Part shown: in pieces, positions 1 to 64,000 of the stretch
Position numbering within the stretch: the stretch's first letter is position 1
How the letters are laid out: every line of letters starts with the position of its first letter
DNA from: Defluviitaleaceae bacterium
GTDB lineage: Bacteria > Bacillota > Clostridia > Lachnospirales > WRAA01
Assembly (NCBI GenBank): GCA_009780015.1
Contig: WRAW01000002.1
Location: 12 to 64,011 of the forward strand
DNA length: 64,000 bases
Reading direction: 5' to 3'
Translations under genes and position numbers: made by a program
The notes under the pieces: model-generated
Databases searched by the model: none
Seen by the model: only the letters and a program-made list of their open reading frames with translations
What the model was told of the DNA's origin: nothing

Positions 1-198
1 CGACACACAGTTTATTCATAAAAAAGAACGGCTTACAACATACCATTTGTTGTCAGGAGGTACTGTACTTTTATCTTTATATTCACTGCACTTTTTTATT
101 GACAAACACAGTGGGACAAGATAAAATATCATGTCTTAGAAAATTATCAAAATATAACCTCGGTCTGGAAATTTTACAGTAAGAAGGCCGGATGGAGT

Positions 199-447
199 TT
201 GGTTTTCAAAGCAAAAGGGATAACATTATTTTATTTTGCTCCATGCGACGGATATTTTAAAATTTTCTTAACTTATGGGAAGAATGCGGAAAAGGAGATG
301 AAACAATCGTATATCCCAGAACATGTTAAAGAAGCGATTTCTACCGCAATCGACTATGCAGAGGGAAAAACCTTTTTTATTGATGTGAAAGATGAAAGTG
401 ATTTAGAATCTGTATTCACCCTTCTTAGAATAAAACATGAATCGTAG
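199..447 (+). CDS. DUF3788-like protein, C-terminal part. Similarity continues upstream to about 103 with no start codon, so the gene may be frameshifted.
   Basis: The pattern GW.L.FK.KG..L....P..G.F...L..G..E....IDV.D...L..V..L..IK resembles the DUF3788 family. The in-frame upstream translation (QTQWDKIKYHVLENYQNITSVWKFYSKKAGWS) also looks family-like but lacks an ATG/GTG/TTG start. Confidence 0.35.
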   Translation: MVFKAKGITLFYFAPCDGYFKIFLTYGKNAEKEMKQSYIPEHVKEAISTAIDYAEGKTFFIDVKDESDLESVFTLLRIKHES

Positions 448-855
448 GTTGTTACGCCCTAATATATGTTCGGTAATTACAATTTGACAGAGGGTGGCGG
501 CTGGAAAACTGCTTGCCAAAGTCTGGGAATTTAAGCCGCAAAGCTGCAAGTTGTTCAAGCAGTTTGATGTTGACAACTAATCGTGTGTCTGATATAGTCA
601 AGGGACATAAGAATATGTATTCAATAACCGTCAAGATGGTGTTTTGCGTTTTTGAATACAGGTTCTAAGCAGAAAACTTATGGGAGCCGCGTAGGATTGC
701 ATAGTGTGCGTCCGTTACTTTACTAGACTTCTTGAGAAATCACAGATGTCTTCCTGGGTGTTTTGCTATACTCAGAGCTATGACAAGTGGAGATTTCATT
801 AAGGAGTCTATTGTTTGTGAGCAGAGTTAAATTTAAGAGAGGAGACGTGCGGTTT

Positions 856-2574
856 TTGAAGAGAACATGGCATAGATTTTGCCTGATTATACTGCTTGGT
901 TTCTTCATACTTCTTGTTACCGCTTGCGGAAGTGAGCAGCCGAACGGTGAGGGGTATGTCACAGATATATCGGAAGATGTGGAAAATATAGCGTATCTGC
1001 CGGAGGAAGACCTCGAGCCGGCTGTCGTAAACACGTTGTTTTCCGATATGCTGGCACAGATTGAGCGGCAGACGCAAGTTGATGAAATGCTTCTTGCTGA
1101 GCTTGACAGCGGAATATACAGCTTTGACTATCCGCTTGTGGTGGTCGATCCGTATGGGATGTCTCCGCTTTCAGCTTTGGCGTTGTTTATCAGCGACGAG
1201 CCGATGAGTATTTCAGTCTACGTTCCCGGAAAGACTGAGCACGCAAGCGTATTTTTTGCACTGGACGGATACAACACGCGACACGAAGTTCCGATTTACG
1301 GGCTTTATCCCGACGAGCCGAACATGGTCGAGCTTACCGGGAGAACACGCGGCGGCGAAGTGAGAAGGGTTGTTCTTGAAATCCGGCCCGACCCGCTGCC
1401 GCCGGAATTGGCAAGAGACATTATAATCACGAACTTGCCGCAGCCGGAGCGGCTTCAACCGGGCTTTAATTTTACATTTGGACACAAAGCCGCGTTTGAC
1501 GTTAATGGGGAGTACAGATGGTTTTACAATGATTTTACGCTGAGAGGGTTTGCGATGTATGGTTATAATGGCCATATGATTTTTGCTGCAGGCTCTTATC
1601 ACGAAGGAGATGTACTTCTCCTGGAAGTCAACATGCTTGGCAGGGTTATCAGCGTTTATCATTCGCCATATGGTATGCATCATGATGTAACGGATATCAA
1701 CGGAAGGAACCTGCTGGTTAATGGAAGCCATGGTGATACCGTGGAAGATTTCATATATGAGATTGACGTTGAAACCGGTGAGATAGTAAACAGGCTTGAT
1801 TTAAAGCGTGTACTGCAGAGAACCCGCACCGTCGGATTCCCGGAAGTTTGTACGGTCGACTGGTTCCATCACAATTCTACGGTGTATTATAATGGAGACA
1901 TTATTATTTCGGGAAGACGGCAATCCGCCGTTGTCAGGCTTTCCTGGCCTGAAGGCGAGCTGAGATGGATACTGGCCGACCATATCGGATGGAGTCCGAT
2001 GTTTCAGAAGTATTTGCTTACCCCTGTGGGTGATTATTTTGAGTGGTCATACGGTCAGCACGACCCGCAAATACTTCACGGTTTTGACGATGATCCCTAC
2101 ACGATTGATATCTTGCTGTTCGACAACGGCAACGGCAGATTTGACCATGACAGGGAGCTTCAACGGGCGGTTGCGAACAATGAGATCGAAGCCCCCGAGA
2201 ATTATTCAAGAATGGTACATTACCGCATAAACGAAAGAGACATGACTATCGAGCAGATATGGCAGTTTGGGAAAGAATTGGGATATGACTTTTTTTCCAA
2301 AGGCTGGAGCAACGCCATATTGCTGGAAAACGGAAACAGGCTTGGAGCGTTTGACAGATATGATCCCGAAATGGGCGGAAACTTTAACGCCAACATCATA
2401 GAAGTCGATTACTCAGGAAATATTATATGGGAAGCTTTCGGCACCAGCACTACCGAAGTAGGGGGATTCCATGTGTACCGCGTTGTCCGGTTGCCTCTAT
2501 ATACTTCCGCCGCAAACGATTTACGCATTGACGTGCCGGCGAGGGTGTTCATCCCGGAGGACAGGCTGCCTTAG
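856..2574 (+). CDS. Aryl-sulfate sulfotransferase (ASST)-like lipoprotein, paralog 1
   Basis: Taken from ORF 787..2574. It has a lipobox (LLVTAC-GS). The Arylsulfotran_N-like motif DPYGMSPLSALALF..SISVYVPGK...FDGYNTRHEVPIYGLYPD is present, with ASST-type His motifs (MHHDV, WFHHNS, GQHDP). The start is set at a TTG that aligns with the ATG starts of paralogs 2 and 3. A GTG at 847 is an alternative. Confidence 0.8.
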   Translation: MKRTWHRFCLIILLGFFILLVTACGSEQPNGEGYVTDISEDVENIAYLPEEDLEPAVVNTLFSDMLAQIERQTQVDEMLLAELDSGIYSFDYPLVVVDPYGMSPLSALALFISDEPMSISVYVPGKTEHASVFFALDGYNTRHEVPIYGLYPDEPNMVELTGRTRGGEVRRVVLEIRPDPLPPELARDIIITNLPQPERLQPGFNFTFGHKAAFDVNGEYRWFYNDFTLRGFAMYGYNGHMIFAAGSYHEGDVLLLEVNMLGRVISVYHSPYGMHHDVTDINGRNLLVNGSHGDTVEDFIYEIDVETGEIVNRLDLKRVLQRTRTVGFPEVCTVDWFHHNSTVYYNGDIIISGRRQSAVVRLSWPEGELRWILADHIGWSPMFQKYLLTPVGDYFEWSYGQHDPQILHGFDDDPYTIDILLFDNGNGRFDHDRELQRAVANNEIEAPENYSRMVHYRINERDMTIEQIWQFGKELGYDFFSKGWSNAILLENGNRLGAFDRYDPEMGGNFNANIIEVDYSGNIIWEAFGTSTTEVGGFHVYRVVRLPLYTSAANDLRIDVPARVFIPEDRLP

Positions 2575-2737
2575 AGCCTGTTAAGTATCTCACGTTATCA
2601 CCAGATTTGCGGCCAATTTTCCGCATATCTTCGTTGTTTCCTACTAACGTACCTTACAGGTACGCGTCGTAGTCACCGCTTCGACCTGCGAATAATTACC
2701 TGGCAAATCTGGTGATAACGAGACACTAAGCAGGCTC
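2574..2737. repeat. MITE-like palindromic intergenic element, copy A (GAGCCTGTT-type terminal inverted repeats)
   Basis: The roughly 37-nt terminal inverted repeats are gagcctgttaagtatctcacgttatcaccagatttgc and ggcaaatctggtgataacgagacactaagcaggctc. The internal hairpin gcgtacc-ttaca-ggtacgc is shared with copy B. The left end overlaps the TAG stop of paralog 1. Confidence 0.65.
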
Positions 2738-2765
2738 TTATTGAAAAACGATTGGAGTGCGGTTC

Positions 2766-4529
2766 ATGAAAAAAGTAATTCATGGATATTATCTGATGTT
2801 ATTATTTTCCTTCACTCTTCTGTTGACCGCTTGCGGGAGCGCGCCGCCAAACGGTGACGAGGATTTCGCGGACGTGTTGGAATATATCGGATACGCGAAA
2901 TACACGGAGTATACAGAGGATTCGGAAGATATAGCATACACGCCGGAAGAACTTCCCATACCCTTTGCTGAAAATCCTTTGTTTTTAAATATTCTGGAGC
3001 AAGTCGATTGGCAAGTGCAAGTTGACGAAATGCTTATTGCTGAACTAAACAGCGGAATATACAGCTTCGACGCGCCGCTTGTGGTGGCAGACCCCTATGG
3101 AATGTCGCCTCTTTCCGCCCTGGCTCTGTTTATAAGCGACGAGCCGCTGAACATTTCGGTCTATGTCCCCGGAAGGACAGAGAATACAAGCGTATCCTTT
3201 ACATTTGACGGCTATAACACAAGGCACGAAATACCGATTTTGGGGCTGTACCCCGACGCGCAGACCACGGTCGAACTTACGGGAAGAACGCAGGGCGGCG
3301 AAGTGAGGCGCGTCACCTTTGAGGTTCAGACCGAACCGCTTCCTCCTGAGCTTGAGAAAAACATCATACTTACCGACCTGGTTCAGCCGGAGAACTATCA
3401 GCCGGGCTTTAATTTTACGTTCAGGCCGAAAGCCGCCTTTGACGCGCATGGTGAGTATAGGTGGTTTTACAATCACTTCGGAGTACTGCAGGCAGCCATG
3501 TACGATTACAACGGCCACATGCTGTTTGCGGTAGGAGCGTATCATCATGGACACGCTCTCATATTTGAAGTGAATATGCTGGGCAAGATACTTAGCGTCT
3601 TCTATTCACCGTATGGGGTGTGTCACGATATTGCCGCTACCGACGAGGGGAATTTGATTGTCACCGGAAGCCGTGGGGACACAATAGAAGACTTCATTTA
3701 TGAAATAGATGTAACAACCGGCGAAATAGTCAACAGGCTTGATTTGAAGCGCGTATTGCAGCGAACGCGCACAGGCGGCTTTATGGCATATGAAAACTAC
3801 CCCGATAACTGGTTTCATCACAATGCTATTGTGTATGACAATGGGAGTATCATTGTTTCGGGAAGGAATCAATCCGCCGTAGTCAAGCTTTCCTGGCCTG
3901 AAGGCGAGCTTGAGTGGATACTGTCCGACCATACGGGCTGGAATCCTATGTTTCATAATTATTTGTTTACTCCGGTCGGCGCCGGTTTTGAATGGAGCCG
4001 CGGCCAGCATACCCCTACAATCCTTCATGATTTTGATAATAATCCCGATACAATGGATATATTGCTCCTTGACAATGGTAACGCCAGATTTCTTCATGAC
4101 GGTGAGCTCCAGCGCGCCCTTGCCAATAATGAGGTCATTTGGCCGGAGCGTTATTCGCGCATGGTACATTACCGTATAAATTTAAGAACCATGACTATTC
4201 AACAAATATGGCAGTTTGGTAAAGAATTGGGCGAAACGTACTTTGCCAGATGGGGAAGCAGCGCCCAGATGCTTGAAAACGGAAACAGGCTGGGAGTATT
4301 CGACAGACATATTTATTATCTTGGAGAGGGAAGAGGCATTAACACAAACTTTATCGAAGTTGATTCTTCGGGAAATATTATTTGGGAAGCGTACGCTACA
4401 AGCACTGATGCCATGGGAACGTTTAACGCCTATCGCGGTGAGCGCCGCCCGCTTTATACCGCCGCCGCGAACGATTTGCGCATTGGCGTGCCCGCAAGGG
4501 TATTAATCCCGGAGAATATGCTTCCGTAA
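2766..4529 (+). CDS. Aryl-sulfate sulfotransferase (ASST)-like lipoprotein, paralog 2
   Basis: Taken from ORF 2757..4529. It has a lipobox (LLLTAC-GS) and the same motif set as paralog 1. An ATG start follows a GGAG-like ribosome-binding site. Confidence 0.8.
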   Translation: MKKVIHGYYLMLLFSFTLLLTACGSAPPNGDEDFADVLEYIGYAKYTEYTEDSEDIAYTPEELPIPFAENPLFLNILEQVDWQVQVDEMLIAELNSGIYSFDAPLVVADPYGMSPLSALALFISDEPLNISVYVPGRTENTSVSFTFDGYNTRHEIPILGLYPDAQTTVELTGRTQGGEVRRVTFEVQTEPLPPELEKNIILTDLVQPENYQPGFNFTFRPKAAFDAHGEYRWFYNHFGVLQAAMYDYNGHMLFAVGAYHHGHALIFEVNMLGKILSVFYSPYGVCHDIAATDEGNLIVTGSRGDTIEDFIYEIDVTTGEIVNRLDLKRVLQRTRTGGFMAYENYPDNWFHHNAIVYDNGSIIVSGRNQSAVVKLSWPEGELEWILSDHTGWNPMFHNYLFTPVGAGFEWSRGQHTPTILHDFDNNPDTMDILLLDNGNARFLHDGELQRALANNEVIWPERYSRMVHYRINLRTMTIQQIWQFGKELGETYFARWGSSAQMLENGNRLGVFDRHIYYLGEGRGINTNFIEVDSSGNIIWEAYATSTDAMGTFNAYRGERRPLYTAAANDLRIGVPARVLIPENMLP

Positions 4530-4551
4530 CTAAGTGATAGGGGTGCAGTTC

Positions 4552-6282
4552 ATGAAAAGAATTGGTTATGGATTTTGTCTGATATTGGCGCTTGTTGTCA
4601 TTGCTCTTTTGTTGACGGCTTGCGGGGATGAGCAGTCAAACGGCGATGAGTATGTTACGGACATATCGGAAGACGCGGAAGATACGGTATACACGCCGGA
4701 GGAAGGCTATGAATCTGCCGTCGAAGATACATTGTTTATCGACATTCTGGAGCAAATCGAACGTCAGACGCGAGTTGATGAAATGCTTCTTGCCGAACTG
4801 GACAGCGGCGCGTACAGCTTTGACGATCCGCTGGTGGTGCTCGACCCATATGGGATGTCGCCGCTTGCGGCTCTGGCGCTGTTTGTAAGCGACGAACCGA
4901 TGAATATTTCGGTCTATGTACCCGGACGGTCTGAGCTTACAAGCGTCTACTTTACCTTCGACGGCTACAATACAAGGCATGAAGTGCCGATTTATGGACT
5001 GCATCCAGATAAGCTGAACAGGGTGGAGCTTACCGGAAGAACACGCGGCGGCCAATTGCGGAGCGTTATGCTTGAGATACAGACCGATCCGCTGCCGCCG
5101 GAGCTGGCGCAGCACATCCTGATTACGGACTTAGTACAGCCTGAGAGCTATCAGCCCGGGTTTAATTTTACATTCTGGTATAAAACCGCGTTTGATAAGT
5201 ATGGCGAGTATAGATGGTTTTACAATAACTTTGATCTCCTGGTTACGACTCTGTACGATTATCATGGTCACATGCTGTTTGCGGCGGGCGCGGGACTGTT
5301 TACAGAAGGAGACGTTCTCATAATCGAAGCAAACATGCTGGGCAAGATACTGAACGTATACCATTCGCCTTACGGAGCATGTCACGATATCGCGGAAACT
5401 AGCGGGGGAAACTTGATTGTTACCGGAAACCGCGGGGATGTGGCGGAAGACTTTATTTATGAAATAGATGCGGAAACGGGCGAAATAGTTAACAGGCTTG
5501 ATTTGAAGCGTGTATTGCAAAGAACGCGTACATCCGGCTTCCCGGAACATAGTCCGTCCAATTGGTTTCATCATAACGCACTTGTATACTATAATGGAAG
5601 CATTATTGTTTCGGGAAGACATCAATCCGCTGTTGTAAAGCTTTCATGGCCTGATGGCGAAGTTGAATGGATATTGTCCGACCATTCTGGGTGGAATCCC
5701 ATGTTTCAAAGATATCTGCTCACTCCCATCGGCGGAGATTTCGGGTGGAGTTTTGGTCAGCACGCCCCCGTAGTCCTTCCAGACCTTGATAATGACCCGG
5801 ATACAATAGATATTTTGTTATTCGATAATGGCAACGGCAGATTTTACCTTGACAGGGAGCTTCAGCGGGCAATCAGGAACAATGAGGTCGCCATTCCCGA
5901 GAATTTTTCAAGGATGGTGCACTACCGAATAAATGAAAGAACTATGACAATTGAGCAGATCTGGCAGTTTGGTGAAGAATTGGGCGAAGCCTTCTTTGCC
6001 GAATTTATGAGCAGCGCCCAGCCGCTTGAAAACGGAAACAGGCTGGGGGCGTTCGACAGAAGAATATTTATTGACGAGGTTGGCGTTGGTTTTAGTACAA
6101 GCTTTGTTGAAGTTGATTCTTCGGGAAATATTGTTTGGGAAACGTACGCAACAAGTACTGACGGCGTAGGAACATTTAACACTTATCGCGCCGAACGCCG
6201 CCCGCTTTACACCGTAGCCGCCAACGATCTGCGCATCGGCGTACCGGCGAGGGTATTCATCCCAGAGGACAGGCTGCCGTGA
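4552..6282 (+). CDS. Aryl-sulfate sulfotransferase (ASST)-like lipoprotein, paralog 3
   Basis: Taken from ORF 4534..6282. It has a lipobox (LLLTAC-GD) and is co-linear with paralogs 1 and 2 over its whole length. Confidence 0.8.
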   Translation: MKRIGYGFCLILALVVIALLLTACGDEQSNGDEYVTDISEDAEDTVYTPEEGYESAVEDTLFIDILEQIERQTRVDEMLLAELDSGAYSFDDPLVVLDPYGMSPLAALALFVSDEPMNISVYVPGRSELTSVYFTFDGYNTRHEVPIYGLHPDKLNRVELTGRTRGGQLRSVMLEIQTDPLPPELAQHILITDLVQPESYQPGFNFTFWYKTAFDKYGEYRWFYNNFDLLVTTLYDYHGHMLFAAGAGLFTEGDVLIIEANMLGKILNVYHSPYGACHDIAETSGGNLIVTGNRGDVAEDFIYEIDAETGEIVNRLDLKRVLQRTRTSGFPEHSPSNWFHHNALVYYNGSIIVSGRHQSAVVKLSWPDGEVEWILSDHSGWNPMFQRYLLTPIGGDFGWSFGQHAPVVLPDLDNDPDTIDILLFDNGNGRFYLDRELQRAIRNNEVAIPENFSRMVHYRINERTMTIEQIWQFGEELGEAFFAEFMSSAQPLENGNRLGAFDRRIFIDEVGVGFSTSFVEVDSSGNIVWETYATSTDGVGTFNTYRAERRPLYTVAANDLRIGVPARVFIPEDRLP

Positions 6283-6336
6283 GAACGCGGAATAATTGAA
6301 GGGACTTGTTCTCAATAACGAGGGGAGTGCAGTTTT

Positions 6337-6918
6337 ATGAAAATACTGGGTCATAGGCTTTGCCTGTTGTCATTGTTTGTCATGTGCGTACTTTTCGTAA
6401 CCGCGTGCCAGAGCGCTCCGTCAGACGGCGCGGAGGCGGAAGTTGATACAGATATACCATACGTCGCGGACATAAACACGTCTGATATCCGGCAACAAGT
6501 TACCGCCGTAGAATCCGATATGTGGAGGGTAGAGTTGCATAGCGCGGAAACCGCGGAAAGGCTGTCGGAGATGATAGCCACTGTTCAGTATGGCGGCGGC
6601 ATTGTGGAAACGGAGAGCGAGTTTGTGGCGGGGCACGGCAATGTATTCCTGCTGCTGGGGCTCACTATTGAGAAGATTGGGGCGGGCAGGGCTTCCTTCT
6701 CGTGGAATGACGCGCATGTTATAGACAGCGACGGCAATATATTCTACCGCCACCCAAACGATACCTTTTTGGCTCATCTCAGTATTCCGCGCATGAGGGG
6801 TACCGACATCGTGTTTGGGAACGAATCGGGTTATGTATGCTTCGAGATTCCGGCGGGCGCGGACGGGCTACTGTTTGTAGCCGATGAAGGCAATATCATC
6901 ATAGAGGTTCGCCCATAA
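6337..6918 (+). CDS. Lipoprotein with a possible DUF4352-like Ig-fold domain
   Basis: It has a signal peptide and lipobox (LFVTAC-QS). The beta-rich C-terminal region resembles DUF4352. It lies in the same orientation directly after the ASST genes. Confidence 0.5.
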   Translation: MKILGHRLCLLSLFVMCVLFVTACQSAPSDGAEAEVDTDIPYVADINTSDIRQQVTAVESDMWRVELHSAETAERLSEMIATVQYGGGIVETESEFVAGHGNVFLLLGLTIEKIGAGRASFSWNDAHVIDSDGNIFYRHPNDTFLAHLSIPRMRGTDIVFGNESGYVCFEIPAGADGLLFVADEGNIIIEVRP

Positions 6919-6953
6919 ATAAAGTATTTCAGGACGGGATATAAGGTGACGGT

Positions 6954-8225
6954 ATGATATTAACTGCCATCCGCAGGCTTATCAAGGCGTGGAAGCAATA
7001 TGGTCTTGTCGCGACGCTTAGGCTAATCAGCTATCGGCTAAAATCCGACTTAGTCGGAAGAAACACGCATCTGGGAGGCATTGCTGCCGAGATGTACAAC
7101 GAATTGCTGCGAAAGCATCAATCGGGAGAGATTCAAGGTATCGCAATAATCCCATCCGCGTTTGAATTTGACGAGCTTTACAATCAACGAACCATTAATC
7201 TGGCAAAGTATCTCTCCGGCAAAGGGTATGGAGTAATATATGTAGCGTGGCAATGGCATAGGGGAGAAGTTCTGCAGAAGAACTATCAGTACGTATACAA
7301 AAATGTCATACAGGTTCCGCTGTATAGTTTTTCGGAAACTTATTTTCAATTAAAAATATTTTCTGAAATCAACAACAAGAAATATTTGATAATGCTTCCC
7401 GCGAAAATATTTTATGACTTGCTGTTCTTTATGAAGGAACATTGCTTTGACGTTTACTATGACATAATGGACGATTGGGAATGCTTTCACAAGGCAGGGC
7501 AAGCTCCATGGTATAACAAGAGCATCGAGGAAGCCATAGTGCTTAACGCAAACAGAATAACGGCCGTGTCAACGTCACTGGTTCGCAAGTTTTCTCACTT
7601 GAGAACCGATATCGGATGTGTGGGAAATGGTTTCTGTTCGGAGTTGCTGGGTGCCCCAAAAATCGCTTTGGCAGATATCAGGGAAGACGCCGGAATCAAC
7701 ATAGGCTATTTTGGACATCTCACAGACGCGTGGTTTGATTGGCAGCTATTGTTTGAGCTGCTTGAAAAGCATAAGAACGTACACTTGAACATAATAGGCT
7801 ACGGAGAGCCGAACGAAGTGCGTAAAAAGGCTCAAAAGTATGATAATCTCAACCTGGTCGGAAAGATCAGCCCCAGAGAACTGCGTGAGTACGCCGATCA
7901 TTGGCATGTTGCGATAATCCCTTTCAAAAAGTTGGAACTGTCGGAAGCTGTAGACCCGATAAAGATATATGAATATTTATACCTTGATCTGCCTGTTGTC
8001 GCTACGGGAATTCCACATCTAAAAGATTACCCGTATGTAGAAGTTGTGGATAATAATTCTGAGCTGCTGTACAATTCCATAGTTAAGCAATACGAAAAAA
8101 AGCTGGGCAACGAAGTCGACTATTCTGTTATAAGCAGCTTCCTTTCAGATAAGACATGGGATAAGCGATTCGGTGAATTGTTTGAAACTGATTTCCTGTC
8201 CGCGTTGTATAAGGAGGAAGTGTAA
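6954..8225 (+). CDS. Glycosyltransferase (GT-B fold, GT4/TuaH-like)
   Basis: The C-terminal motif IIPFK...SEAVDPIKIYEYLYLDLPVVATG is typical of GT1/GT4 family enzymes. Confidence 0.65.
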   Translation: MILTAIRRLIKAWKQYGLVATLRLISYRLKSDLVGRNTHLGGIAAEMYNELLRKHQSGEIQGIAIIPSAFEFDELYNQRTINLAKYLSGKGYGVIYVAWQWHRGEVLQKNYQYVYKNVIQVPLYSFSETYFQLKIFSEINNKKYLIMLPAKIFYDLLFFMKEHCFDVYYDIMDDWECFHKAGQAPWYNKSIEEAIVLNANRITAVSTSLVRKFSHLRTDIGCVGNGFCSELLGAPKIALADIREDAGINIGYFGHLTDAWFDWQLLFELLEKHKNVHLNIIGYGEPNEVRKKAQKYDNLNLVGKISPRELREYADHWHVAIIPFKKLELSEAVDPIKIYEYLYLDLPVVATGIPHLKDYPYVEVVDNNSELLYNSIVKQYEKKLGNEVDYSVISSFLSDKTWDKRFGELFETDFLSALYKEEV

Positions 8226-9289
8226 TGAGAGTCCTGTGTGTATATAAATATGCCACTGTGGGCGGCGTGGAGCGGGTCATTCTTAATAGGGCTAGGGCTT
8301 TTAAGGAGCACGGTCTGCATGTCAAACAAGATGTTTTCTTTTTCCAAGATTCCGGAGGATTACAGTATTTCCGCAAGTTTATAAACTATTTTCAGCTCGA
8401 AGACCATATTGCGGTAGTCTCGGAGATAGAGGAAAAGAACTATGATTTGATATTTTCGTTTGATACGCCGGAGGTTTTTGAATATGTAAGGGATACGTCG
8501 AATGTTATTGTGGAATGTCATTCTCCTTATAAAGAGTCGCGGGCGTATCTTAAGTCTATTCCTAAGAACGTCGCTAAAATAGTGTCGCCTGGCGAGGCTT
8601 TCATGGAGTCGGTCATACGCGACGAAGTACTGAGCGTTTTTGGAGACAGGCTGTTTGTGCTTCCTAATTTCTATATCAGCAATGCCCATACGAATATACC
8701 GCCGGCAAAGATTTGGGCGAAGAAGCCCATTTGCTATGTTGGCCGCATGGATTCCCTCAAGAATACAAAAGAGTTGCTGGATATTTTCACCATAATGCGT
8801 AAAAAGCTTGACGACGACTATTTTCTCCTGCTTGTCGGGGATGTCCGGCCGCACTATATGGACATCAAGGATACGATAAAGAAATTGCGGGTTGAAGACA
8901 GGGTCGTGTACTTTCGGCCAATTCCTTTTGAGAAAGTAGATGTTTTGTTCACGGCAGTGAAGCTTCACAATGGGATTTTCGTTTCGCCGTCCAGGGGTGA
9001 AAGCTTCGGGCTTTCCGCTCTGGAAGCGATGTCAAACAATGTTCCGGTGCTGCTTTCGGAAATTGAATGTCATAAGCCCTTGATAAACAACGATCCGGCG
9101 TTTCGATATCAACCCGGCGACATACATGAAGCCGTAGCAAAAGTTGAATATATCTCAGACAACTATTACGATTTATCGGTAAAGGTGAGCCAATTTGCGG
9201 CAAAGCATAATAGCGCGTACTTTATCGAGTCTTGGAGAGAATTGTGCGCCGGTACAAAAAATTTGCTTGACACATGCAAGCCTTTTTGA
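8225..9289 (+). CDS. Glycosyltransferase family 4
   Basis: An E-x7-E type motif is present (GESFGLSALEAMSNNVPVLLSE). The start overlaps the stop of the upstream gene (TAATG). Confidence 0.8.
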   Translation: MRVLCVYKYATVGGVERVILNRARAFKEHGLHVKQDVFFFQDSGGLQYFRKFINYFQLEDHIAVVSEIEEKNYDLIFSFDTPEVFEYVRDTSNVIVECHSPYKESRAYLKSIPKNVAKIVSPGEAFMESVIRDEVLSVFGDRLFVLPNFYISNAHTNIPPAKIWAKKPICYVGRMDSLKNTKELLDIFTIMRKKLDDDYFLLLVGDVRPHYMDIKDTIKKLRVEDRVVYFRPIPFEKVDVLFTAVKLHNGIFVSPSRGESFGLSALEAMSNNVPVLLSEIECHKPLINNDPAFRYQPGDIHEAVAKVEYISDNYYDLSVKVSQFAAKHNSAYFIESWRELCAGTKNLLDTCKPF

Positions 9290-9353
9290 TATTCTGATAT
9301 TGGTGTGAAAGATCATTATCATAGGATAATTATAACTTCAACAAGGCGGGAAT

Positions 9354-11024
9354 ATGATAGAATCGCGGCAAAATGTGGGTTCGCCCGCAAAGGGGTTTGT
9401 CCCGCAGATCGTGGAATTAATCATCCCATTGTTGCTGATCGTATTCACGCTATGGCAGGGTTCATACTTCCCGATTCAATTCCTGATGATGACAGCGCTT
9501 CTGCTGCTTGCGTTTATCTTGTTCGGGAAGTCGCTTACCATAACAAAAGAGGCGGCGATGCTGTTCGCGATATCATTGTTATATTGCGTCAGTTTGCTCG
9601 TATTTACGGAAAACCATTACGCCGGATTGATTGAAACGTTGCGCACATTAATTTTTCCTCTGACATTGCTCCTGTTTCTCAATACCGACCCCGGCAAAAT
9701 GGAAAAAGCTCTTTTTATTGCCTTGCTGTACATAGCCGTACTTGGCCTGCTTGAAGTCTCTTCAGTGATATATATTCACGGTGGAGTCGATGAGAGCGTC
9801 GGCCGTTTACACTCGACGATCCAATATGCCAATATGACTGCCTTGCTTATGCTGACCGGCATATTGTATTCAATCAAAAACTATGTTACGAAAAGTAACA
9901 TCTGGAGCTTGTGCTACTGCGCCGTATTTGCCGTCGCGCTGTACCTGACCGGCTCTAGGACAACTCTTTTGATCGCTCTTGCGGTGTGCGCGCTGTATAT
10001 TTACATAATATCGCAGCGGCGTGGGAAAATAATCGTTGTATGCGCGTTGCTGTCCGCGATGGGTGTCATTGCGGCACTCGGCATGTTGACGGAAATCCGC
10101 ATATTCAGGATGTCGGTCTTTGAATCGACCCTGGTTGAGCGCTGGATCACGTTTCAAGACGCGTTTGAAATGCTTCACGGAAGATGGTTTCTCGGGATTG
10201 GAGCGGGTAATTGGCAGGAATGGCAGTTGCGCTTTCAGTCCGCCCCGTACTACGTGAGATATATTCATAACTACTATCTGCAATTGCTGCTTGACGGAGG
10301 GATACTGGCCCCGGCGCTGTTTTGCGCGGCGACGCTTCCCGCGGCTTACAGGGGGATACGCTCAAAGAGTGTGCATGGCGTGATTCTCATAGCCTTCATG
10401 CTCCACTCGCTTTTAGATATCGCTTTCATTTTTGCCGCAGGCGCAATGATAGCCATGTTCTCGCTTTCACGGCTGACCGTCGGCGGTAACACTCTGAATA
10501 TCGGCAGGCTTCGATACGCTGCGGTTGTTCCGCTTCTAGCGGTGACGGTCTTGCAGGGATCCGAACTGCACTCGACAATGGCGGATACGCACCGTGAAAA
10601 CGGAAACTTAGAGGCGTCTATGCGCGGATACAAGGCCGCGCTTGCATTAAATCCGCTTAATACGGATTTGTACTTTCGGATGGCACAGTCGACACTCGAT
10701 ATTGGATTAGCGGAGGAATATGTCCGCGCAGCCATTGAAAGAAATCCAAGAGACTCGCGTTCAATAGCGGCGTTAGCGCAAATTGAATCGCGCCGAGGCA
10801 ACTACGCGGCCGCGCTTGAGTTAAGCGGACGCCTGATTGAGAACCGAAGGTTTTCAGAGGATTACCGGTCACTGCGCAGGGAAATCGCAAGCCATGCGGT
10901 GAACAACGCGATTATCGACTATACGGAATACTGGGCGATATTGGCGGAGCTAGACGCTATTCTGTTGTATGTAAACCCGCTCCATACACAGTTTCACAGA
11001 AGTGAAATTGTTGATGATAATTAG
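9354..11024 (+). CDS. O-antigen ligase (Wzy_C) family membrane protein with a C-terminal TPR region
   Basis: The protein is multi-pass hydrophobic. Wzy_C motifs are present (LTGSRTTLLIAL and IHNYYLQLLLDGGIL). The C-terminus has TPR-like helices (YKAALALNP, ERNPRD). Confidence 0.8.
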   Translation: MIESRQNVGSPAKGFVPQIVELIIPLLLIVFTLWQGSYFPIQFLMMTALLLLAFILFGKSLTITKEAAMLFAISLLYCVSLLVFTENHYAGLIETLRTLIFPLTLLLFLNTDPGKMEKALFIALLYIAVLGLLEVSSVIYIHGGVDESVGRLHSTIQYANMTALLMLTGILYSIKNYVTKSNIWSLCYCAVFAVALYLTGSRTTLLIALAVCALYIYIISQRRGKIIVVCALLSAMGVIAALGMLTEIRIFRMSVFESTLVERWITFQDAFEMLHGRWFLGIGAGNWQEWQLRFQSAPYYVRYIHNYYLQLLLDGGILAPALFCAATLPAAYRGIRSKSVHGVILIAFMLHSLLDIAFIFAAGAMIAMFSLSRLTVGGNTLNIGRLRYAAVVPLLAVTVLQGSELHSTMADTHRENGNLEASMRGYKAALALNPLNTDLYFRMAQSTLDIGLAEEYVRAAIERNPRDSRSIAALAQIESRRGNYAAALELSGRLIENRRFSEDYRSLRREIASHAVNNAIIDYTEYWAILAELDAILLYVNPLHTQFHRSEIVDDN

Positions 11025-11101
11025 AAAGATCAAGAATAGGAGGGAAAAGTACGAAGTTAGCAGTAAATTATAACCCGCAACAACAAACATGAGAGGTGGT
11101 A

Positions 11102-12199
11102 ATGATGAAAGCGCTTATAGCGACATTATTGGTTAAAAAGTCCAGAATTGCTGTTATCGCGGTTGTATTGGCGATGGTTTTCGTGTTTCCGCTTGTTGTA
11201 CCGATAGTCGGAAACGTATCGGCGAATGTATATACTGCGCCGCCAGGTGGAAATGTATCGTCGAATGTATATGTTGAGCCGCCTACAGGTGAGCTCCCTT
11301 CGGTTGATGCTGTGCCGCTTCCTGATGTAGTTGTCGATATCATCACTCCTGAAATTGATTATGTGGCCGTCACAGGCGCTTCAGTGACTCAAGAAGTCGC
11401 GGCTGCGGCTATGGCTGCGGTAGCAGCGACTGCAGCGGAGGCAGCGGCGTCCACAGGCGCGGTAATAACAGCGGTGGGTTCGCCGGTGACTGTGTCCGTC
11501 GCCGAGCCGAATACGGTCGTGAATGTGACTCTCCCGGATGACGTTGACGTATCCGCGATAACTACCATGGCGGATTTCAGAGCCGACGGAAGTCTCGTGC
11601 CTGTTCCGACGCGTGTAGGCAGTGTAATCGTACTCATCAGCGGCGAAGTTACGCTTGTACCGCTGAATGTTGAAGTGAATTTCACGGATATCGACATGGG
11701 CGCGCAGTTTGTGCATGTGACCGATGAGATAAACCTCGCGGCGTCGATGATGATAGTCCAGGGCCGCGGAGGCGGTGTATTTGATCCGTCCGCGCAGGTG
11801 ACCGGAAGAGAAGCTTCGATCATGTTCCTGAGAGCTATGGGCGTTCCGGTGGATTGGAACACAGCTATGGCAACGGCGCAGGCTCAAGGTCTGACAGGCG
11901 GAGCAACCGTCGCGGACGCGCCAATGACTCGTGTAGCGACGGCGCAAATGATTAACAACGCGCTGAACAGCCTTGGCGTGGATATTGAAGTAACTCCGGC
12001 GGAAGCCGCGCAAATACTTGCGGGATTCGCAGACCTCGAAGATTTGACGGATGATGAGCTTGTCGCGCTGGCGGTATGCGCAAGGCTTGGCATTTTCCGC
12101 GGAGCAGGCGGTAATTTAATGAATCCTCAGGGTACGCTTCAACGCAGTCATATGGCCAGCCTCGTGGTAAGATTCCAGGACGTATTCTTGGGTATGTAG
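11102..12199 (+). CDS. Cell-surface protein with two SLH-like domains
   Basis: It has an N-terminal signal or anchor helix. Two SLH-like segments are present (FTDID....MIVQGRGGGVFDPSAQVTGREASIMFLRAMG and FADLEDL..LAVCARLGIFRGAGGNLMNPQGTLQRSHMASLVVRF). The start codon is uncertain (11096, 11102 or 11105). Confidence 0.65.
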   Translation: MMKALIATLLVKKSRIAVIAVVLAMVFVFPLVVPIVGNVSANVYTAPPGGNVSSNVYVEPPTGELPSVDAVPLPDVVVDIITPEIDYVAVTGASVTQEVAAAAMAAVAATAAEAAASTGAVITAVGSPVTVSVAEPNTVVNVTLPDDVDVSAITTMADFRADGSLVPVPTRVGSVIVLISGEVTLVPLNVEVNFTDIDMGAQFVHVTDEINLAASMMIVQGRGGGVFDPSAQVTGREASIMFLRAMGVPVDWNTAMATAQAQGLTGGATVADAPMTRVATAQMINNALNSLGVDIEVTPAEAAQILAGFADLEDLTDDELVALAVCARLGIFRGAGGNLMNPQGTLQRSHMASLVVRFQDVFLGM

Positions 12200-12264
12200 T
12201 ACGCGAATCATTATAATGTTCTCAAGTTAGAAGAATGACAATCAAAAAGCACAAACTATTTCAG

Positions 12265-12292
12265 ACCGGGCGTTGATAAGACGCCCGGTTTG
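12265..12292 (+). terminator. Candidate intrinsic terminator after the SLH gene
   Basis: The hairpin is accgggcgt-tgataag-acgcccggt, followed by a weak T-run (tttgtgg). Confidence 0.45.
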
Positions 12293-12308
12293 TGGTAGTA
12301 TCAGGGTC

Positions 12309-12524
12309 TAAGAGCCTGTTTAATATCTTTTCACCATTGTCTTGGCGGCTGATTTTCCGCCCTTCGTCGTCCCTTCCTTCTAGCGTACCTTCCAGGTACG
12401 CGTCGTCGTCAGCTCCTCCTACGCTGACGCTTCGATGCTAAACGCGTGCCACCGGCATACAGCATCCTAGAATGGCGAAAAATCAGGCTCGCCAATCCAA
12501 CGGCAAAAAGATATTAAACAGGTA
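12309..12524. repeat. MITE-like palindromic intergenic element, copy B (GAGCCTGTT-type terminal inverted repeats)
   Basis: The roughly 50-nt terminal inverted repeats are taagagcctgtttaatatcttttcaccattg...gctgattttccgcc and ggcgaaaaatcaggc...cggcaaaaagatattaaacaggta. The internal core cttcgtcgt..gcgtaccttccaggtacgcgtcgtcgtca is homologous to copy A. Confidence 0.65.
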
Positions 12525-12544
12525 GCGTCAAGAGAGGAAAAGCA

Positions 12545-15500
12545 GTGGCTATGGACAGTAAGAACGCCGTATCGGCTACCTGGGACGAAGTTGCGAAGCA
12601 ATATTCCGTAACAATTGACGACGGTGAGTACGAGCTCGCAAACGACATCATTGCCGTACTAAAAAAACACGGAATTGCTCGGGGAAGCAGGCTGCTGGAA
12701 TTGGGCTGCGGAAGCGGGCATCTTTCCGCGTGTCTTAATATGGCCGGCTATCAAACCGACCTTTTGGATTTTAGTCCTGAATCACTGAAAAAGGCTAGTC
12801 AAACATTTGAACAATACGGGCTGCATGGAAACTTCATCCAAGGCGACATAATGCATCTTGACGCTTTCCAGGAAAATGACTACGACCTTGTATGGAACAG
12901 CGGGGTAATGGAGCATTTCGCGGACGACACCATATTTGAGGCATTTAGAAATATAAGGAAAATCGCGCGCCGAAGTATTTTTGTCGCAGTTCCCAATCCG
13001 ATATCGGTTTCTTATCTGCTGATGCGATATATACGCCAATCCCAGCAGGACTGGCCTTACGGAAGGGAGTACCTGCGGTCGGACTATGATAAAGCGATAA
13101 AAGCCGCCGGGTTTGAGGATGTATCGGTTTGTTACCTGGGGAAAGCGGCTACAGGGTATAATTTCTATTTTGCTATGAAGGACGCGGAATTTTGCGACTC
13201 CTATGCGGATATGTTGGAGCGTGGGTTGCTTCCCGAACATGAGAATTATCTTACAGGTTACTTTGCGTCTATTGCTTCCCGCAGATTATTGTCTGATGAA
13301 TTATCGGAGGATGCGCCTTCGTTTGACGCCGAATCCATAACCGGAATTTACGAATTGAACGCGGAACGCTACGGGCTTGCAAAGCAACTGAGCAAGGTAC
13401 GTGAAACGCTGGGTGAGGCCGCAGCGCGTGAGCAGGAGCATATTGCTAATATAGCGGAAACGGAATCAGAGCGCAAGAAACTCGAGAATGAATTGGAATA
13501 CGCAAATGCGGATTGCCGGCGACTCAGGAGCGAATTAGAAGACTCAAATATAGACCGTCAACAACTCAAGAACCAATTAGAAAGCTCAAATATATATCGT
13601 CAACAACTCAAGAGCCAATTAGAAAGCTCAAATATAGATCGTCAACAACTCAAGAGCCAATTAGAAAGCTCAAATATAGATCGTCAACAACTCAAGAGCC
13701 AATTAGAAAGCTCAAATATAGATCGTCAACAACTCAAGAGCCAATTAGAAAGTTCAAATATAGATCATCAACAACTCAAGTCCGAGCTGGAACATGCAGC
13801 TACAGAACATAATCAAGCTTTAAATAAGCTTGGGAACGAGTTGAAAATTACAAATACGGAACGTCTGCATCTCAGGGACAAGCTGGAAAGCGAACGAGGA
13901 AACGCTCAACAGATTATCATTAATGCCTTCAACGCAACAGACCGCCTGTTTAAAATGCGGATATTTAAGATGCTTCATCTGCTGAGCAGGATTATTAACC
14001 AGCTTATAAAGGGCGGGTGGGCTGAGAAAAAAGGCTTTTTCCGCTGGCTTTGCGCGCATATTATGCGCCGCCCGTACAGCGACAGGGGATATAACCCGCT
14101 TCAAATGATTACGGACGCTTTGAGCGGGGAGCATACACATTCAAAATATATTCAGACTTCTTACAAGGACGATTATAAATCCGAATATACTTCTACAAGC
14201 TCTGACAGCGATATTTCTGATGTAAGCAGTTGGGAATTCTTCGGCGCGGAGCCTCTTATATCGGTGATGATACCGGTTTACAACCATGCCGGGTTGATAA
14301 GCGCGGCTATTGATTCCGTACGCGATCAAACATACAGGAATTGGGAGCTTATAATCCTCGACGACGGGTCTGAAGATAATCTCGAAGAGGTCTTGGAGCA
14401 ATACTCCGGCGATCCTCGCATAAGCGTATACAAACAGAAGAATCAAAAACTCCCGACGGCGCTTACGCACCTTCACTCTCTTGCCAACGGTGAGTTTTTG
14501 ACCTGGACTTCGGCCGACAATATAATGCTGCCGGATATGCTGAAGGCGCTTGCTTCTTCGTTGCTTGAGAATATTGACTGCTCGTTAGTATACGCGGATG
14601 TAGCCGTAATTGACGAACATGGAGATTACTATACAGGCGAATATCGCGACAGGGAAAGAGACCCTGAAAGGCCATATATAATCAGATTGCCCAGGGACGC
14701 TTCGGCGCTGGGCGCCGAGCCCGACAACTTCATTAACGCCTGTTTTCTGTACAGAAGAGAGGCGTCCGGCGCGCTGGGGGGCAGATATTCCTCTGACCTG
14801 GAAGGACTGGAAGATTACGACTATTGGCTGCGCATGTCACGAACCGGGAAGGTAATGCATATTGGAAACAATGAACCCCTATACCTTTACAGAGTACACA
14901 AAAACACAATGAGTGAAGATTTATTGAAAAATAAGCAAGAGCAGCACTTTGCCAGAGCTAAGAAGCTGATTCGGTTTGAGGGGAAAAGGGCGGAATTTTC
15001 AAAGAAGCCTTGGCAGATTGAAATTAAGTGCGACAGTGTATCTCTTATGGTTGACAGCTATGTTTTCTCAGATAAGAAGATTGCAATATATTCGGATAAG
15101 AGCGATGTCGGGGAAACGGCAGGCACAGAGCTTCCTGTCGTTTATGACGGACATAATTTTAATATTACGTTTAAAAACACAAGCTTGAGCATCGCGACCG
15201 GGGCGAATGTTAATCCGTTGTGTGTAAAGGCGAGGTATATTAAGCCGGACTTACCGTATTGGGAGTATACGGCGATGGGCGGCAGGAAGGTTATAGGTAT
15301 TCATTCGGATATCGCGCTGATTAACGTCGATGAATTTTCAAAAATCATTTCCCGAAACGATGATTGCTTTTTTGTCCTTTGCGATACCTCCGACGGCTCC
15401 GATAAGGCGAAGCGGCTGGCTTCAAAATTCGAGAACTGTGTCTACGTAGGCAAGCGGGAATTAGGTGAGCCGTACTATATGTACTCTTCCTGGGATGCGA

Positions 15501-17017
15501 TAATGCTTCCCCCTGTTGAAAATGAGTTCGCAAAATATAATTTTGTCGAAGAACGGGTGCTTGCCTGGTCATGCGGTCTATGGCTTATGTACCCTGGAAG
15601 CTTGGTAAATTTTGAGGCCATGCCATGTTGCTGCGCGTATTATCAGAATGATAAGCTGCCCAAGGTATGGAAGTTTGCTTCTCCGCGCAGCAATGTGAAA
15701 CTGATTAACTCATATATCGATGAATTTTCAGTTGAAGGGAGAATCAGAAAGCTTTGCGGTTTGTGCAACGCCATTACCGAGGAACATTGGCTTGACAGAC
15801 CGCCATTCTCGAAATACGCCATACAAGAGGAGCTTCCCGCAAAAGTCGAAAAATATGCAAACAGCTTTATACCGGCAGGATATATCGGCTTTATGGTAGA
15901 TACCTTGGACAAGGGCGGTCTTGAGCAGGTAACTGCGCTTCTTGCGATTAGAATGAAGGACAGAGGGCTGCCCGTTAAAATTCTCTGCACATCGTCGGGC
16001 GGGGCCGTTGCGGATCAGGTTGCCGCCGACGGCATAGAGGTTGCTGTTTTTGACGGCGACAGGGATAGGATTGTAAGGTATTTGAAAGATAACGTTCCTG
16101 ATGTCATAAGCAGCCACTATGTTCAGAACTTCTACGATGTTCCCAGGTCGCTGGGTATTCCGGTTGTTGAAACTATTCATAACATGTACGCATATTTCGA
16201 TTACAATGACTGGAAGAGAGAAGCCGTTAGGTCTAAGTGCTTTGACGCTATGATAGCCGTTTCCGATACCGTCAAAGAATATTATCTCAGGCACAACCCT
16301 TCATATGGAAGAAATATAGAAGTCGTAGGCAACGCTGCGGACATCAGGAGAACCGGCAGCGAAACCGGACGCCTGTTCAGGCGGAGTTTTGATATTTTGC
16401 CGAATAAATTTGTATTCCTCAATGTAGCTTCGTTTGACGGAAGGAAGAATCATTTCGGGCTCTTGTCCGCGTTCGAGCAGTTCTATAAAGCCGTAGGCAA
16501 TGATGCTGTTCTGCTTATTGCGGGCAATATACTCGATAGTAAATACTACGGAAGAGTTATCGAATATATAGATACGCTACACTGCAAGAGCAATGTGGTC
16601 TGTCTTGACTATATAGATCGTATCGGGGAGGTATTGAACATGGCCGACGCGTTTGTAATACCTTCATTTATCGAGGGATGGAGTATTGCGGCCACAGAAG
16701 CCGCTTACGCGGGCTTACCTGTAATCCATAGCAATTGTGGCAGCGGCAGGGAGCTTTGCGGGCCTGATAATGAGTACGGTGCGCTCATTTCGCACCCTCT
16801 GGGCGGCCTGGAGAACATTAACCGGGAAAATATCAATTCAGCTATATATGAGGCGGAACAAAAAAATACACGTGAATTGGTAGACGCAATGGCCGTCATG
16901 TACAACAACAAGGAGATTTGGAGCAAGAAGCGGCCGTCTGTCCGAGCCCGCGCGCTATGCGAGTTTAATGTTGACAGAATGGTTGACGGATATCTTAGAG
17001 TGTTGGAGGCGAGATAA
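12545..17017 (+). CDS. Giant multidomain glycan-synthesis protein: class I SAM methyltransferase, tandem-repeat helical linker, GT2, uncharacterised domain, GT4
   Basis: The N-terminus has the SAM motif LELGCGSGHLS. The linker has six copies of a 14-aa repeat (QLESSNIDRQQLKS). The GT2 signature is ISVMIPVYNHAG..DQTYRNWELIILDDGSED, with DYDYWLRM further on. The C-terminal GT4 motif is EGWSIAATEAAYAGLPVI. Confidence 0.8.
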   Translation: MAMDSKNAVSATWDEVAKQYSVTIDDGEYELANDIIAVLKKHGIARGSRLLELGCGSGHLSACLNMAGYQTDLLDFSPESLKKASQTFEQYGLHGNFIQGDIMHLDAFQENDYDLVWNSGVMEHFADDTIFEAFRNIRKIARRSIFVAVPNPISVSYLLMRYIRQSQQDWPYGREYLRSDYDKAIKAAGFEDVSVCYLGKAATGYNFYFAMKDAEFCDSYADMLERGLLPEHENYLTGYFASIASRRLLSDELSEDAPSFDAESITGIYELNAERYGLAKQLSKVRETLGEAAAREQEHIANIAETESERKKLENELEYANADCRRLRSELEDSNIDRQQLKNQLESSNIYRQQLKSQLESSNIDRQQLKSQLESSNIDRQQLKSQLESSNIDRQQLKSQLESSNIDHQQLKSELEHAATEHNQALNKLGNELKITNTERLHLRDKLESERGNAQQIIINAFNATDRLFKMRIFKMLHLLSRIINQLIKGGWAEKKGFFRWLCAHIMRRPYSDRGYNPLQMITDALSGEHTHSKYIQTSYKDDYKSEYTSTSSDSDISDVSSWEFFGAEPLISVMIPVYNHAGLISAAIDSVRDQTYRNWELIILDDGSEDNLEEVLEQYSGDPRISVYKQKNQKLPTALTHLHSLANGEFLTWTSADNIMLPDMLKALASSLLENIDCSLVYADVAVIDEHGDYYTGEYRDRERDPERPYIIRLPRDASALGAEPDNFINACFLYRREASGALGGRYSSDLEGLEDYDYWLRMSRTGKVMHIGNNEPLYLYRVHKNTMSEDLLKNKQEQHFARAKKLIRFEGKRAEFSKKPWQIEIKCDSVSLMVDSYVFSDKKIAIYSDKSDVGETAGTELPVVYDGHNFNITFKNTSLSIATGANVNPLCVKARYIKPDLPYWEYTAMGGRKVIGIHSDIALINVDEFSKIISRNDDCFFVLCDTSDGSDKAKRLASKFENCVYVGKRELGEPYYMYSSWDAIMLPPVENEFAKYNFVEERVLAWSCGLWLMYPGSLVNFEAMPCCCAYYQNDKLPKVWKFASPRSNVKLINSYIDEFSVEGRIRKLCGLCNAITEEHWLDRPPFSKYAIQEELPAKVEKYANSFIPAGYIGFMVDTLDKGGLEQVTALLAIRMKDRGLPVKILCTSSGGAVADQVAADGIEVAVFDGDRDRIVRYLKDNVPDVISSHYVQNFYDVPRSLGIPVVETIHNMYAYFDYNDWKREAVRSKCFDAMIAVSDTVKEYYLRHNPSYGRNIEVVGNAADIRRTGSETGRLFRRSFDILPNKFVFLNVASFDGRKNHFGLLSAFEQFYKAVGNDAVLLIAGNILDSKYYGRVIEYIDTLHCKSNVVCLDYIDRIGEVLNMADAFVIPSFIEGWSIAATEAAYAGLPVIHSNCGSGRELCGPDNEYGALISHPLGGLENINRENINSAIYEAEQKNTRELVDAMAVMYNNKEIWSKKRPSVRARALCEFNVDRMVDGYLRVLEAR
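13532..13780 (+). repeat. Near-perfect 42-bp tandem repeat, about 6 units, in frame inside the 1490-aa gene
   Basis: The unit caacaactcaagagccaattagaaagctcaaatatagatcgt is repeated head to tail with very few substitutions. Confidence 0.9.
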
Positions 17018-17021
17018 GCTT

Positions 17022-18860
17022 ATGCTGAAAAGAATCCCCGATTTACGTCATAATTTGGCGTTTAATTGCATATTGCTGGCCTTGCTTGGCGTTATTACAG
17101 GGCTGCTGTCATTGCTGCTCGGAGCGTCTACGTTTGGCCTGCCAATGTTTGAGACATACTTCCACTCGCCGATGGTGATATTGCTTAACCTGCTGCCGCC
17201 CGTCGTCCTTATATTCCTGATGTATTTTGTAAGCGGGCGCGCGTGGGTGGCGTTTTCCTTTCCGTCGCTTGTGGTGCTGGGGCTTTCCGCGGTGCAGTTT
17301 TTCAAGGTTCAGATGCGGGGAGACGTGTTTGTGGCGTCCGACATTCCGCTTATGCGCGAGGCGTTCTATGTCGTCGGGGCGGAATTCCACCTGACTCTGC
17401 ACTGGGAGCTGGTTCTGACCATTGCGGCGTATATCTGCGGGGTCGTGTTCTGTGTGTTTGTGCTGAAGCGCGAAATAAGCAGGGTTTCGGCACGCGTCGC
17501 CGGGAGCGCCGTACTTGTAACCGTGGTCGTGCTGCTGTACTCGTTTGTTTACAGCGACGCGGGTCTTTATGACAGGACGGAGGGCGGCTACCCCGCCAGC
17601 CCGTGGTCGTTTTCGCAAAGATACATATCGCGGGGCTTCGTGTACCCGTTCATTCACAGCATCAGGTACGCTTTTCCGGCCGCGCCTGCCGGCTTCGACA
17701 GAGACGAGGCAAGGCGGATGCTTGCCGAGTTCGAGTGCGGCGTGATTCCAGACGACAAGAAGATCAATGTCATTACCGTCATGCTCGAGTCATACATGGA
17801 CCTCTCGGCGTTCGGCACGCTCGAGTTCCTTGTGGACGTATACGGCCCGCTGCACAGGCTGCAGGCAGAGTCGGTTTCCGGTATGCTTATAAACAACGTA
17901 ACCGTCGGCAAGACGATCGACACCGAACGCTTGTTCCTGACAGGGTATACCCGCCTGACCCGCTTTGGCCCCGCGGTCATAGACTATTGGCGCTATTTGG
18001 GGGCCGAACACTACAGCTCGGCGGTAAACTCCTACGTACACTACCTTAACTCGCAGGGCTTCCACACCGAAGGCTATACGGCCGCCGCGGGCTGGTTTTA
18101 CGACAGAGCCGCGGTCAACAGACACCTTGGCTTCGCTGAATATTTCTTCCTGGAAGACTTCGAGAACAGCGACCAAACCGACGAATTCTTCTTTGATACG
18201 GTAATGGCGCTGTATCAGGCCCGCGACAGGGGCACACCCTATTTCAGCTTCAACCTCTCGGCCCAGAACCACGGCCCCTACGACAGCGCCGACACGACCG
18301 AGCCGCACAAGATCGCCCGGGGCGACCTGTCCTTCGAGGCTTTCAACATTCTCAACAATTACCTTACCGGAATCTACGACACCACCTGGCGTCTTGAAAG
18401 CTTCATAAACCAACTGCGCTACGATCCCGATCCGGTGGTCGTGCTTGTCGCGGGCGACCACACGCCATGGATGGGCAACGACGGCTTCGTATACGCCGAG
18501 CTTGGAATAAACGTTGACGAGACCACGCCCGAAGGCTTCCTGAATCTTTATTCAACGCCATACTTCATATGGGCCAACTACGCCGCGAGAGCCGTCATCG
18601 GAAACGACACATCCGGCTACGGAGGCAGCTTTTCGCCCAGCTTCCTGATGGGCAAGCTCTTCGGCGTCATCGGGTGGGACGGCGAAGCCTATATGCAAGC
18701 TCTCGCCGAACTCAAAACCCAGGTCAGCGTCATAAGCGCCCCCACCGGAATGTTCCGCGAACACGGCGTACTGACGCCCGCCCTCTCTCCTGAGGCGCAA
18801 GCCTCCTACAACCGGCTGCGAATGATGGAATTCTACAGACTGCACAATTTTGCGCATTAA
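17022..18860 (+). CDS. LTA synthase / sulfatase-like family membrane protein (phosphoglycerol or sugar-phosphate transferase type)
   Basis: It has about five N-terminal transmembrane helices followed by an extracellular alkaline-phosphatase-superfamily domain (INVITVMLESYMD, VLVAGDHTPW). The ATG at 17022 follows the stop of the upstream gene. Confidence 0.65.
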   Translation: MLKRIPDLRHNLAFNCILLALLGVITGLLSLLLGASTFGLPMFETYFHSPMVILLNLLPPVVLIFLMYFVSGRAWVAFSFPSLVVLGLSAVQFFKVQMRGDVFVASDIPLMREAFYVVGAEFHLTLHWELVLTIAAYICGVVFCVFVLKREISRVSARVAGSAVLVTVVVLLYSFVYSDAGLYDRTEGGYPASPWSFSQRYISRGFVYPFIHSIRYAFPAAPAGFDRDEARRMLAEFECGVIPDDKKINVITVMLESYMDLSAFGTLEFLVDVYGPLHRLQAESVSGMLINNVTVGKTIDTERLFLTGYTRLTRFGPAVIDYWRYLGAEHYSSAVNSYVHYLNSQGFHTEGYTAAAGWFYDRAAVNRHLGFAEYFFLEDFENSDQTDEFFFDTVMALYQARDRGTPYFSFNLSAQNHGPYDSADTTEPHKIARGDLSFEAFNILNNYLTGIYDTTWRLESFINQLRYDPDPVVVLVAGDHTPWMGNDGFVYAELGINVDETTPEGFLNLYSTPYFIWANYAARAVIGNDTSGYGGSFSPSFLMGKLFGVIGWDGEAYMQALAELKTQVSVISAPTGMFREHGVLTPALSPEAQASYNRLRMMEFYRLHNFAH

Positions 18861-18930
18861 TAATATACACAATGACTAATTTAAAGTATGCGTTTCACAT
18901 ATCTTCCCATGAAATTTGGCGACTAGAATA

Positions 18931-18959
18931 TTGACAATTGTATAACAATGTGTTAAATT
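18931..18959 (+). promoter_or_regulatory. Candidate sigma-70-type promoter upstream of the 19.1-kb surface-protein gene
   Basis: TTGACA, a 17-nt spacer, then TAAATT. It lies about 160 nt upstream of the predicted start. Confidence 0.35.
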
Positions 18960-19118
18960 AGTAGAAGGCAACTATATCTGACCCAATGATACATACCGAC
19001 AGCATCGATTATGACACAATTTGTAAACAAGCTTGTAACTCTATTAAACAAGGGGGATAGGGCAGGTAGTATTTTTGTATTTCAAAATAATTCAAATTGC
19101 AGGGAGGTTATGGTAATA

Positions 19119-20597
19119 ATGAGAAGAAGCAGAGCAAACAAGCTGATAGCCGTCTTCACAACAATGACGATGCTGTTGTCAAGCTTTGTTATGCCGGTTT
19201 CCGTCTTTGCGGATCAACTCAACGGCGGTAATGGCGTCTATAGTGACTATGACGATTATGGTGACTATGGTGCCAATGGCGAAAATGATGCCAACGGCGA
19301 AAACGGCATTAACGGTGAAAACGGTGTTAATGGCGAAAACGGCGTCAACGGTGAATATGGCGTTAACGGCGAAAATGGTGCCAATGGTGAAAACGGCGTC
19401 AACGGCGAAAATGGCACCAATGGCACCAATGGCGAAAACGGCGTCAATGGCGAAAACGGCGAAGCAATCCTGCCAGACTACGACGACCAACTTCCGCCAA
19501 GCGTGGACGGTGGTACAGAGTCCAGGTTTGCTGAACCCGAAATCGTCAATGTAGCGCTGGGAACTTCACTGGAGCATGTACAAGAGCTCCTGTTGGAATT
19601 GTTCCCATATGTAATTGTAGTGAACCCCTATAACTTGGTGCTTACTGTCGATATTTCGCGGTGGGATAACCCGGACTACGACCCGGAATTGTCGGAAGTT
19701 GGCGACAGCTACGTCTTTACCGCGGTTGAGTACGTCGTAAGCGGCGGCGAATACCCGGAAATGCAGCCTCCGTCTGTTGTGGTGGAGATTGTGGAACCGG
19801 TGGGGATTATGCCGCTGACCCTAGCTACTCCGACCGTTACACGGGTATCACAAGGTGCGGGAACAAATGCCCGGATAGCTTTCTGGCCCGAAGTAACAAA
19901 TGCAGTAAGCTACACCATGTATATCTATGCCCGTCCGATAGGCGCTGGTGCGGTAAGTAACGCACCCAATCCGCCGGAGAGAGTTGCCGTGCTGCGAAAT
20001 ATAGCGCCTGGAACCAGGATGTTGGCTGACCCGCATGCTGTAACTGCTGTCAATACTCTTAACGCTATGAACGCTGCTACAGTAGCAATTGACATAAGGT
20101 TTGCGACATTTGAGCCGTATGGTGGTAATAACGACTTTTTGGCGATTCCGAGGCGTCATGACTTCCCGTCAGGAGCTCTTCCGAGAACCGATGCCGCACT
20201 CGCGGTAGCCGGCGAACCATTGCTCGGAGCTCAAAGTCACGGCAACCTTATCCCCGGCGCATACTGGGTTAGCGTCGAGGCGGTTGCCGCAGATATGTCG
20301 GATAATTCAGTCCCAAGCGCAATACAAGCTTTAAATGCTTCGTTCATAATAGGCGCCGGCCCTACCGACGCTCGGCTGATGATGGAAGCAACGGGCATCA
20401 CCAGCAGAAACCCGGATGCTCAAGACTTTGTCGTTGTTGATGTTCGTCCCTTGGCCGAGCGCAACGCTGAAGCTATATTCATGTTTACGTTGAATGAAAG
20501 AAATGGCTTAGTCCTCCCAGCAGTTGCTGCTGCTACTTCTGAAGCTATTCTGAATCAACATTTCCCTGATTATGACGAACTTATCCTGCTCTACTGA
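19119..20597 (+). CDS. Secreted surface protein, segment 1: signal peptide, NGENGV repeats, FN3-like module and the N-terminal two-thirds of a rhodanese-like domain. It ends at an in-frame UGA.
   Basis: Taken from ORF 19011..20597. The signal peptide is [31 protein letters not shown]. The segment ends in ...[13 protein letters not shown]...ELILLY-TGA, which is exactly where rhodanese has its catalytic Cys. Confidence 0.75.
19269..19463 (+). repeat. 18-bp tandem repeat, about 11 units, encoding (N-G-E-N-G-V/A/I/T)n
   Basis: It gives the protein run [63 protein letters not shown]. The units differ mostly at synonymous third codon positions. Confidence 0.9.
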
Positions 20598-20633
20598 CGG
20601 GGTGCGGGACGCAGTTTAACTGCAGCTCTCCGG

Positions 20634-21896
20634 ATGGCAGAGATGGGATATACACGAGCAATTGACTTCCAAGGCGTTAATCAGTGGATATATGGCAGGA
20701 TGTTTGACGACCCCGATGGCGACTACTATGGCTGGTTTAACTTTAGCGCTCTTAACCCCAGTCGGGTAGGGGATGAACTTAGGTGGACAAACGCTCCAGG
20801 CGCGGAAGGCTTTAGAGTGTTTGCTTATGACGGCGACCCCGCGAGCGGCGGCACGCAAGTAGCGTACGTAGATCTTCCAGGGGGGCCGGTAACAACAACC
20901 GGTGCTAATTCAGGAAATTCCGGAAGCTTGGTACCAGCGTCAGGTAGCACCCTAAGGTATTTTGTAGGCTATGATATTGTAACCGGCCAGCTCAGATTTT
21001 ACCCGACTGGTGCGGCCAACGTAAATAATATGGACTTTGTACAAGGCACCTTCGACTCAATCGTCGACGAGCTTACTGATCCGGGTGTATACCATTTCCG
21101 CATCCAGGCCATATCCAGCCTGAATCCGCGGCCGGTGGCCGGATTACCGGGCGTACACTGGGGCCAGGACTCGCAGCGTTTCACCGCTACGGGCGCCCCG
21201 TTTGTGGTTCCCGAAGCAGCGCCGGACAAATTCCTGAACAGAGGAACGGCGGCGGTGGGTGGCTTCCCGCTTGGTCTTTCGTGGACAGCGGTTCCGGGAG
21301 CGTATAGATATACGGTATACGCTTTCGACGATGAAAGCGAAGACAACCCACTTCTGGCGGCAAGATATGTTGATGATATAGACGCGCTGTCGCTTGACGT
21401 AAGAACCTATTTAAATCGTGATCCCAATCCATACACTGCGTTCAGCGCTCCATACTGGTTCCGCGTACGGGCGTATGACAGCAACGGCCTTGCCGTCAAC
21501 GATATAAGCGAACCTATGGGGCCGTGGTCGTATTGGTCTGAAACCAGTCCGCACGACAGAGCTGACCTCAATTGGGAACAAAGATTGGCGATGTACAATC
21601 AGACGGGCGCGAACGCCAACATTCCGTTTGTTATGATTGATATACGCAACTGGACTACTGAGCGTTCGCAGGGGCATGTCGCAGGAAGTTTATGGGCTCC
21701 ATGGCATAACTGGACAGATGCCGTAACTGCCGCCCATGCCGCGCTTAATCCTCCCATCGCTCAGGCCACGCCAGCTACTTTCCAGGAGCACGTCTTTACC
21801 GCGGTAGCCGTAGCTTTGGATAACCTGACTCCGCAGGAAAGGCTATGGTTGGACGGGCAGCCCGGAGATAATTACATTCGCGTATTCCTGTACTGA
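20634..21896 (+). CDS. Surface protein, segment 2, in the same frame as segment 1: rest of rhodanese domain 1, FN3-like modules and most of rhodanese domain 2. It also ends at an in-frame UGA.
   Basis: There is no Shine-Dalgarno sequence and no signal peptide. Codons 20598-20633 are open and read RGAGRSLTAALR, which is the rhodanese active-site loop. The C-terminus reads FVMIDIRNWTTERSQGHVAGSLWAP...NYIRVFLY-TGA. Confidence 0.7.
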   Translation: MAEMGYTRAIDFQGVNQWIYGRMFDDPDGDYYGWFNFSALNPSRVGDELRWTNAPGAEGFRVFAYDGDPASGGTQVAYVDLPGGPVTTTGANSGNSGSLVPASGSTLRYFVGYDIVTGQLRFYPTGAANVNNMDFVQGTFDSIVDELTDPGVYHFRIQAISSLNPRPVAGLPGVHWGQDSQRFTATGAPFVVPEAAPDKFLNRGTAAVGGFPLGLSWTAVPGAYRYTVYAFDDESEDNPLLAARYVDDIDALSLDVRTYLNRDPNPYTAFSAPYWFRVRAYDSNGLAVNDISEPMGPWSYWSETSPHDRADLNWEQRLAMYNQTGANANIPFVMIDIRNWTTERSQGHVAGSLWAPWHNWTDAVTAAHAALNPPIAQATPATFQEHVFTAVAVALDNLTPQERLWLDGQPGDNYIRVFLY

Positions 21897-21941
21897 GCGG
21901 GCGGCGGCAGAACTGTACCTGCCACAGTCGCAGTTGCGACA

Positions 21942-23384
21942 ATGGGATTCCCGAATGTACACGATTTCTGGGGACACAACCAGTTAGGCCCCGCGGGCTT
22001 CCCGTTTGAGGGACGCCGCGTTGCGGATACCCCGACACCGATGATATTCAACGACGTTGTTACGTGGCCGGAAGTAGATGTTCAGGGCACACACGGCGGC
22101 TACACCGTATTTGCCTTTAGAAGCGCGACGGAAACTAATGTGAACAACGCGTATGCGTATGCTCATACAGACGACACTACGTTCAATGTGCTTACCGATT
22201 TTAACCCGCCGCTACCGACGGAAACATTCTTCTTCCGTGTTCAGGCCATGGGTACCGATTTAGCCCCAAATGCTGATTTCCTGATCTGGAACGCTCATCT
22301 TCCTTCGGAGCTCAGCGAAAGAGCGATATCTCCTCCGTACGAAGACCCTGACCCTGACCCTGCTCCGCCTGCCGTCCATCCGGCCCCTCCGTCCGGCGGA
22401 AGACCAAGTCCTCCGGTGACGGCGCCTCCGCGTGACCCCGCCGCAGTTGCTCCAACGCCTCCGAGCCAGCAGGCGAATATGCCGGTCGGCAGCGCGGTTA
22501 TGGGTACGGATCAGACGGCCGAGATCATATTCCATGCACTAACAGCGGGCGATCCTGTAGTGATCTCGTTGCCGAACAACACGCGCTACGCGGACTTCCA
22601 GTCCAGCGACATCGCGGCTCTTGCTTACCGCGGGGATGACCTCTCGGTTGAACGCGCTGGTGTACGCATTATCGTACCCGGGGACGTTCTCGCAGAGATT
22701 TCTCCGGCAAACCTCCAGACATTCCGCATTGAGATCGGTTCCGTATCCGACGCTCTTGTAGATGCCGTCGGAGATGTAGATCAGGGCGACCTCCTGAGCG
22801 TATTCTATGTTAACATTATTGTAAACGGAAGCGGTGTCGGCGATCTGAACGCGCCCGTCGTGATATCCCTTGATGCCGCGCAATTCGGTGTCACAGCGGC
22901 TACTTACGGCGTAACAGGCGCACGTGTCAACGCGGGCGGAAGCTTCAGCTTGCTGGGTGGCAGCCTGAGCCAAGGCCGCTTCGAGTTCATCACCGACAGC
23001 CTGAGCTCTTACGCCCTGCTTAGCGGAGTCACGTTCACAAGCCTCGCGTTCACCGTCGATACCGCGAGCTTTGCGCTCAACGGCGCGAGCCAGGGTCTTG
23101 ACGTAGCTCCGACCATCATCAACGGCCGCACGATGGTTCCGGTACGCGCAATTGCGGAAGGACTAGGCGCCAACGTCGTCTGGAACGAAGCCGCAAGCGC
23201 CATTTCGATAGATCTCGGCGAAACTTCAGTCGAGCTCGCTATCGGCGTCCTTGCCCCAGGTATGGATGTCCCTGCGACTATCGTCGACGGCAGAGCTCTC
23301 GTTCCGCTTAGATTTATCTCAGAACAACTCGGCGCCAGTGTCGTCTGGAACTCCAGAGACCAAGGCATCGGTATTTACAGATAA
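21942..23384 (+). CDS. Surface protein, segment 3, in the same frame: rest of rhodanese domain 2, FN3-like module, Pro-rich linker and a C-terminal copper-amine-oxidase-N (stalk) wall-associated domain
   Basis: There is no Shine-Dalgarno sequence and no signal peptide. Codons 21897-21941 are open and read AGGGRTVPATVAVAT. The C-terminus has NGRTMVPVRAIAEGLGANVVWNE and DGRALVPLRFISEQLGASVVWNS. Confidence 0.7.
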   Translation: MGFPNVHDFWGHNQLGPAGFPFEGRRVADTPTPMIFNDVVTWPEVDVQGTHGGYTVFAFRSATETNVNNAYAYAHTDDTTFNVLTDFNPPLPTETFFFRVQAMGTDLAPNADFLIWNAHLPSELSERAISPPYEDPDPDPAPPAVHPAPPSGGRPSPPVTAPPRDPAAVAPTPPSQQANMPVGSAVMGTDQTAEIIFHALTAGDPVVISLPNNTRYADFQSSDIAALAYRGDDLSVERAGVRIIVPGDVLAEISPANLQTFRIEIGSVSDALVDAVGDVDQGDLLSVFYVNIIVNGSGVGDLNAPVVISLDAAQFGVTAATYGVTGARVNAGGSFSLLGGSLSQGRFEFITDSLSSYALLSGVTFTSLAFTVDTASFALNGASQGLDVAPTIINGRTMVPVRAIAEGLGANVVWNEAASAISIDLGETSVELAIGVLAPGMDVPATIVDGRALVPLRFISEQLGASVVWNSRDQGIGIYR

Positions 23385-23400
23385 TATTCAGTAACAAAAG

Positions 23401-23436
23401 TGACCACCGGCCAAGCGTCGGTGGTCATTATATTTT
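23401..23436 (+). terminator. Intrinsic terminator after the surface-protein locus
   Basis: The hairpin is tgaccaccg-gccaagcgt-cggtggtca, followed by ttatatttt. Confidence 0.6.
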
Positions 23437-23549
23437 CTATGTTTATTTTTGAAAAATTGAGGAATTTTTGAGATTTGTATTGTAAATTCTTCTTGATATC
23501 AAAAGTTACATTGGTGATTAAATATTAGGGAAATCAAGGGGGACGATTT

Positions 23550-23960
23550 ATGAGGAAGGAAGAGTTTAGCCTCATTGTAATTGGTGCGTTGATAGTATCG
23601 GCGATTTCTTTGTCCGCATGGATTGCATATAGTGAGTTAACAAGACCTACCTCGCCTGTTATTGCTATCGAAAACAACACAATAGCGTGGGATGTAACAG
23701 GAATAGGTGATATCACCGCTGGACGATTTATTCGTTCATATGAAGTGCGTGTGGTCATCGGCAATGAAACATTTACTGCAATTGTTGACGGCCCAACGGA
23801 ATTAGGTGTAACGATTGCTAAAGGTTTAACAACTTTAGATTTGGACAGTGTTCAACAGGCTATAGATAATGCCGAAGTCACGGTTCGTACGGTACGAAAT
23901 CTTAATTCCGGCACAGGCTTTAGCAGGTGGTCAAACACAGTTATCTGGGTACGCGAGTAA
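23550..23960 (+). CDS. Small membrane-anchored protein with an FN3-like ectodomain (hypothetical)
   Basis: It has an N-terminal transmembrane helix (FSLIVIGALIVSAISLSAWIAY). A GGGGGA ribosome-binding site precedes the ATG. The theme IAWDVTG...YEVRVV...RWSNTV echoes the FN3-like modules upstream. Confidence 0.5.
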   Translation: MRKEEFSLIVIGALIVSAISLSAWIAYSELTRPTSPVIAIENNTIAWDVTGIGDITAGRFIRSYEVRVVIGNETFTAIVDGPTELGVTIAKGLTTLDLDSVQQAIDNAEVTVRTVRNLNSGTGFSRWSNTVIWVRE

Positions 23961-24420
23961 AAAAATTGGTAATGTCGAAAGAAGAAATCAGTTGCTATTT
24001 TGTCGTCGAAAACAGTAACTGAACTGTATACTTTGATAAGTAATAGAAATTAATATTATTACTTTGAGCTGCCAATGTTTTTATCGAGTATATTGGATTT
24101 TTAGAGACGCTTGGGTATAATGTAATATATCCAACGCTAATTGTATCCCTTCTCTAAGAGCTTGATTTTCTGTATCGTTGACTACAAAATCCCCTTCAAA
24201 CAGGCCGTAAGAAATAACCGTAGCTGTCCGCAGTTCTTGGCCGACTTCAACTATAGCGGTAGCTACTGCTCCGGTATTTCTACCATGGATTATCCACACC
24301 CGGTCTTAACCATCTTCCCTAAACAGGACGGCAGGTGGTATGGCAAAGCTATATTTGATTTGTCTTTTGGAACCTGTACATATGTGGTATAATCGTTACA
24401 GATGGAGGGCGAATTAAACC

Positions 24421-25236
24421 ATGTTTAGAATAGGTGAGTTTTCAAAACTGACGCAGGTGTCAATCCGTATGTTGCGATACTATGATGAAACAGGATTGTT
24501 GAAGCCTGCGGAAATTGACAAGTTTACAAATTACAGACTATATTCTGCGGAGCAGATTCCTGTATTAAACAAGGTTGTTTTCTTGCGTGATTTAGGATTT
24601 AATGTTTCGGAAATATCGGCTGTGCTAACCGAGTGGAGCAACGAATCTATTACCAAGCTACTCGATAGCAAGCATTTGGAAATTCAAGATACGATTAAAG
24701 TCGAGCAAGATAAGCTGTTAAAAATCGAGTTAGCCAAAAGAGATATTCAGCAAGAAAAGATAAAAACACACTACAACGTATCAATTAAATCTGTTCCAAG
24801 CTATCAAGTGTTTTCGTTAAGGCGGGTTGTTCCGAATTACTATGCCGAAGGATTGTTATGGAAAGAAATATCTGGATTTGTAGACGCAAAGAATATTACT
24901 ATTTCAGGCAAAACCTTCTCCATCTTCCATGACCCGGATTATAGAGAAGCAGATGTAGACATTGAAGTATGCGTTCCTGTAGCAAAAATGAGAAAAAATT
25001 CAGACGGCTTTACTTACAGACATACAGAACCTGTACCAATCATGGCGCGTACTATGGTATATGGACATTTTGAAAACATTGCAAGTGCATATATTGGGTT
25101 TGCAAGTTGGCTGCAAGAATATAGTCAATACAGTATGGGCGAGCATAGTAGACAAATTGTCCATCGTGGACCGTGGAATGAAGAAAATCCCGATAAATGG
25201 TTGACAGAAATGCAAATCCCATTAGAGAGAATATAG
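24421..25236 (+). CDS. MerR-family transcriptional regulator with a GyrI-like effector-binding domain (BmrR/TipA-like architecture)
   Basis: The N-terminal helix-turn-helix is MFRIGEFSKLTQVSIRMLRYYDETGLLKP. A coiled-coil linker follows, then a C-terminal GyrI-like region. Confidence 0.85.
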   Translation: MFRIGEFSKLTQVSIRMLRYYDETGLLKPAEIDKFTNYRLYSAEQIPVLNKVVFLRDLGFNVSEISAVLTEWSNESITKLLDSKHLEIQDTIKVEQDKLLKIELAKRDIQQEKIKTHYNVSIKSVPSYQVFSLRRVVPNYYAEGLLWKEISGFVDAKNITISGKTFSIFHDPDYREADVDIEVCVPVAKMRKNSDGFTYRHTEPVPIMARTMVYGHFENIASAYIGFASWLQEYSQYSMGEHSRQIVHRGPWNEENPDKWLTEMQIPLERI

Positions 25237-25346
25237 TTTTTCACGCCTTGCGTTCGTGCAAGGCGTTTTTTGCTATTGACTCTCACATGATGGTAGGGTT
25301 TAAACTGAATTTACAGGCAAGTAAAAACCATATGGAGGAATCAAAA

Positions 25347-25823
25347 ATGGATAATTTTAGCGTAAACCCTGTCGGGAAAATCAACGTCAATGATGAAGGC
25401 ATGTTTATTGAGGTTGACAATAAATATCTTCCGGCTATGCAAGCGTTAGATGGCTTTAGTCACTTAAACATTATTTGGTGGTTTAGTGACTATGACAATG
25501 AAGATATGAGAGATATTCTCGAATCCCCTAAGCCTTACAAAAAATCCCCGGAAGTAATGGGGATATTCGCTACAAGGTCGCCAATTCGCCCAAATCCGAT
25601 TGCTTTGTCTGCGGTACAAGTTATCAGCATAGACCATGAAAAAGGCATGATTCAGATCGCCTATATTGACGCGAATGATGGCACTCCTGTATTGGATATT
25701 AAGCCATATACACCAAGCCTTGATAAAGTAGAAACTCCGGGTGTACCGGAATGGTGCTGCCATTGGCCTAAAAGTTTGGAGCAGTCGGAAGCGTTCGATT
25801 GGGAAAACGAGTTTAACTTTTGA
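25347..25823 (+). CDS. trmO: tRNA (m6t6A37) methyltransferase TrmO/TsaA-like (UPF0066)
   Basis: Motifs are NPVGKI...RSPIRPNPIALSAVQVISID...IDANDGTPVLDIKPY. A GGAGG ribosome-binding site lies 8 nt before the ATG at 25347. Confidence 0.8.
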   Translation: MDNFSVNPVGKINVNDEGMFIEVDNKYLPAMQALDGFSHLNIIWWFSDYDNEDMRDILESPKPYKKSPEVMGIFATRSPIRPNPIALSAVQVISIDHEKGMIQIAYIDANDGTPVLDIKPYTPSLDKVETPGVPEWCCHWPKSLEQSEAFDWENEFNF

Positions 25824-25842
25824 GCAAAGTTTCTACACAAAA

Positions 25843-25880
25843 AAGCCATAGCCCTATCTTTCGGGGTTATGGCTTTTCTG
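25843..25880 (+). terminator. Intrinsic terminator after trmO
   Basis: An imperfect hairpin (aagccatagccc-tatctttc-ggggttatggctt) is followed by a T-rich run. Confidence 0.55.
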
Positions 25881-26213
25881 CTTCATCTCTTTCGGCGTGG
25901 GGTTAGGCTGATTGTATTCTTTAATCTTTTTAGCGAAACTGCGTTTTGAGTGATGCTAGTTTTCCTAGCTTCCAGTATCTAGGCTAGATAGCTTATTTTC
26001 AAGCATATCGTCAATTGGCCAATACACAACCCTTGAATCTTCAATATCTTTTAGAACATCCTGTACTCTGTGTTTAAATTTACTTCTATCGCCGTAATAC
26101 GTTACAGCCGCTACTGAGGGATTTTTTTCATCTTAGTGGAGGCTTATTCTACGCTCTAACGCTTATTATTCCTCGCTGCTATCATCGACACCAGCCGTCA
26201 TAGTCCGCTCCAA

Positions 26214-26564
26214 TTACGTCGCCAATATGTTACGATGGTTGTATTTAGGGCTACGTGGGCTTAGGTTGCCTGTAATGCCGTTAGTGTTATTGGTAGTGAT
26301 GATGCAGCGGTGTCGGGACCGCAGGTGCGGTCTGTAGTGTTTGGAATATCCCTTGCCGCCGCTTGCTCGTGTTGTTCGTTGCCATTGGTAGGTTGGTTTG
26401 CCGCTGACTGTTATGTTGGTTGTTACGGAAGGAACTGCTTCCTCACCATCATGTACTGTGATGCTGGTGGTTATTCTTGGGTTTTGGGCATTGATGCGAT
26501 TGTCTTGGTTATTGTTACCGCTGCCTGTCACCAGGAACACTGCATCCAAAGGACTTTTGTACAC
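26214..26564 (-). pseudogene. Possible remnant of an Ig-like-repeat surface protein
   Basis: The segment ITVHDGEEAVPSVTTNITVSGKPTYQWQR resembles the Ig-like repeat theme (..G..a.f.v.a.g..ltYQWq) of large surface proteins. There is no ribosome-binding site and the C-terminus is implausible. Confidence 0.25.
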
Positions 26565-26598
26565 ATTAAGACAGCTCTTCCATTTACGTAAACTGCGG

Positions 26599-27102
26599 TC
26601 ACTCTGCCGGGGGAGTTACAAGCTCCTTTATCGCCCGAATCATGTTATATAGCAGGAATACGGAAGAAGAGGCGGCAAAAGCAGGCAAAGCAGCAAATGC
26701 AAAGCCGGTTGGCCAGCGCAAAATGGTAAACAAGACGCCCACTCTTTGGTTGGCTACGATAATTCCCTCATAGAACAGGATCACACATATACCCAAGATG
26801 ACAGCGCGCATTAAAATGAATAACCCCTTCTTTATGTGCCACGAAAAATGATCGACAAAGAACGTAACCACTATGTGGTCGCCGCGATAGATTGCCGTTG
26901 CCATGCCCAGACATATGCTCCAGGATATCATTAGCATCGAGAAGTCAAGCGCCCACAGAACCGAAAAGCCGAGGAATGTGCGGGTGAAAATGTTAGCTAA
27001 GTTAACCAAGAAGATCGAGAAGAAGCAGATTGCGGAAATTGTCCACAAAATTTCGGAATATATGTCCATTATCTTTTTAATCATGACATCACACTCCTCC
27101 AA
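26599..27102 (-). CDS. TRAP transporter small permease (DctQ-like)
   Basis: It has four transmembrane helices and a DctQ-type pattern (FTRTFLGFSVLWALDFSMLMISW...RGDHIVV). Confidence 0.7.
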   Translation of the reverse strand: MEECDVMIKKIMDIYSEILWTISAICFFSIFLVNLANIFTRTFLGFSVLWALDFSMLMISWSICLGMATAIYRGDHIVVTFFVDHFSWHIKKGLFILMRAVILGICVILFYEGIIVANQRVGVLFTILRWPTGFAFAALPAFAASSSVFLLYNMIRAIKELVTPPAE

Positions 27103-27793
27103 ATATCAGATTTGGCAGAAACAAGGTTACTTGAGGAATGTAGGTGACTATCATAAGTACCACTATCATAGCCCCAACAAAGGGAATCACCTGTTTTACC
27201 ATGCGGTCGATAGGTACACCGGATATCTTCTGAACCACAAACAGCAGCCCGCCGACCGGAGGGGTGCACAATCCAATCGACAGATTGACAACAACCAGGA
27301 CGCCAAAGTGGATCGGGTCGATGCCAAGGCTTACAGCAATAGGCATAAAGACCGGCATGAAAATTGTCATCAGGGGAAGCGCGTCCATTATCATACCCAC
27401 GATCAGGAAGAATATGTTTACCATAAGCAAGAACATCAAAGGAGACATTTACATGCCTAATATGAGGTGGGCCAACATTACGTCAACCCGTTCCACCGCC
27501 ATAAAAAACGTGAATGTGCCAAGTACTCCAAACAGCGCCATGATTGCGGACGCAAATAGAATCGCTTTCTTAAACGCCTGTAAGAGCTTGAGTAACGTAA
27601 GGTTGCGATATATGAAAAAACCCACGAGCATCACAAAAGAGCAGGCGAGAATCGAAATCTCCGTAATTGTTGCCAGACCTGACAATACTCCGACTATTAT
27701 GATCATCGGTGCCAATAAGCCCGGTAGGGCATCCAGAAACACTTTGTACAGCGGCTTCTGCCTGTACTTTGAAGGATTAACCGAAAGATCCAT
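27089..27793 (-). pseudogene. TRAP transporter large permease (DctM) remnant, N-terminally truncated and carrying an in-frame TAA
   Basis: ORFs 27449..27793 and 27089..27448 are in the same frame, separated only by a TAA at 27449-27451. Together they cover about the C-terminal 230 aa of a roughly 425-aa DctM (GIDPIHFGVLVVVNLSIGLCTPPVGGLLFV). No dctP gene is present. Confidence 0.7.
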
Positions 27794-28115
27794 AATACTA
27801 GGTTCTGGGTAAGCGGGATATTGTAACTTTCAAAAAACCTTATGAAAAGTCGAACTTTTGAAATCAGGTTGTTACCGTAACGGGTTGTGTATGCATAAAT
27901 TTCGGAGCCAAAACATCACATGAAATATCATCGTGAATTTTTAATTGATTGAAAGCAATTGTAAATAACCCACAAAAATAATATAATTAATTAGTATAAT
28001 ACGCAGAAGTTAAATCAAATTGTTGCGTTTGATTTTTTGTTGTGATAAAGTTTATATAAAGAATCAGGTATGATGCAAGCGAAAACATAGTATGAATCTG
28101 AAAGGAGTAAAACTT

Positions 28116-28580
28116 ATGATTATTGAAACCGACAGGCTTGTATTGCGGGAGCTAACAACGGAAGACCTTGAGGAATTACATAACATTTTATCTGACCCTG
28201 AATCAATGCAACATTATCCAAATCCATTTACTTTTGAAAAATCAAAAGACTGGATTGAATGGAATATTGAGAATTACTCAGAATATGGGTTCGGATTATG
28301 GGCAGTAATTTTTAAAGCTGATAATAAATTTATAGGAGACTGCGGCATTACAATGCAAAATATCAATGGTGTTATGCAGCCTGAGATGGGATACCATATT
28401 GATAAAAGATACATAAGAAAGGGCTATGCAACAGAAGCGGCAAAGGCATGTATGGATTATGCTTTTTCGGTATTAAAATTTCAACAGCTATTTTCTTATA
28501 TGAAATATACCAATATGCCTTCTCAAAGAGTTTCGCAGAAAAATGGCATGAAATTTCTTACGGATGTATTCGGCATTTGA
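28116..28580 (+). CDS. GNAT family N-acetyltransferase (RimJ/RimL-like)
   Basis: Motifs are IETDRLVLRELTTEDLEELHNILSDPESMQHY and GYHIDKRYIRKGYATEAAKA. A GGAG ribosome-binding site precedes the ATG. Confidence 0.8.
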   Translation: MIIETDRLVLRELTTEDLEELHNILSDPESMQHYPNPFTFEKSKDWIEWNIENYSEYGFGLWAVIFKADNKFIGDCGITMQNINGVMQPEMGYHIDKRYIRKGYATEAAKACMDYAFSVLKFQQLFSYMKYTNMPSQRVSQKNGMKFLTDVFGI

Positions 28581-28645
28581 AAAGTGCAGCGTTTGGCGCC
28601 GCGTCCATTTGTTCGTTTAGAGAGTTAAAGTGTTGACAACAGGAA

Positions 28646-28757
28646 CCCATTTATGTGATAATAGCAGGCTAACGGCAGACTGCACGCCCATCCCGCAAAA
28701 GGCGCGGGACGGGCATTCAGCCTGCCGGCGCTTCGCGCAGCCTATCACATAAATCCC
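28646..28757. repeat. Palindromic intergenic element, copy F (a different terminal-repeat subtype)
   Basis: The terminal inverted repeats are cccatttatgtgata..ggct and agcctatcacataaatccc. The interior has a GC-rich hairpin (gcccatcccgc-aaaag-gcgcgggacgggc). The design matches the other elements. Confidence 0.45.
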
Positions 28758-29166
28758 TCTTGTAAACACATGAAATCTCGTTCTCCAAATGGATGCAGGG
28801 TGCTGCATTTTTGGGTGCCATATGTTGCACACCCCGGTGCCAAACGCTGCACTTTTTAATTGCCAAACACATACGGAATATAAGTGTGAGAAAAATGAGA
28901 TTACAAGGGTATACGGTATTAAAATTAAAGAATATCAGGAGCTTCATAATATAGAATCAATGCAATTTAGGTTTAAAGCAAATTTATGAGCTGTTAGGGT
29001 GAAAATAATGTAATTCAGGGAACTTCGCCACAATAATACCGAAGTTGTGGCAGGATCCGTGCTTACGCTGTTTACCACCTATGCGCAATACTGAAATAAA
29101 TGAATATTACTCTATGGGAATATTCAAAGATGGCGCAGTAGATTAAGTATTAGGGTTTATCATGCA

Positions 29167-29200
29167 GTTGGGGAAGCTTTTTATAAAAAGCTTCCCCAAC
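29167..29200. other. Perfect 34-bp palindrome upstream of etfB (terminator or operator candidate)
   Basis: The two halves gttggggaagcttttta and taaaaagcttccccaac are exact reverse complements. The palindrome is followed by aagttttg. Confidence 0.6.
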
Positions 29201-29231
29201 AAGTTTTGAATTAATCAGGGGAGAGATATTT

Positions 29232-30032
29232 TTGAATATAATCGTATTGATAAAGGAAGTTCCGGATATGGAACGCGTCAGGTTTGACAGGGCGAGAGGG
29301 GTCATTGACCGAATATCTTCCGAAGGAGAGATAAATCCCCTGGACTTGTGGGCTCTTCAAAGCGCTGTGGACATCAAAAACCGTCACGGAGGATGTGTGA
29401 CGGCTATGTCAATGGGACCTGAGCGCAGTATCGCCTCACTTAGAGACGCATTCGCCAGAGGCGCCGATAACTGTATACTGCTTAGCGACAGGCGCTTTGC
29501 CGGCTCAGATACATATGCTACCAGCCGAGTGCTTGCCGGGGCAATATCCCGTATGAATCCGGATCTAATTATTTGCGGCGAGAAAACCGTAGACGGCGAT
29601 ACGGCCCAAGTAGGGGCCGAGGTAGCCGAACTTTTGGATATACCTCACAGCTATTACGTGGAAAGTATCGACAGCATGGAAGACAGCGGCGTCGTTGTAA
29701 CGGTATCTGATATATGCGGTTCAAAGCAGCAGCGCCGGATGAAACTTCCCGCACTGATTGCCGTAAACAGAAGCATAGCATATCCCCTGCTCCCTGCTCT
29801 TGAAAGGAAGCTGGAATCAATTTCGCTGAATGTGCAAAAAATGGGAATTTCCGAGCTGTCCGGCGTGGTCGGAGAGAATGATGCGGGGCTTAACGGATCC
29901 CCCACCAAGGTATCCAAAATAGTAATCCCTGATATTGTCAAGAGAAAGGGTAAAATTTTTCAAAACGACGGCTCGGATAACTTTATTAACGCTTTTAAAA
30001 CCGCAGTTCAAAGGAGGCCGGGCCATGAGTAA
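29232..30032 (+). CDS. etfB: Electron transfer flavoprotein, beta subunit
   Basis: The N-terminus is MNIIVLIKEVPD. Other motifs are typical of EtfB (CGEKTVDGDTAQVG). The start codon is TTG, after a GGGGAGAG ribosome-binding site. Confidence 0.85.
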   Translation: MNIIVLIKEVPDMERVRFDRARGVIDRISSEGEINPLDLWALQSAVDIKNRHGGCVTAMSMGPERSIASLRDAFARGADNCILLSDRRFAGSDTYATSRVLAGAISRMNPDLIICGEKTVDGDTAQVGAEVAELLDIPHSYYVESIDSMEDSGVVVTVSDICGSKQQRRMKLPALIAVNRSIAYPLLPALERKLESISLNVQKMGISELSGVVGENDAGLNGSPTKVSKIVIPDIVKRKGKIFQNDGSDNFINAFKTAVQRRPGHE

Positions 30033-31002
30033 TTGGGACGGAGTGATGATATTAGCCGAGACACGTGGCGACTCGATACATCCAGTAAGCTACGAACTGC
30101 TTGGCAAGGGCAGGGAGCTTGCCGACCAGCTTGGGTGTAGGCTGGACTGCCTTATGCTGTGCGAGAATACACACGCTTCCGCCGAGCTGAACTATTACGG
30201 CGCGGATACGGTTTACGCCATGTGTTCGGAATCGTTCAAACATCCCGAAGAAGGACTGTACAAATCCAATATAGTGCCGTTTATACAGGAGCGAAAGCCC
30301 GGTATTGTATTGGTTGGGGCGACCAATTTTGGGCGTTCGCTTGCACCGCGCGTAGCCGCGGCCCTGCACACCGGCCTGACTGCCGACTGTACCGCTCTTT
30401 CTGTAGGAGCTGACGGCAGACTCGTACAAATACGCCCTGCGTTCAGCGACAACATCCTGGCTCATATAACGACAAACTCCTATCCACAGATGGCCACCGT
30501 GCGGCATGGGGAGTTCAGCGCGCCGCCACGCGACCCAAGCAGGAAAGCAAATGTCATAGAAGTTCCGCTAATCGCCTTACAGTACGCCCAATCAGCCATA
30601 ATCGGGTCAACCGTAAGGCAAGCCCGTGACATAGCCGAAGCCGACGTAATTGTGGCCTGCGGAAGGGGCGTAAAGTCGCCGGAAGACATTGCGATCGCTC
30701 AAAGGCTGGCAGAACTCCTTGGGGGGCAAGTAGGATTTTCACGCGCCTTGGTGGACGCCGGCATGGCCGACGCGTCTTGCCAAGTAGGATACAGCGGCGT
30801 AAGGGTAAGGCCAAGGCTGTACATAGCCTGCGGCATTTCAGGGGCTCCGCAGCACCTGGCAGGTATGAAGGAATCCGGAACAATAATCGCTGTAAATCAC
30901 GACGCATCGGCGCCTATTTTTGGAGTTTGCGACATCGGTTACACAGGCGACTTGTATGACATACTCCCGCGCCTGATAAAGGAATTGGAGGCTGGCTTAT
31001 GA
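30025..31002 (+). CDS. etfA: Electron transfer flavoprotein, alpha subunit
   Basis: An AGGAGG ribosome-binding site precedes the ATG at 30025. The C-terminal FAD-binding motif is YIACGISGAPQHLAGM..SGTIIAVNHD. Confidence 0.85.
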   Translation: MSNWDGVMILAETRGDSIHPVSYELLGKGRELADQLGCRLDCLMLCENTHASAELNYYGADTVYAMCSESFKHPEEGLYKSNIVPFIQERKPGIVLVGATNFGRSLAPRVAAALHTGLTADCTALSVGADGRLVQIRPAFSDNILAHITTNSYPQMATVRHGEFSAPPRDPSRKANVIEVPLIALQYAQSAIIGSTVRQARDIAEADVIVACGRGVKSPEDIAIAQRLAELLGGQVGFSRALVDAGMADASCQVGYSGVRVRPRLYIACGISGAPQHLAGMKESGTIIAVNHDASAPIFGVCDIGYTGDLYDILPRLIKELEAGL

Positions 31003-32405
31003 ATTCTATCAATAAATCAATAGCCGAAAGCTTGTGCCGCATTGTCGGAGAGGATTTCGTAATTGAGGATTTGGACAAAAAACAATCCTATCTATACGAC
31101 CAGGTTATGGAAACTGTTAGGCCTGCGGCCAACGAAAATTCTATTGTGGTCAAACCCTCCTGTACCGATGAAATATCCAAAATCATGAGGCTTGCAAATG
31201 ACAACGCCGTCCCGGTCGTTGTGCGAGGCGGAGGTACGGGGCTGAGCGGAGGGGCCATACCCGTCAGGGAAAGCATCGTAATGTCTATGGAAAGGCTGAA
31301 CAATATCCTGGAGGTCGACCGCGCAAACATGGTGGCCGTTTTAGAACCAGGAGTTACGTTGGCGGACATTATCGAAGAAATGGATAATCACCAGGGGATA
31401 TGGTTCCCGGCTCATCCGGGGGATGAGGGTGCTCATATCGGCGGCATGGCAGCCACCAACGCGGGAGGCTCAAGGGCGGTTAAGCACGGTGTTATGAGAA
31501 AGCACATCCAGGGTATGGAAGTTGTTCTTGCAAACGGCGAGGTCGTCAATCTGGGCGGCAAGCTCGTAAAAGATAACGCAGGTTATAATCTGATGAATCT
31601 GATTATAGGCAGCGACGGCACCCTTGCGGTGATCACCAAGGTCATATTAAGACTTTATCCCGAGGAGAAGTATTCCGGTACGATTATCGCGTCCTTTGAG
31701 AGTCTGACGGACGCGTCGGCGGCGTGCCTGGAGATAATTGCGTCGGGAAGCGTCCCCCTTGCGGTGGAATATCAAGACAGAGACCTTTGGAGAGGTACGG
31801 CCAGGATGGTCGGCAGAAAGTGGCAGCTTGAAAAAGGAGACGCAGACATCATGATAATAGTCAGCGAACCAGACGAAGAAAAATTCTACTCGACCTGCCG
31901 CAGAATATACGAAGTATGCAAAAAAAACAAAGCCTGCGAGCAATATTTCGCCGGCAAAAAAAGCGAGCAGGCCGACCTATTGAAAATTCGCAGCCAAATG
32001 TACGAATTCTCCAGGCAAAGAACCAGCCACGCCTTTGATATGGCAGTGCCGGTCGGACAAATAGCCGCTTTCCTGGGCGATTTGCGAAAGCTCTTCGCTA
32101 AGTACGATACCACAACCAACATAACGGCTCACGTGGCCGACGGCAACATCCACAATGATATCTTGCTTATCAACGGCAAAACCGCCCCATACGTTGAAGA
32201 ACTAAAGACAGAAATGTATGCCCTTTGCTTTAGCTATGGAGGCACTATAACAGGTGAGCACGGCGTAGGCAAGCTTAGGCGCAAAGATTTGACAAAACAA
32301 AAAAGCGAAACGGAACTTGCTCTAATGCGGGGAATCAAACATACGTTTGACCCAAAAGGCATATTAAATCCAGATACACTGCTGGAATCTACATGCCTTG
32401 TGTGA
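30999..32405 (+). CDS. FAD-linked oxidase (GlcD / D-lactate dehydrogenase family)
   Basis: The FAD_binding_4 pattern is VVVRGGGTGLSGGAIP. The C-terminus reads GTITGEHGVGKLRR...FDPKGILNP. Its start overlaps the etfA stop. Confidence 0.8.
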   Translation: MNSINKSIAESLCRIVGEDFVIEDLDKKQSYLYDQVMETVRPAANENSIVVKPSCTDEISKIMRLANDNAVPVVVRGGGTGLSGGAIPVRESIVMSMERLNNILEVDRANMVAVLEPGVTLADIIEEMDNHQGIWFPAHPGDEGAHIGGMAATNAGGSRAVKHGVMRKHIQGMEVVLANGEVVNLGGKLVKDNAGYNLMNLIIGSDGTLAVITKVILRLYPEEKYSGTIIASFESLTDASAACLEIIASGSVPLAVEYQDRDLWRGTARMVGRKWQLEKGDADIMIIVSEPDEEKFYSTCRRIYEVCKKNKACEQYFAGKKSEQADLLKIRSQMYEFSRQRTSHAFDMAVPVGQIAAFLGDLRKLFAKYDTTTNITAHVADGNIHNDILLINGKTAPYVEELKTEMYALCFSYGGTITGEHGVGKLRRKDLTKQKSETELALMRGIKHTFDPKGILNPDTLLESTCLV

Positions 32406-32452
32406 AAGATATGCTATAATAACTTGTAGACTTATAATAGAGTGATGGTGAT

Positions 32453-35170
32453 GTGGTGCAGCAACTTACATGGGATGCCATACAATCAAATGCGATAGCC
32501 TTTTCAAAGAAATGGCAAAAAGCCAAAAATGAAGAAGCGGAAGCGCAAGGTTTCCAGCTTGATTTTCTGCGTATCTTTGGTGTAGACGAGCCTATGGCTG
32601 TTGGAGATTTTGAGTATAGGGTTCCGCTTGCCGGCGGCAGAACTGGCTATATAGATTATGTTTGGAAAAGCAAAATTGCTATTGAGATGAAGAGCCGCGG
32701 CAAGAGTCTTGATGAAGCCTTTACGCAGCTGCAAAACTATATGCAGAATCTTCCCACTGATGAAATCCCCGACCTGTGGATGGTCTGTGATTTTGAAAAC
32801 ATAAGGCTTTGCCGCCGATCCACAAATGAGATATGGAACTTCAAAACCAAAGACCTTCGCAAGCATATCAAACGCTTTGCCGACATTGCAGGCTATGAGA
32901 CCGAGCGCGACAAAGGCGAACAGATAGAAGTCAACGTAAAGGCCGCCGAAAAAATGGCCAAGCTATATGACGCGCTAAGAGACCACGGCTATGAGGGACA
33001 AGAGCTTGAGGTTTACTTGGTGCGTTTACTATTTTGTTTGTTTGCTGACGATACAGGTATCTTCCCCAAGGATAGTCTTTACAATTATTTTGAACGATCC
33101 AAGGCGGACGGAAGCGATCTAACCCACCGCATCGCCGACCTCTTTGAAGTTCTAAATATGTCCGAAGATATTCGCGCTAAGAAGTCGCTGCTTTCTGACG
33201 AACTAAAGCAATTCCGCTACATAAACGGCAAGCTATTCGCCGACAGACTGCCCCCTGCCGACTTCAACGCCAAGATGAGGCAAACTCTTTTGGAGTGCCT
33301 TAATTTCAATTGGAACAAGATAAGCCCTGCCATCTTCGGCGCCATGTTCCAAGGTGTTATGAACAAGTCGAAGCGCAGAGAAATGGGAGCGCACTATACA
33401 AGCGAAGAAAATATCGAAAAGCTAATCAACCCCTTGTTCATGGATGAACTTTGGAAAGATTTCGACAAGGTAAAGACCGATCCTGCCGCTCTTGACCGCT
33501 TTCACGACAAAATATCTAGGCTAAAATTTCTTGACCCTGCCTGCGGCTGCGGAAATTTCCTTATAGTCACCTATGGCAAGCTGAGGGAGCTTGAGCTTGA
33601 AATTCTAAAAATGAAAGCCGGCACAAACCAGCTTATAATAGACATCACGCCAATGTTGAAAGTAAGCGTGGAGCAGTTTTATGGTATAGAACTTGAAGAA
33701 TTTGCTTGCCAAATAGCTCAGGTTGGTATGTGGCTTATTGACCACCAAATGAATTTGCGTGTGTCAGAACAGTTCGGTATGTATTTTGCCAGGCTGCCTC
33801 TATCACAGGGGGCAGTCATCGTACACGGCAACGCCCTGCGGTTGGATTGGGAGAGCATCGTCTCCAAGCACGAACTTTCGTATATACTAGGCAATCCGCC
33901 GTTTGTTGGATTGTCACTGCGCAATACTCAGCAACAAGAGGATATGGATATTGTTTTCAAATATAACGAAAGAGCGGGGCGATTGGATTATGTTGCCGCA
34001 TGGTATAAAAAGGCGTCCAACTTTGTGCGAAATACCTTCATTGAAGTTGCTTTCGTATCCACCAATAGCATTACCCAAGGCGAACAAGTCCCCATTTTGT
34101 GGAGTGGCATGAAAGAGAGTGAATCAGAAATAAACTTCGCCCATCGCACATTTATCTGGAGCAACGAAGCCAAGGGAAAAGCAGCCGTCCATTGTGTCAT
34201 CATAGGATTCTCTCAACGCAACCACAAAGTAAAGCGATTGTTTGAGTACGATTATGAAGGCGAATTAGTAGTACATGAAGTTAAGCACATCAATGGCTAT
34301 CTAGTTGCAGCCGAAAATGTGTTTGTTGAGTTGCGCGGAAAAGCAAGAGTGGGGTTTCCAAAACTAGTTCAAGGAAGCAAACCTTGGGACGGAGGATTTC
34401 TAATACTGTCAGAAGAGGAAAGACAAGAGTTGCTGCGAAAATATCCTGAAACATCGGCGTTTATTAAGCAATATGTAGGTTCTCAGGAATTTATAAATAG
34501 CACGAAGAGATATTGCCTGTGGCTTCAAAACGTACCTCCTACTGCATATCGAAATATTCCTGACATTATGGAACGTTTGGACGGCGTGAGAAAGATTAGG
34601 CGAAAGACAAAGACTGTAGCAGTACAAAAACAAGCGGATATACCAATGCTTTTTTCGCAAATTCGTCAACCTACAACAAACTATTTGCTTGTTCCCGAAA
34701 CTTCATCTGAAAATAGGCGCTATATCCCGATAGGTTTTATGCCGCCAGATATTATAGCGAGCAATGCAACTCTTGTCGCTGAAAACGCTACGCTTTATCA
34801 CTTTGGGATTCTAACATCAAATGTACATATGGCATGGACTCGGACTGTGTGCGGAAGGCTGAAAAGCGATTACCGTTATTCGCCATCGATCTACAACAAC
34901 TTTCCTTGGCCAGAGGCAAACAACAAACATCAGGCAGAAATCGAGAAGTTGGCGCAATCCATATTGGGCGCAAGGGCAAGCTACCCTGAAAGCTCCCTAG
35001 CCGATCTCTATGACCCTCTAACCATGCCGCCAGACCTGCTAAAAGCCCACCAAAACCTCGACCGTGCCGTGATGAAGCTGTACGGCTTCCCCGTCAAGAA
35101 TTTCACCGAGGCGGATTGTGTGGGGGCGTTGATGGGGCTGTATCGGGAATTGATAGACAGAGGGGAATAG
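32453..35170 (+). CDS. MmeI-family type IIL (fused endonuclease, N6-adenine methyltransferase and specificity domain) restriction-modification enzyme
   Basis: The N-terminus has a PD-(D/E)xK-like D-x9-E-x-K motif (IDYVWKSKIAIEMK). A FLDPACGCGNF SAM motif and an NPPF catalytic motif (LGNPPFVG) are present. The length of 905 aa and the domain order match MmeI-like enzymes. Confidence 0.8.
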   Translation: MVQQLTWDAIQSNAIAFSKKWQKAKNEEAEAQGFQLDFLRIFGVDEPMAVGDFEYRVPLAGGRTGYIDYVWKSKIAIEMKSRGKSLDEAFTQLQNYMQNLPTDEIPDLWMVCDFENIRLCRRSTNEIWNFKTKDLRKHIKRFADIAGYETERDKGEQIEVNVKAAEKMAKLYDALRDHGYEGQELEVYLVRLLFCLFADDTGIFPKDSLYNYFERSKADGSDLTHRIADLFEVLNMSEDIRAKKSLLSDELKQFRYINGKLFADRLPPADFNAKMRQTLLECLNFNWNKISPAIFGAMFQGVMNKSKRREMGAHYTSEENIEKLINPLFMDELWKDFDKVKTDPAALDRFHDKISRLKFLDPACGCGNFLIVTYGKLRELELEILKMKAGTNQLIIDITPMLKVSVEQFYGIELEEFACQIAQVGMWLIDHQMNLRVSEQFGMYFARLPLSQGAVIVHGNALRLDWESIVSKHELSYILGNPPFVGLSLRNTQQQEDMDIVFKYNERAGRLDYVAAWYKKASNFVRNTFIEVAFVSTNSITQGEQVPILWSGMKESESEINFAHRTFIWSNEAKGKAAVHCVIIGFSQRNHKVKRLFEYDYEGELVVHEVKHINGYLVAAENVFVELRGKARVGFPKLVQGSKPWDGGFLILSEEERQELLRKYPETSAFIKQYVGSQEFINSTKRYCLWLQNVPPTAYRNIPDIMERLDGVRKIRRKTKTVAVQKQADIPMLFSQIRQPTTNYLLVPETSSENRRYIPIGFMPPDIIASNATLVAENATLYHFGILTSNVHMAWTRTVCGRLKSDYRYSPSIYNNFPWPEANNKHQAEIEKLAQSILGARASYPESSLADLYDPLTMPPDLLKAHQNLDRAVMKLYGFPVKNFTEADCVGALMGLYRELIDRGE

Positions 35171-35241
35171 CGAAAAATTAAATAATATTATTGACAAACT
35201 ATATTTTCATGTGTGAATATATTACGAAGAGGTGTATTGGG

Positions 35242-36120
35242 ATGGATATAAGTGAAAGACAACCAACATATAAGCGACAACGTTTTTTGCTAACGTTTCT
35301 ACGGCAGCTTAACGGGGATATAACGGCCACAAATTTACAGAAATTAGTTTTTATGTACACTATGGCAGAAGATCCAATACACTATGATTTTGTTCCATAT
35401 AAGTTCGGTGCATACTCATTTCAACTTGAAGAGGATTTAAGTATACTCCAGCGCGACGGTTACGTGTCAATTAGCGTTGACTCAAAGCGTAGGCAGATTA
35501 AAGCACTTGGCAAATACGATCAAAAGCCCTCGTTTGTGATTTGTCCAGAGCGCGGTGATGATCTAATCCGCAAAACATATCAAAAATATCCATACTTCAC
35601 TATAAACAGTGAAATACTTGGGCGCATATTCAATAAAGCTGAATCGGAACAATATTTGATCGAAAGACAAAGTTACATCAACGAAAATCAAGTTTTATTT
35701 ACAATTGGGTATGAAGGCAAGAGCATTGAGAGTTTTGTAAATACACTAATACGCAATGGGATACGTAAGTTGTGTGATGTTCGTAAAAACCCGCTAAGTC
35801 GAAAGTTTGGATTTTCCAAAGGAAAGCTGCAACATATAATGGAAACAGTCAACATTGAGTATGAGCATTTACCGGAATTAGGCATTAAATCGGATAAACG
35901 TACTTTCCTGGAAATGCCAGAAGACTATGAAGCTTTGTTTGAAGAATATGCTAAAATGATGCCTAAACTTGAATCAGAGCTTGAGAAGCTGTATGCATTT
36001 TTTAATTTTAATAAGCGTATAGCTTTAATGTGTTATGAATTAGAACCAAAAATGTGCCATCGACATGTCATCAAAGATTGGTTAGTTAGTAAATTTTTGA
36101 TAAAGGGCAAGGACTTATGA
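35242..36120 (+). CDS. Fusion protein: N-terminal winged-helix/Panacea(DUF4065)-like region plus a C-terminal DUF488 domain
   Basis: The C-terminus carries DUF488 hallmarks (FTIGYEGKSIESFV..L...GI..L.DVR..P.SRK.GFSK..L...........Y.HLPELG...MCYE..P..CHRH.I). The N-terminal segment LQKLVFMY....YDFVPYKFGAYS resembles DUF4065. Its stop overlaps the start of the next gene (ATGA). Confidence 0.65.
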   Translation: MDISERQPTYKRQRFLLTFLRQLNGDITATNLQKLVFMYTMAEDPIHYDFVPYKFGAYSFQLEEDLSILQRDGYVSISVDSKRRQIKALGKYDQKPSFVICPERGDDLIRKTYQKYPYFTINSEILGRIFNKAESEQYLIERQSYINENQVLFTIGYEGKSIESFVNTLIRNGIRKLCDVRKNPLSRKFGFSKGKLQHIMETVNIEYEHLPELGIKSDKRTFLEMPEDYEALFEEYAKMMPKLESELEKLYAFFNFNKRIALMCYELEPKMCHRHVIKDWLVSKFLIKGKDL

Positions 36121-36953
36121 TAAGAGAAAAGAAACGAATTTATATTGTTGTTAAGACATACCCAACAATCTCGAAGGAGTACGCCGAACTTGTCTGCACG
36201 GCAGGTATACTTGAAGATGGTTCATGGATTCGTCTTTATCCTGTGCCTTTTAGAAAGCTAGATATGGATGAGAAATATCCAAAATATACATGGGTTGAAG
36301 TCGAAGTAGTTCGCAACACAAATGATTTTCGCCCAGAAACATATAGGCCAGATTTATCTACGATATTAGTTGGGGCAAGACCGTCCAAAGCTGATTGGAA
36401 TGAGCGGCGCAGAGTCATTTTCAACAACAAGACGATTTATACCAATCTCAAAGAGTTAATAGATAAAGCAAAGGAAGATGGAACTTCACTTGCTGTATTT
36501 AAACCATCAAAAATACTTGATTTTACTATTCAGAAAGTTGAACGCAACTGGGATTCGAACAAATTAGCTCTATTGAAAAGCTTGAGCCAACAAATGAATT
36601 TATTTCAAACACCCGAAGAGATTGATGAGGAATTTAAAGTCGTTAATAAGGTTCCGTACAAGTTCTCATATAAATTTGAGGATGGTTCTGGAAAGCAGTC
36701 AACTATGATGATTGAGGATTGGGAGATAGGTATGTTATATTTTAACTGTCTCTCTCGTGCAAATGGCGATGAAAAAATAGCAACTGCTAAAGTGAAGCAG
36801 ATGTATTTTGATGAATTTGCCAAAAAAGACTTACATTTCTTTTTAGGTACAACGAAGCAGTTTCATAACGTTGCACCAAACCCATTTATAATTATCGGCG
36901 TATTCTACCCACCGATGCCGATGAAAAATCAACAAATAAGCCTATTTGATTAA
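36117..36953 (+). CDS. Hypothetical protein (278 aa), translationally coupled to the DUF488 fusion gene
   Basis: It is a long open frame in an AT-rich region with a 4-nt ATGA overlap with the upstream gene. I recognise no domain in it. Confidence 0.6.
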   Translation: MIREKKRIYIVVKTYPTISKEYAELVCTAGILEDGSWIRLYPVPFRKLDMDEKYPKYTWVEVEVVRNTNDFRPETYRPDLSTILVGARPSKADWNERRRVIFNNKTIYTNLKELIDKAKEDGTSLAVFKPSKILDFTIQKVERNWDSNKLALLKSLSQQMNLFQTPEEIDEEFKVVNKVPYKFSYKFEDGSGKQSTMMIEDWEIGMLYFNCLSRANGDEKIATAKVKQMYFDEFAKKDLHFFLGTTKQFHNVAPNPFIIIGVFYPPMPMKNQQISLFD

Positions 36954-37049
36954 TTATAGTATGCTGACTACCCAATCAAGATTAAACACAAATGCGAACA
37001 CCTCTCCGACGAAAAAACATCGGCTAGGGTTCGCATTAGTTTCTAATTC

Positions 37050-37137
37050 CGGAAGCGGTGGGATTCGAACCCACGGTACCCGCAAAGGTACACCTGATTT
37101 CGAGTCAGGCCCGTTATAGCCACTTCGATACGCTTCC
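37050..37137 (-). tRNA. tRNA-Ser (anticodon CGA)
   Basis: The reverse complement folds as a cloverleaf: acceptor GGAAGCG/CGCTTCC, anticodon loop CU-CGA-AA, long variable arm and T-arm GGTTCGAATCC. CCA is not encoded. Confidence 0.9.
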
Positions 37138-37285
37138 ATATGTGTCACTTATAATGCGCCAAACTGCTTTAACATGCTTGATTAATACAGGCACTTAGAC
37201 ATGATACATTAACTATCGAGAAAAGTCAATATATTTGTTATCGGGAGGGCGTTGCATTAATTATCCTCTTTTTATTACCCATAAC

Positions 37286-37314
37286 TTGACACTGATAAAT
37301 TTCTGTCGTATAAT
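37286..37314 (+). promoter_or_regulatory. Near-consensus sigma-70 promoter for the secreted cyclophilin gene
   Basis: TTGACA, a 17-nt spacer, then TATAAT. Confidence 0.6.
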
Positions 37315-37389
37315 TATTAGTGATATAAAAAAGACGGTTTTATGCGTCTGCACTCTTGCAGCCCAAAACCAAAAAAAGGGAGGGAAATC

Positions 37390-38607
37390 ATGAAAATTGC
37401 AAAAAAGCTGCTATCGGCAGCAGTCCTGGTACTGGCTCTGGGCATATTCATCCCCGTAGTGTTGTACGCAAATGAAGTAAGCCTAACCATCGACGGCGTT
37501 CAAGTTAATTTTGAGGATCAAAGACCTGAAATTGTGGACGGCAGAACCCTGGTTCCTGATAGGGATGTCTTTGAAGTTCTCGGTTTTGAAGTGGACTGGG
37601 ATCCGGACGCCGAAACCGCTATTCTAACAGCCAGAACAATTGAGCCGGATTTCGATTGGGATACCCAGCATCTTGCCTTTAGATACCGTGACGTTGAAGT
37701 GCTTATTTCTATCGGAAGCAGCACCTTCACTGTAAACGGAGAGGAATATGAGCTGGATGTGCCCGCCCAGGTTATTGGCGAAAGAGCCATGCTGCCCATT
37801 CGCGCCGTGCTTGAGAGTGTAGGGCATTTTGTTGACTGGGACGAGGATGCCGGCAATATCATCGTAAGAAATCTGTGGGGCTCAATGGACTTCAATTACA
37901 CCCCCGGCGCCCTTGAAAACCAGCTTGCACCCCCATCTCCCGGGGAATATTTCGCCATTATGCACACCAACTTCGGCGAAATCCATCTGCGCCTTTTTCC
38001 CGATCTTGCGCCCCTTACCGTGGAAAGCTTCGTAACTCACGCTCGCGCCGGCTATTACGACGGCGTCACCTTCCATAGAGTCATTGACTGGTTTATGATA
38101 CAAGGCGGCTGCCCCTATGATGATCCGGAGCGCAACAGCCAGGGCGGCGAAAGCATTTGGGGAGTTCTCTTCGGCGATGAAGGTACCACCAATCTCCGCC
38201 ATATAAGAGGTGCGCTCTCCATGTCCAACCTTGGGCCCCACACCAATCGAAGCCAATTCTTCATAGTACAGATCGATGGACTGCGTCCCGGTGAGCTGGC
38301 GCATCTTCCGCAAATTCAGACATCAGAGCAGTGGGAGTACAGGATTGCCAACCAAGACCAATTGGTTCCCGACCTCGGAATTGATCTTGAAATCTATTAC
38401 AGGGATTTGTTCCCCGCTTCTTTCGGCGAACATCTTCTGGCCTACGGCGGAGTCCCCCATCTGGACTTCAGACATACAGTATTCGGTCAAGTATTCATAG
38501 GTATGGACGTAGTTGACGCCATAGCAGCCGTAGAAACCGACGATGTAGACCGCCCCCTTGAAGACGTCATAATTGAAAGAATTGAAATACTGCAATTTAC
38601 AAATTAA
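37390..38607 (+). CDS. Secreted peptidyl-prolyl cis-trans isomerase (cyclophilin type) with an N-terminal copper-amine-oxidase-N (stalk) domain
   Basis: The signal peptide is MKIAKKLLSAAVLVLALG. The stalk motif is DGRTLVP.R..FE.LG..VDWD. Cyclophilin motifs are FHRVIDWFMIQGG and LSMSNLGPHTNRSQFFIV. Confidence 0.85.
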   Translation: MKIAKKLLSAAVLVLALGIFIPVVLYANEVSLTIDGVQVNFEDQRPEIVDGRTLVPDRDVFEVLGFEVDWDPDAETAILTARTIEPDFDWDTQHLAFRYRDVEVLISIGSSTFTVNGEEYELDVPAQVIGERAMLPIRAVLESVGHFVDWDEDAGNIIVRNLWGSMDFNYTPGALENQLAPPSPGEYFAIMHTNFGEIHLRLFPDLAPLTVESFVTHARAGYYDGVTFHRVIDWFMIQGGCPYDDPERNSQGGESIWGVLFGDEGTTNLRHIRGALSMSNLGPHTNRSQFFIVQIDGLRPGELAHLPQIQTSEQWEYRIANQDQLVPDLGIDLEIYYRDLFPASFGEHLLAYGGVPHLDFRHTVFGQVFIGMDVVDAIAAVETDDVDRPLEDVIIERIEILQFTN

Positions 38608-38640
38608 CTGGAATCCAGCCGCAATATAAGCTAAACAGAG

Positions 38641-38680
38641 AGGGACGGCTCTTGTTATAAAGAGAGCCGTCCCTTATATT
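38641..38680 (+). terminator. Intrinsic terminator after the PPIase gene
   Basis: The hairpin is agggacggctct-tgttataaag-agagccgtccct, followed by tatatt. Confidence 0.6.
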
Positions 38681-38712
38681 GATAAAGCAACCCGGTATGT
38701 TACAATAAATAC

Positions 38713-39050
38713 ATGGATAACGAACTCAAAACAAATACCATCTTTCTTTATTCCGAAGGGGAGTACCAAATCTGTAAAAAAGGCTAGAGAAAGGCATGTA
38801 AGGAATGTGAAGAAAATATATGCCGAACAAAGAATTGCCGGGATTAAACCAAAGAAACGAGGCCGCAAACATGGAAATCAAAGGGATATATCTTTGGAGC
38901 AAGAAAGACAAATCCCAAATATCATTGTAGACAAATGTCCCGAGCAATTAAAGCTCCCTGGATATATGTGTACAAGAGCGGGTATAAGGAATTTAATAAA
39001 GCGCATGTGTGGACTTGACATACAATTATCCAAATTTGGGGTTAGGGTGC
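38713..39050 (+). pseudogene. IS630-family transposase remnant: N-terminal HTH region only, frameshifted and truncated
   Basis: The segment ..VKKIYAEQRIAGIKPKKRGRKHG..LSLEQERQI..IIVDKCPEQLKLPGYMCTRAGIRNLIKRMCGLDIQLS matches the IS630 N-terminal pattern (GL.pk.rGr......L...q...I......P.qL.l....WT...v..lI....G...s). No DDE domain follows. The upstream ATG at 38713 is in a different frame. Confidence 0.6.
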
Positions 39051-39063
39051 AAGCGTCAAAAAA

Positions 39064-39104
39064 GCGGCGGCCATATACTTTACGGTATGGCCGCCTTTAT
39101 TTGT
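39064..39104. terminator. Bidirectional intrinsic terminator
   Basis: The 10-bp stem is ggcggccata/tatggccgcc. It is flanked by an A-run on the left and tttatttgttt on the right. It lies just downstream of the minus-strand gene 39113..39577. Confidence 0.6.
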
Positions 39105-39112
39105 TTGAAGTT

Positions 39113-39577
39113 CTAATACCTACCTTTGATTATAAAGAAAGACCCGCGAATCTCCCCCGCGATTTTTGACTTTTGCCGCGCGAATTTGAATTTCTTCTCC
39201 AGTTCGGCAGGTACTTCCATCCCCATAGAAAGTTTAAGGCCGACGGCGCTCTTGGCGTCGTTTTCCAGAGCGTACATTATATTTATCCCAAGACCGTCCT
39301 CGTAATAAACATAGGTTATTTTAGCGCTTTCTATTACAAATTGCGAAGTCTCCAAGGGTTTTGCCGCAAACTCAATATCCCGTTCTTCTTTCAGAATCCT
39401 GTTTACATATTCCATAATTTCAGGCGTCTCATCGGCCGGCTTGGTAGTAAATGCGTGTCTGTGCTTGTTCATATAGTAACGCGCTTCGTTGGCACGCAGC
39501 CCGGCAAGGGCTTTTGCCACCGGCGAAGATTCCAGTCCAACCGTGGATACTTTCTCAAAATTAACTACGTATGACAT
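39113..39577 (-). CDS. Hypothetical protein (154 aa)
   Basis: It is an open frame with a GGGAGG ribosome-binding site upstream of the ATG, and it runs divergent to addB. I recognise no domain. Confidence 0.5.
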   Translation of the reverse strand: MSYVVNFEKVSTVGLESSPVAKALAGLRANEARYYMNKHRHAFTTKPADETPEIMEYVNRILKEERDIEFAAKPLETSQFVIESAKITYVYYEDGLGINIMYALENDAKSAVGLKLSMGMEVPAELEKKFKFARQKSKIAGEIRGSFFIIKGRY

Positions 39578-39709
39578 TGCTGCCGCCTCCCGTACTTATC
39601 AATGCAGTATATCATATGTTCTTTTAAATTCTCAATAACAATTTCTAAAAGATGCCGCTGGTCTAAAATAGTGTTGAAAAATGCATATGTCTTGGAGTAT
39701 AATTGGATT

Positions 39710-42700
39710 ATGAGCCTACAATACATATTCGGCGGGTCGGGCGCGGGAAAGACGCGCCGCTGCCTTAGCGAAATAACCCAAGCGGCACGCGACAGCACGA
39801 AGCCGCTTATATATATTGTGCCCGAGCAGTTTACGCTTGAGTCGGAGCGTTTGCTGTGCGATTTTTCACCCAGCGGCGCGATAACTTTGCCGCAGGTGCT
39901 GAGTTTTCAGCGTCTCAGCTACCATACATTTTCAAAGACGGGAAAGTTGGCCGGAAAGCTGCTGGATGAAGTCGGTAAGAAGATGCTTCTGCAAAAACTA
40001 CTCTTGCGCCACAGGGACGAGCTGGCTTTTTTTGCGCAAACCGTTGAAAGAGATGGTTTCATCGACTCGTGCGACCGGGCATTCCGCGAATTTGCCCAGT
40101 ACAACGTCACGCCGGAGGAATTGGCCCGCCGTGTCGCCCAGGTTTCTCAGCAAGATGGCGGGCGCGGCATACTTGGCTATAAGCTTGCCGACATAGCGCG
40201 GCTTTACGAACTGTTTACGGCTTATATCAGCGAACGTTATATAATTACCGAGCAAGCCGCCAACTTTGTGCCGGACAAGCTTGCCGCGTCGGACTTTCTG
40301 ACGGGCTGCCGGGTCTGGATCGACGGTTTCACAGGTTTTACGGCTCAGGAGTACGGCATTATCGGCGGGCTTTTCTCGAAAGCCGAAATTGTCAGTGTGG
40401 CGCTTTGTATCGAAGAGCCTCACACAAGCTATTCAAATATCTCTGAAAATGACCCAATGTCGCTCATGAAACAGTGCGTCACGCGGATTACGGAGCTTGC
40501 GCGCTTGAGCGGCGTGCCGGTGCTTGAACCTATACGATTGACGAAGAAGTGGCGTTTCGAGGATTCGCCGGATATGGCGTTTTTGGAGCGGCGCTATCTT
40601 GATTACAATGTGCATACGTTCGACGGCGTGCCGCATGGCATCTCTATAACGGGAGCGCCCGGGGTACATGCCGAGGCGGAACAGGCCGCCGCCGAAATAA
40701 TCGCCCTTGTGCGCGGGGAAGGGCTGCGCTTTGCCGATATAGCACTGGTGTGCGCGAATCCCATGGCCTACGAGCGTGAGATACGAGCCGTATTCGCCGC
40801 CCATGACATACCTTTCTTCCTGGACGTCAGGTCTGACATAGCCCTGCACCCGCTGACCCAGCTTGTCTGTCACGCGGCGAGCGTGCTGGCCTATGACTTT
40901 CGTCACGAAGACGTGTTCGCCTTTCTCAAGACCGGCTTGACGCCGCTGAATCGCGACGAAATTGATCTGCTTGAAAACTATGCCGTCAAGATGGGCATAC
41001 GGGGTGGGAAATGGCGTGCCAAGACGTGGACAAAAGGCTTTGAAAATGAATATTCCGAAGAGTGCCTGAACGATCTGCGAAAACGGGTAGTCAAGGCTCT
41101 GCAGCCTTTTGCGGGAAAGCTGAAGCGCGGTAAGTCCTCCCCCATCCGAACCTATGCGGCGTGTCTCTTTGACATGCTCGAAAAGCTGGGAATTCCCGAC
41201 CGCACGCATGACGGTGAAGCTGTCTCCTTCATGCAGGTTCTAGACAAACTGACGGCGATACTCGAGAAGATGGTCGAGATAATGGGCGACGAGGAGGTTC
41301 CGCCCGACGGATTCGAAAAGATACTGCGAATCGGCGTCAAATCGGCCGACTTGGGAATAATCCCGCCGACGCTTGACCAGGTTATAATCGGAAGCGCCGA
41401 ACGCACGCGCCTGCCAAAGATCGCGGCCCTGATCGTGCTCGGAGCGAACGACGGCATCCTGCCGGCCAAGAAGGAGGAAGACGCCATTCTGACGGATAGC
41501 GAGCGCGCCACGCTCAGCGCCCTCGGTACGCAGCTTGCCCCCGACAGCCGCACGCAGTCGTTACAAGGGCCGTTTATGATGTACGGCATGCTAACGCAGC
41601 CGGAGCGCTTCCTGCGCTTGTTCTACCGCACGGACAGCAGCGACGGCCAGGCGCTGAAGCCGTCCGTAATAATCGAAAGGGTCAGGAGCCTCTTCCCAAA
41701 GGCAGCCGAATACTTGATCTCCGACGCCGAATATCACAGACCGGTCACAACGGCTAAGGCCGTGTTCTCGAGGATAGGCGCGGCTCTTAGACAACTGCGC
41801 GTGGGAGGCTCAGCTACGGACTCTGAGACGGCTCTCTTGAAATACTTTCGGGAGTCCCCCGGATTCGCCGAGAGGCTTCTCCGGCTGGAGCAAGTATCGT
41901 TTGAAAAAACTTCGCGCAGGTTCCTTTCGCAAAAATCAATAGACATGCTGTATTTTAGCGAAATGTTCTCCGACATATCGCGTCTCGAGCGATACATGCA
42001 ATGCCCCTTCGCATATTTTGCGCACTATAACCTGCGCCTTCGCGGACGCCGGCGCTTCGCCGCCGGAGCGCCGGATTACGGCAGCTTCTACCACGAAGTA
42101 CTCAAGGACTTCGGCGCAAGTCTGGCCTTGCATCGCTTGGACTGGCGCGAACTTAGCGTCGGTCAGATAGACGAGCTGACCGGCCAGGCTGTGGCCAAGA
42201 TCGCGCCGCAGCTTGCAAACGGCGTGCTGTTGAGCACTCCACGATATGAGTACATTGTCGGGCGCATGGCTCGTATTGCCAAGCGTTCTATATGGGCGCT
42301 GACCCAGCACCTGCGCCGAGGCAGCTTTACCCCCGTTGCCAGCGAACTGGGCTTCGGCGTGAACGCCGCGATCTCCGGCATCACTATCGAAACGGGCAAC
42401 GGCCGCAAGCTGATGCTCCAGGGTCGTATAGACCGCGTCGACATATTCGACTCCGGCGGCAAGCGCTACGTCAAGGTCATCGACTATAAATCCGGCGGCG
42501 CCAGTTTCGATATATCCGACATATATCTGGGAACGCAGTTGCAGCTCATGACCTATCTCGATATATTTATGAAGACCGGGCATGAATACCTCTCGGACGT
42601 CGGCGGGGCAGCTCAGCCGGTTCCGAAAATGACCCCCGGCGGCGTGCTGTACTTCAAGCTGGACGACCCCATCCTGGACGAAGACAAGCTGAGAAGCGGC

Positions 42701-43039
42701 GACGTGCTCGAAGAACTGCTGGGAAAGTTCAAGATGACCGGCCTTGTGCTGGCCGACGACGATGTGATAAACGCCATGGACTCCGGCTTAACCGGACGCT
42801 CAAACATTGTGCCTGTTCACATCAAGACCGATGGAAGCTTCTCTTCAAGGGGAACAAAGGTCGCCGACGAGGAAGAATTCACAAGGCTTCGCGCCGCGGT
42901 CACGACAAAGGCGGCCGAAATCGCAAGGAGAATGTCCGACGGCGACATAGAAGTCAAGCCCCTGGCCAAGCCTAATGGCGCGGTCTCTTGCGATTACTGC
43001 GGTTACGCGAATATATGCCACATTGAGTTTTCACGCTAG
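39710..43039 (+). CDS. addB: Helicase-exonuclease AddAB, subunit AddB (RexB)
   Basis: The N-terminal Walker A motif is FGGSGAGKT. The C-terminal nuclease and Fe-S Cys cluster reads CPFAYF....CDYCGYANIC. The length is about 1110 aa. The start is set at MSLQYIFGG. Confidence 0.85.
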   Translation: MSLQYIFGGSGAGKTRRCLSEITQAARDSTKPLIYIVPEQFTLESERLLCDFSPSGAITLPQVLSFQRLSYHTFSKTGKLAGKLLDEVGKKMLLQKLLLRHRDELAFFAQTVERDGFIDSCDRAFREFAQYNVTPEELARRVAQVSQQDGGRGILGYKLADIARLYELFTAYISERYIITEQAANFVPDKLAASDFLTGCRVWIDGFTGFTAQEYGIIGGLFSKAEIVSVALCIEEPHTSYSNISENDPMSLMKQCVTRITELARLSGVPVLEPIRLTKKWRFEDSPDMAFLERRYLDYNVHTFDGVPHGISITGAPGVHAEAEQAAAEIIALVRGEGLRFADIALVCANPMAYEREIRAVFAAHDIPFFLDVRSDIALHPLTQLVCHAASVLAYDFRHEDVFAFLKTGLTPLNRDEIDLLENYAVKMGIRGGKWRAKTWTKGFENEYSEECLNDLRKRVVKALQPFAGKLKRGKSSPIRTYAACLFDMLEKLGIPDRTHDGEAVSFMQVLDKLTAILEKMVEIMGDEEVPPDGFEKILRIGVKSADLGIIPPTLDQVIIGSAERTRLPKIAALIVLGANDGILPAKKEEDAILTDSERATLSALGTQLAPDSRTQSLQGPFMMYGMLTQPERFLRLFYRTDSSDGQALKPSVIIERVRSLFPKAAEYLISDAEYHRPVTTAKAVFSRIGAALRQLRVGGSATDSETALLKYFRESPGFAERLLRLEQVSFEKTSRRFLSQKSIDMLYFSEMFSDISRLERYMQCPFAYFAHYNLRLRGRRRFAAGAPDYGSFYHEVLKDFGASLALHRLDWRELSVGQIDELTGQAVAKIAPQLANGVLLSTPRYEYIVGRMARIAKRSIWALTQHLRRGSFTPVASELGFGVNAAISGITIETGNGRKLMLQGRIDRVDIFDSGGKRYVKVIDYKSGGASFDISDIYLGTQLQLMTYLDIFMKTGHEYLSDVGGAAQPVPKMTPGGVLYFKLDDPILDEDKLRSGDVLEELLGKFKMTGLVLADDDVINAMDSGLTGRSNIVPVHIKTDGSFSSRGTKVADEEEFTRLRAAVTTKAAEIARRMSDGDIEVKPLAKPNGAVSCDYCGYANICHIEFSR

Positions 43040-43284
43040 GATGTGTCGTCAATAGATTTTTCGGAATTTTGTTGGTCGAATTCCACCCCACGAAGCCAAA
43101 GTCAGGCTTTATGGGGCCCTGGGTCGTCGGTTGCCCCTCCTGCGCCGGTGCTTAGGATGCTTAAACGTGTGTTGCCGACACATAGCATCCTTGCGTACCT
43201 TTCAAGTACGCGGGTTGTCATCTCCCGGATTGGCGTAAAATCGCCTCAAAATCTTCCCGAAAAACTATTGGCGACACACCCTAG
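43036..43284. repeat. MITE-like palindromic intergenic element, copy C (TTTTCGG-type terminal inverted repeats)
   Basis: The terminal inverted repeats are ctaggatgtgtcgtcaatagatttttcgg and ccgaaaaactattggcgacacaccctag. Internal hairpins include gcgtacctttcaagtacgc and aggatgct..agcatcct, as in copy B but in inverted order. The left end contains the addB TAG stop. Confidence 0.6.
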
Positions 43285-43316
43285 ATAAATTTTGAAAGGG
43301 GCTTCCTGATTCCGAT

Positions 43317-44738
43317 ATGATATTAGACTACTTGAAAGCTCGCGCGGTAAAGGATATCTATCCCTTCCACATGCCGGGGCACAAGGGCAACTCCGACTAC
43401 TTCCGCGACATCGATCATATTCTGATGGACATAACAGAGGTGCGCGGCTCCGACAACTTGCGTCAGCCGAGCGGCATTATCAAGGATGCGGAGGATATGC
43501 TGGCCAAAGCCTACGGAGCAAGCCGGAGCCTGATTTGCGTAAACGGTTCAAGCGCCGGGATGCTGGCCGCTATGCTGTATGCAGCCTGTGACGGCGAAAA
43601 GGTTGTGGTGGCGCGCAACAGCCACGTCAGTGTCCATAGCGGGCTGGCGCTTTCCGGTGCGCTGCCGGTGTTTGTGTATCCGTCGGTTACGCCATACGGC
43701 TTCGCCGGCGGGCTGAGTCCGTCCGCCGTCGAGGAGGCTCTCGCCGCGAACGGTGATGTCCGAGCCGTGTTCATCACAAGTCCGACATACGAGGGCCTTT
43801 GCAGCGACGTAGCCGCAATCGCCAGGACAGCGCGCTCCCACGGCGCGCTCCTGATAGTTGACGAGGCTCACGGCGCGCACTTTGGACTACACACGGACTT
43901 TCCCGGCAGTTCTACGGTGCACGCCGACATCGTCGTGCAATCCCTGCACAAGACCATGGTCGCGCCAAATCAGGCCGCCGTAATACACGCCGGCCCAAAC
44001 ATAGACGCCGAGCGCCTCAAAGCCTGCCTGAACATGGTTCAGACCACCAGTCCGTCATACATAATCATGGCAATGATCGAGCGCTGCGCCGCAATAGCCT
44101 CAGACCCTGCGGACTTCCAGCGTTATGCCCGCGTGGTCGGCTCGTTTCGCGCCAGCCTTGCCATGCTTGAAAACATCAGATTGGTAGGATCAGATATACG
44201 CGGCAGTTACGACGTACACGACATAGATGCCGGAAAGCTGGTATTTTTGGCCAGGCGCGGCGGCGGACAGGATATTTACCGCTATTTGCTGGAACAGCAC
44301 CGGCTTGAGCTGGAGATGTACGGTCTGTCCCATGCTGTGGCCATGACAAGCATCGCCGATACGGAAGCCGGTTTTTCCCGCTTGTACTACGCCCTGCGCG
44401 AACTTGACAGGAAGCTTGCATCCCACGCGGAAGCGCCCACGGATATAACCGATATTTACGCAATAGGCTCAGTGATACCCAAACACTCCGCCACGGCGAT
44501 TTCTCCGCGGCTTGCCCAGTTGCGCCCCTCACATCCCTGCGGTCTTGACGAAGCGGCCGGAAGGATATGCGCGTCTCCCGTTACGCCATACCCCCCGGGT
44601 ATACCGTTGCTGCTCCCCGGTGAAATAATTGAAGAAAGTACCATACACCACTTGAAAAAGTTGGCGCATAGGGATATAATGATAGACGGTATATTCGACG
44701 GGAAGGTAAAGGTTGTAAGGGATGGAAATAGGAATTAG
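43317..44738 (+). CDS. PLP-dependent Orn/Lys/Arg decarboxylase family protein (YaaO/SpeA-like)
   Basis: Motifs are FHMPGHKG, VDEAHGAHF and the PLP-binding lysine motif QSLHKT. Confidence 0.8.
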   Translation: MILDYLKARAVKDIYPFHMPGHKGNSDYFRDIDHILMDITEVRGSDNLRQPSGIIKDAEDMLAKAYGASRSLICVNGSSAGMLAAMLYAACDGEKVVVARNSHVSVHSGLALSGALPVFVYPSVTPYGFAGGLSPSAVEEALAANGDVRAVFITSPTYEGLCSDVAAIARTARSHGALLIVDEAHGAHFGLHTDFPGSSTVHADIVVQSLHKTMVAPNQAAVIHAGPNIDAERLKACLNMVQTTSPSYIIMAMIERCAAIASDPADFQRYARVVGSFRASLAMLENIRLVGSDIRGSYDVHDIDAGKLVFLARRGGGQDIYRYLLEQHRLELEMYGLSHAVAMTSIADTEAGFSRLYYALRELDRKLASHAEAPTDITDIYAIGSVIPKHSATAISPRLAQLRPSHPCGLDEAAGRICASPVTPYPPGIPLLLPGEIIEESTIHHLKKLAHRDIMIDGIFDGKVKVVRDGNRN

Positions 44739-45093
44739 CATCCAGGAGATTATATATGCCGCCATAGCCGCGCTGGTTATTACGTGGATTGTGGAATTCT
44801 TCCTTAGAAGTTTTCGCGTGATGTTCGCGCGGACTACCATTTTCGAGTACAAGCACAGCGACTTCGAGTGGATTGTAAACAAGTGCTACAGCCTGTTTCC
44901 CAAGGATGCCGTGTTGTTTAAGGGCAGAACTTATTCCCGCGGCGAGACGGTTCGCATAATAACGCTGGAGCATAAAGTATTCGAGGGAAGCCTGGTTGGG
45001 CAAAACTATGACAACATGATCTGCCTGCTTACGAGGAAGTACATTATTACGCACGATTTGTCAAACATTAAGGAAATGAATATTATCGAGTAA
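44722..45093 (+). CDS. Small membrane protein (hypothetical)
   Basis: It has an N-terminal transmembrane helix (IIYAAIAALVITWIVEFFL). It overlaps the decarboxylase stop by 17 nt. Confidence 0.45.
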   Translation: MEIGISIQEIIYAAIAALVITWIVEFFLRSFRVMFARTTIFEYKHSDFEWIVNKCYSLFPKDAVLFKGRTYSRGETVRIITLEHKVFEGSLVGQNYDNMICLLTRKYIITHDLSNIKEMNIIE

Positions 45094-45165
45094 AACTTAT
45101 GTTGAACACAGGTTTTACAAGACCTCGGATGAGGATACTCTCATTGTGGATCGAATGATGAGGCG

Positions 45166-46173
45166 GTGCTCATTGTGGAAAAGATAAAGCTGATATTTTT
45201 TGACGTCCAGAACAGCGGAGAAGACTTTCTGGACGGATTGCGCAAAACCCCCGACTTTGACGTGGCTTTCAGGGTAAACACGCTTTCCGCCCTGACGAAC
45301 GCCGTCAAATCGACCAACGCGGTCAAGTCGGCGGCGGTTTTGTGCCTTTACTGCGGCCAGAATTCAAGTGTACCGCCGGATGTTCTCGCGTATATATCAA
45401 CCGCGGGGCTAAAGTCTATCGCTGTGTGCGAAAACGTTCCGCAAGGCTTTAGCTTGCTTAAACGCGGCTTTAGTGATATGATTGTTTTTGACAGAAATAA
45501 GACAAGCTTTTTTTTCAAGTCGCTTGCGTCCCGGGCAAGAACAATCATTGCCGAGGCCGCGGTCAAGCGGACGCTTAAAAACGATTTCGGAACGCCCGTA
45601 AAACTTGTGATAGCCATAGGTTCTTCAACCGGCGGAACTGAATCCGTGGTCAAGATTTTGGAGAGATTTCCCGCGGACATGCCGCCGGTACTGCTGACCC
45701 AGCACATGCCCCCGATCTTCACAAACCTGTTCGCAAAGCGCATGAACGGCCTGTGCAAGATGACCGTGTGGGAAGGCAACGACGGCGACGAGATAAAGAA
45801 CGGCTTGGTACTGGTGGCCCCCGGCGAGCGCCAGATGGCGCTGGAACGGCGCGGCGGACGGCTGGTCGTAAACTGTACGGATGAACATCAGGTCTCCGGC
45901 CACTGCCCTTCGGTGGATGTGCTCTTTAGCTCGGTGGCCGCGGTATCCGGGAAAAATGCCATAGGCATAATCCTTACGGGTATGGGCACCGACGGCGCTC
46001 AGGGGCTGTTAAAGATGTATAAATCCGGGGCGTATACAATCGGCCAAAACCGGGAATCGTGCGTTGTATACGGTATGCCCAAGGCGGCTTTCGACATGGG
46101 CGCGGTGGGCATCCAGCTTCATTTGGATAAAATAGCTGACGAAATCCTGGCGCAAGTCGCTAAGATAAAATAG
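45166..46173 (+). CDS. cheB: CheB-type protein-glutamate methylesterase with a degenerate N-terminal receiver-like domain
   Basis: C-terminal CheB motifs are VIAIGSSTGGTESVVKIL...LLTQHMPPIFT...HCPSVDVLF...TGMGTDGA. The N-terminal roughly 120 aa lacks the DD pair and the phospho-accepting Asp context. Confidence 0.75.
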   Translation: MLIVEKIKLIFFDVQNSGEDFLDGLRKTPDFDVAFRVNTLSALTNAVKSTNAVKSAAVLCLYCGQNSSVPPDVLAYISTAGLKSIAVCENVPQGFSLLKRGFSDMIVFDRNKTSFFFKSLASRARTIIAEAAVKRTLKNDFGTPVKLVIAIGSSTGGTESVVKILERFPADMPPVLLTQHMPPIFTNLFAKRMNGLCKMTVWEGNDGDEIKNGLVLVAPGERQMALERRGGRLVVNCTDEHQVSGHCPSVDVLFSSVAAVSGKNAIGIILTGMGTDGAQGLLKMYKSGAYTIGQNRESCVVYGMPKAAFDMGAVGIQLHLDKIADEILAQVAKIK

Positions 46174-46187
46174 AAAGGATTGAGATC

Positions 46188-47183
46188 ATGAGTTTTATAG
46201 CAAGCATTAAGGAGAGGGCAAAGGCCGCAAACAAGAAGATCGTGCTGCCGGAATCCTACGAAGCGCGCAACTTGGCCGCCGCCGCCAAGATACTGGAGGA
46301 AGGAATTGCCCAGGTAATCCTGATTGGTGAAGAGGCTAAGCTCAAGGAAGCCGCCGCCGGTCAGGACATCAGCAAGGCTATCATAATCGACCCTTCAAAC
46401 TATGACAGAATGCCCGAATTGTGCCAAAGGCTCCACGAGCTCCGTAAATCCAAGGGACTGAGCCTTGAGGATGCCGAAAAACTGCTCAAGGAAGACCCGC
46501 TTTACCTGGGCGTAATGCTGGTTAAGGAAGAGATCGCCGACGGCATGGTCTCCGGCGCGATCCATGCCACAGCCGACGTGCTTCGCCCAGCGCTGCAGAT
46601 ACTAAAGACGACGCCCGGCGTCAGCCTTGTGTCCTCGTTCTTTATAATGGTCGTGCCCAACTGCGAATTTGGTGACGACGGAGTGTTCGTATTCTCGGAT
46701 TGCGGCCTGGTGCAAAACCCGAACGCCGAAGAGCTGGCGGCCATCGCCGTTTCATCGGCGGCGTCCTTCGAGCAGATAATGGGCAAGCAGGCGCGCGTTG
46801 CGATGCTCTCGCATTCCACCAAGGGGTCTGCTAAGCATGCCGATGTGGACAAGGTCGCCCAGGCAACCGATATCGCCAAGAAGTCCAACCCTTCGCTGCT
46901 TCTGGACGGCGAACTGCAGCTTGACGCCGCCATCGTGCCCGCTATCGGCGCGTCGAAGGCAAAGGGCTCCGACGTGGCGGGCCGCGCGAACGTGGTAATT
47001 TTCCCGGATCTTGACGCCGGAAACATAGGCTACAAGCTGGTAGAGCGTCTGGCAAAGGCGGAAGCGTTCGGCCCAGTGACCCAAGGCATCGCCAAGCCCG
47101 TCAACGACCTGTCCAGAGGCTGCTCCGCCGACGATATAGTGGGAGTCGCGGCCATAACCGCGCTGCAGGCCGCCGCAAAGTAA
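46188..47183 (+). CDS. pta: Phosphate acetyltransferase
   Basis: The protein is full-length PTA_PTB-like (VLPESYE, SGAIHATADVLRPALQI, MLSHSTKGS). It lies adjacent to ackA. Confidence 0.9.
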   Translation: MSFIASIKERAKAANKKIVLPESYEARNLAAAAKILEEGIAQVILIGEEAKLKEAAAGQDISKAIIIDPSNYDRMPELCQRLHELRKSKGLSLEDAEKLLKEDPLYLGVMLVKEEIADGMVSGAIHATADVLRPALQILKTTPGVSLVSSFFIMVVPNCEFGDDGVFVFSDCGLVQNPNAEELAAIAVSSAASFEQIMGKQARVAMLSHSTKGSAKHADVDKVAQATDIAKKSNPSLLLDGELQLDAAIVPAIGASKAKGSDVAGRANVVIFPDLDAGNIGYKLVERLAKAEAFGPVTQGIAKPVNDLSRGCSADDIVGVAAITALQAAAK

Positions 47184-47382
47184 TTTTGATTGATGGGAGG
47201 GGAGGCTCTTGAATAAATTTGAAGCTAAAGCTCTTTTCAAAGCAATGAGAATACTTGTCAGAGACAAAAACTTGGAAGGTTTGGAAGAGGTCATCGACGG
47301 TACTTGAAGAAATTGACCAAGGCAAGAAACATACTAAAAAAAGGTCAGATAAAACACAGGGGTAAAGGAGTATACGAAAATT

Positions 47383-48579
47383 ATGAAAATACTAGTACTG
47401 AATTGTGGTAGCTCATCTCTTAAATACCAACTTATCGACATGTCGAACGAGAACGTTCTGGCCAAGGGTCTTTGTGAGCGCATCGGCATTGACGGCTCCA
47501 ACATGAAGCATTCCCCGGCGGGCAAGGACGACTACAAGGTCGAGACGCCAATGCCTTCCCACAAGGACGCGGTTAAGCTCGTGCTGGACGCGCTGGTTGA
47601 CGGCAGCCATGGCGTAATCGCGAATATCGGCGAAATTAACGCTTGCGGTCATAGAGTGGTTCATGGCGGAGAAGACTTCGCGCAGTCGGTAGTAATCTGC
47701 GACAAAGTAAAAAAGGCTCTTGAAACCTGCTCCCAACTGGCTCCGCTCCACAACCCGGCCAACATCATAGGCATAGAGGCTTGCGAAGCCCAGCTCCCGA
47801 ACGTTCCGCAAATCGCCGTGTTCGATACGTCCTTCCATCAGACGATGCCCGAGAAGGCGTATCTTTACGCTCTTCCTTACGAATACTACGAAAAGCACAA
47901 AATCCGCAAGTACGGATTCCACGGGACAAGCCACCGCTATGTTTCGCAGGAAGCCGCCAAGCTCCTTGGAAAGCCGATTGAAAGCCTGAAGCTAGTTAGC
48001 TGCCACCTTGGAAACGGAGCAAGCGTGTGCGCCATAGACGGCGGCAAGTCCGTCGACACTTCCATGGGTCTTACGCCGCTTGAAGGTCTGGCCATGGGAA
48101 CCCGCTGCGGCGACCTTGACCCGGCTGTCCTCACGTTCATAATGGACAAGGAGGGGCTCAGCGCTCAGGCTGTGGTCGACGTGTTTAACAAGAAGTCGGG
48201 CGTGCTTGGCGTGTCGGGCGTTTCCAGCGACTTCAGAGATGTCGAGTCGGCGGCGGCCGGAGGCAATGCCCGCGCTCAGGCCGCGCTTGACCTTTACTAT
48301 TATAGGGTCGCCAAGTATGTAGGCGAATATGCCGCCGCGATGAACGGCGTCGACGCCATAATCTTCACGGCCGGTCTTGGCGAAAACTCAAAGGATGCCC
48401 GCGCGAAAATCTGCGGCTATCTTTCATACCTTGGCGTAGAAGTCGATTCCGCCAAGAACGACGTTCGCGGCAAAGCCGCCGATTTCAGCGCGGACGGCGC
48501 GAAGGTGCGCGCCCTGACCATCCCCACCAACGAGGAGCTTGTAATCGCGCGCGATACAAAAGAATTGCTTGACAAGTAG
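47383..48579 (+). CDS. ackA: Acetate kinase
   Basis: Motifs are [34 protein letters not shown] and GFHGTSH. Confidence 0.95.
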
Positions 48580-48600
48580 AATCAATGTGATTATAATTCA

Positions 48601-49095
48601 ATGATGATAATTGACGTAAAATCACTGAGAGTAGGCGTGCCGCAAGATTTCGAGTGCGTTTCGCTTAGGAGCCTGCCGGAAAGTTACGGTGCGACATCCC
48701 CGTGTCCGTCAAGGATTCACGGGCGGGTAACCAAGGTCGACACCGGCGCAGTCGTATGTGAAGGCGAGTTGACCGCAAAGCTCAGGTTCGAGTGCGGCCG
48801 CTGTCTTGATGCTGTCGAGCACGAACTGTCCATGGGTTTCCAGGAAAAAATTGAGCTGGCGGCTCACGACGACGTAATCGACATATCCTCTCTCGTAGAC
48901 GAAAATATTATCCTAAATATTCCGCAAAAAGTTCTTTGCGGCGAAGAATGTAAGGGGTTATGCCCTGTTTGCGGCGCAAGCCTGAACCTGCGGGACTGCG
49001 GCTGTGAACGCGGCGGCGACTCAAAATTTGCCGCACTAAAGAACTTGCTACAAAGCGAAGGAGGTGAACGCGATGGCAATTTGCCCAAAAGGTAA
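48601..49095 (+). CDS. yceD: YceD/DUF177 family protein (large-subunit ribosomal RNA accumulation protein)
   Basis: The Cys motif is CGEECKGLCPVCGASLNLRDCGCE. It sits in the conserved position upstream of rpmF. Confidence 0.8.
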   Translation: MMIIDVKSLRVGVPQDFECVSLRSLPESYGATSPCPSRIHGRVTKVDTGAVVCEGELTAKLRFECGRCLDAVEHELSMGFQEKIELAAHDDVIDISSLVDENIILNIPQKVLCGEECKGLCPVCGASLNLRDCGCERGGDSKFAALKNLLQSEGGERDGNLPKR

Positions 49096-49255
49096 GTTAT
49101 CGAAAGCCAGACGCGACAAGAGAAGAGCCCAGACCTGGAAGATATCGATGCCAAACCTTGTTAAGTGCAGAAAATGCAGTGAGCTTGTGATGTCCCACAG
49201 AGTTTGCAAGGCTTGCGGTTCCTACAATAGACGTGAAGTTGTAAAGGTTGACTAA
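49073..49255 (+). CDS. rpmF: 50S ribosomal protein L32
   Basis: The sequence MAICPKGKLSKARRDKRRA....C..C......HRVC..CG.Y is L32-like. A GGAGGTG ribosome-binding site lies upstream. Confidence 0.9.
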   Translation: MAICPKGKLSKARRDKRRAQTWKISMPNLVKCRKCSELVMSHRVCKACGSYNRREVVKVD

Positions 49256-49261
49256 GCTTCC

Positions 49262-50311
49262 ATGATAGACGGCAAATATGTAATAGCATTGGATTCGATG
49301 GGCGGCGATAATGCCCCCGCAGCGATTGTTGCGGGGGCGGTTGCCGCGTCCCGGGCCAACCAGGACGTGATGCTACTGCTGGTAGGCAAGGACGACGCCA
49401 TATCCTCTGAGCTGAAAAAACATGATTACGACAAGAGCCGCATAAGAATAATCAGCGCGGCAAGCGTGGTTACGGACGACGACCACCCCGCCGCAGCCAT
49501 AAAGTCCAAGAAGGACTCCTCGATGGTTGTCGGCCTGAACCTGCTCAAGTCTAAACAGGCGGAAGCCTTTGTAAGCGCGGGAAATACCGGAGCGCTGCTT
49601 GCCGGTTCCACTCTTATCGTCGGGCGGACAAAGGGTATCGAGCGCCCCGCCATTGCGACGGTTATCCCGACCACTGAGCGGCCCTTTCTCCTGATTGACA
49701 GCGGAGCTAACGTGGACTGCAAACCCTCATACCTTGCGCAATTCGCCATGATGGGGGAAATTTATATGGAATCCGTACTGGGTGTGGAAGCGCCGCGAGT
49801 CGGCCTCGTAAATATCGGTACGGAAGAGGAAAAGGGAAACGCGCAGGCCAAGGAAGCCCACCAGCTTCTACGCCGGTCGGGGCTGAACTTCGTCGGCAAT
49901 ATCGAAGCCAAGGAACTCCCGTACGGCGCGGTGGATGTAGCTGTCTGCGACGGCTTTGTCGGCAACGTCGTCCTAAAGCTCTTCGAGGGTCTGTCCAAGG
50001 CGATACTAGGCATGATTAAGAACGCGCTCTCATCAAGCCTTACGGCCAAGATAGGGGCTCTGCTGTCCATGAGTGCGCTCAGGGGTCTAAAGAAGAGATT
50101 CGACGTGAGCGACGTCGGCGGCGCGCCGTTTTTGGGCCTGAACTCGCTGGTTGTGAAGGCTCACGGCTCGTCGGACGCCCGCGCCGTAACCGGCGCGATA
50201 AACCAGTGCGTTATATTCATATCCAGCGACATAATCACCAAGGTTGAGCAAAACTTGCTGGCCGGTGAAACCGCCTCCAAGCAACTACAGCCTGAAAAGG
50301 AGAATGACTAA
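49262..50311 (+). CDS. plsX: Phosphate acyltransferase PlsX
   Basis: Motifs are [19 protein letters not shown] and VVKAHGSSD. Confidence 0.9.
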
Positions 50312-50544
50312 TGGAATTTGAAAAGATTAGATCAATAATTGCCGATCAAATGAGTATTTCCGAAGATAAAATAACTCTCGAGACATCCTTCACAGACGAC
50401 CTCGGAGCGGATTCCCTGGACATCTTCCAGGTAATCTCCGAGCTTGAGGAAGAATTTAATATGGAATTTTCTAACGACGCCGCCGAAAAAATTAAGACAG
50501 TAGGGGACGCCGTTGAGTATATCAAGGAACACGCCGGGGAATAG
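50311..50544 (+). CDS. acpP: Acyl carrier protein
   Basis: The phosphopantetheine attachment motif DLGADSLD is present. The protein is 77 aa. Confidence 0.9.
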
Positions 50545-50607
50545 TTTAATAAACAGGGACGAGCCGTGATTCACGGCTCGTCATGCCATTCGCGGGTGTG
50601 TTGATTT

Positions 50608-51279
50608 ATGGACAGTTCACTGCTTAATTACGAATTTAATGACAATATTCTTTTGGAGTTGGCGCTTACGCACAGCTCTTTTTCCAATGAGAACAATCTC
50701 CCGGCCAGCAACCAGAGACTGGAGTTTTTGGGTGACGCCGTGCTGGAGCTTGTTATCAGCGACATGCTGTATTGCAGCTATCCCGAGATGGATGAGGGAG
50801 AACTGACCAAGCTGCGCGCTTCCATAGTCTGCGAACCCAGCCTGTGTGAGGTTGCCAAGAATATCAGCCTGGGAAAGAGGATACTCCTTGGCAACGGCGA
50901 GGAAATGTCGGGGGGCCGCGAGCGCGGTTCAATCCTTTCAGACGCGCTGGAGGCCGTCATCGGAGCTATCTACCTCGACGGCGGGCTCGAGAGCGTCCGG
51001 GAATTTATCCGGTCCAACTTTTCGGACAAGCTCGAGAGCGGCGCCGCGCAAGGCTTCGAGGCCGATTACAAGTCGCGCCTTCAGGAGATCGTCCAGAATC
51101 GCTCAAAGAGCACCATCGTTTACAAAATCGTCGCCGAAGAAGGCCCGGATCATGACAAGCGCTTCACGGCCGAGGCTGTTAAAGATACGCGCGTTGTAGG
51201 CCGGGGCGGCGGCAAGACAAAGAAAGATGCGGAGCAGCAGGCCGCCCTGGCCGCGTTAAAACGCATGGGCCTGGCATGA
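50608..51279 (+). CDS. rnc: Ribonuclease III
   Basis: The RNase III signature is NQRLEFLGDAVLELV. A C-terminal dsRBD (GPDHDKRF...GGGKTKKDAEQQAA) follows. Confidence 0.9.
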   Translation: MDSSLLNYEFNDNILLELALTHSSFSNENNLPASNQRLEFLGDAVLELVISDMLYCSYPEMDEGELTKLRASIVCEPSLCEVAKNISLGKRILLGNGEEMSGGRERGSILSDALEAVIGAIYLDGGLESVREFIRSNFSDKLESGAAQGFEADYKSRLQEIVQNRSKSTIVYKIVAEEGPDHDKRFTAEAVKDTRVVGRGGGKTKKDAEQQAALAALKRMGLA

Positions 51280-52508
51280 GTAACCGCTTGATTGTAATCG
51301 GCGGCGGCCCTGCCGGGATGATTGCCGCCGGGACAGCCGCAAGGCTCGGCTATGATACGGAGCTGCTCGAGAAGAACGACAAGCTCGGCAGGAAGCTCTA
51401 CCTGACTGGGAAAGGCCGCTGTAACGTCACCAACGCCGCCGATCCTCAGGATGTGATCGAGCGCAAGATCATCGCGAATCCGTCGTTCATGTACAGTTCT
51501 TTATATACCTTCGACAGTTTCCGGCTGACCGAATTGCTGGCCGAGCATGGTGCTCAGACGGTGACCGAGCGCGGCGGACGTGTATTCCCGGCTTCAGGAA
51601 AGGCAAGCGACGTCACGCGCGCGCTCGAGCGATACCTTGCGGCGGGAGGAGTTCGTGTCCGCCTGGGCTCCCAAGTATCGAAAATATCTGTCGAAGATGG
51701 TTCAGTTTCCGGCGTTGTTGTAAGCGGCGGACTGATCGAGACTCGCCGTGTGATCGTGGCAACGGGCGGGCTGTCCTATCCGGCCACGGGTTCCACGGGC
51801 GACGGATACCGCTTTGCGAAGAGCCTTGGCCATAGCGTGACCAAGCTTCACCCTGCGCTGTGTTCCATGCATGTCCGTGAAAATTTTGTCGCAGAGCTTG
51901 AGGGGCTGTCACTCAGAAACGTCGGAATCGTAGTGCGTGTCGGCGGAAAGACGCTATACAAGGACTTCGGAGAAATGCTGTTCACCGACAGGGGCGTGTC
52001 AGGGCCGCTGATCCTTTCGGCTCAGCGCCGTCTTATCGGACGTTTTGCCGATTCGCCCGAACTCTCCATAGACCTAAAGCCGGCGCTTGACGAACTCACA
52101 CTGGAACAGAGAATCCTTGATGACTTCGAGCGGCATAACAACCGCAGCTTCAAGAACAGCCTTGACGAGCTGCTTCCCAGAAAACTGATCCCCATAATAG
52201 TTCGGCGATCGGCCGTATCTCCTGAAAAGCCGGTCAACGCCGTGACGAAGGGAGAACGCAGAAATCTTGTGCGCCTGTTAAAAGATTTTACCCTGGAGAT
52301 CACCGGAAGCGGCGGTTTCGACGAAGCAGTGGTGACAAGCGGCGGTGTCAGCGTATCCGAAATAAACCCAAGTACAATGCAGTCAAAGATCGTCAAGGGT
52401 CTCTACTTTGCCGGCGAAGTCCTTGACGTGGACGCCCTGACAGGCGGCTACAACTTACAGATAGCCTTCTCAACGGGCTACCTTGCGGGACTGCAACTGG
52501 AGGGATAA
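51276..52508 (+). CDS. HI0933/YhiN (BaiN-like) family FAD-dependent oxidoreductase
   Basis: Motifs are VIGGGPAGMIAA, TGKGRCNVTN and ATGGLSYPATGSTGDGY. Confidence 0.8.
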   Translation: MSNRLIVIGGGPAGMIAAGTAARLGYDTELLEKNDKLGRKLYLTGKGRCNVTNAADPQDVIERKIIANPSFMYSSLYTFDSFRLTELLAEHGAQTVTERGGRVFPASGKASDVTRALERYLAAGGVRVRLGSQVSKISVEDGSVSGVVVSGGLIETRRVIVATGGLSYPATGSTGDGYRFAKSLGHSVTKLHPALCSMHVRENFVAELEGLSLRNVGIVVRVGGKTLYKDFGEMLFTDRGVSGPLILSAQRRLIGRFADSPELSIDLKPALDELTLEQRILDDFERHNNRSFKNSLDELLPRKLIPIIVRRSAVSPEKPVNAVTKGERRNLVRLLKDFTLEITGSGGFDEAVVTSGGVSVSEINPSTMQSKIVKGLYFAGEVLDVDALTGGYNLQIAFSTGYLAGLQLEG

Positions 52509-52510
52509 TC

Positions 52511-53188
52511 ATGAAGCGCGCAATCGCAATAGACGGCCCAAACGGCGCGGGAAAGTCGACAATAGCCAGAAGCGTCGCGGACAGGCTAGGCTTCGCGTAT
52601 GTGGATACAGGCGCGTTTTACCGCGCTGTCGGTCTGTTCTGCGTGAAAATAGGGGCAAACCTCGATAATGCCGACGAGATTGAGGCGTGTTTGCCGCATG
52701 TTTCGCTCTCAGTGGAATATGTTAACTCACGCCAGATGACATACATAAACGGCATGAATATGACTGCCGATATACGAACGCAAGCCGCTGCGGAAGCCGC
52801 GTCGAAGTCGGCGCGCGTGCCAAGCCTTCGCGAGAAGGTCGTCGAACTCTCGCGCAGTATATCAAAGGATGAGAACGTCGTAATGGACGGCCGCGACATA
52901 GGCACGGTAGTACTGCCGGACGCCGACCTAAAGATATACCTTGACGCCGGCTTAGAAACCCGGACGTGCCGCCGCCTTTCCGAGCTTAGGGACAGCGGTC
53001 AGAGCGCGGAATACGAAGCCGTGTTGCAAGAGATAATTGAGCGCGACCACAGGGATAGTACGCGCGCGAGTTCGCCGCTTAGAGTGGCCGAAGGCGCGGT
53101 TGTGATCGACTCCAGCGACATGAGCGTAGAACAAGTATGCGACATAATTGTTAAAGAACTGGAGATGGCGAAAGGAAGGCAGTTATGA
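52511..53188 (+). CDS. cmk: Cytidylate kinase
   Basis: Motifs are IAIDGPNGAGKSTIA, YVDTGAFYR and DGRDIGTVV. Confidence 0.9.
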   Translation: MKRAIAIDGPNGAGKSTIARSVADRLGFAYVDTGAFYRAVGLFCVKIGANLDNADEIEACLPHVSLSVEYVNSRQMTYINGMNMTADIRTQAAAEAASKSARVPSLREKVVELSRSISKDENVVMDGRDIGTVVLPDADLKIYLDAGLETRTCRRLSELRDSGQSAEYEAVLQEIIERDHRDSTRASSPLRVAEGAVVIDSSDMSVEQVCDIIVKELEMAKGRQL

Positions 53189-55272
53189 TCGAGATAGTCG
53201 TAGGCAAGTACGCCGGATTCTGCTATGGCGTCTCACGCGCGCTGAAAACTGTTGACGACAATGCCGGAAAACGGTTGTGTACATACGGCGCCATCACCAA
53301 CAATAAGCAAGTAACGGCGGCTCTCGAGTCCCACGGTGTAAGAATTGTTGAAGACGTCAATGAGATAGCGCCCGACGGATCAGAAACGGTTATCATACGC
53401 GCGCACGGCGTCGCGCCGGAGATATACGACCGGTTGGAGGCCGGGGGAATCGACTATATCGACGCAACCTGCCCGGATGTCAAGAAAATTCATAATCTGG
53501 TGAAAAAAGCCCGCGAAGCTGGGAATACTGTAATAATAATCGGAAACCCGGGTCATCCTGAAATAGTCGGAATTACGGGCTATGCCGGAGACGACGCTAT
53601 AGTGCTTGCGGATGTGGATCAAGCCGCTGTGTTTGAGCCGGTACGGGGGGTCTCGTACTCCCTTGTGGTTCAAACCACATTCGATAATAAAAAATTTGAC
53701 GAAATTGTGGGCGTATTGTCTGCTAAAATAGATAATTTGGATATCAACAATAGCATTTGTACGTCTATGTATAGGAGGCAGCTAGAAGCGGAAGAGCTCT
53801 CTAAAGCCTGTGATATCATGGTTGTGATAGGAGACCGCACAAGTTCCAACACTATCAAACTTTATGAAATTTGTACAAAGAATTGCAAAAACACACATTT
53901 GATTGAAACTACGACAGATTTAATGTTGAATATTCCAGGACAAAGTGTTAAAATTGGGGTAGTGGCCGGAGCATCCACACCGCCTGCCACAATAAAGGAG
54001 GCTGTCTTACTAATGAATTCACTTGATAACACTCAACATGAACATGACCAAACGCTGGACAACAGCCCGGAAAACCAATCCGAAAGCCAATCTTTTGAAG
54101 AAATGCTTAACAAGACTTTTGTTTCATTACATACAGGAGACGTAGTTACGGGAACGGTTATATCGGTCTCGAACGGCGAAGTGAGCGTAAGCCTTGGATA
54201 CAAGTCCGACGGCATAATACCTCGCGACGAGTTCTCGACGAACCCGGCCGACGATCCCGCGAAGCTGCTGAAGCCCGGTGATGAAATAGAGGTTTTTGTC
54301 GTAAGGGTAAACGATGGCGACGGAAACGTAATGCTTTCCAAGAAGAAGCTCGATTCGCAGAAGAGCCTGCTTGCGCTTGAACAGGCGTTCGAGTCCAAGA
54401 CTCCTGTTGCCGGCAAGGTGATGGAGATCGTCAAGGGCGGCGTTATCGCGCTTGTTGACGGAATACGCGTGTTTGTGCCTAAGTCACAGGTTTCGAGCCG
54501 GTTTATCAAGGATGACAAGCTTCCTCAGTTGGTCGGTCAGGAGTTTAGCTACGAAATCCTGGAGTTTGACAGGGGACGCAAGCGCATCGTGGGCGGAAGG
54601 CGCGCGCTTGCCGCACGCGAAGAAAACGAGGCTCGCGACCGTATATTTGACCGCCTCGAGATCGGAAGCCAGGTCGACGGAACTATCAGTCGTATCACAA
54701 ACTTCGGTGCGTTTGTAGATCTTGGCGGTATCGACGGCCTTCTGCACATTTCGCAGCTATCATGGGGCAGGGTCAAGAAAGTGTCAGACGTTCTAGCCGA
54801 AGGCGATCTTGTTAAGGTCGTCGTGCTGAGTGCAAACCGCGAGAAGGGCAAGATATCGCTCTCGCTGAAGGACATCAAGGAAGACCCATGGAAGACTATC
54901 GACCAAAAATATGAGATCGGCCAGGTTGTGACCGGCAAGGTTGTGCGGATGGCTCCGTTTGGCGCATTTATCGAGCTTGAAGAGGGTATCGACGGACTTG
55001 TGCACGTTTCGCAGATCGCGCACCGTCACATCGCGAAGCCCGAGGACGTTCTGTCGCTTGGCGAAGAAATAACTCTCAAGGTAATCAACATCGACAAGGA
55101 GAGCAGCAAGATAAGCCTTTCCAAAAAGGAAATGGACGCCCCGCCGGATGAAGAGGAAAATTCCGATTCCTACGATGATTATAGCGACGAAGATGTCGAT
55201 GACGACGACTATGATGAAGAAGATCAGGAGTCGTATCTCGAAGAGGATGAAGAAGATCCAGATAACGAATAA
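53185..55272 (+). CDS. ispH: Bifunctional IspH (HMBPP reductase) / ribosomal protein S1-like fusion with an acidic tail
   Basis: The N-terminus is IspH-like (AGFCYGVSRAL, RAHGV, ATCPDVKK). The C-terminus has four S1 domains (e.g. GAFVDLGGIDGLLHISQLS). The tail is Asp/Glu-rich. Confidence 0.85.
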   Translation: MIEIVVGKYAGFCYGVSRALKTVDDNAGKRLCTYGAITNNKQVTAALESHGVRIVEDVNEIAPDGSETVIIRAHGVAPEIYDRLEAGGIDYIDATCPDVKKIHNLVKKAREAGNTVIIIGNPGHPEIVGITGYAGDDAIVLADVDQAAVFEPVRGVSYSLVVQTTFDNKKFDEIVGVLSAKIDNLDINNSICTSMYRRQLEAEELSKACDIMVVIGDRTSSNTIKLYEICTKNCKNTHLIETTTDLMLNIPGQSVKIGVVAGASTPPATIKEAVLLMNSLDNTQHEHDQTLDNSPENQSESQSFEEMLNKTFVSLHTGDVVTGTVISVSNGEVSVSLGYKSDGIIPRDEFSTNPADDPAKLLKPGDEIEVFVVRVNDGDGNVMLSKKKLDSQKSLLALEQAFESKTPVAGKVMEIVKGGVIALVDGIRVFVPKSQVSSRFIKDDKLPQLVGQEFSYEILEFDRGRKRIVGGRRALAAREENEARDRIFDRLEIGSQVDGTISRITNFGAFVDLGGIDGLLHISQLSWGRVKKVSDVLAEGDLVKVVVLSANREKGKISLSLKDIKEDPWKTIDQKYEIGQVVTGKVVRMAPFGAFIELEEGIDGLVHVSQIAHRHIAKPEDVLSLGEEITLKVINIDKESSKISLSKKEMDAPPDEEENSDSYDDYSDEDVDDDDYDEEDQESYLEEDEEDPDNE

Positions 55273-55300
55273 TATTAAGTTCACCTGAATATAATTGCTA

Positions 55301-55327
55301 AAAGCCGGACGCTCTCCGGCTTTTGCT
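55301..55327 (+). terminator. Intrinsic terminator after ispH/S1
   Basis: The hairpin is aaagccgga-cgctc-tccggcttt, followed by tgctgc. Confidence 0.65.
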
Positions 55328-55352
55328 GCATTTGTGCTATACGGAGGTTTGA

Positions 55353-55991
55353 ATGAAAGGAACCAAGTGCATTTTTTTCGATCTGGACGGCACGCTGACC
55401 GACTCGGAGCCGGGTCTTGCAGAGTCGTTCACATACATTTTCAACAAGTATGGTGTAGACATAGGCGAGCGTAGCCTGCGACAGTTCTTCGGGCCGCCGA
55501 TATCACAGTCGCTTAGCCCTTACTTTTCCACGAAGGAAGAGGTTGAGGCGGCGGTCGCGGATTATCGTGAGCATTACCGAGAGAGATATCTGACCGGCAA
55601 CAGTCTCTATGCCGGTATCGTTGATATGCTTGACGCTCTGAAGTCGAAGGGCTACGCTCTTGCCGTCGTGACGGGCAAGCCCGAGGCAACCGCGGAAGAT
55701 ATAGTACGCCATTTCCACATACGTAAGTATTTCGACGCCGTCTGCGGAGTGTACCAAGGTCATACGGAGAAAATAGAGACGCTTAACAGGGCCTTGGAAC
55801 TGCATAGCTGCCCACCGGATCAAGCCGTGATGATTGGCGACCGCATGTATGACCTGGAAGCGGCCATGCTTGGTAAAACTGCCGGAATCGGTGTATTATG
55901 GGGCTATGGCACGCGCGAAGAACTGGAAGCGTATGACAGTCTGTTCCTGGCGAATTCGCCGTTGGAGATCGTTAAGTACTTTGAAGCATAA
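55353..55991 (+). CDS. HAD-superfamily hydrolase (phosphoglycolate phosphatase-like)
   Basis: HAD motif I is IFFDLDGTLTDS. Later motifs are VVTGK and GDRMYD. Confidence 0.85.
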   Translation: MKGTKCIFFDLDGTLTDSEPGLAESFTYIFNKYGVDIGERSLRQFFGPPISQSLSPYFSTKEEVEAAVADYREHYRERYLTGNSLYAGIVDMLDALKSKGYALAVVTGKPEATAEDIVRHFHIRKYFDAVCGVYQGHTEKIETLNRALELHSCPPDQAVMIGDRMYDLEAAMLGKTAGIGVLWGYGTREELEAYDSLFLANSPLEIVKYFEA

Positions 55992-56018
55992 CTGCCATGT
56001 ATTTAAGCTTATACTAAA

Positions 56019-56133
56019 TAGACCTTTTCGGGAATTGGGCAATGCCGGATTTGCGCGGATTTTTGCCGCAAGGCAAGGAGTGGCGCTGTATTGCGGCAAA
56101 AAGACGGCATCGACTGATTCCCGAAAAGGTCTA
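56019..56133. repeat. MITE-like palindromic intergenic element, copy E (TTTTCGG-type terminal inverted repeats)
   Basis: The terminal inverted repeats are tagaccttttcgggaat and attcccgaaaaggtcta. The inner repeat pair is gcggatttttgccgcaa and ttgcggcaaaaagac. Confidence 0.6.
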
Positions 56134-56225
56134 ATGTACAGAGAACAGGTTCCGGCTCTTGGCCACGCCCTAATCCCTATGTATTAGCATATCATGCAGT
56201 ACGTAGATCATAGGGAGTGAAGTTG

Positions 56226-56864
56226 ATGTATCCATACGATTCTGACCCTTCGTATGAAGTTTTTGTCAAGAATGCGGCTTTGCCGCCAGGCAGGGAAGAG
56301 GTTGAGGCAAGCGAAGTTGACGGAGCAGGAAACCAGTCAAGGCGTTTATTAGCTTTTTCCGCTGAGCAGGAAGACGACGCGTTTTCCGGCGATCAAGAAG
56401 ATGAATTCGATGCCGGGCAGGAAGGCGTATTCGCTGCCGAGCATGGAAGGCACGGAGATCGCGGCCGCCGGGGTGGTCGTGGACATGACCGCGGACACAG
56501 AAGACCTCCCAGACCTGGCGGCGGACACGGGCACGACAGGCCTCCTGGGCACGGCGGCGGACACGGGCACGGAGGCGATCCCGGACACGGCGGAGGAGGC
56601 GGACACGGACACAGAAGACCTTCCGGCGCGCCGCCCTCATTCATTCCATCTGAGTCGGCGTCGTTTCGCGCGGTGGATTCGCGCGCGATTTCCCGCTGCT
56701 TGAACAGCTTCACGTACGTTTGGCTCATGTTTGGGCATGGCTTCTGGATGTTTCCGACATTTGTCGGCCCGCGTTCTATCGCGGGATATAGGTGGGGGCG
56801 TTTCGGCTGGACATACACAGGGTTTGACCTTCGCGCGATAAAGTCGTTCACCTGTTCGGGATAG
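56226..56864 (+). CDS. Protein with an acidic N-terminus, a His/Gly/Arg/Pro-rich low-complexity core and a conserved-looking aromatic-rich, Cys-containing C-terminal domain (hypothetical)
   Basis: An AGGGAG ribosome-binding site lies 8 nt before the ATG. The core reads GRHGDRGRRGGRGHDRGHRRPPRPGGGHGHDRPPGHGGGHGHGGDPGHGGGGGHGH. The C-terminus reads C..SFTYVWLMFGHGFWMFPTFVGPRSIAGYRWGRFGWTYTGFDLRAIKSFTC. Confidence 0.55.
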   Translation: MYPYDSDPSYEVFVKNAALPPGREEVEASEVDGAGNQSRRLLAFSAEQEDDAFSGDQEDEFDAGQEGVFAAEHGRHGDRGRRGGRGHDRGHRRPPRPGGGHGHDRPPGHGGGHGHGGDPGHGGGGGHGHRRPSGAPPSFIPSESASFRAVDSRAISRCLNSFTYVWLMFGHGFWMFPTFVGPRSIAGYRWGRFGWTYTGFDLRAIKSFTCSG

Positions 56865-56932
56865 AGCCTGTTTAGTATCACGTTGGTGACCGCTAATCAG
56901 TCACCAACGTGAGATACTAAACAGGCCTCTTA
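56862..56932. repeat. MITE-like palindromic element, copy D (short form consisting only of GAGCCTGTT-type terminal inverted repeats)
   Basis: The sequence is tagagcctgtttagtatcacgttggtgac-cgctaatca-gtcaccaacgtgagatactaaacaggcctctta. The left end supplies the TAG stop of the upstream gene. Confidence 0.7.
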
Positions 56933-57096
56933 GAACCTATTTTCATATTGTTTTCACCATCCCCGCGCTCGAAAAGAAGTGGTTTCGCCGTTGGGCGTGG
57001 GGACGGCAAATTTTTTTGGCCCTACATAAAATCCACATAAAGGTGTGATAGAATGAATCTATCGAAAGAATATATCACATTTTGGAGGTAGCGATT

Positions 57097-57483
57097 ATGA
57101 AGAAGAGAATGGCAGCCCTGATCTTGACCGCCATATTTACGGTAATGCCGCTCACATCAGTATCGGCGCAAGAGCTTACGCGTCCATTTCCAAACAATTT
57201 TGGAAGTTGGGATGAGTGGCAGGAATGGCGATCTGATAACGACCGACGCGGCGGTGGATTCTGTTGGGATGCCGACGGCAACTGGGTCGGCGGGTTTTGC
57301 TGGGACTCTGACGGCAACTGGGTCGGCGGAGGGCCTTGCTGGGACGCTGACGGCAACTGGATAGGCGTAAGCGAGCAGCGCAGGAATGCTGACGGCAGTT
57401 GGATTGGAGGGCCCCGCAGAGGTTCTGCTGAAAATTGGAACAACGGCCGTAGCGGGCGATGCGGCGGACGTATGTGGCGTTAG
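57097..57483 (+). CDS. Small secreted protein with CWDxDGNW(V/I)GG repeats (hypothetical)
   Basis: A GGAGG ribosome-binding site is present. The signal peptide is MKKRMAALILTAIFTVMPLTSVSA-QE. There are three clear repeats and one degenerate repeat (FCWDADGNWVGG, FCWDSDGNWVGG, PCWDADGNWIG, NADGSWIGG). Confidence 0.65.
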   Translation: MKKRMAALILTAIFTVMPLTSVSAQELTRPFPNNFGSWDEWQEWRSDNDRRGGGFCWDADGNWVGGFCWDSDGNWVGGGPCWDADGNWIGVSEQRRNADGSWIGGPRRGSAENWNNGRSGRCGGRMWR

Positions 57484-57563
57484 TTATTAATTGATCGGGT
57501 GGGGGCGGTGATAACTGCCCCTTATTTATAGCTGTTTGGAATGATATTAGAAAGGGATAGCTT

Positions 57564-59792
57564 ATGGAAGCGGTTATTAGCAGCAGGATAAGGATAACGG
57601 GCATGACGTGCGCGGCGTGCTCCGGCAGAATAGAGCGCAAGCTGAGCGCTGCGGACGGGGTGAGGCTCGCAAGCGTCAACCTTACGCTGGAAGAGGCGAC
57701 GGTAAGCTACAATGAGCAGCAGCTAAGTCTTGACGATATCTTGAAAATGGTTGAAGGTATGGGCTATGGCGCGTCTAAAAAGGCGTCGCGCAAGGAGGAG
57801 CAGGAAAAGATTGAAGAGCTGCACAGGAAGGATACAAGGTCGTTAACTTTTGAGCTGATACTGTCGATAATACTTTCAACTCCGATGGTAGTAGGCATGG
57901 TTCTGGATATTACCGGCATACACGAAAACTTTGCGGGACTCCACGATCTAACAATATTCTTGCACAATCCATGGTTTCAGCTTATTCTAACCACACCGGT
58001 GCAGTTCTACGTCGGGCGGAGGTTCTACATACAGGGATACAAGGCGCTGCGAAACGGCTCCGCAAGTATGGACCTGCTGATAGCGAAGGGCACTACGGCT
58101 GCGTTCGCGCTGAGTGTGTACAACGGGTTTTTTGCGCCTTACGCCGGATACGCGGCCATGCCTGACCTTTACTTCGAGGTAAGCGCAGTAATCATAACTC
58201 TTGTGCTGCTTGGCAAGTACTTCGAGCGTACTGCCAAAAACAAGACGACTTCCGCGATAAAGAAGCTGATCGGTCTGTCGCCCAAAACGGCAAGGGTTGA
58301 GAGGGGCGGCGAGCAGGTCGACATTCCCATAGAGGAAGTAATGGTGGGGGATATACTGCACGTGCGTCCCGGCGAGAAGGTTCCCGTTGACGGCATTATA
58401 ACCTGGGGCCGCTCGAGTATCGACGAGTCTATGCTGACGGGTGAATCCCTGCCGGTGGAAAAGACCGTCGGTGACATGGCAATAGGCGCTACGGTCAACA
58501 AGTTCGGAAGTTTTACTATGGAGGCCGCGCGCGTAGGCGAAGAGACCGCCCTTGCGCAGATAATAAGGCTTGTGGAGGAAGCGCAGGGCGGAAAGGCTCC
58601 CATCCAGAAAATTGTTGACAAGCTGTGCAACGTGTTCGTGCCCGCGGCCATCGCTATTGCCGTAGTCACGTTTCTGGGGTGGTCGCTAATCACGGGCGAC
58701 ATTGGTGCGGCGATAATTTACGCCGTGGCGGTGCTTGTAATTGCCTGCCCATGCGCGCTTGGGCTGGCTACCCCCACCGCCATCATGGTGGGTACGGGGC
58801 TTGGCGCGCAGCACGGTATTCTCATAAAGGGAGGCGAACCGCTGGAGCGCTCCCATGAGATCAGCGCGATAGTTTTTGACAAAACGGGTACAATAACGAA
58901 GGGTAAGCCTGACGTGACCGACGTAATTACGTTGGGTGACATGCCTGAGGACGAGATGCTGCGAATCTGCGCTATTGCCGAAAAGAAGTCGGAACACCCG
59001 CTTGGCGAGGTAATTTACGCTTACGGAAAGGAGCGCGGCCAAGGCTCTATACCTGACCCCGACGAGTTCGAGTCTATCCCCGGAAAGGGCGTCCGCGCCA
59101 AGATATCCGGTATGGACGTATACATGGGAACCAGGAAGCTGATGGGCGAGCTTGGCGTAGAAATATCGGAACACGAGGAATGTCTCATAACCCTTGAAAA
59201 CGCCGGAAAGACCGCTATGCTGGCGTTGGTCGACAACGAGCTGCTGGGCATTGTGGCCGTTTCGGATACTCTCAAGGAAACTTCCAAGGAGGCTGTCGAC
59301 AAGCTGCTTGATATGAATATGGAAGTGTACATGCTGACCGGCGACAACGCGCGCACAGCCAAGGCAATCGCCGAACAGGTCGGCATCAGCAACGTCATAG
59401 CCGAGGTATTGCCGCAGAACAAGGTGGCCGAGGTCGAGAAGCTGCGAAAAGCCGGGCATGTGGTGGCGATGGTAGGGGACGGTATTAACGATGCTCCGGC
59501 GCTTGTGGCCGCTGACGTGGGTCTGGCCATGAGCACCGGAACCGACGTTGCGGTGGAGTCGTCCGACATAACCCTGCTTAACGGCGACCTGCTGATGGTT
59601 CCGCAGTCCATCAAGCTCTCCAGGAAGACTATGCGCAAGATCAAGCAGAACTTGTTCTGGGCGTTCATATACAACGCCATAGCCATACCCTTCGCGGCGC
59701 TGGGCATGTTAAGCCCAATGATAGCGGGCGCGGCCATGGCTTTCAGTTCTGTGTCTGTAGTACTGAATTGCTTGACTCTAAAGAAGATTTAG
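57564..59792 (+). CDS. copA: Copper-translocating P1B-type ATPase
   Basis: The N-terminal metal-binding motif is [12 protein letters not shown]. Other P-type ATPase motifs are the TM6 CPC, DKTGT, and GDGINDAP. Confidence 0.95.
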
Positions 59793-59803
59793 GAGGAAGA
59801 TGC

Positions 59804-60010
59804 ATGGTAAAGACAATACTTAATGTGGAAGGAATGTCGTGTGAGCACTGTGTAAAGGCTGTGAAGGACGCGGTCGGCGCATTGAACGGCGTTTCCGGCG
59901 TAAGCGTGGACATGAATTTGAACACCGTGATGGTCGACCATAGCGAAAAGGTTGACAAAGCTCAAATTGAAGCGGCGATAAAAGAGGAAGGCTACGGGAT
60001 TGGCAAATAG
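59804..60010 (+). CDS. copZ: Copper chaperone CopZ (HMA domain)
   Basis: The HMA motif GMSCEHCVKAV is present. An AGGAGG ribosome-binding site lies upstream of the ATG at 59804. Confidence 0.85.
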   Translation: MVKTILNVEGMSCEHCVKAVKDAVGALNGVSGVSVDMNLNTVMVDHSEKVDKAQIEAAIKEEGYGIGK

Positions 60011-60707
60011 TATTCTGATTGTCGACGACGAGCAAAAGATTCTGGAAACGACGCGCGATTATCTGCGAAGCAAGGGCTACTGCGTCTATTGCGCCGCAAA
60101 CGGCGGCGAGGCGCTGGAGATTTGGCGCAGGGAGTCCGTATCGCTGATCCTTCTTGACCTGATGCTGCCGGACATGCGCGGCGAAGAGGTTTGCCGTACG
60201 GTGCGCCAAAAGTCGCGGGTTCCGATCATAATGCTTACGGCAAAGGTGGATGAGGAGGATATGCTGAACGGTCTCGGCATTGGCGCCGACGACTATATCA
60301 CCAAGCCGTTCAGCCTCAAGGCGCTGCACGCCCGCATCGAAGCCGTATTGCGGCGTTCACGGGACGACGTCGTGCCTTTGTACAACAAAAGCTCGTGGGG
60401 CGGCGGTGACCTGGAGATCACATTCGATACGCGCACGGTTAAGAAAAAGGGTGAGGACGTGGCTCTTACGCCCAACGAGTTCAAAATACTGTCGGCTCTT
60501 ATGAAGTATCCCGGACGCATACTAACTCGTGACGAACTTATATCTCTTGCTCTTGGCGACAAATTCGACGGCTATGACCGCGCTGTCGACACTCATGTCA
60601 AAAACTTGCGCCACAAGATAGAAGACAACCCAAGAAGTCCCGTGTACATACTAACCGTCTACGGCGTTGGCTACAGGTTCGGGGGTGACAGGTTTGAAAA
60701 AATCTAG
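60000..60707 (+). CDS. OmpR-family response regulator
   Basis: The receiver domain reads ILIVDDE...LLDLMLPDMRG...LTAK. The winged-helix output domain reads LTPNEFKILSALM...VYGVGYRF. The start codon is TTG. Confidence 0.9.
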   Translation: MANSILIVDDEQKILETTRDYLRSKGYCVYCAANGGEALEIWRRESVSLILLDLMLPDMRGEEVCRTVRQKSRVPIIMLTAKVDEEDMLNGLGIGADDYITKPFSLKALHARIEAVLRRSRDDVVPLYNKSSWGGGDLEITFDTRTVKKKGEDVALTPNEFKILSALMKYPGRILTRDELISLALGDKFDGYDRAVDTHVKNLRHKIEDNPRSPVYILTVYGVGYRFGGDRFEKI

Positions 60708-62136
60708 CCTGCGATTTCGGCTTTCGGCGGTCATTGTGATTGTGATGTTCATATCGGCCGCGACGATCATATTCTCTTCAAGCTTCCTTATAGAACGCCA
60801 GTTCAGGAGCCATGTGACGGCTCAAACGGACGAGCGGGCCTATGAGATCGCCCGGAGTCTGCCTCAGGCTTACGACAGACGGCAAGGCTCCTGGAATATC
60901 GATATGGTGCTTTCGATATCGGCCGACGCGGCTTCGCGGGGCTTTGTCATGACCGTTGCGGACAGCGGCGGGGTAACTGTCTGGGACGAAATCAGCCGTG
61001 AACCGGCCTGGTACGCGCATGGCGGCGGACATTCCCGGGGGCGCGGAGGCGGGCCGCGCCATGGCATGATGAGAACGGTAATGCAGTCGGGCTTCGTCGC
61101 CCAGGCAGCTTTGGGCGATGACTTTGTCGTGCGTGATTTTGAGCTCACGCTCGATGATGAGTATATCGGGACTGCCGTCATACGATTCTACGATCCGTTC
61201 TTCCTCAGCGACAGCGAATTCTTGTTTCTTGATTCTATGGTAATTATACTCCTTAGCGTGGTCGGGCTTTCCATGGTTGTCTCGGTACTGGTGGGGGCGG
61301 CAATGTCGCGGCGGATAATTAAGCCCATACTGTGCGCCTGCGACGTGGCCGGACAGATGTCCGGCGGCGATCTTTCCGCGCGTATCGTAGACGAAAGCGG
61401 TATCAAAGAGCTGGACGAACTCAAGGATTCGCTCAACAACCTCGCCGGTTCTCTGGGATGTCAAGACAGCCTGCGCAAGCAGCTTACCGCCGACGTGGCT
61501 CACGAGCTGCGCACTCCGCTTACAAGCGTCTCCGCCATGATAGAATCCATGGTCGAGGGCGTGTACGAACCCACCCCCGAACGCTTGCAGAGCTGTTACG
61601 ACGAAATTAACCGGATATCAAGGATTATAGCTGACCTCGAAAGTCTTGCCAAGGCCGACAGCGACGCGCTGCGCCTGCAAAAGTCGCGCGTGAACATGTC
61701 GCAGATCGTACAGAGCGCGGCCGCAAGCTTCGATGCCGAACTTTCGGCCAAGTCCGTAACGCTTCGCGTCACCGGGGACTGCCCGCCCATAATGGCCGAC
61801 AGCGGACGGCTCAGGCAGGTGGTCGTAAACCTGCTTTCCAACGCCGTGAAGTACACCGAGGACGGCGGCAGAGTCGACGTAGAAATCTCAGCCGTGAACT
61901 GCGGATGTGTCCGCCTGGATGTGCGCGACGACGGGATCGGCATCTCACAAGCCGACCTGCCCCATGTTTTCGAGCGCTTCTACCGCGCCGACAAGTCGCG
62001 CAGCCGCGCGAGAGGCGGATCGGGAATCGGGCTTGCTATAGTCAAGTCGATAGTACAGGCGCATGGCGGGTCGGTGTCGGTCAGCAGCGAACCGGGACGC
62101 GGAAGCTGTTTCAGCGTTATATTACCCGCAAATTAG
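60667..62136 (+). CDS. Sensor histidine kinase (two TM helices, HAMP, HisKA, HATPase_c)
   Basis: The H-box is ADVAHELRTPLT. The N, G1 and G2 boxes are NLLSNAVKYT, DDGIGI and GGSGIGLAIV. The start is uncertain (TTG 60667, GTG 60685 or TTG 60694). Confidence 0.85.
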   Translation: MATGSGVTGLKKSSLRFRLSAVIVIVMFISAATIIFSSSFLIERQFRSHVTAQTDERAYEIARSLPQAYDRRQGSWNIDMVLSISADAASRGFVMTVADSGGVTVWDEISREPAWYAHGGGHSRGRGGGPRHGMMRTVMQSGFVAQAALGDDFVVRDFELTLDDEYIGTAVIRFYDPFFLSDSEFLFLDSMVIILLSVVGLSMVVSVLVGAAMSRRIIKPILCACDVAGQMSGGDLSARIVDESGIKELDELKDSLNNLAGSLGCQDSLRKQLTADVAHELRTPLTSVSAMIESMVEGVYEPTPERLQSCYDEINRISRIIADLESLAKADSDALRLQKSRVNMSQIVQSAAASFDAELSAKSVTLRVTGDCPPIMADSGRLRQVVVNLLSNAVKYTEDGGRVDVEISAVNCGCVRLDVRDDGIGISQADLPHVFERFYRADKSRSRARGGSGIGLAIVKSIVQAHGGSVSVSSEPGRGSCFSVILPAN

Positions 62137-62163
62137 TAGGGAGCAAGAACAGGGGGAAGCGGG

Positions 62164-63369
62164 ATGGAAGCTAAGCAGAGCGCGGAAAACTACAAGTTTC
62201 TGGCCGCGGCGTCGGTCGTATTGCTGTTTTTGGGGCTGATCTACGCGTGGTCGATATTTCACGCGCCGTTTAGCCTGATGTTTCCGTCGTGGACGGTGTC
62301 GGACTTGTCTATGACGTTTACAATATCAATAATATTCTTTTGTGTGGGCAATCTGGCAAGCGGCAGGCTGACAAAGCGAATCGGCAGCGGCGGCATAGTA
62401 CGGATTGCGGCGGCGCTGCTGCTGATTGGCTTTGTGAGCGTGTCGCGGCTTGATCCCTACAGGCCGGATCAGAGCTTGATCGGGCTGCACATATTTTACG
62501 GAGTATTCTGCGGCGCCGGAGTGGGCATGGGCTATAACGCGGTTATCAGTTCTACCGTCAAAAGATTTACAAAAGGCGCGGGCATGATATTGGGCATCTT
62601 GCTCATGATCTATGGCTTTGGCGGTATGATTCTGGGCAGCGTCATAAATGTGCTGATAGCTGAAGCCGGGTTGCTTCGCACATTTCTTGTAATGGCTCCC
62701 GTCGTCGCAATTGTGCTTGTGCTTGGGTCGTTCTTCATCAAGCCGCCGGACGCCTCCGCAGCCGTATCGAACGCGGAAGAGAGCGGCAATGACCACACTC
62801 CCGGCCAGATGCTCAGAACAAAGGTTTTCTGGCTGTTCTTCGTCTGGAAAACGGTGATATGCTCGGCGGGGCTGCTTGTGATAAACAGCGCGGCGCCCAT
62901 TGCGACGGCGTTTGGAGCCCCGGCGGCGCTGGGTCTGATGGTGCTGATATTCAACGGCGCCGGACGCATGGCCTTCGGAGCCGCAATCGACAAGCTTGAC
63001 AGGAAGCGGACGATGTACATAAGCTGCATAGCCTTGCTGCTGGCCGGAGCAAGCCTTTACACCGGTGCGCTTCTGCACAATGTCGCCCTGGTTTTCATTG
63101 GGCTGACATTGATGGGCGCGTGTTACGGCGGGGCGCCTACGCTTTCGGCCTACGTCGTGAAGCTCTTTTTCGGTGGCAGGCACTATTCGTCCAATTTCAG
63201 CATCAACACCATTATGATAGTTCCCGCCGCAATCGTAGGGCCGCTCGTTTCAAGCATCTTGCAGGAACGCTCCGACGGCTCGTACAACTCGACGTTCCTG
63301 ATGATAATAGGTCTTGCCGTCGCGGCGTTCGCGCTGAATGCGGCGTTGAATAAGCTGTCCAAGGTATAG
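62164..63369 (+). CDS. MFS transporter (oxalate/formate antiporter-like)
   Basis: It has about 12 predicted transmembrane helices. The N-terminal pattern is OFA-like (LFLGLIYAWSIF). Confidence 0.75.
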   Translation: MEAKQSAENYKFLAAASVVLLFLGLIYAWSIFHAPFSLMFPSWTVSDLSMTFTISIIFFCVGNLASGRLTKRIGSGGIVRIAAALLLIGFVSVSRLDPYRPDQSLIGLHIFYGVFCGAGVGMGYNAVISSTVKRFTKGAGMILGILLMIYGFGGMILGSVINVLIAEAGLLRTFLVMAPVVAIVLVLGSFFIKPPDASAAVSNAEESGNDHTPGQMLRTKVFWLFFVWKTVICSAGLLVINSAAPIATAFGAPAALGLMVLIFNGAGRMAFGAAIDKLDRKRTMYISCIALLLAGASLYTGALLHNVALVFIGLTLMGACYGGAPTLSAYVVKLFFGGRHYSSNFSINTIMIVPAAIVGPLVSSILQERSDGSYNSTFLMIIGLAVAAFALNAALNKLSKV

Positions 63370-63471
63370 CTGTCTCATAATATATCTTGAAATACAATAC
63401 GAATTCAAAAGGAGTATAGTATTGCTTTCTTGTGTTTTGAGTATATTTGTGTAAAGGAGGCAAGATGTGCT

Positions 63472-63855
63472 GTGAAACAATCTTACAAACTAGACGAAGT
63501 ATGTATCGAAAGAATTCTTAGATATATCAAAAACATCCATGATGCATATATGACCTTTAAAATCACTAGTGCAGACGAATTGGCGTCAAACGACTTAGCG
63601 CATCTCGCTATAACACAGATAATTACCAACATATACGAGTTGAGGCAGAAAATTAGTGCTGATACTCTTGCTAAAGTGCCACTATTTGATAAAATCGGTC
63701 TGAAAGCTGCCCGTAACATAGCAAGCCACGATTATGATAGTCTGGATTTTGACATAATATATAGGCGCACACAACAACTTATCAAACCAGAAATATATGC
63801 CGAATTGGAGAGGGTTAGGGATGTTATCAAGCGCGATAGAACAAGCGATACGTAA
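63472..63855 (+). CDS. HepT-like (DUF86) ribonuclease toxin
   Basis: The R-x4-H-x-Y motif is present (ARNIASHDYDS). An AAGGAGG ribosome-binding site lies about 9 nt before the GTG at 63472. Confidence 0.7.
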   Translation: MKQSYKLDEVCIERILRYIKNIHDAYMTFKITSADELASNDLAHLAITQIITNIYELRQKISADTLAKVPLFDKIGLKAARNIASHDYDSLDFDIIYRRTQQLIKPEIYAELERVRDVIKRDRTSDT

Positions 63856-64000
63856 AGCTGAGCATTACCCATATATTGTGAGGGTTGGCGTGTTTGGTTC
63901 GGCTGCTCGCAATGAAGCGGCAACAGGGAGTGACTTAGACATAATCATTGATTACGATAATAGCTCCGACGATTTTTTGGATAACCTTGATGACTTCATG
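63821..64000 (+). CDS. MNT-type nucleotidyltransferase (antitoxin-like), partial, running off the window edge
   Basis: The translation MLSSAIEQAIRKAEHYPYIVRVGVFGSAARNEAATGSDLDIIIDYD carries the G-S-x10-D-x-D minimal nucleotidyltransferase motif. It overlaps the DUF86 gene by 35 nt. Confidence 0.7.
   Translation, partial: MLSSAIEQAIRKAEHYPYIVRVGVFGSAARNEAATGSDLDIIIDYDNSSDDFLDNLDDFM

Follow-up and report, generated by a model that had tools for sequence, protein, structure and literature searches.

A DUF488 protein and its predicted tandem OB-fold partner: a mobile gene pair matching phage-defense candidate PDC-M19

PDC-M19, a phage-defense candidate listed in PADLOC-DB, is a two-gene cassette (CAS_00089, FAM_02799>>FAM_02993) that was predicted by "guilt-by-embedding" in BREX, DISARM, or type I R-M operons (Payne, Hughes, Fineran, Jackson; bioRxiv 10.1101/2024.01.29.577857). 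The catalog lists 174 occurrences of the cassette, and its entry is a prediction in which M19B is called "hypothetical" and neither a domain description nor a mechanism is given (bioRxiv 10.1101/2024.01.29.577857). The name PDC-M19 was absent from the full-text literature that we searched. Other candidates of the series have a mixed record, with four of eight protecting in one study and PDC-M63AB and PDC-S04 giving no protection in another. DUF488, the domain carried by the first protein analyzed here, also occurs in Escherichia coli YeaO. The Pfam DUF488-N3a and DuOB entries reportedly go back to a 2023 study by Burroughs and Aravind (NAR Genom Bioinform), which is said to have linked DUF488 with a phosphatase-like chemistry at the ends of nucleic acids.

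Two further systems invite comparison. DarTG likewise consists of two genes and is directed at ssDNA. Its antitoxin, DarG, combines an enzyme and a binding domain in one protein and is a documented dual antitoxin, acting by enzymatic reversal and by direct binding; the DarG C-terminal domain has been described as an ssDNA mimic. In PanAT, the genes overlap and the antitoxin PanA pairs with many toxins, a GPV signature motif being critical for neutralization (PMC8832971). Here, we analyze a gene pair from a Defluviitaleaceae bacterium, located in a 64,000-nucleotide stretch of contig WRAW01000002.1 (the window), which an initial annotation had proposed as a new defense or toxin–antitoxin system.

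The gene pair and its catalog identity

The features of the locus, in window coordinates, are as follows.

32453-35170, + strand: MmeI-family type IIG R-M enzyme, the upstream neighbor; intact, 905 aa
35192-35224, + strand: candidate promoter of the pair; perfect TTGACA at 35192-35197, imperfect -10
35242-36120, + strand: gene A, an ORF of 292 aa from ATG; winged helix + DUF488; PDC-M19A member
35242-35691, + strand: N-terminal part of A (about residues 1-150); basic winged-helix domain and helical linker
35692-36117, + strand: DUF488 domain of A (residues 151-292)
36117-36120, + strand: ATGA overlap of the A stop and B start codons, read directly in the sequence
36117-36953, + strand: gene B, 278 aa; predicted tandem OB-fold protein; PDC-M19B member
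36980-37048, unstranded: hairpin (inverted repeat I2) between the B stop and the tRNA-Ser 3′ end, from RNA folding
37049-37138, - strand: tRNA-Ser(CGA), from ARAGORN; Rfam tRNA, 54.4 bits

The two ORFs and their ATGA overlap are as the initial annotation had described them, the junction reading GGACTTATGATAAGA at 36111-36125. For gene A, the ATG start was preferred over a TTG at 35191 because homolog alignments begin at residue 1-7; the homologs span residues 1-292. The same abutting arrangement is found in 12 of the 13 closest genomic loci. Protein A matches PDC-M19A model PDLC04505 (3.5e-91) over residues 10-283 and profile positions 2-283 of 294, and protein B matches PDC-M19B model PDLC04508 (1.9e-114) over residues 4-274 and profile positions 2-266 of 269. 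The cassette layout, A then B, adjacent and on one strand, is that of the window pair. Gene order, strand, and R-M-adjacent context are likewise the same, and we found no structural difference from the cataloged system. We are virtually certain that the pair is a member of PDC-M19. Since both proteins match the cataloged candidate over their full length, and A had already been placed in Pfam DUF488-N3a, the pair is not the new system that had been proposed.

The pair stands out in composition. Its GC content is 36.2%, against 49.5% for the whole window, and it forms the lowest-GC 1.7-kb stretch, with 0.24% of sliding windows equally low; the low GC recorded in the initial annotation is thereby confirmed. 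GC3, at 0.33 for A and 0.34 for B, is likewise below that of the MmeI gene (0.49) and of the flanking housekeeping genes (0.53-0.67). The candidate promoter lies within the 71-nt AT-rich spacer 3′ of the MmeI gene. A consensus promoter scan did not report the site at 35192-35224, nor were promoter-like sites enriched in the region, and a promoter of the pair's own at this position is a weak possibility read from the sequence. On the downstream side, the hairpin is a likely bidirectional terminator, with a folding energy of -24.5 kcal/mol (z = -3.7; 0 of 200 shuffles as stable). The tRNA-Ser beyond it, whose 3′ end faces B from 95 nt away, was the only Rfam family detected across 32.3-39.7 kb. 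We considered this tRNA as an integration site, given its adjacency and the drop in GC, and obtained no support for it: no integrase ORF was found between 30 and 41 kb of the window and neither an att-like repeat nor a second copy of the tRNA-Ser 3′ end was detected.

Conserved residues and predicted folds

Pfam places DUF488 (PF04343) at residues 161-281 of A (6.3e-26; 91.8 bits against a cutoff of 22.2), in agreement with the fusion described in the initial annotation. DUF488-N3a (PF22751, "Active DUF488-N3 subclade") is matched at 29.8 bits against a cutoff of 27, over profile positions 51-115 of 118 only, so that A lies above the curated thresholds of both families. All 33 A orthologs tested match both as well. 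The DUF488 motifs GYEG, DVRxNxxSxKxGF, and CxE...CHR are invariant; residue by residue, G156, Y157, E158, G159, D179, R181, N183, S186, K188, C264, E266, C272, H273, and R274 are the same in the 33 orthologs, which come from several phyla. GYEG, DVRxN, SxK, and CxE...CHR are also invariant in nine distant partner DUF488 proteins. Judged from these alignments, A retains the putative active-site residues of the "active" subclade. The AF2 model of A has a pLDDT of 87 and a pTM of 0.84. Neither a sequence search of solved structures nor Foldseek returned a solved DUF488 structure, the sequence matches of A being at chance level. The DUF488 domain is 42% identical to that of distant orthologs; the N-terminal part is the least conserved region of the protein, with 29% identity to Bacteroidota-type orthologs, and is basic in all orthologs (pI ~9.2). 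Overall, A and B are both mildly basic.

Protein B has no Pfam family and no PDB sequence match, and a B profile found nothing among solved structures, consistent with the statement in the initial annotation that it could not be assigned to a family. Its AF2 model (pLDDT 86, pTM 0.84) comprises an N-terminal unit of five strands that resembles a barrel, followed by another, β-rich unit with helical inserts, the insertions in this second half being long. Foldseek on this model now points to tandem OB folds. RPA, HIN-200, Teb1, and TEBP were matched at E 3e-5 to 1e-3 and baculovirus LEF-3 at 1e-5, and phage SSBs were also matched. TM-scores were low (0.22-0.39), and the OB assignment rests on local similarity and Foldseek probabilities. 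Structurally, B comes closest to the tandem OB DNA binders (RPA; the HIN-200 proteins AIM2, IFI16, and p205; Teb1/TEBP; and LEF-3), with E values of 1e-5 to 1e-3 and probabilities of 0.95-1.0, at 8-11% identity and TM 0.2-0.4, a likeness at the level of the OB domain that does not establish homology to any single family. From the model, we predict for B tandem OB folds of the RPA, HIN-200, or LEF-3 structural type. HIN-200 proteins are DNA sensors in animal innate immunity.

Pfam has a "Dual OB-containing domain" (DuOB, PF22557; threshold 27 bits), to which the window's B gives no match. Phage and Sulfolobus homologs of B reach 18.6-18.7 bits (E ~2e-3), below the threshold, and one of 68 B-family members reaches E 0.053. 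Within the B family, P16, G30, R39, D70, R72, D201, and W202 are invariant, and the conserved aromatic and basic residues are located in the first OB fold. The family is large; it forms over 7,600 clusters at 90% identity, and 2,241 representatives remain at 50%. B is better conserved than A (54% versus 29-42%) and is 70-81% identical across phyla.

Linkage and spread of the pair

Of 80 genome loci drawn from many phyla, 79 have an A homolog directly upstream of B and in the same orientation, and A is the only conserved neighbor in this survey. Of 49 more distant B homologs from phage, plasmid, and viral loci, 47 have a DUF488 gene no more than 270 nt away, so that the co-occurrence across genomes that the initial annotation had suggested examining holds in both sets. 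The placement of DUF488 in these 47 loci varies (39 upstream, 5 convergent, and 3 downstream), with altered orders exemplified by a Gordonia phage and by plasmids of Rhizobium, Streptomyces, Arthrobacter, and cyanobacteria. The module fused to DUF488 also varies and is always DNA-binding: a winged helix here, an Xre-HTH in Streptomyces, and ParB_N with HTH_ParB in a Saccharolobus plasmid. Reduced to its conserved core, the pair consists of DUF488 and B and lacks any antitoxin-like domain. DUF488–B linkage is near-obligate and survives both gene rearrangement and domain swaps, and there is little doubt that A and B constitute one functional unit.

Two candidate partners in rearranged loci were tried and rejected. 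In the Gordonia phage, the DUF488 protein is gp42, encoded on the opposite strand; gp44, annotated as "immunity repressor", shows no similarity to A and contains an Xre-type HTH_31. In Sulfolobales plasmids, a 163-168-aa ORF 3′ of B was considered as a divergent DUF488 and gave a local HMM E value of 0.07-0.16 and no Pfam match. By eye only, this ORF has a D...ExK-like motif. In pBEU9E1, DUF488 is fused to the upstream ParB.

Relatives of B are carried by 23 plasmids and 38 IMG/VR contigs and also appear in 7 Gordonia phage records, the viral-contig scan having used the closer B alignment, and PHROG families exist for both A and B. The B family ranges over many bacterial phyla, temperate phages, conjugative plasmids, and Sulfolobales plasmids, with most copies being chromosomal and their contexts varied. 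The pair is horizontally mobile, as reflected in the lowest GC of the window, the identity of B across phyla, and carriage by plasmids and phages. The translationally coupled two-gene module of the initial annotation is borne out, and it is self-contained and mobile.

Defense genes are frequent neighbors of the pair. Six of nine large neighbors tested are HmaA, HmaB, PD-Lambda-4_A, HsdR (twice), or a type IIG R-M enzyme, and ResIII, nSTAND, HNH, and AbiEii-type AAA proteins recur as immediate neighbors. Many other neighbors are housekeeping genes, such as those for tRNA synthetases and ALAD. Among plasmid copies, the Sulfitobacter pair adjoins ssb, radC, and DUF932, that on pRL8 lies next to toprim/DUF3991 and a large helicase, and that on pBEU9E1 is fused to or adjoins ParB. 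In the Gordonia phage, the pair belongs to the lysogeny module, where repressor, cro, and integrase genes are its neighbors. Carriage near plasmid ssb, radC, DUF932, ParB, and primase genes, or in a phage lysogeny module, fits plasmid or phage establishment, or addiction, as well as it fits defense.

Proposed role and competing explanations

We read the pair as a conflict system acting on DNA, directed against phages or other mobile elements and possibly abortive or toxin–antitoxin-like; taken as a whole, this explanation has about an even chance of being correct. The broader claim of a conflict or defense role, which we infer along with its trigger, is slightly favored, and to that degree the defense or toxin–antitoxin nature proposed in the initial annotation is supported. 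Mechanistically, B would bind exposed ssDNA or DNA ends, for instance in intermediates of replication, injection, or transfer, and the N-terminal module would bring A to the DNA. The Cys/His/Arg site of DUF488 (CxE...CHR, with GYEG and DVR) would then chemically process nucleic-acid termini, and the winged helix may additionally autoregulate the operon. This specific combination of B binding with DUF488 end processing is a tentative proposal. Expressed as sensor and effector, an RPA/HIN-200-like tandem-OB sensor of foreign ssDNA or ends might direct a rhodanese-phosphatase-type DUF488 to alter termini, with swappable heads (winged helix, Xre-HTH, or ParB-CTPase) tuning the targeting in bacteria, phages, and archaeal plasmids, a formulation that we offer as conjecture. 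If it is true, the effector chemistry would be new to defense systems.

The alternative that survives best is a DarTG-like addiction module, in which B would be a growth-inhibiting ssDNA-binding toxin and A a dual antitoxin. The N-terminus of A would bind B and autoregulate, DUF488 would enzymatically reverse or prevent the damage, and the main role would be stabilization of mobile elements, with phage defense at most a by-product. In favor of this idea, the toxin-binding C-terminal domain of DarG is the closest, though partial, match of the N-terminal winged helix in both sequence and structure. DarG models match A residues 12-88 at ~1e-5 (PADLOC DarG, 9.7e-6), although the NCBIfam antitoxin_DarG model gives 22.5 bits against a cutoff of 250. 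For this part, Foldseek ranks DarG, as seen in the DarTG complex 7yk3 (E 1.7e-3, probability 1.0, TM 0.23-0.35), first and wHTH regulators next. As in DarG, an enzyme and a binding domain would be joined in one protein, and the dual activity documented for DarG supplies the precedent. Further traits reminiscent of toxin–antitoxin pairs are an HTH on the smaller partner, the ATGA coupling, plasmid and prophage carriage, and the higher conservation of B.

The correspondence is nevertheless incomplete. In A, DUF488 replaces the macrodomain, with no Macro match found, and the domain order is reversed. An OB-fold partner stands in place of the DarT ADP-ribosyltransferase; no DarT or ART family was detected on B in PADLOC or Pfam, the only PADLOC matches being the PDC-M19B models, and B has no recognizable toxin fold. 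By analogy with DarG, the A N-terminus could have been an ssDNA mimic filling the OB groove of B, an idea that finds no support, the domain being basic in all orthologs, unlike the ssDNA-mimicking domain of DarG. Nor does the existence of a minimal DUF488–B pair lacking the antitoxin-like domain favor an addiction module, and a convergent arrangement of B and DUF488 with separate promoters, found in 5 of 49 loci, is unusual for stoichiometric toxin–antitoxin pairs.

The resemblance to PanAT is more distant. The initial annotation had described the N-terminus of A as a winged helix resembling the DUF4065/Panacea domain; the winged helix stands, and the Panacea likeness is weak. The motif LQKLxF...FVPYKyGxYS resembles the Panacea core, and SocA_Panacea (PF13274) is matched below threshold in 12 of 33 A orthologs (best E 0.0035), which would accord with an antitoxin function, but the window's own A gives no match at E <= 0.1. 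The position of the Panacea GPV signature is occupied in A by G56-A-Y-S59, with a consensus of G-(C/S)-(Y/F)-S, so that GPV is replaced by G-x-(Y/F)-S and the motif is not retained. Moreover, PanA pairs with many toxins, whereas the domain of A is tied through DUF488 to one partner family. We conclude that the likeness of the winged helix to the DarG C-terminal domain is distant and that to SocA/Panacea more distant still, and we consider the DarTG-like explanation unlikely.

A role in the service of the mobile element itself is less probable still. The pair would then handle or repair ssDNA or ends at entry, replication, or establishment, or act in counter-defense, rather than in host immunity. 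The plasmid neighbors listed above, carriage by viral contigs and Gordonia phages, and the resemblance of B to the replication SSBs RPA and LEF-3 speak for such a role. Against it, most copies are chromosomal and often adjoin R-M, Hma, or PD-Lambda-4 genes, the PDC-M19 family was discovered embedded in BREX, DISARM, or type I R-M operons, and the Gordonia phage pair is found in the lysogeny module rather than a replication module.

We also weighed whether the pair is an accessory to the adjacent MmeI-type enzyme, together forming a three-gene system. The initial annotation had correctly located the pair 3′ of an MmeI-like gene, whose product contains all five MmeI Pfam domains and scores 1126 bits with PADLOC REase_MTase_IIG. 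The pair begins 71 nt 3′ of this gene on the same strand, and type IIG genes are also close to the pair at loci L014 and L027. MmeI-family enzymes, however, are single-chain R-M-S systems. An MmeI-like neighbor is present in just 1 of 77 other loci of the pair, with A the sole conserved neighbor of B, and the MmeI gene differs from the pair in both GC (45%) and GC3, which suggests separate acquisition. These observations exclude the enzyme as a third component, and the neighborhood survey effectively refutes the accessory explanation. The MmeI and tRNA surroundings, which the initial annotation had read as a classic defense-island setting, are not conserved. Finally, although some neighbors in other genomes are housekeeping genes, the notion that the pair belongs to the everyday housekeeping or regulatory gene set of its host lineage is hardly credible given its patchy cross-phylum distribution at 70-81% identity, its lowest GC in the window, synteny conserved no further than the pair, and phage and plasmid carriage.

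The window locus itself adds little, being one further copy of a cataloged candidate. The significance lies with the family, which is very large and extends across many phyla, phages, and plasmids. To the catalog entry, our analysis adds a predicted tandem-OB fold (RPA, HIN, or LEF-3 type) for the "hypothetical" partner, as well as the near-obligate DUF488–B pairing and a short list of invariant residues. If validated, the pair would provide the first functional handle on DUF488, a long-standing domain of unknown function, and might reveal a new effector chemistry directed at ssDNA or DNA ends.

The pair and its setting in the window

The two overlapping genes described in the initial annotation are real; gene A and gene B are joined by an ATGA overlap, read directly in GGACTTATGATAAGA (36111–36125). 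The locus comprises the following features:

32453–35170, upstream of A: MmeI-family type IIG restriction-modification (R-M) gene, 905 aa, with all five MmeI domains (PADLOC type IIG, 1126 bits)
35242–36120, + strand: gene A, ORF of 292 aa with an ATG start
36117–36120, + strand: ATGA overlap, with the B start ATG on the A stop TGA
36117–36953, + strand: gene B, ORF of 278 aa
36980–37048, between the B stop and the tRNA-Ser 3′ end: hairpin with 19-nt arms (−24.5 kcal/mol, z −3.7)
37049–37138, − strand: tRNA-Ser(CGA), its 3′ end 95 nt from the B stop

Because alignments with A homologues begin at residues 1–7, the ATG at 35242 is favored over an upstream TTG at 35191, and the later start of a public gene call (P0391, 252 aa, from M41) is excluded. 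A start at Met41 would drop 35242–35361 and, with it, the initial helices of the winged helix in A.

The pair has a GC content of 36.2%, compared with 49.5% for the window, and is the lowest-GC 1.7-kb stretch within it; 0.24% of sliding windows are equally low. GC3 is 0.33 and 0.34 for A and B, and 0.53–0.67 for flanking housekeeping genes. The low GC noted previously was therefore confirmed, and the reported neighbors, an MmeI-type R-M gene upstream and a tRNA-Ser 3′ end facing B, are both present. This odd composition, together with the 70–81% identity of B to proteins of other families and phyla, indicates that the pair was horizontally acquired; no integrase gene (30–41 kb) or att-like repeat marking its insertion was found. 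The MmeI-family gene appears intact, and its values (GC 45%, GC3 0.49) fall between those of host genes and the pair, suggesting that it was acquired separately at this position, either earlier or from a different source. The hairpin probably terminates both convergent transcripts, from B and tRNA-Ser.

Other low-GC stretches (38–39%) occur at 23200–24550 and 26800–27900. The first extends into a MerR + GyrI-like regulator gene (24421–25236), which has an overlap with a TrmO-like gene; the second, with several short membrane-like ORFs that overlap one another on the minus strand, may be a broken transporter gene. An AT-rich stretch (38674–39600) separates a cyclophilin-type isomerase gene from an addB-like gene, and its overlapping ORFs (38807–39169, +; 39113–39577, −), with no Pfam match, may be either orphan genes or leftovers of former genes.

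Domains and predicted folds of A and B

As initially annotated, A contains DUF488 (Pfam; residues 161–281, 6e-26), and it passes the threshold of DUF488-N3a, the "Active DUF488-N3 subclade" (29.8 bits, threshold 27). The DUF488 motifs GYEG, DVRxNxxSxKxGF, and CxE...CHR show no variation across phyla, and neither a PDB sequence search nor Foldseek found a solved relative for this domain. The AlphaFold2 model of A is confident (pLDDT 87, pTM 0.84). Its first ~150 residues look like the toxin-binding domain at the C-terminus of DarG (PADLOC DarG, 9.7e-6; NCBIfam, 5.8e-5), and Foldseek matched the N-terminal part to 7yk3 (E 1.7e-3, probability 1.0), with winged-helix regulators ranking next. The DarG domain is described as a mimic of ssDNA; with its basic pI of about 9.2, the N-terminal domain of A fits a DNA-binding winged helix better than such a mimic. 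A resemblance to Panacea/SocA (DUF4065) had also been proposed. That impression was not baseless, since 12 of 33 orthologues give sub-threshold SocA_Panacea matches in this region (best E 0.0035), but the window protein itself gives none, and the position of the Panacea GPV signature reads G-x-(Y/F)-S instead.

Protein B, which the initial annotation could assign to no family, indeed has no match in Pfam, NCBIfam, or PDB sequences. Its confident AlphaFold2 model (pLDDT 86, pTM 0.84) consists of a five-strand unit (residues 4–85) followed by a second β-rich unit with helical inserts. Running Foldseek on the models, a check suggested at the outset, linked the N-terminus of A to DarG and winged-helix proteins and led us to predict a tandem-OB fold for B. 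The PDB matches of B were tandem-OB DNA binders (E 3e-5 to 1e-3, probability 0.98–1.0), including an RPA filament (8oej), Teb1, the Oxytricha telomere end-binding protein, and the HIN-200 domains of p205, AIM2, and IFI16 (8idx, 4jbm, 2oq0, 3b6y). Among viral models, the ssDNA-binding protein LEF-3 of baculovirus ranked best (1e-5), and phage SSBs were also retrieved. TM-scores are low (0.2–0.4), placing the likeness at the level of the OB domain. Independently of this, two distant B homologues match Pfam DuOB ("Dual OB-containing domain") weakly, below threshold (E about 2e-3); only one of 68 family members reaches an E as good as 0.05. P16, G30, R39, D70, R72, D201, and W202 are invariant in B, and K13, Y15, C27, T28, E74, and E203 nearly so.

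Linkage of DUF488 and B across genomes

The B family exceeds 7,600 clusters at 90% identity (2,241 representatives at 50%), and all members are stand-alone proteins of about 270–290 aa. The proposed cross-genome check bore out the co-occurrence: of 80 loci from species-representative genomes, 79 have an A homologue immediately before B on the same strand, the exception being cut by a contig end. The loci span Bacillota, Bacteroidota, Pseudomonadota, Chloroflexota, Ignavibacteriota, and Bdellovibrionota, among other phyla. This 80-locus survey shows no further gene family conserved next to the pair, and an MmeI-like gene is nearby at 1 of 77 loci. The R-M/tRNA context, initially taken as meaningful, is incidental; the R-M gene does not belong to the pair, and DUF488 and B form an obligate unit.

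Distant B homologues (26–37% identity) were also surveyed, and local HMMs place DUF488 within 270 nt of B at 47 of the 49 loci from phages, plasmids, and IMG/VR. In Rhizobium pRL8 and in Arthrobacter and Pseudochrobactrum plasmids, a DUF488 gene comes after B and converges on it; one Streptomyces plasmid also has a convergent DUF488 gene, whose product bears an Xre-HTH. DUF488 lies upstream of B in a second Streptomyces plasmid and a Sulfitobacter plasmid, and a 140-aa DUF488 gene lies downstream in Fischerella and Calothrix plasmids. Identity to Bacteroidota-type orthologues declines from B (54%) to DUF488 (42%) to the winged helix (29%). Four further settings are as follows:

Gordonia phage Nymphadora (NC_031061.1), 4027–6274: gp42–gp43–gp44 trio between cro and integrase
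Saccharolobus shibatae plasmid pBEU9E1, 1939–4355: ParB_N + HTH_ParB + DUF488 fusion directly upstream of a B-like gene
Plasmid pSOG2, also from Sulfolobales, 5004–6364: B-like gene region
Syntrophomonas MAG, 9212–15573: pair directly followed by what looks like a complete Hma system (HmaA, 1671 bits; HmaB, 1162 bits)

In Nymphadora, gp43 is B-like; gp42, a 150-aa DUF488 protein (Pfam 1.2e-29), converges on it, and gp44, annotated "immunity repressor" and carrying an Xre-type HTH, is directly upstream of and coupled to it. Seven Gordonia phage records share this arrangement. The existing annotation of gp42 reads "HipA toxin, toxin-antitoxin system?", whereas we find DUF488. The pBEU9E1 fusion is annotated ParB/RepB/Spo0J; a preprint reports that an archaeal ParB-fold protein fused to DUF488-HTH binds CTP. 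A 163–168-aa ORF follows B in both pBEU9E1 and pSOG2; it is not DUF488, has no Pfam match, and by eye has a D...E-x-K motif (IEIDLVA...YAFEMK) reminiscent of small PD-(D/E)XK nucleases. Because the linkage survives inversion, reordering, and domain swaps, these gene arrangements are strong evidence that DUF488 and B are functional partners.

The immediate neighbors of the pair elsewhere are mixed. Pfam matches among 110 flanking proteins include ResIII (6), DEAD (5), SNF2 (3), nSTAND3 (3), type I HsdR domains (2), HNH (2), and AbiEii-type AAA (2), but also tRNA synthetases, ALAD, and dehydrogenases. Six of nine large neighbors checked individually are defense proteins: HmaA, HmaB, PD-Lambda-4_A, two HsdR, and one type IIG enzyme. 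Hma is the system in which "embedded" defense genes were first noticed.

A catalogued candidate and its possible working

By sequence, the pair is a member of PDC-M19, and A of Pfam DUF488-N3a: A matches PDC-M19A (3.5e-91) and B matches PDC-M19B (1.9e-114), both full-length. PDC-M19 is listed as cassette CAS_00089 (FAM_02799>>FAM_02993, count 174) and is named in no paper text of the literature searched. The "phage defence candidates" of Payne et al. go back to genes located inside BREX, DISARM, or type I R-M operons, with curation afterwards (bioRxiv 10.1101/2024.01.29.577857). The record of other PDCs in protection tests is mixed, with four of eight protective in one study and no effect of PDC-M63AB or PDC-S04 in another. 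PHROG families of unknown function exist for both proteins. Although the N-terminus of A carries a winged-helix domain distantly like those of DarTG and PanAT, the pair lacks DarT and a macrodomain, and is not DarTG; it is not PanAT, as the matches, seen in orthologues, stay below threshold and the GPV motif is lost. As a member of PDC-M19 and DUF488-N3a belonging to neither system, the locus is another example of a known, already catalogued candidate kind. The initial annotation thus had the kind of system right, but not its novelty.

The pair is a two-gene unit of a predicted multi-OB protein and a DUF488 with an invariant Cys/His/Arg-rich site, borne on interchangeable DNA-binding heads. 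It is mobile, and often sits beside defense genes or in prophage lysogeny modules. B would bind ssDNA or DNA ends, while A would be targeted to DNA and process nucleic-acid termini; as a result, phage or other incoming DNA would be restricted, or growth would be arrested abortively. By analogy, DUF488 in the ParB-NTPase + HTH fusion occupies the position that nucleases hold in GmrSD-type enzymes. Burroughs and Aravind (2023) reportedly group DUF488 with RapZ-C and DUF4326 in a rhodanese-phosphatase clade, and are said to predict DNA-end processing in conflict systems; another paper from that group supports the DUF4326 part of this placement. We lean slightly toward a conflict or defense role and consider the conflict-system reading as stated an even call, while the specific mechanism, B on DNA and DUF488 on termini, is offered tentatively.

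A DarTG-like addiction or toxin–antitoxin module, in which B would act as the toxin, is fairly unlikely. Less likely still is a DNA-handling or counter-defense module serving the mobile element itself, such as the phages and plasmids that carry B homologues. A role as accessory to the adjacent MmeI enzyme is highly improbable given how rarely such a gene accompanies the pair, and housekeeping genes, despite some metabolic neighbors, are the least credible reading.

PDC-M19 is a large, functionally blank family, yet already catalogued, and the window copy shows nothing unusual relative to it. Added here are a model-based fold assignment for B, the finding that DUF488 and the dual-OB protein stay linked despite rearrangement and in phages, plasmids, and a plasmid of archaeal origin, and concrete residues of A and B as targets for mutation.
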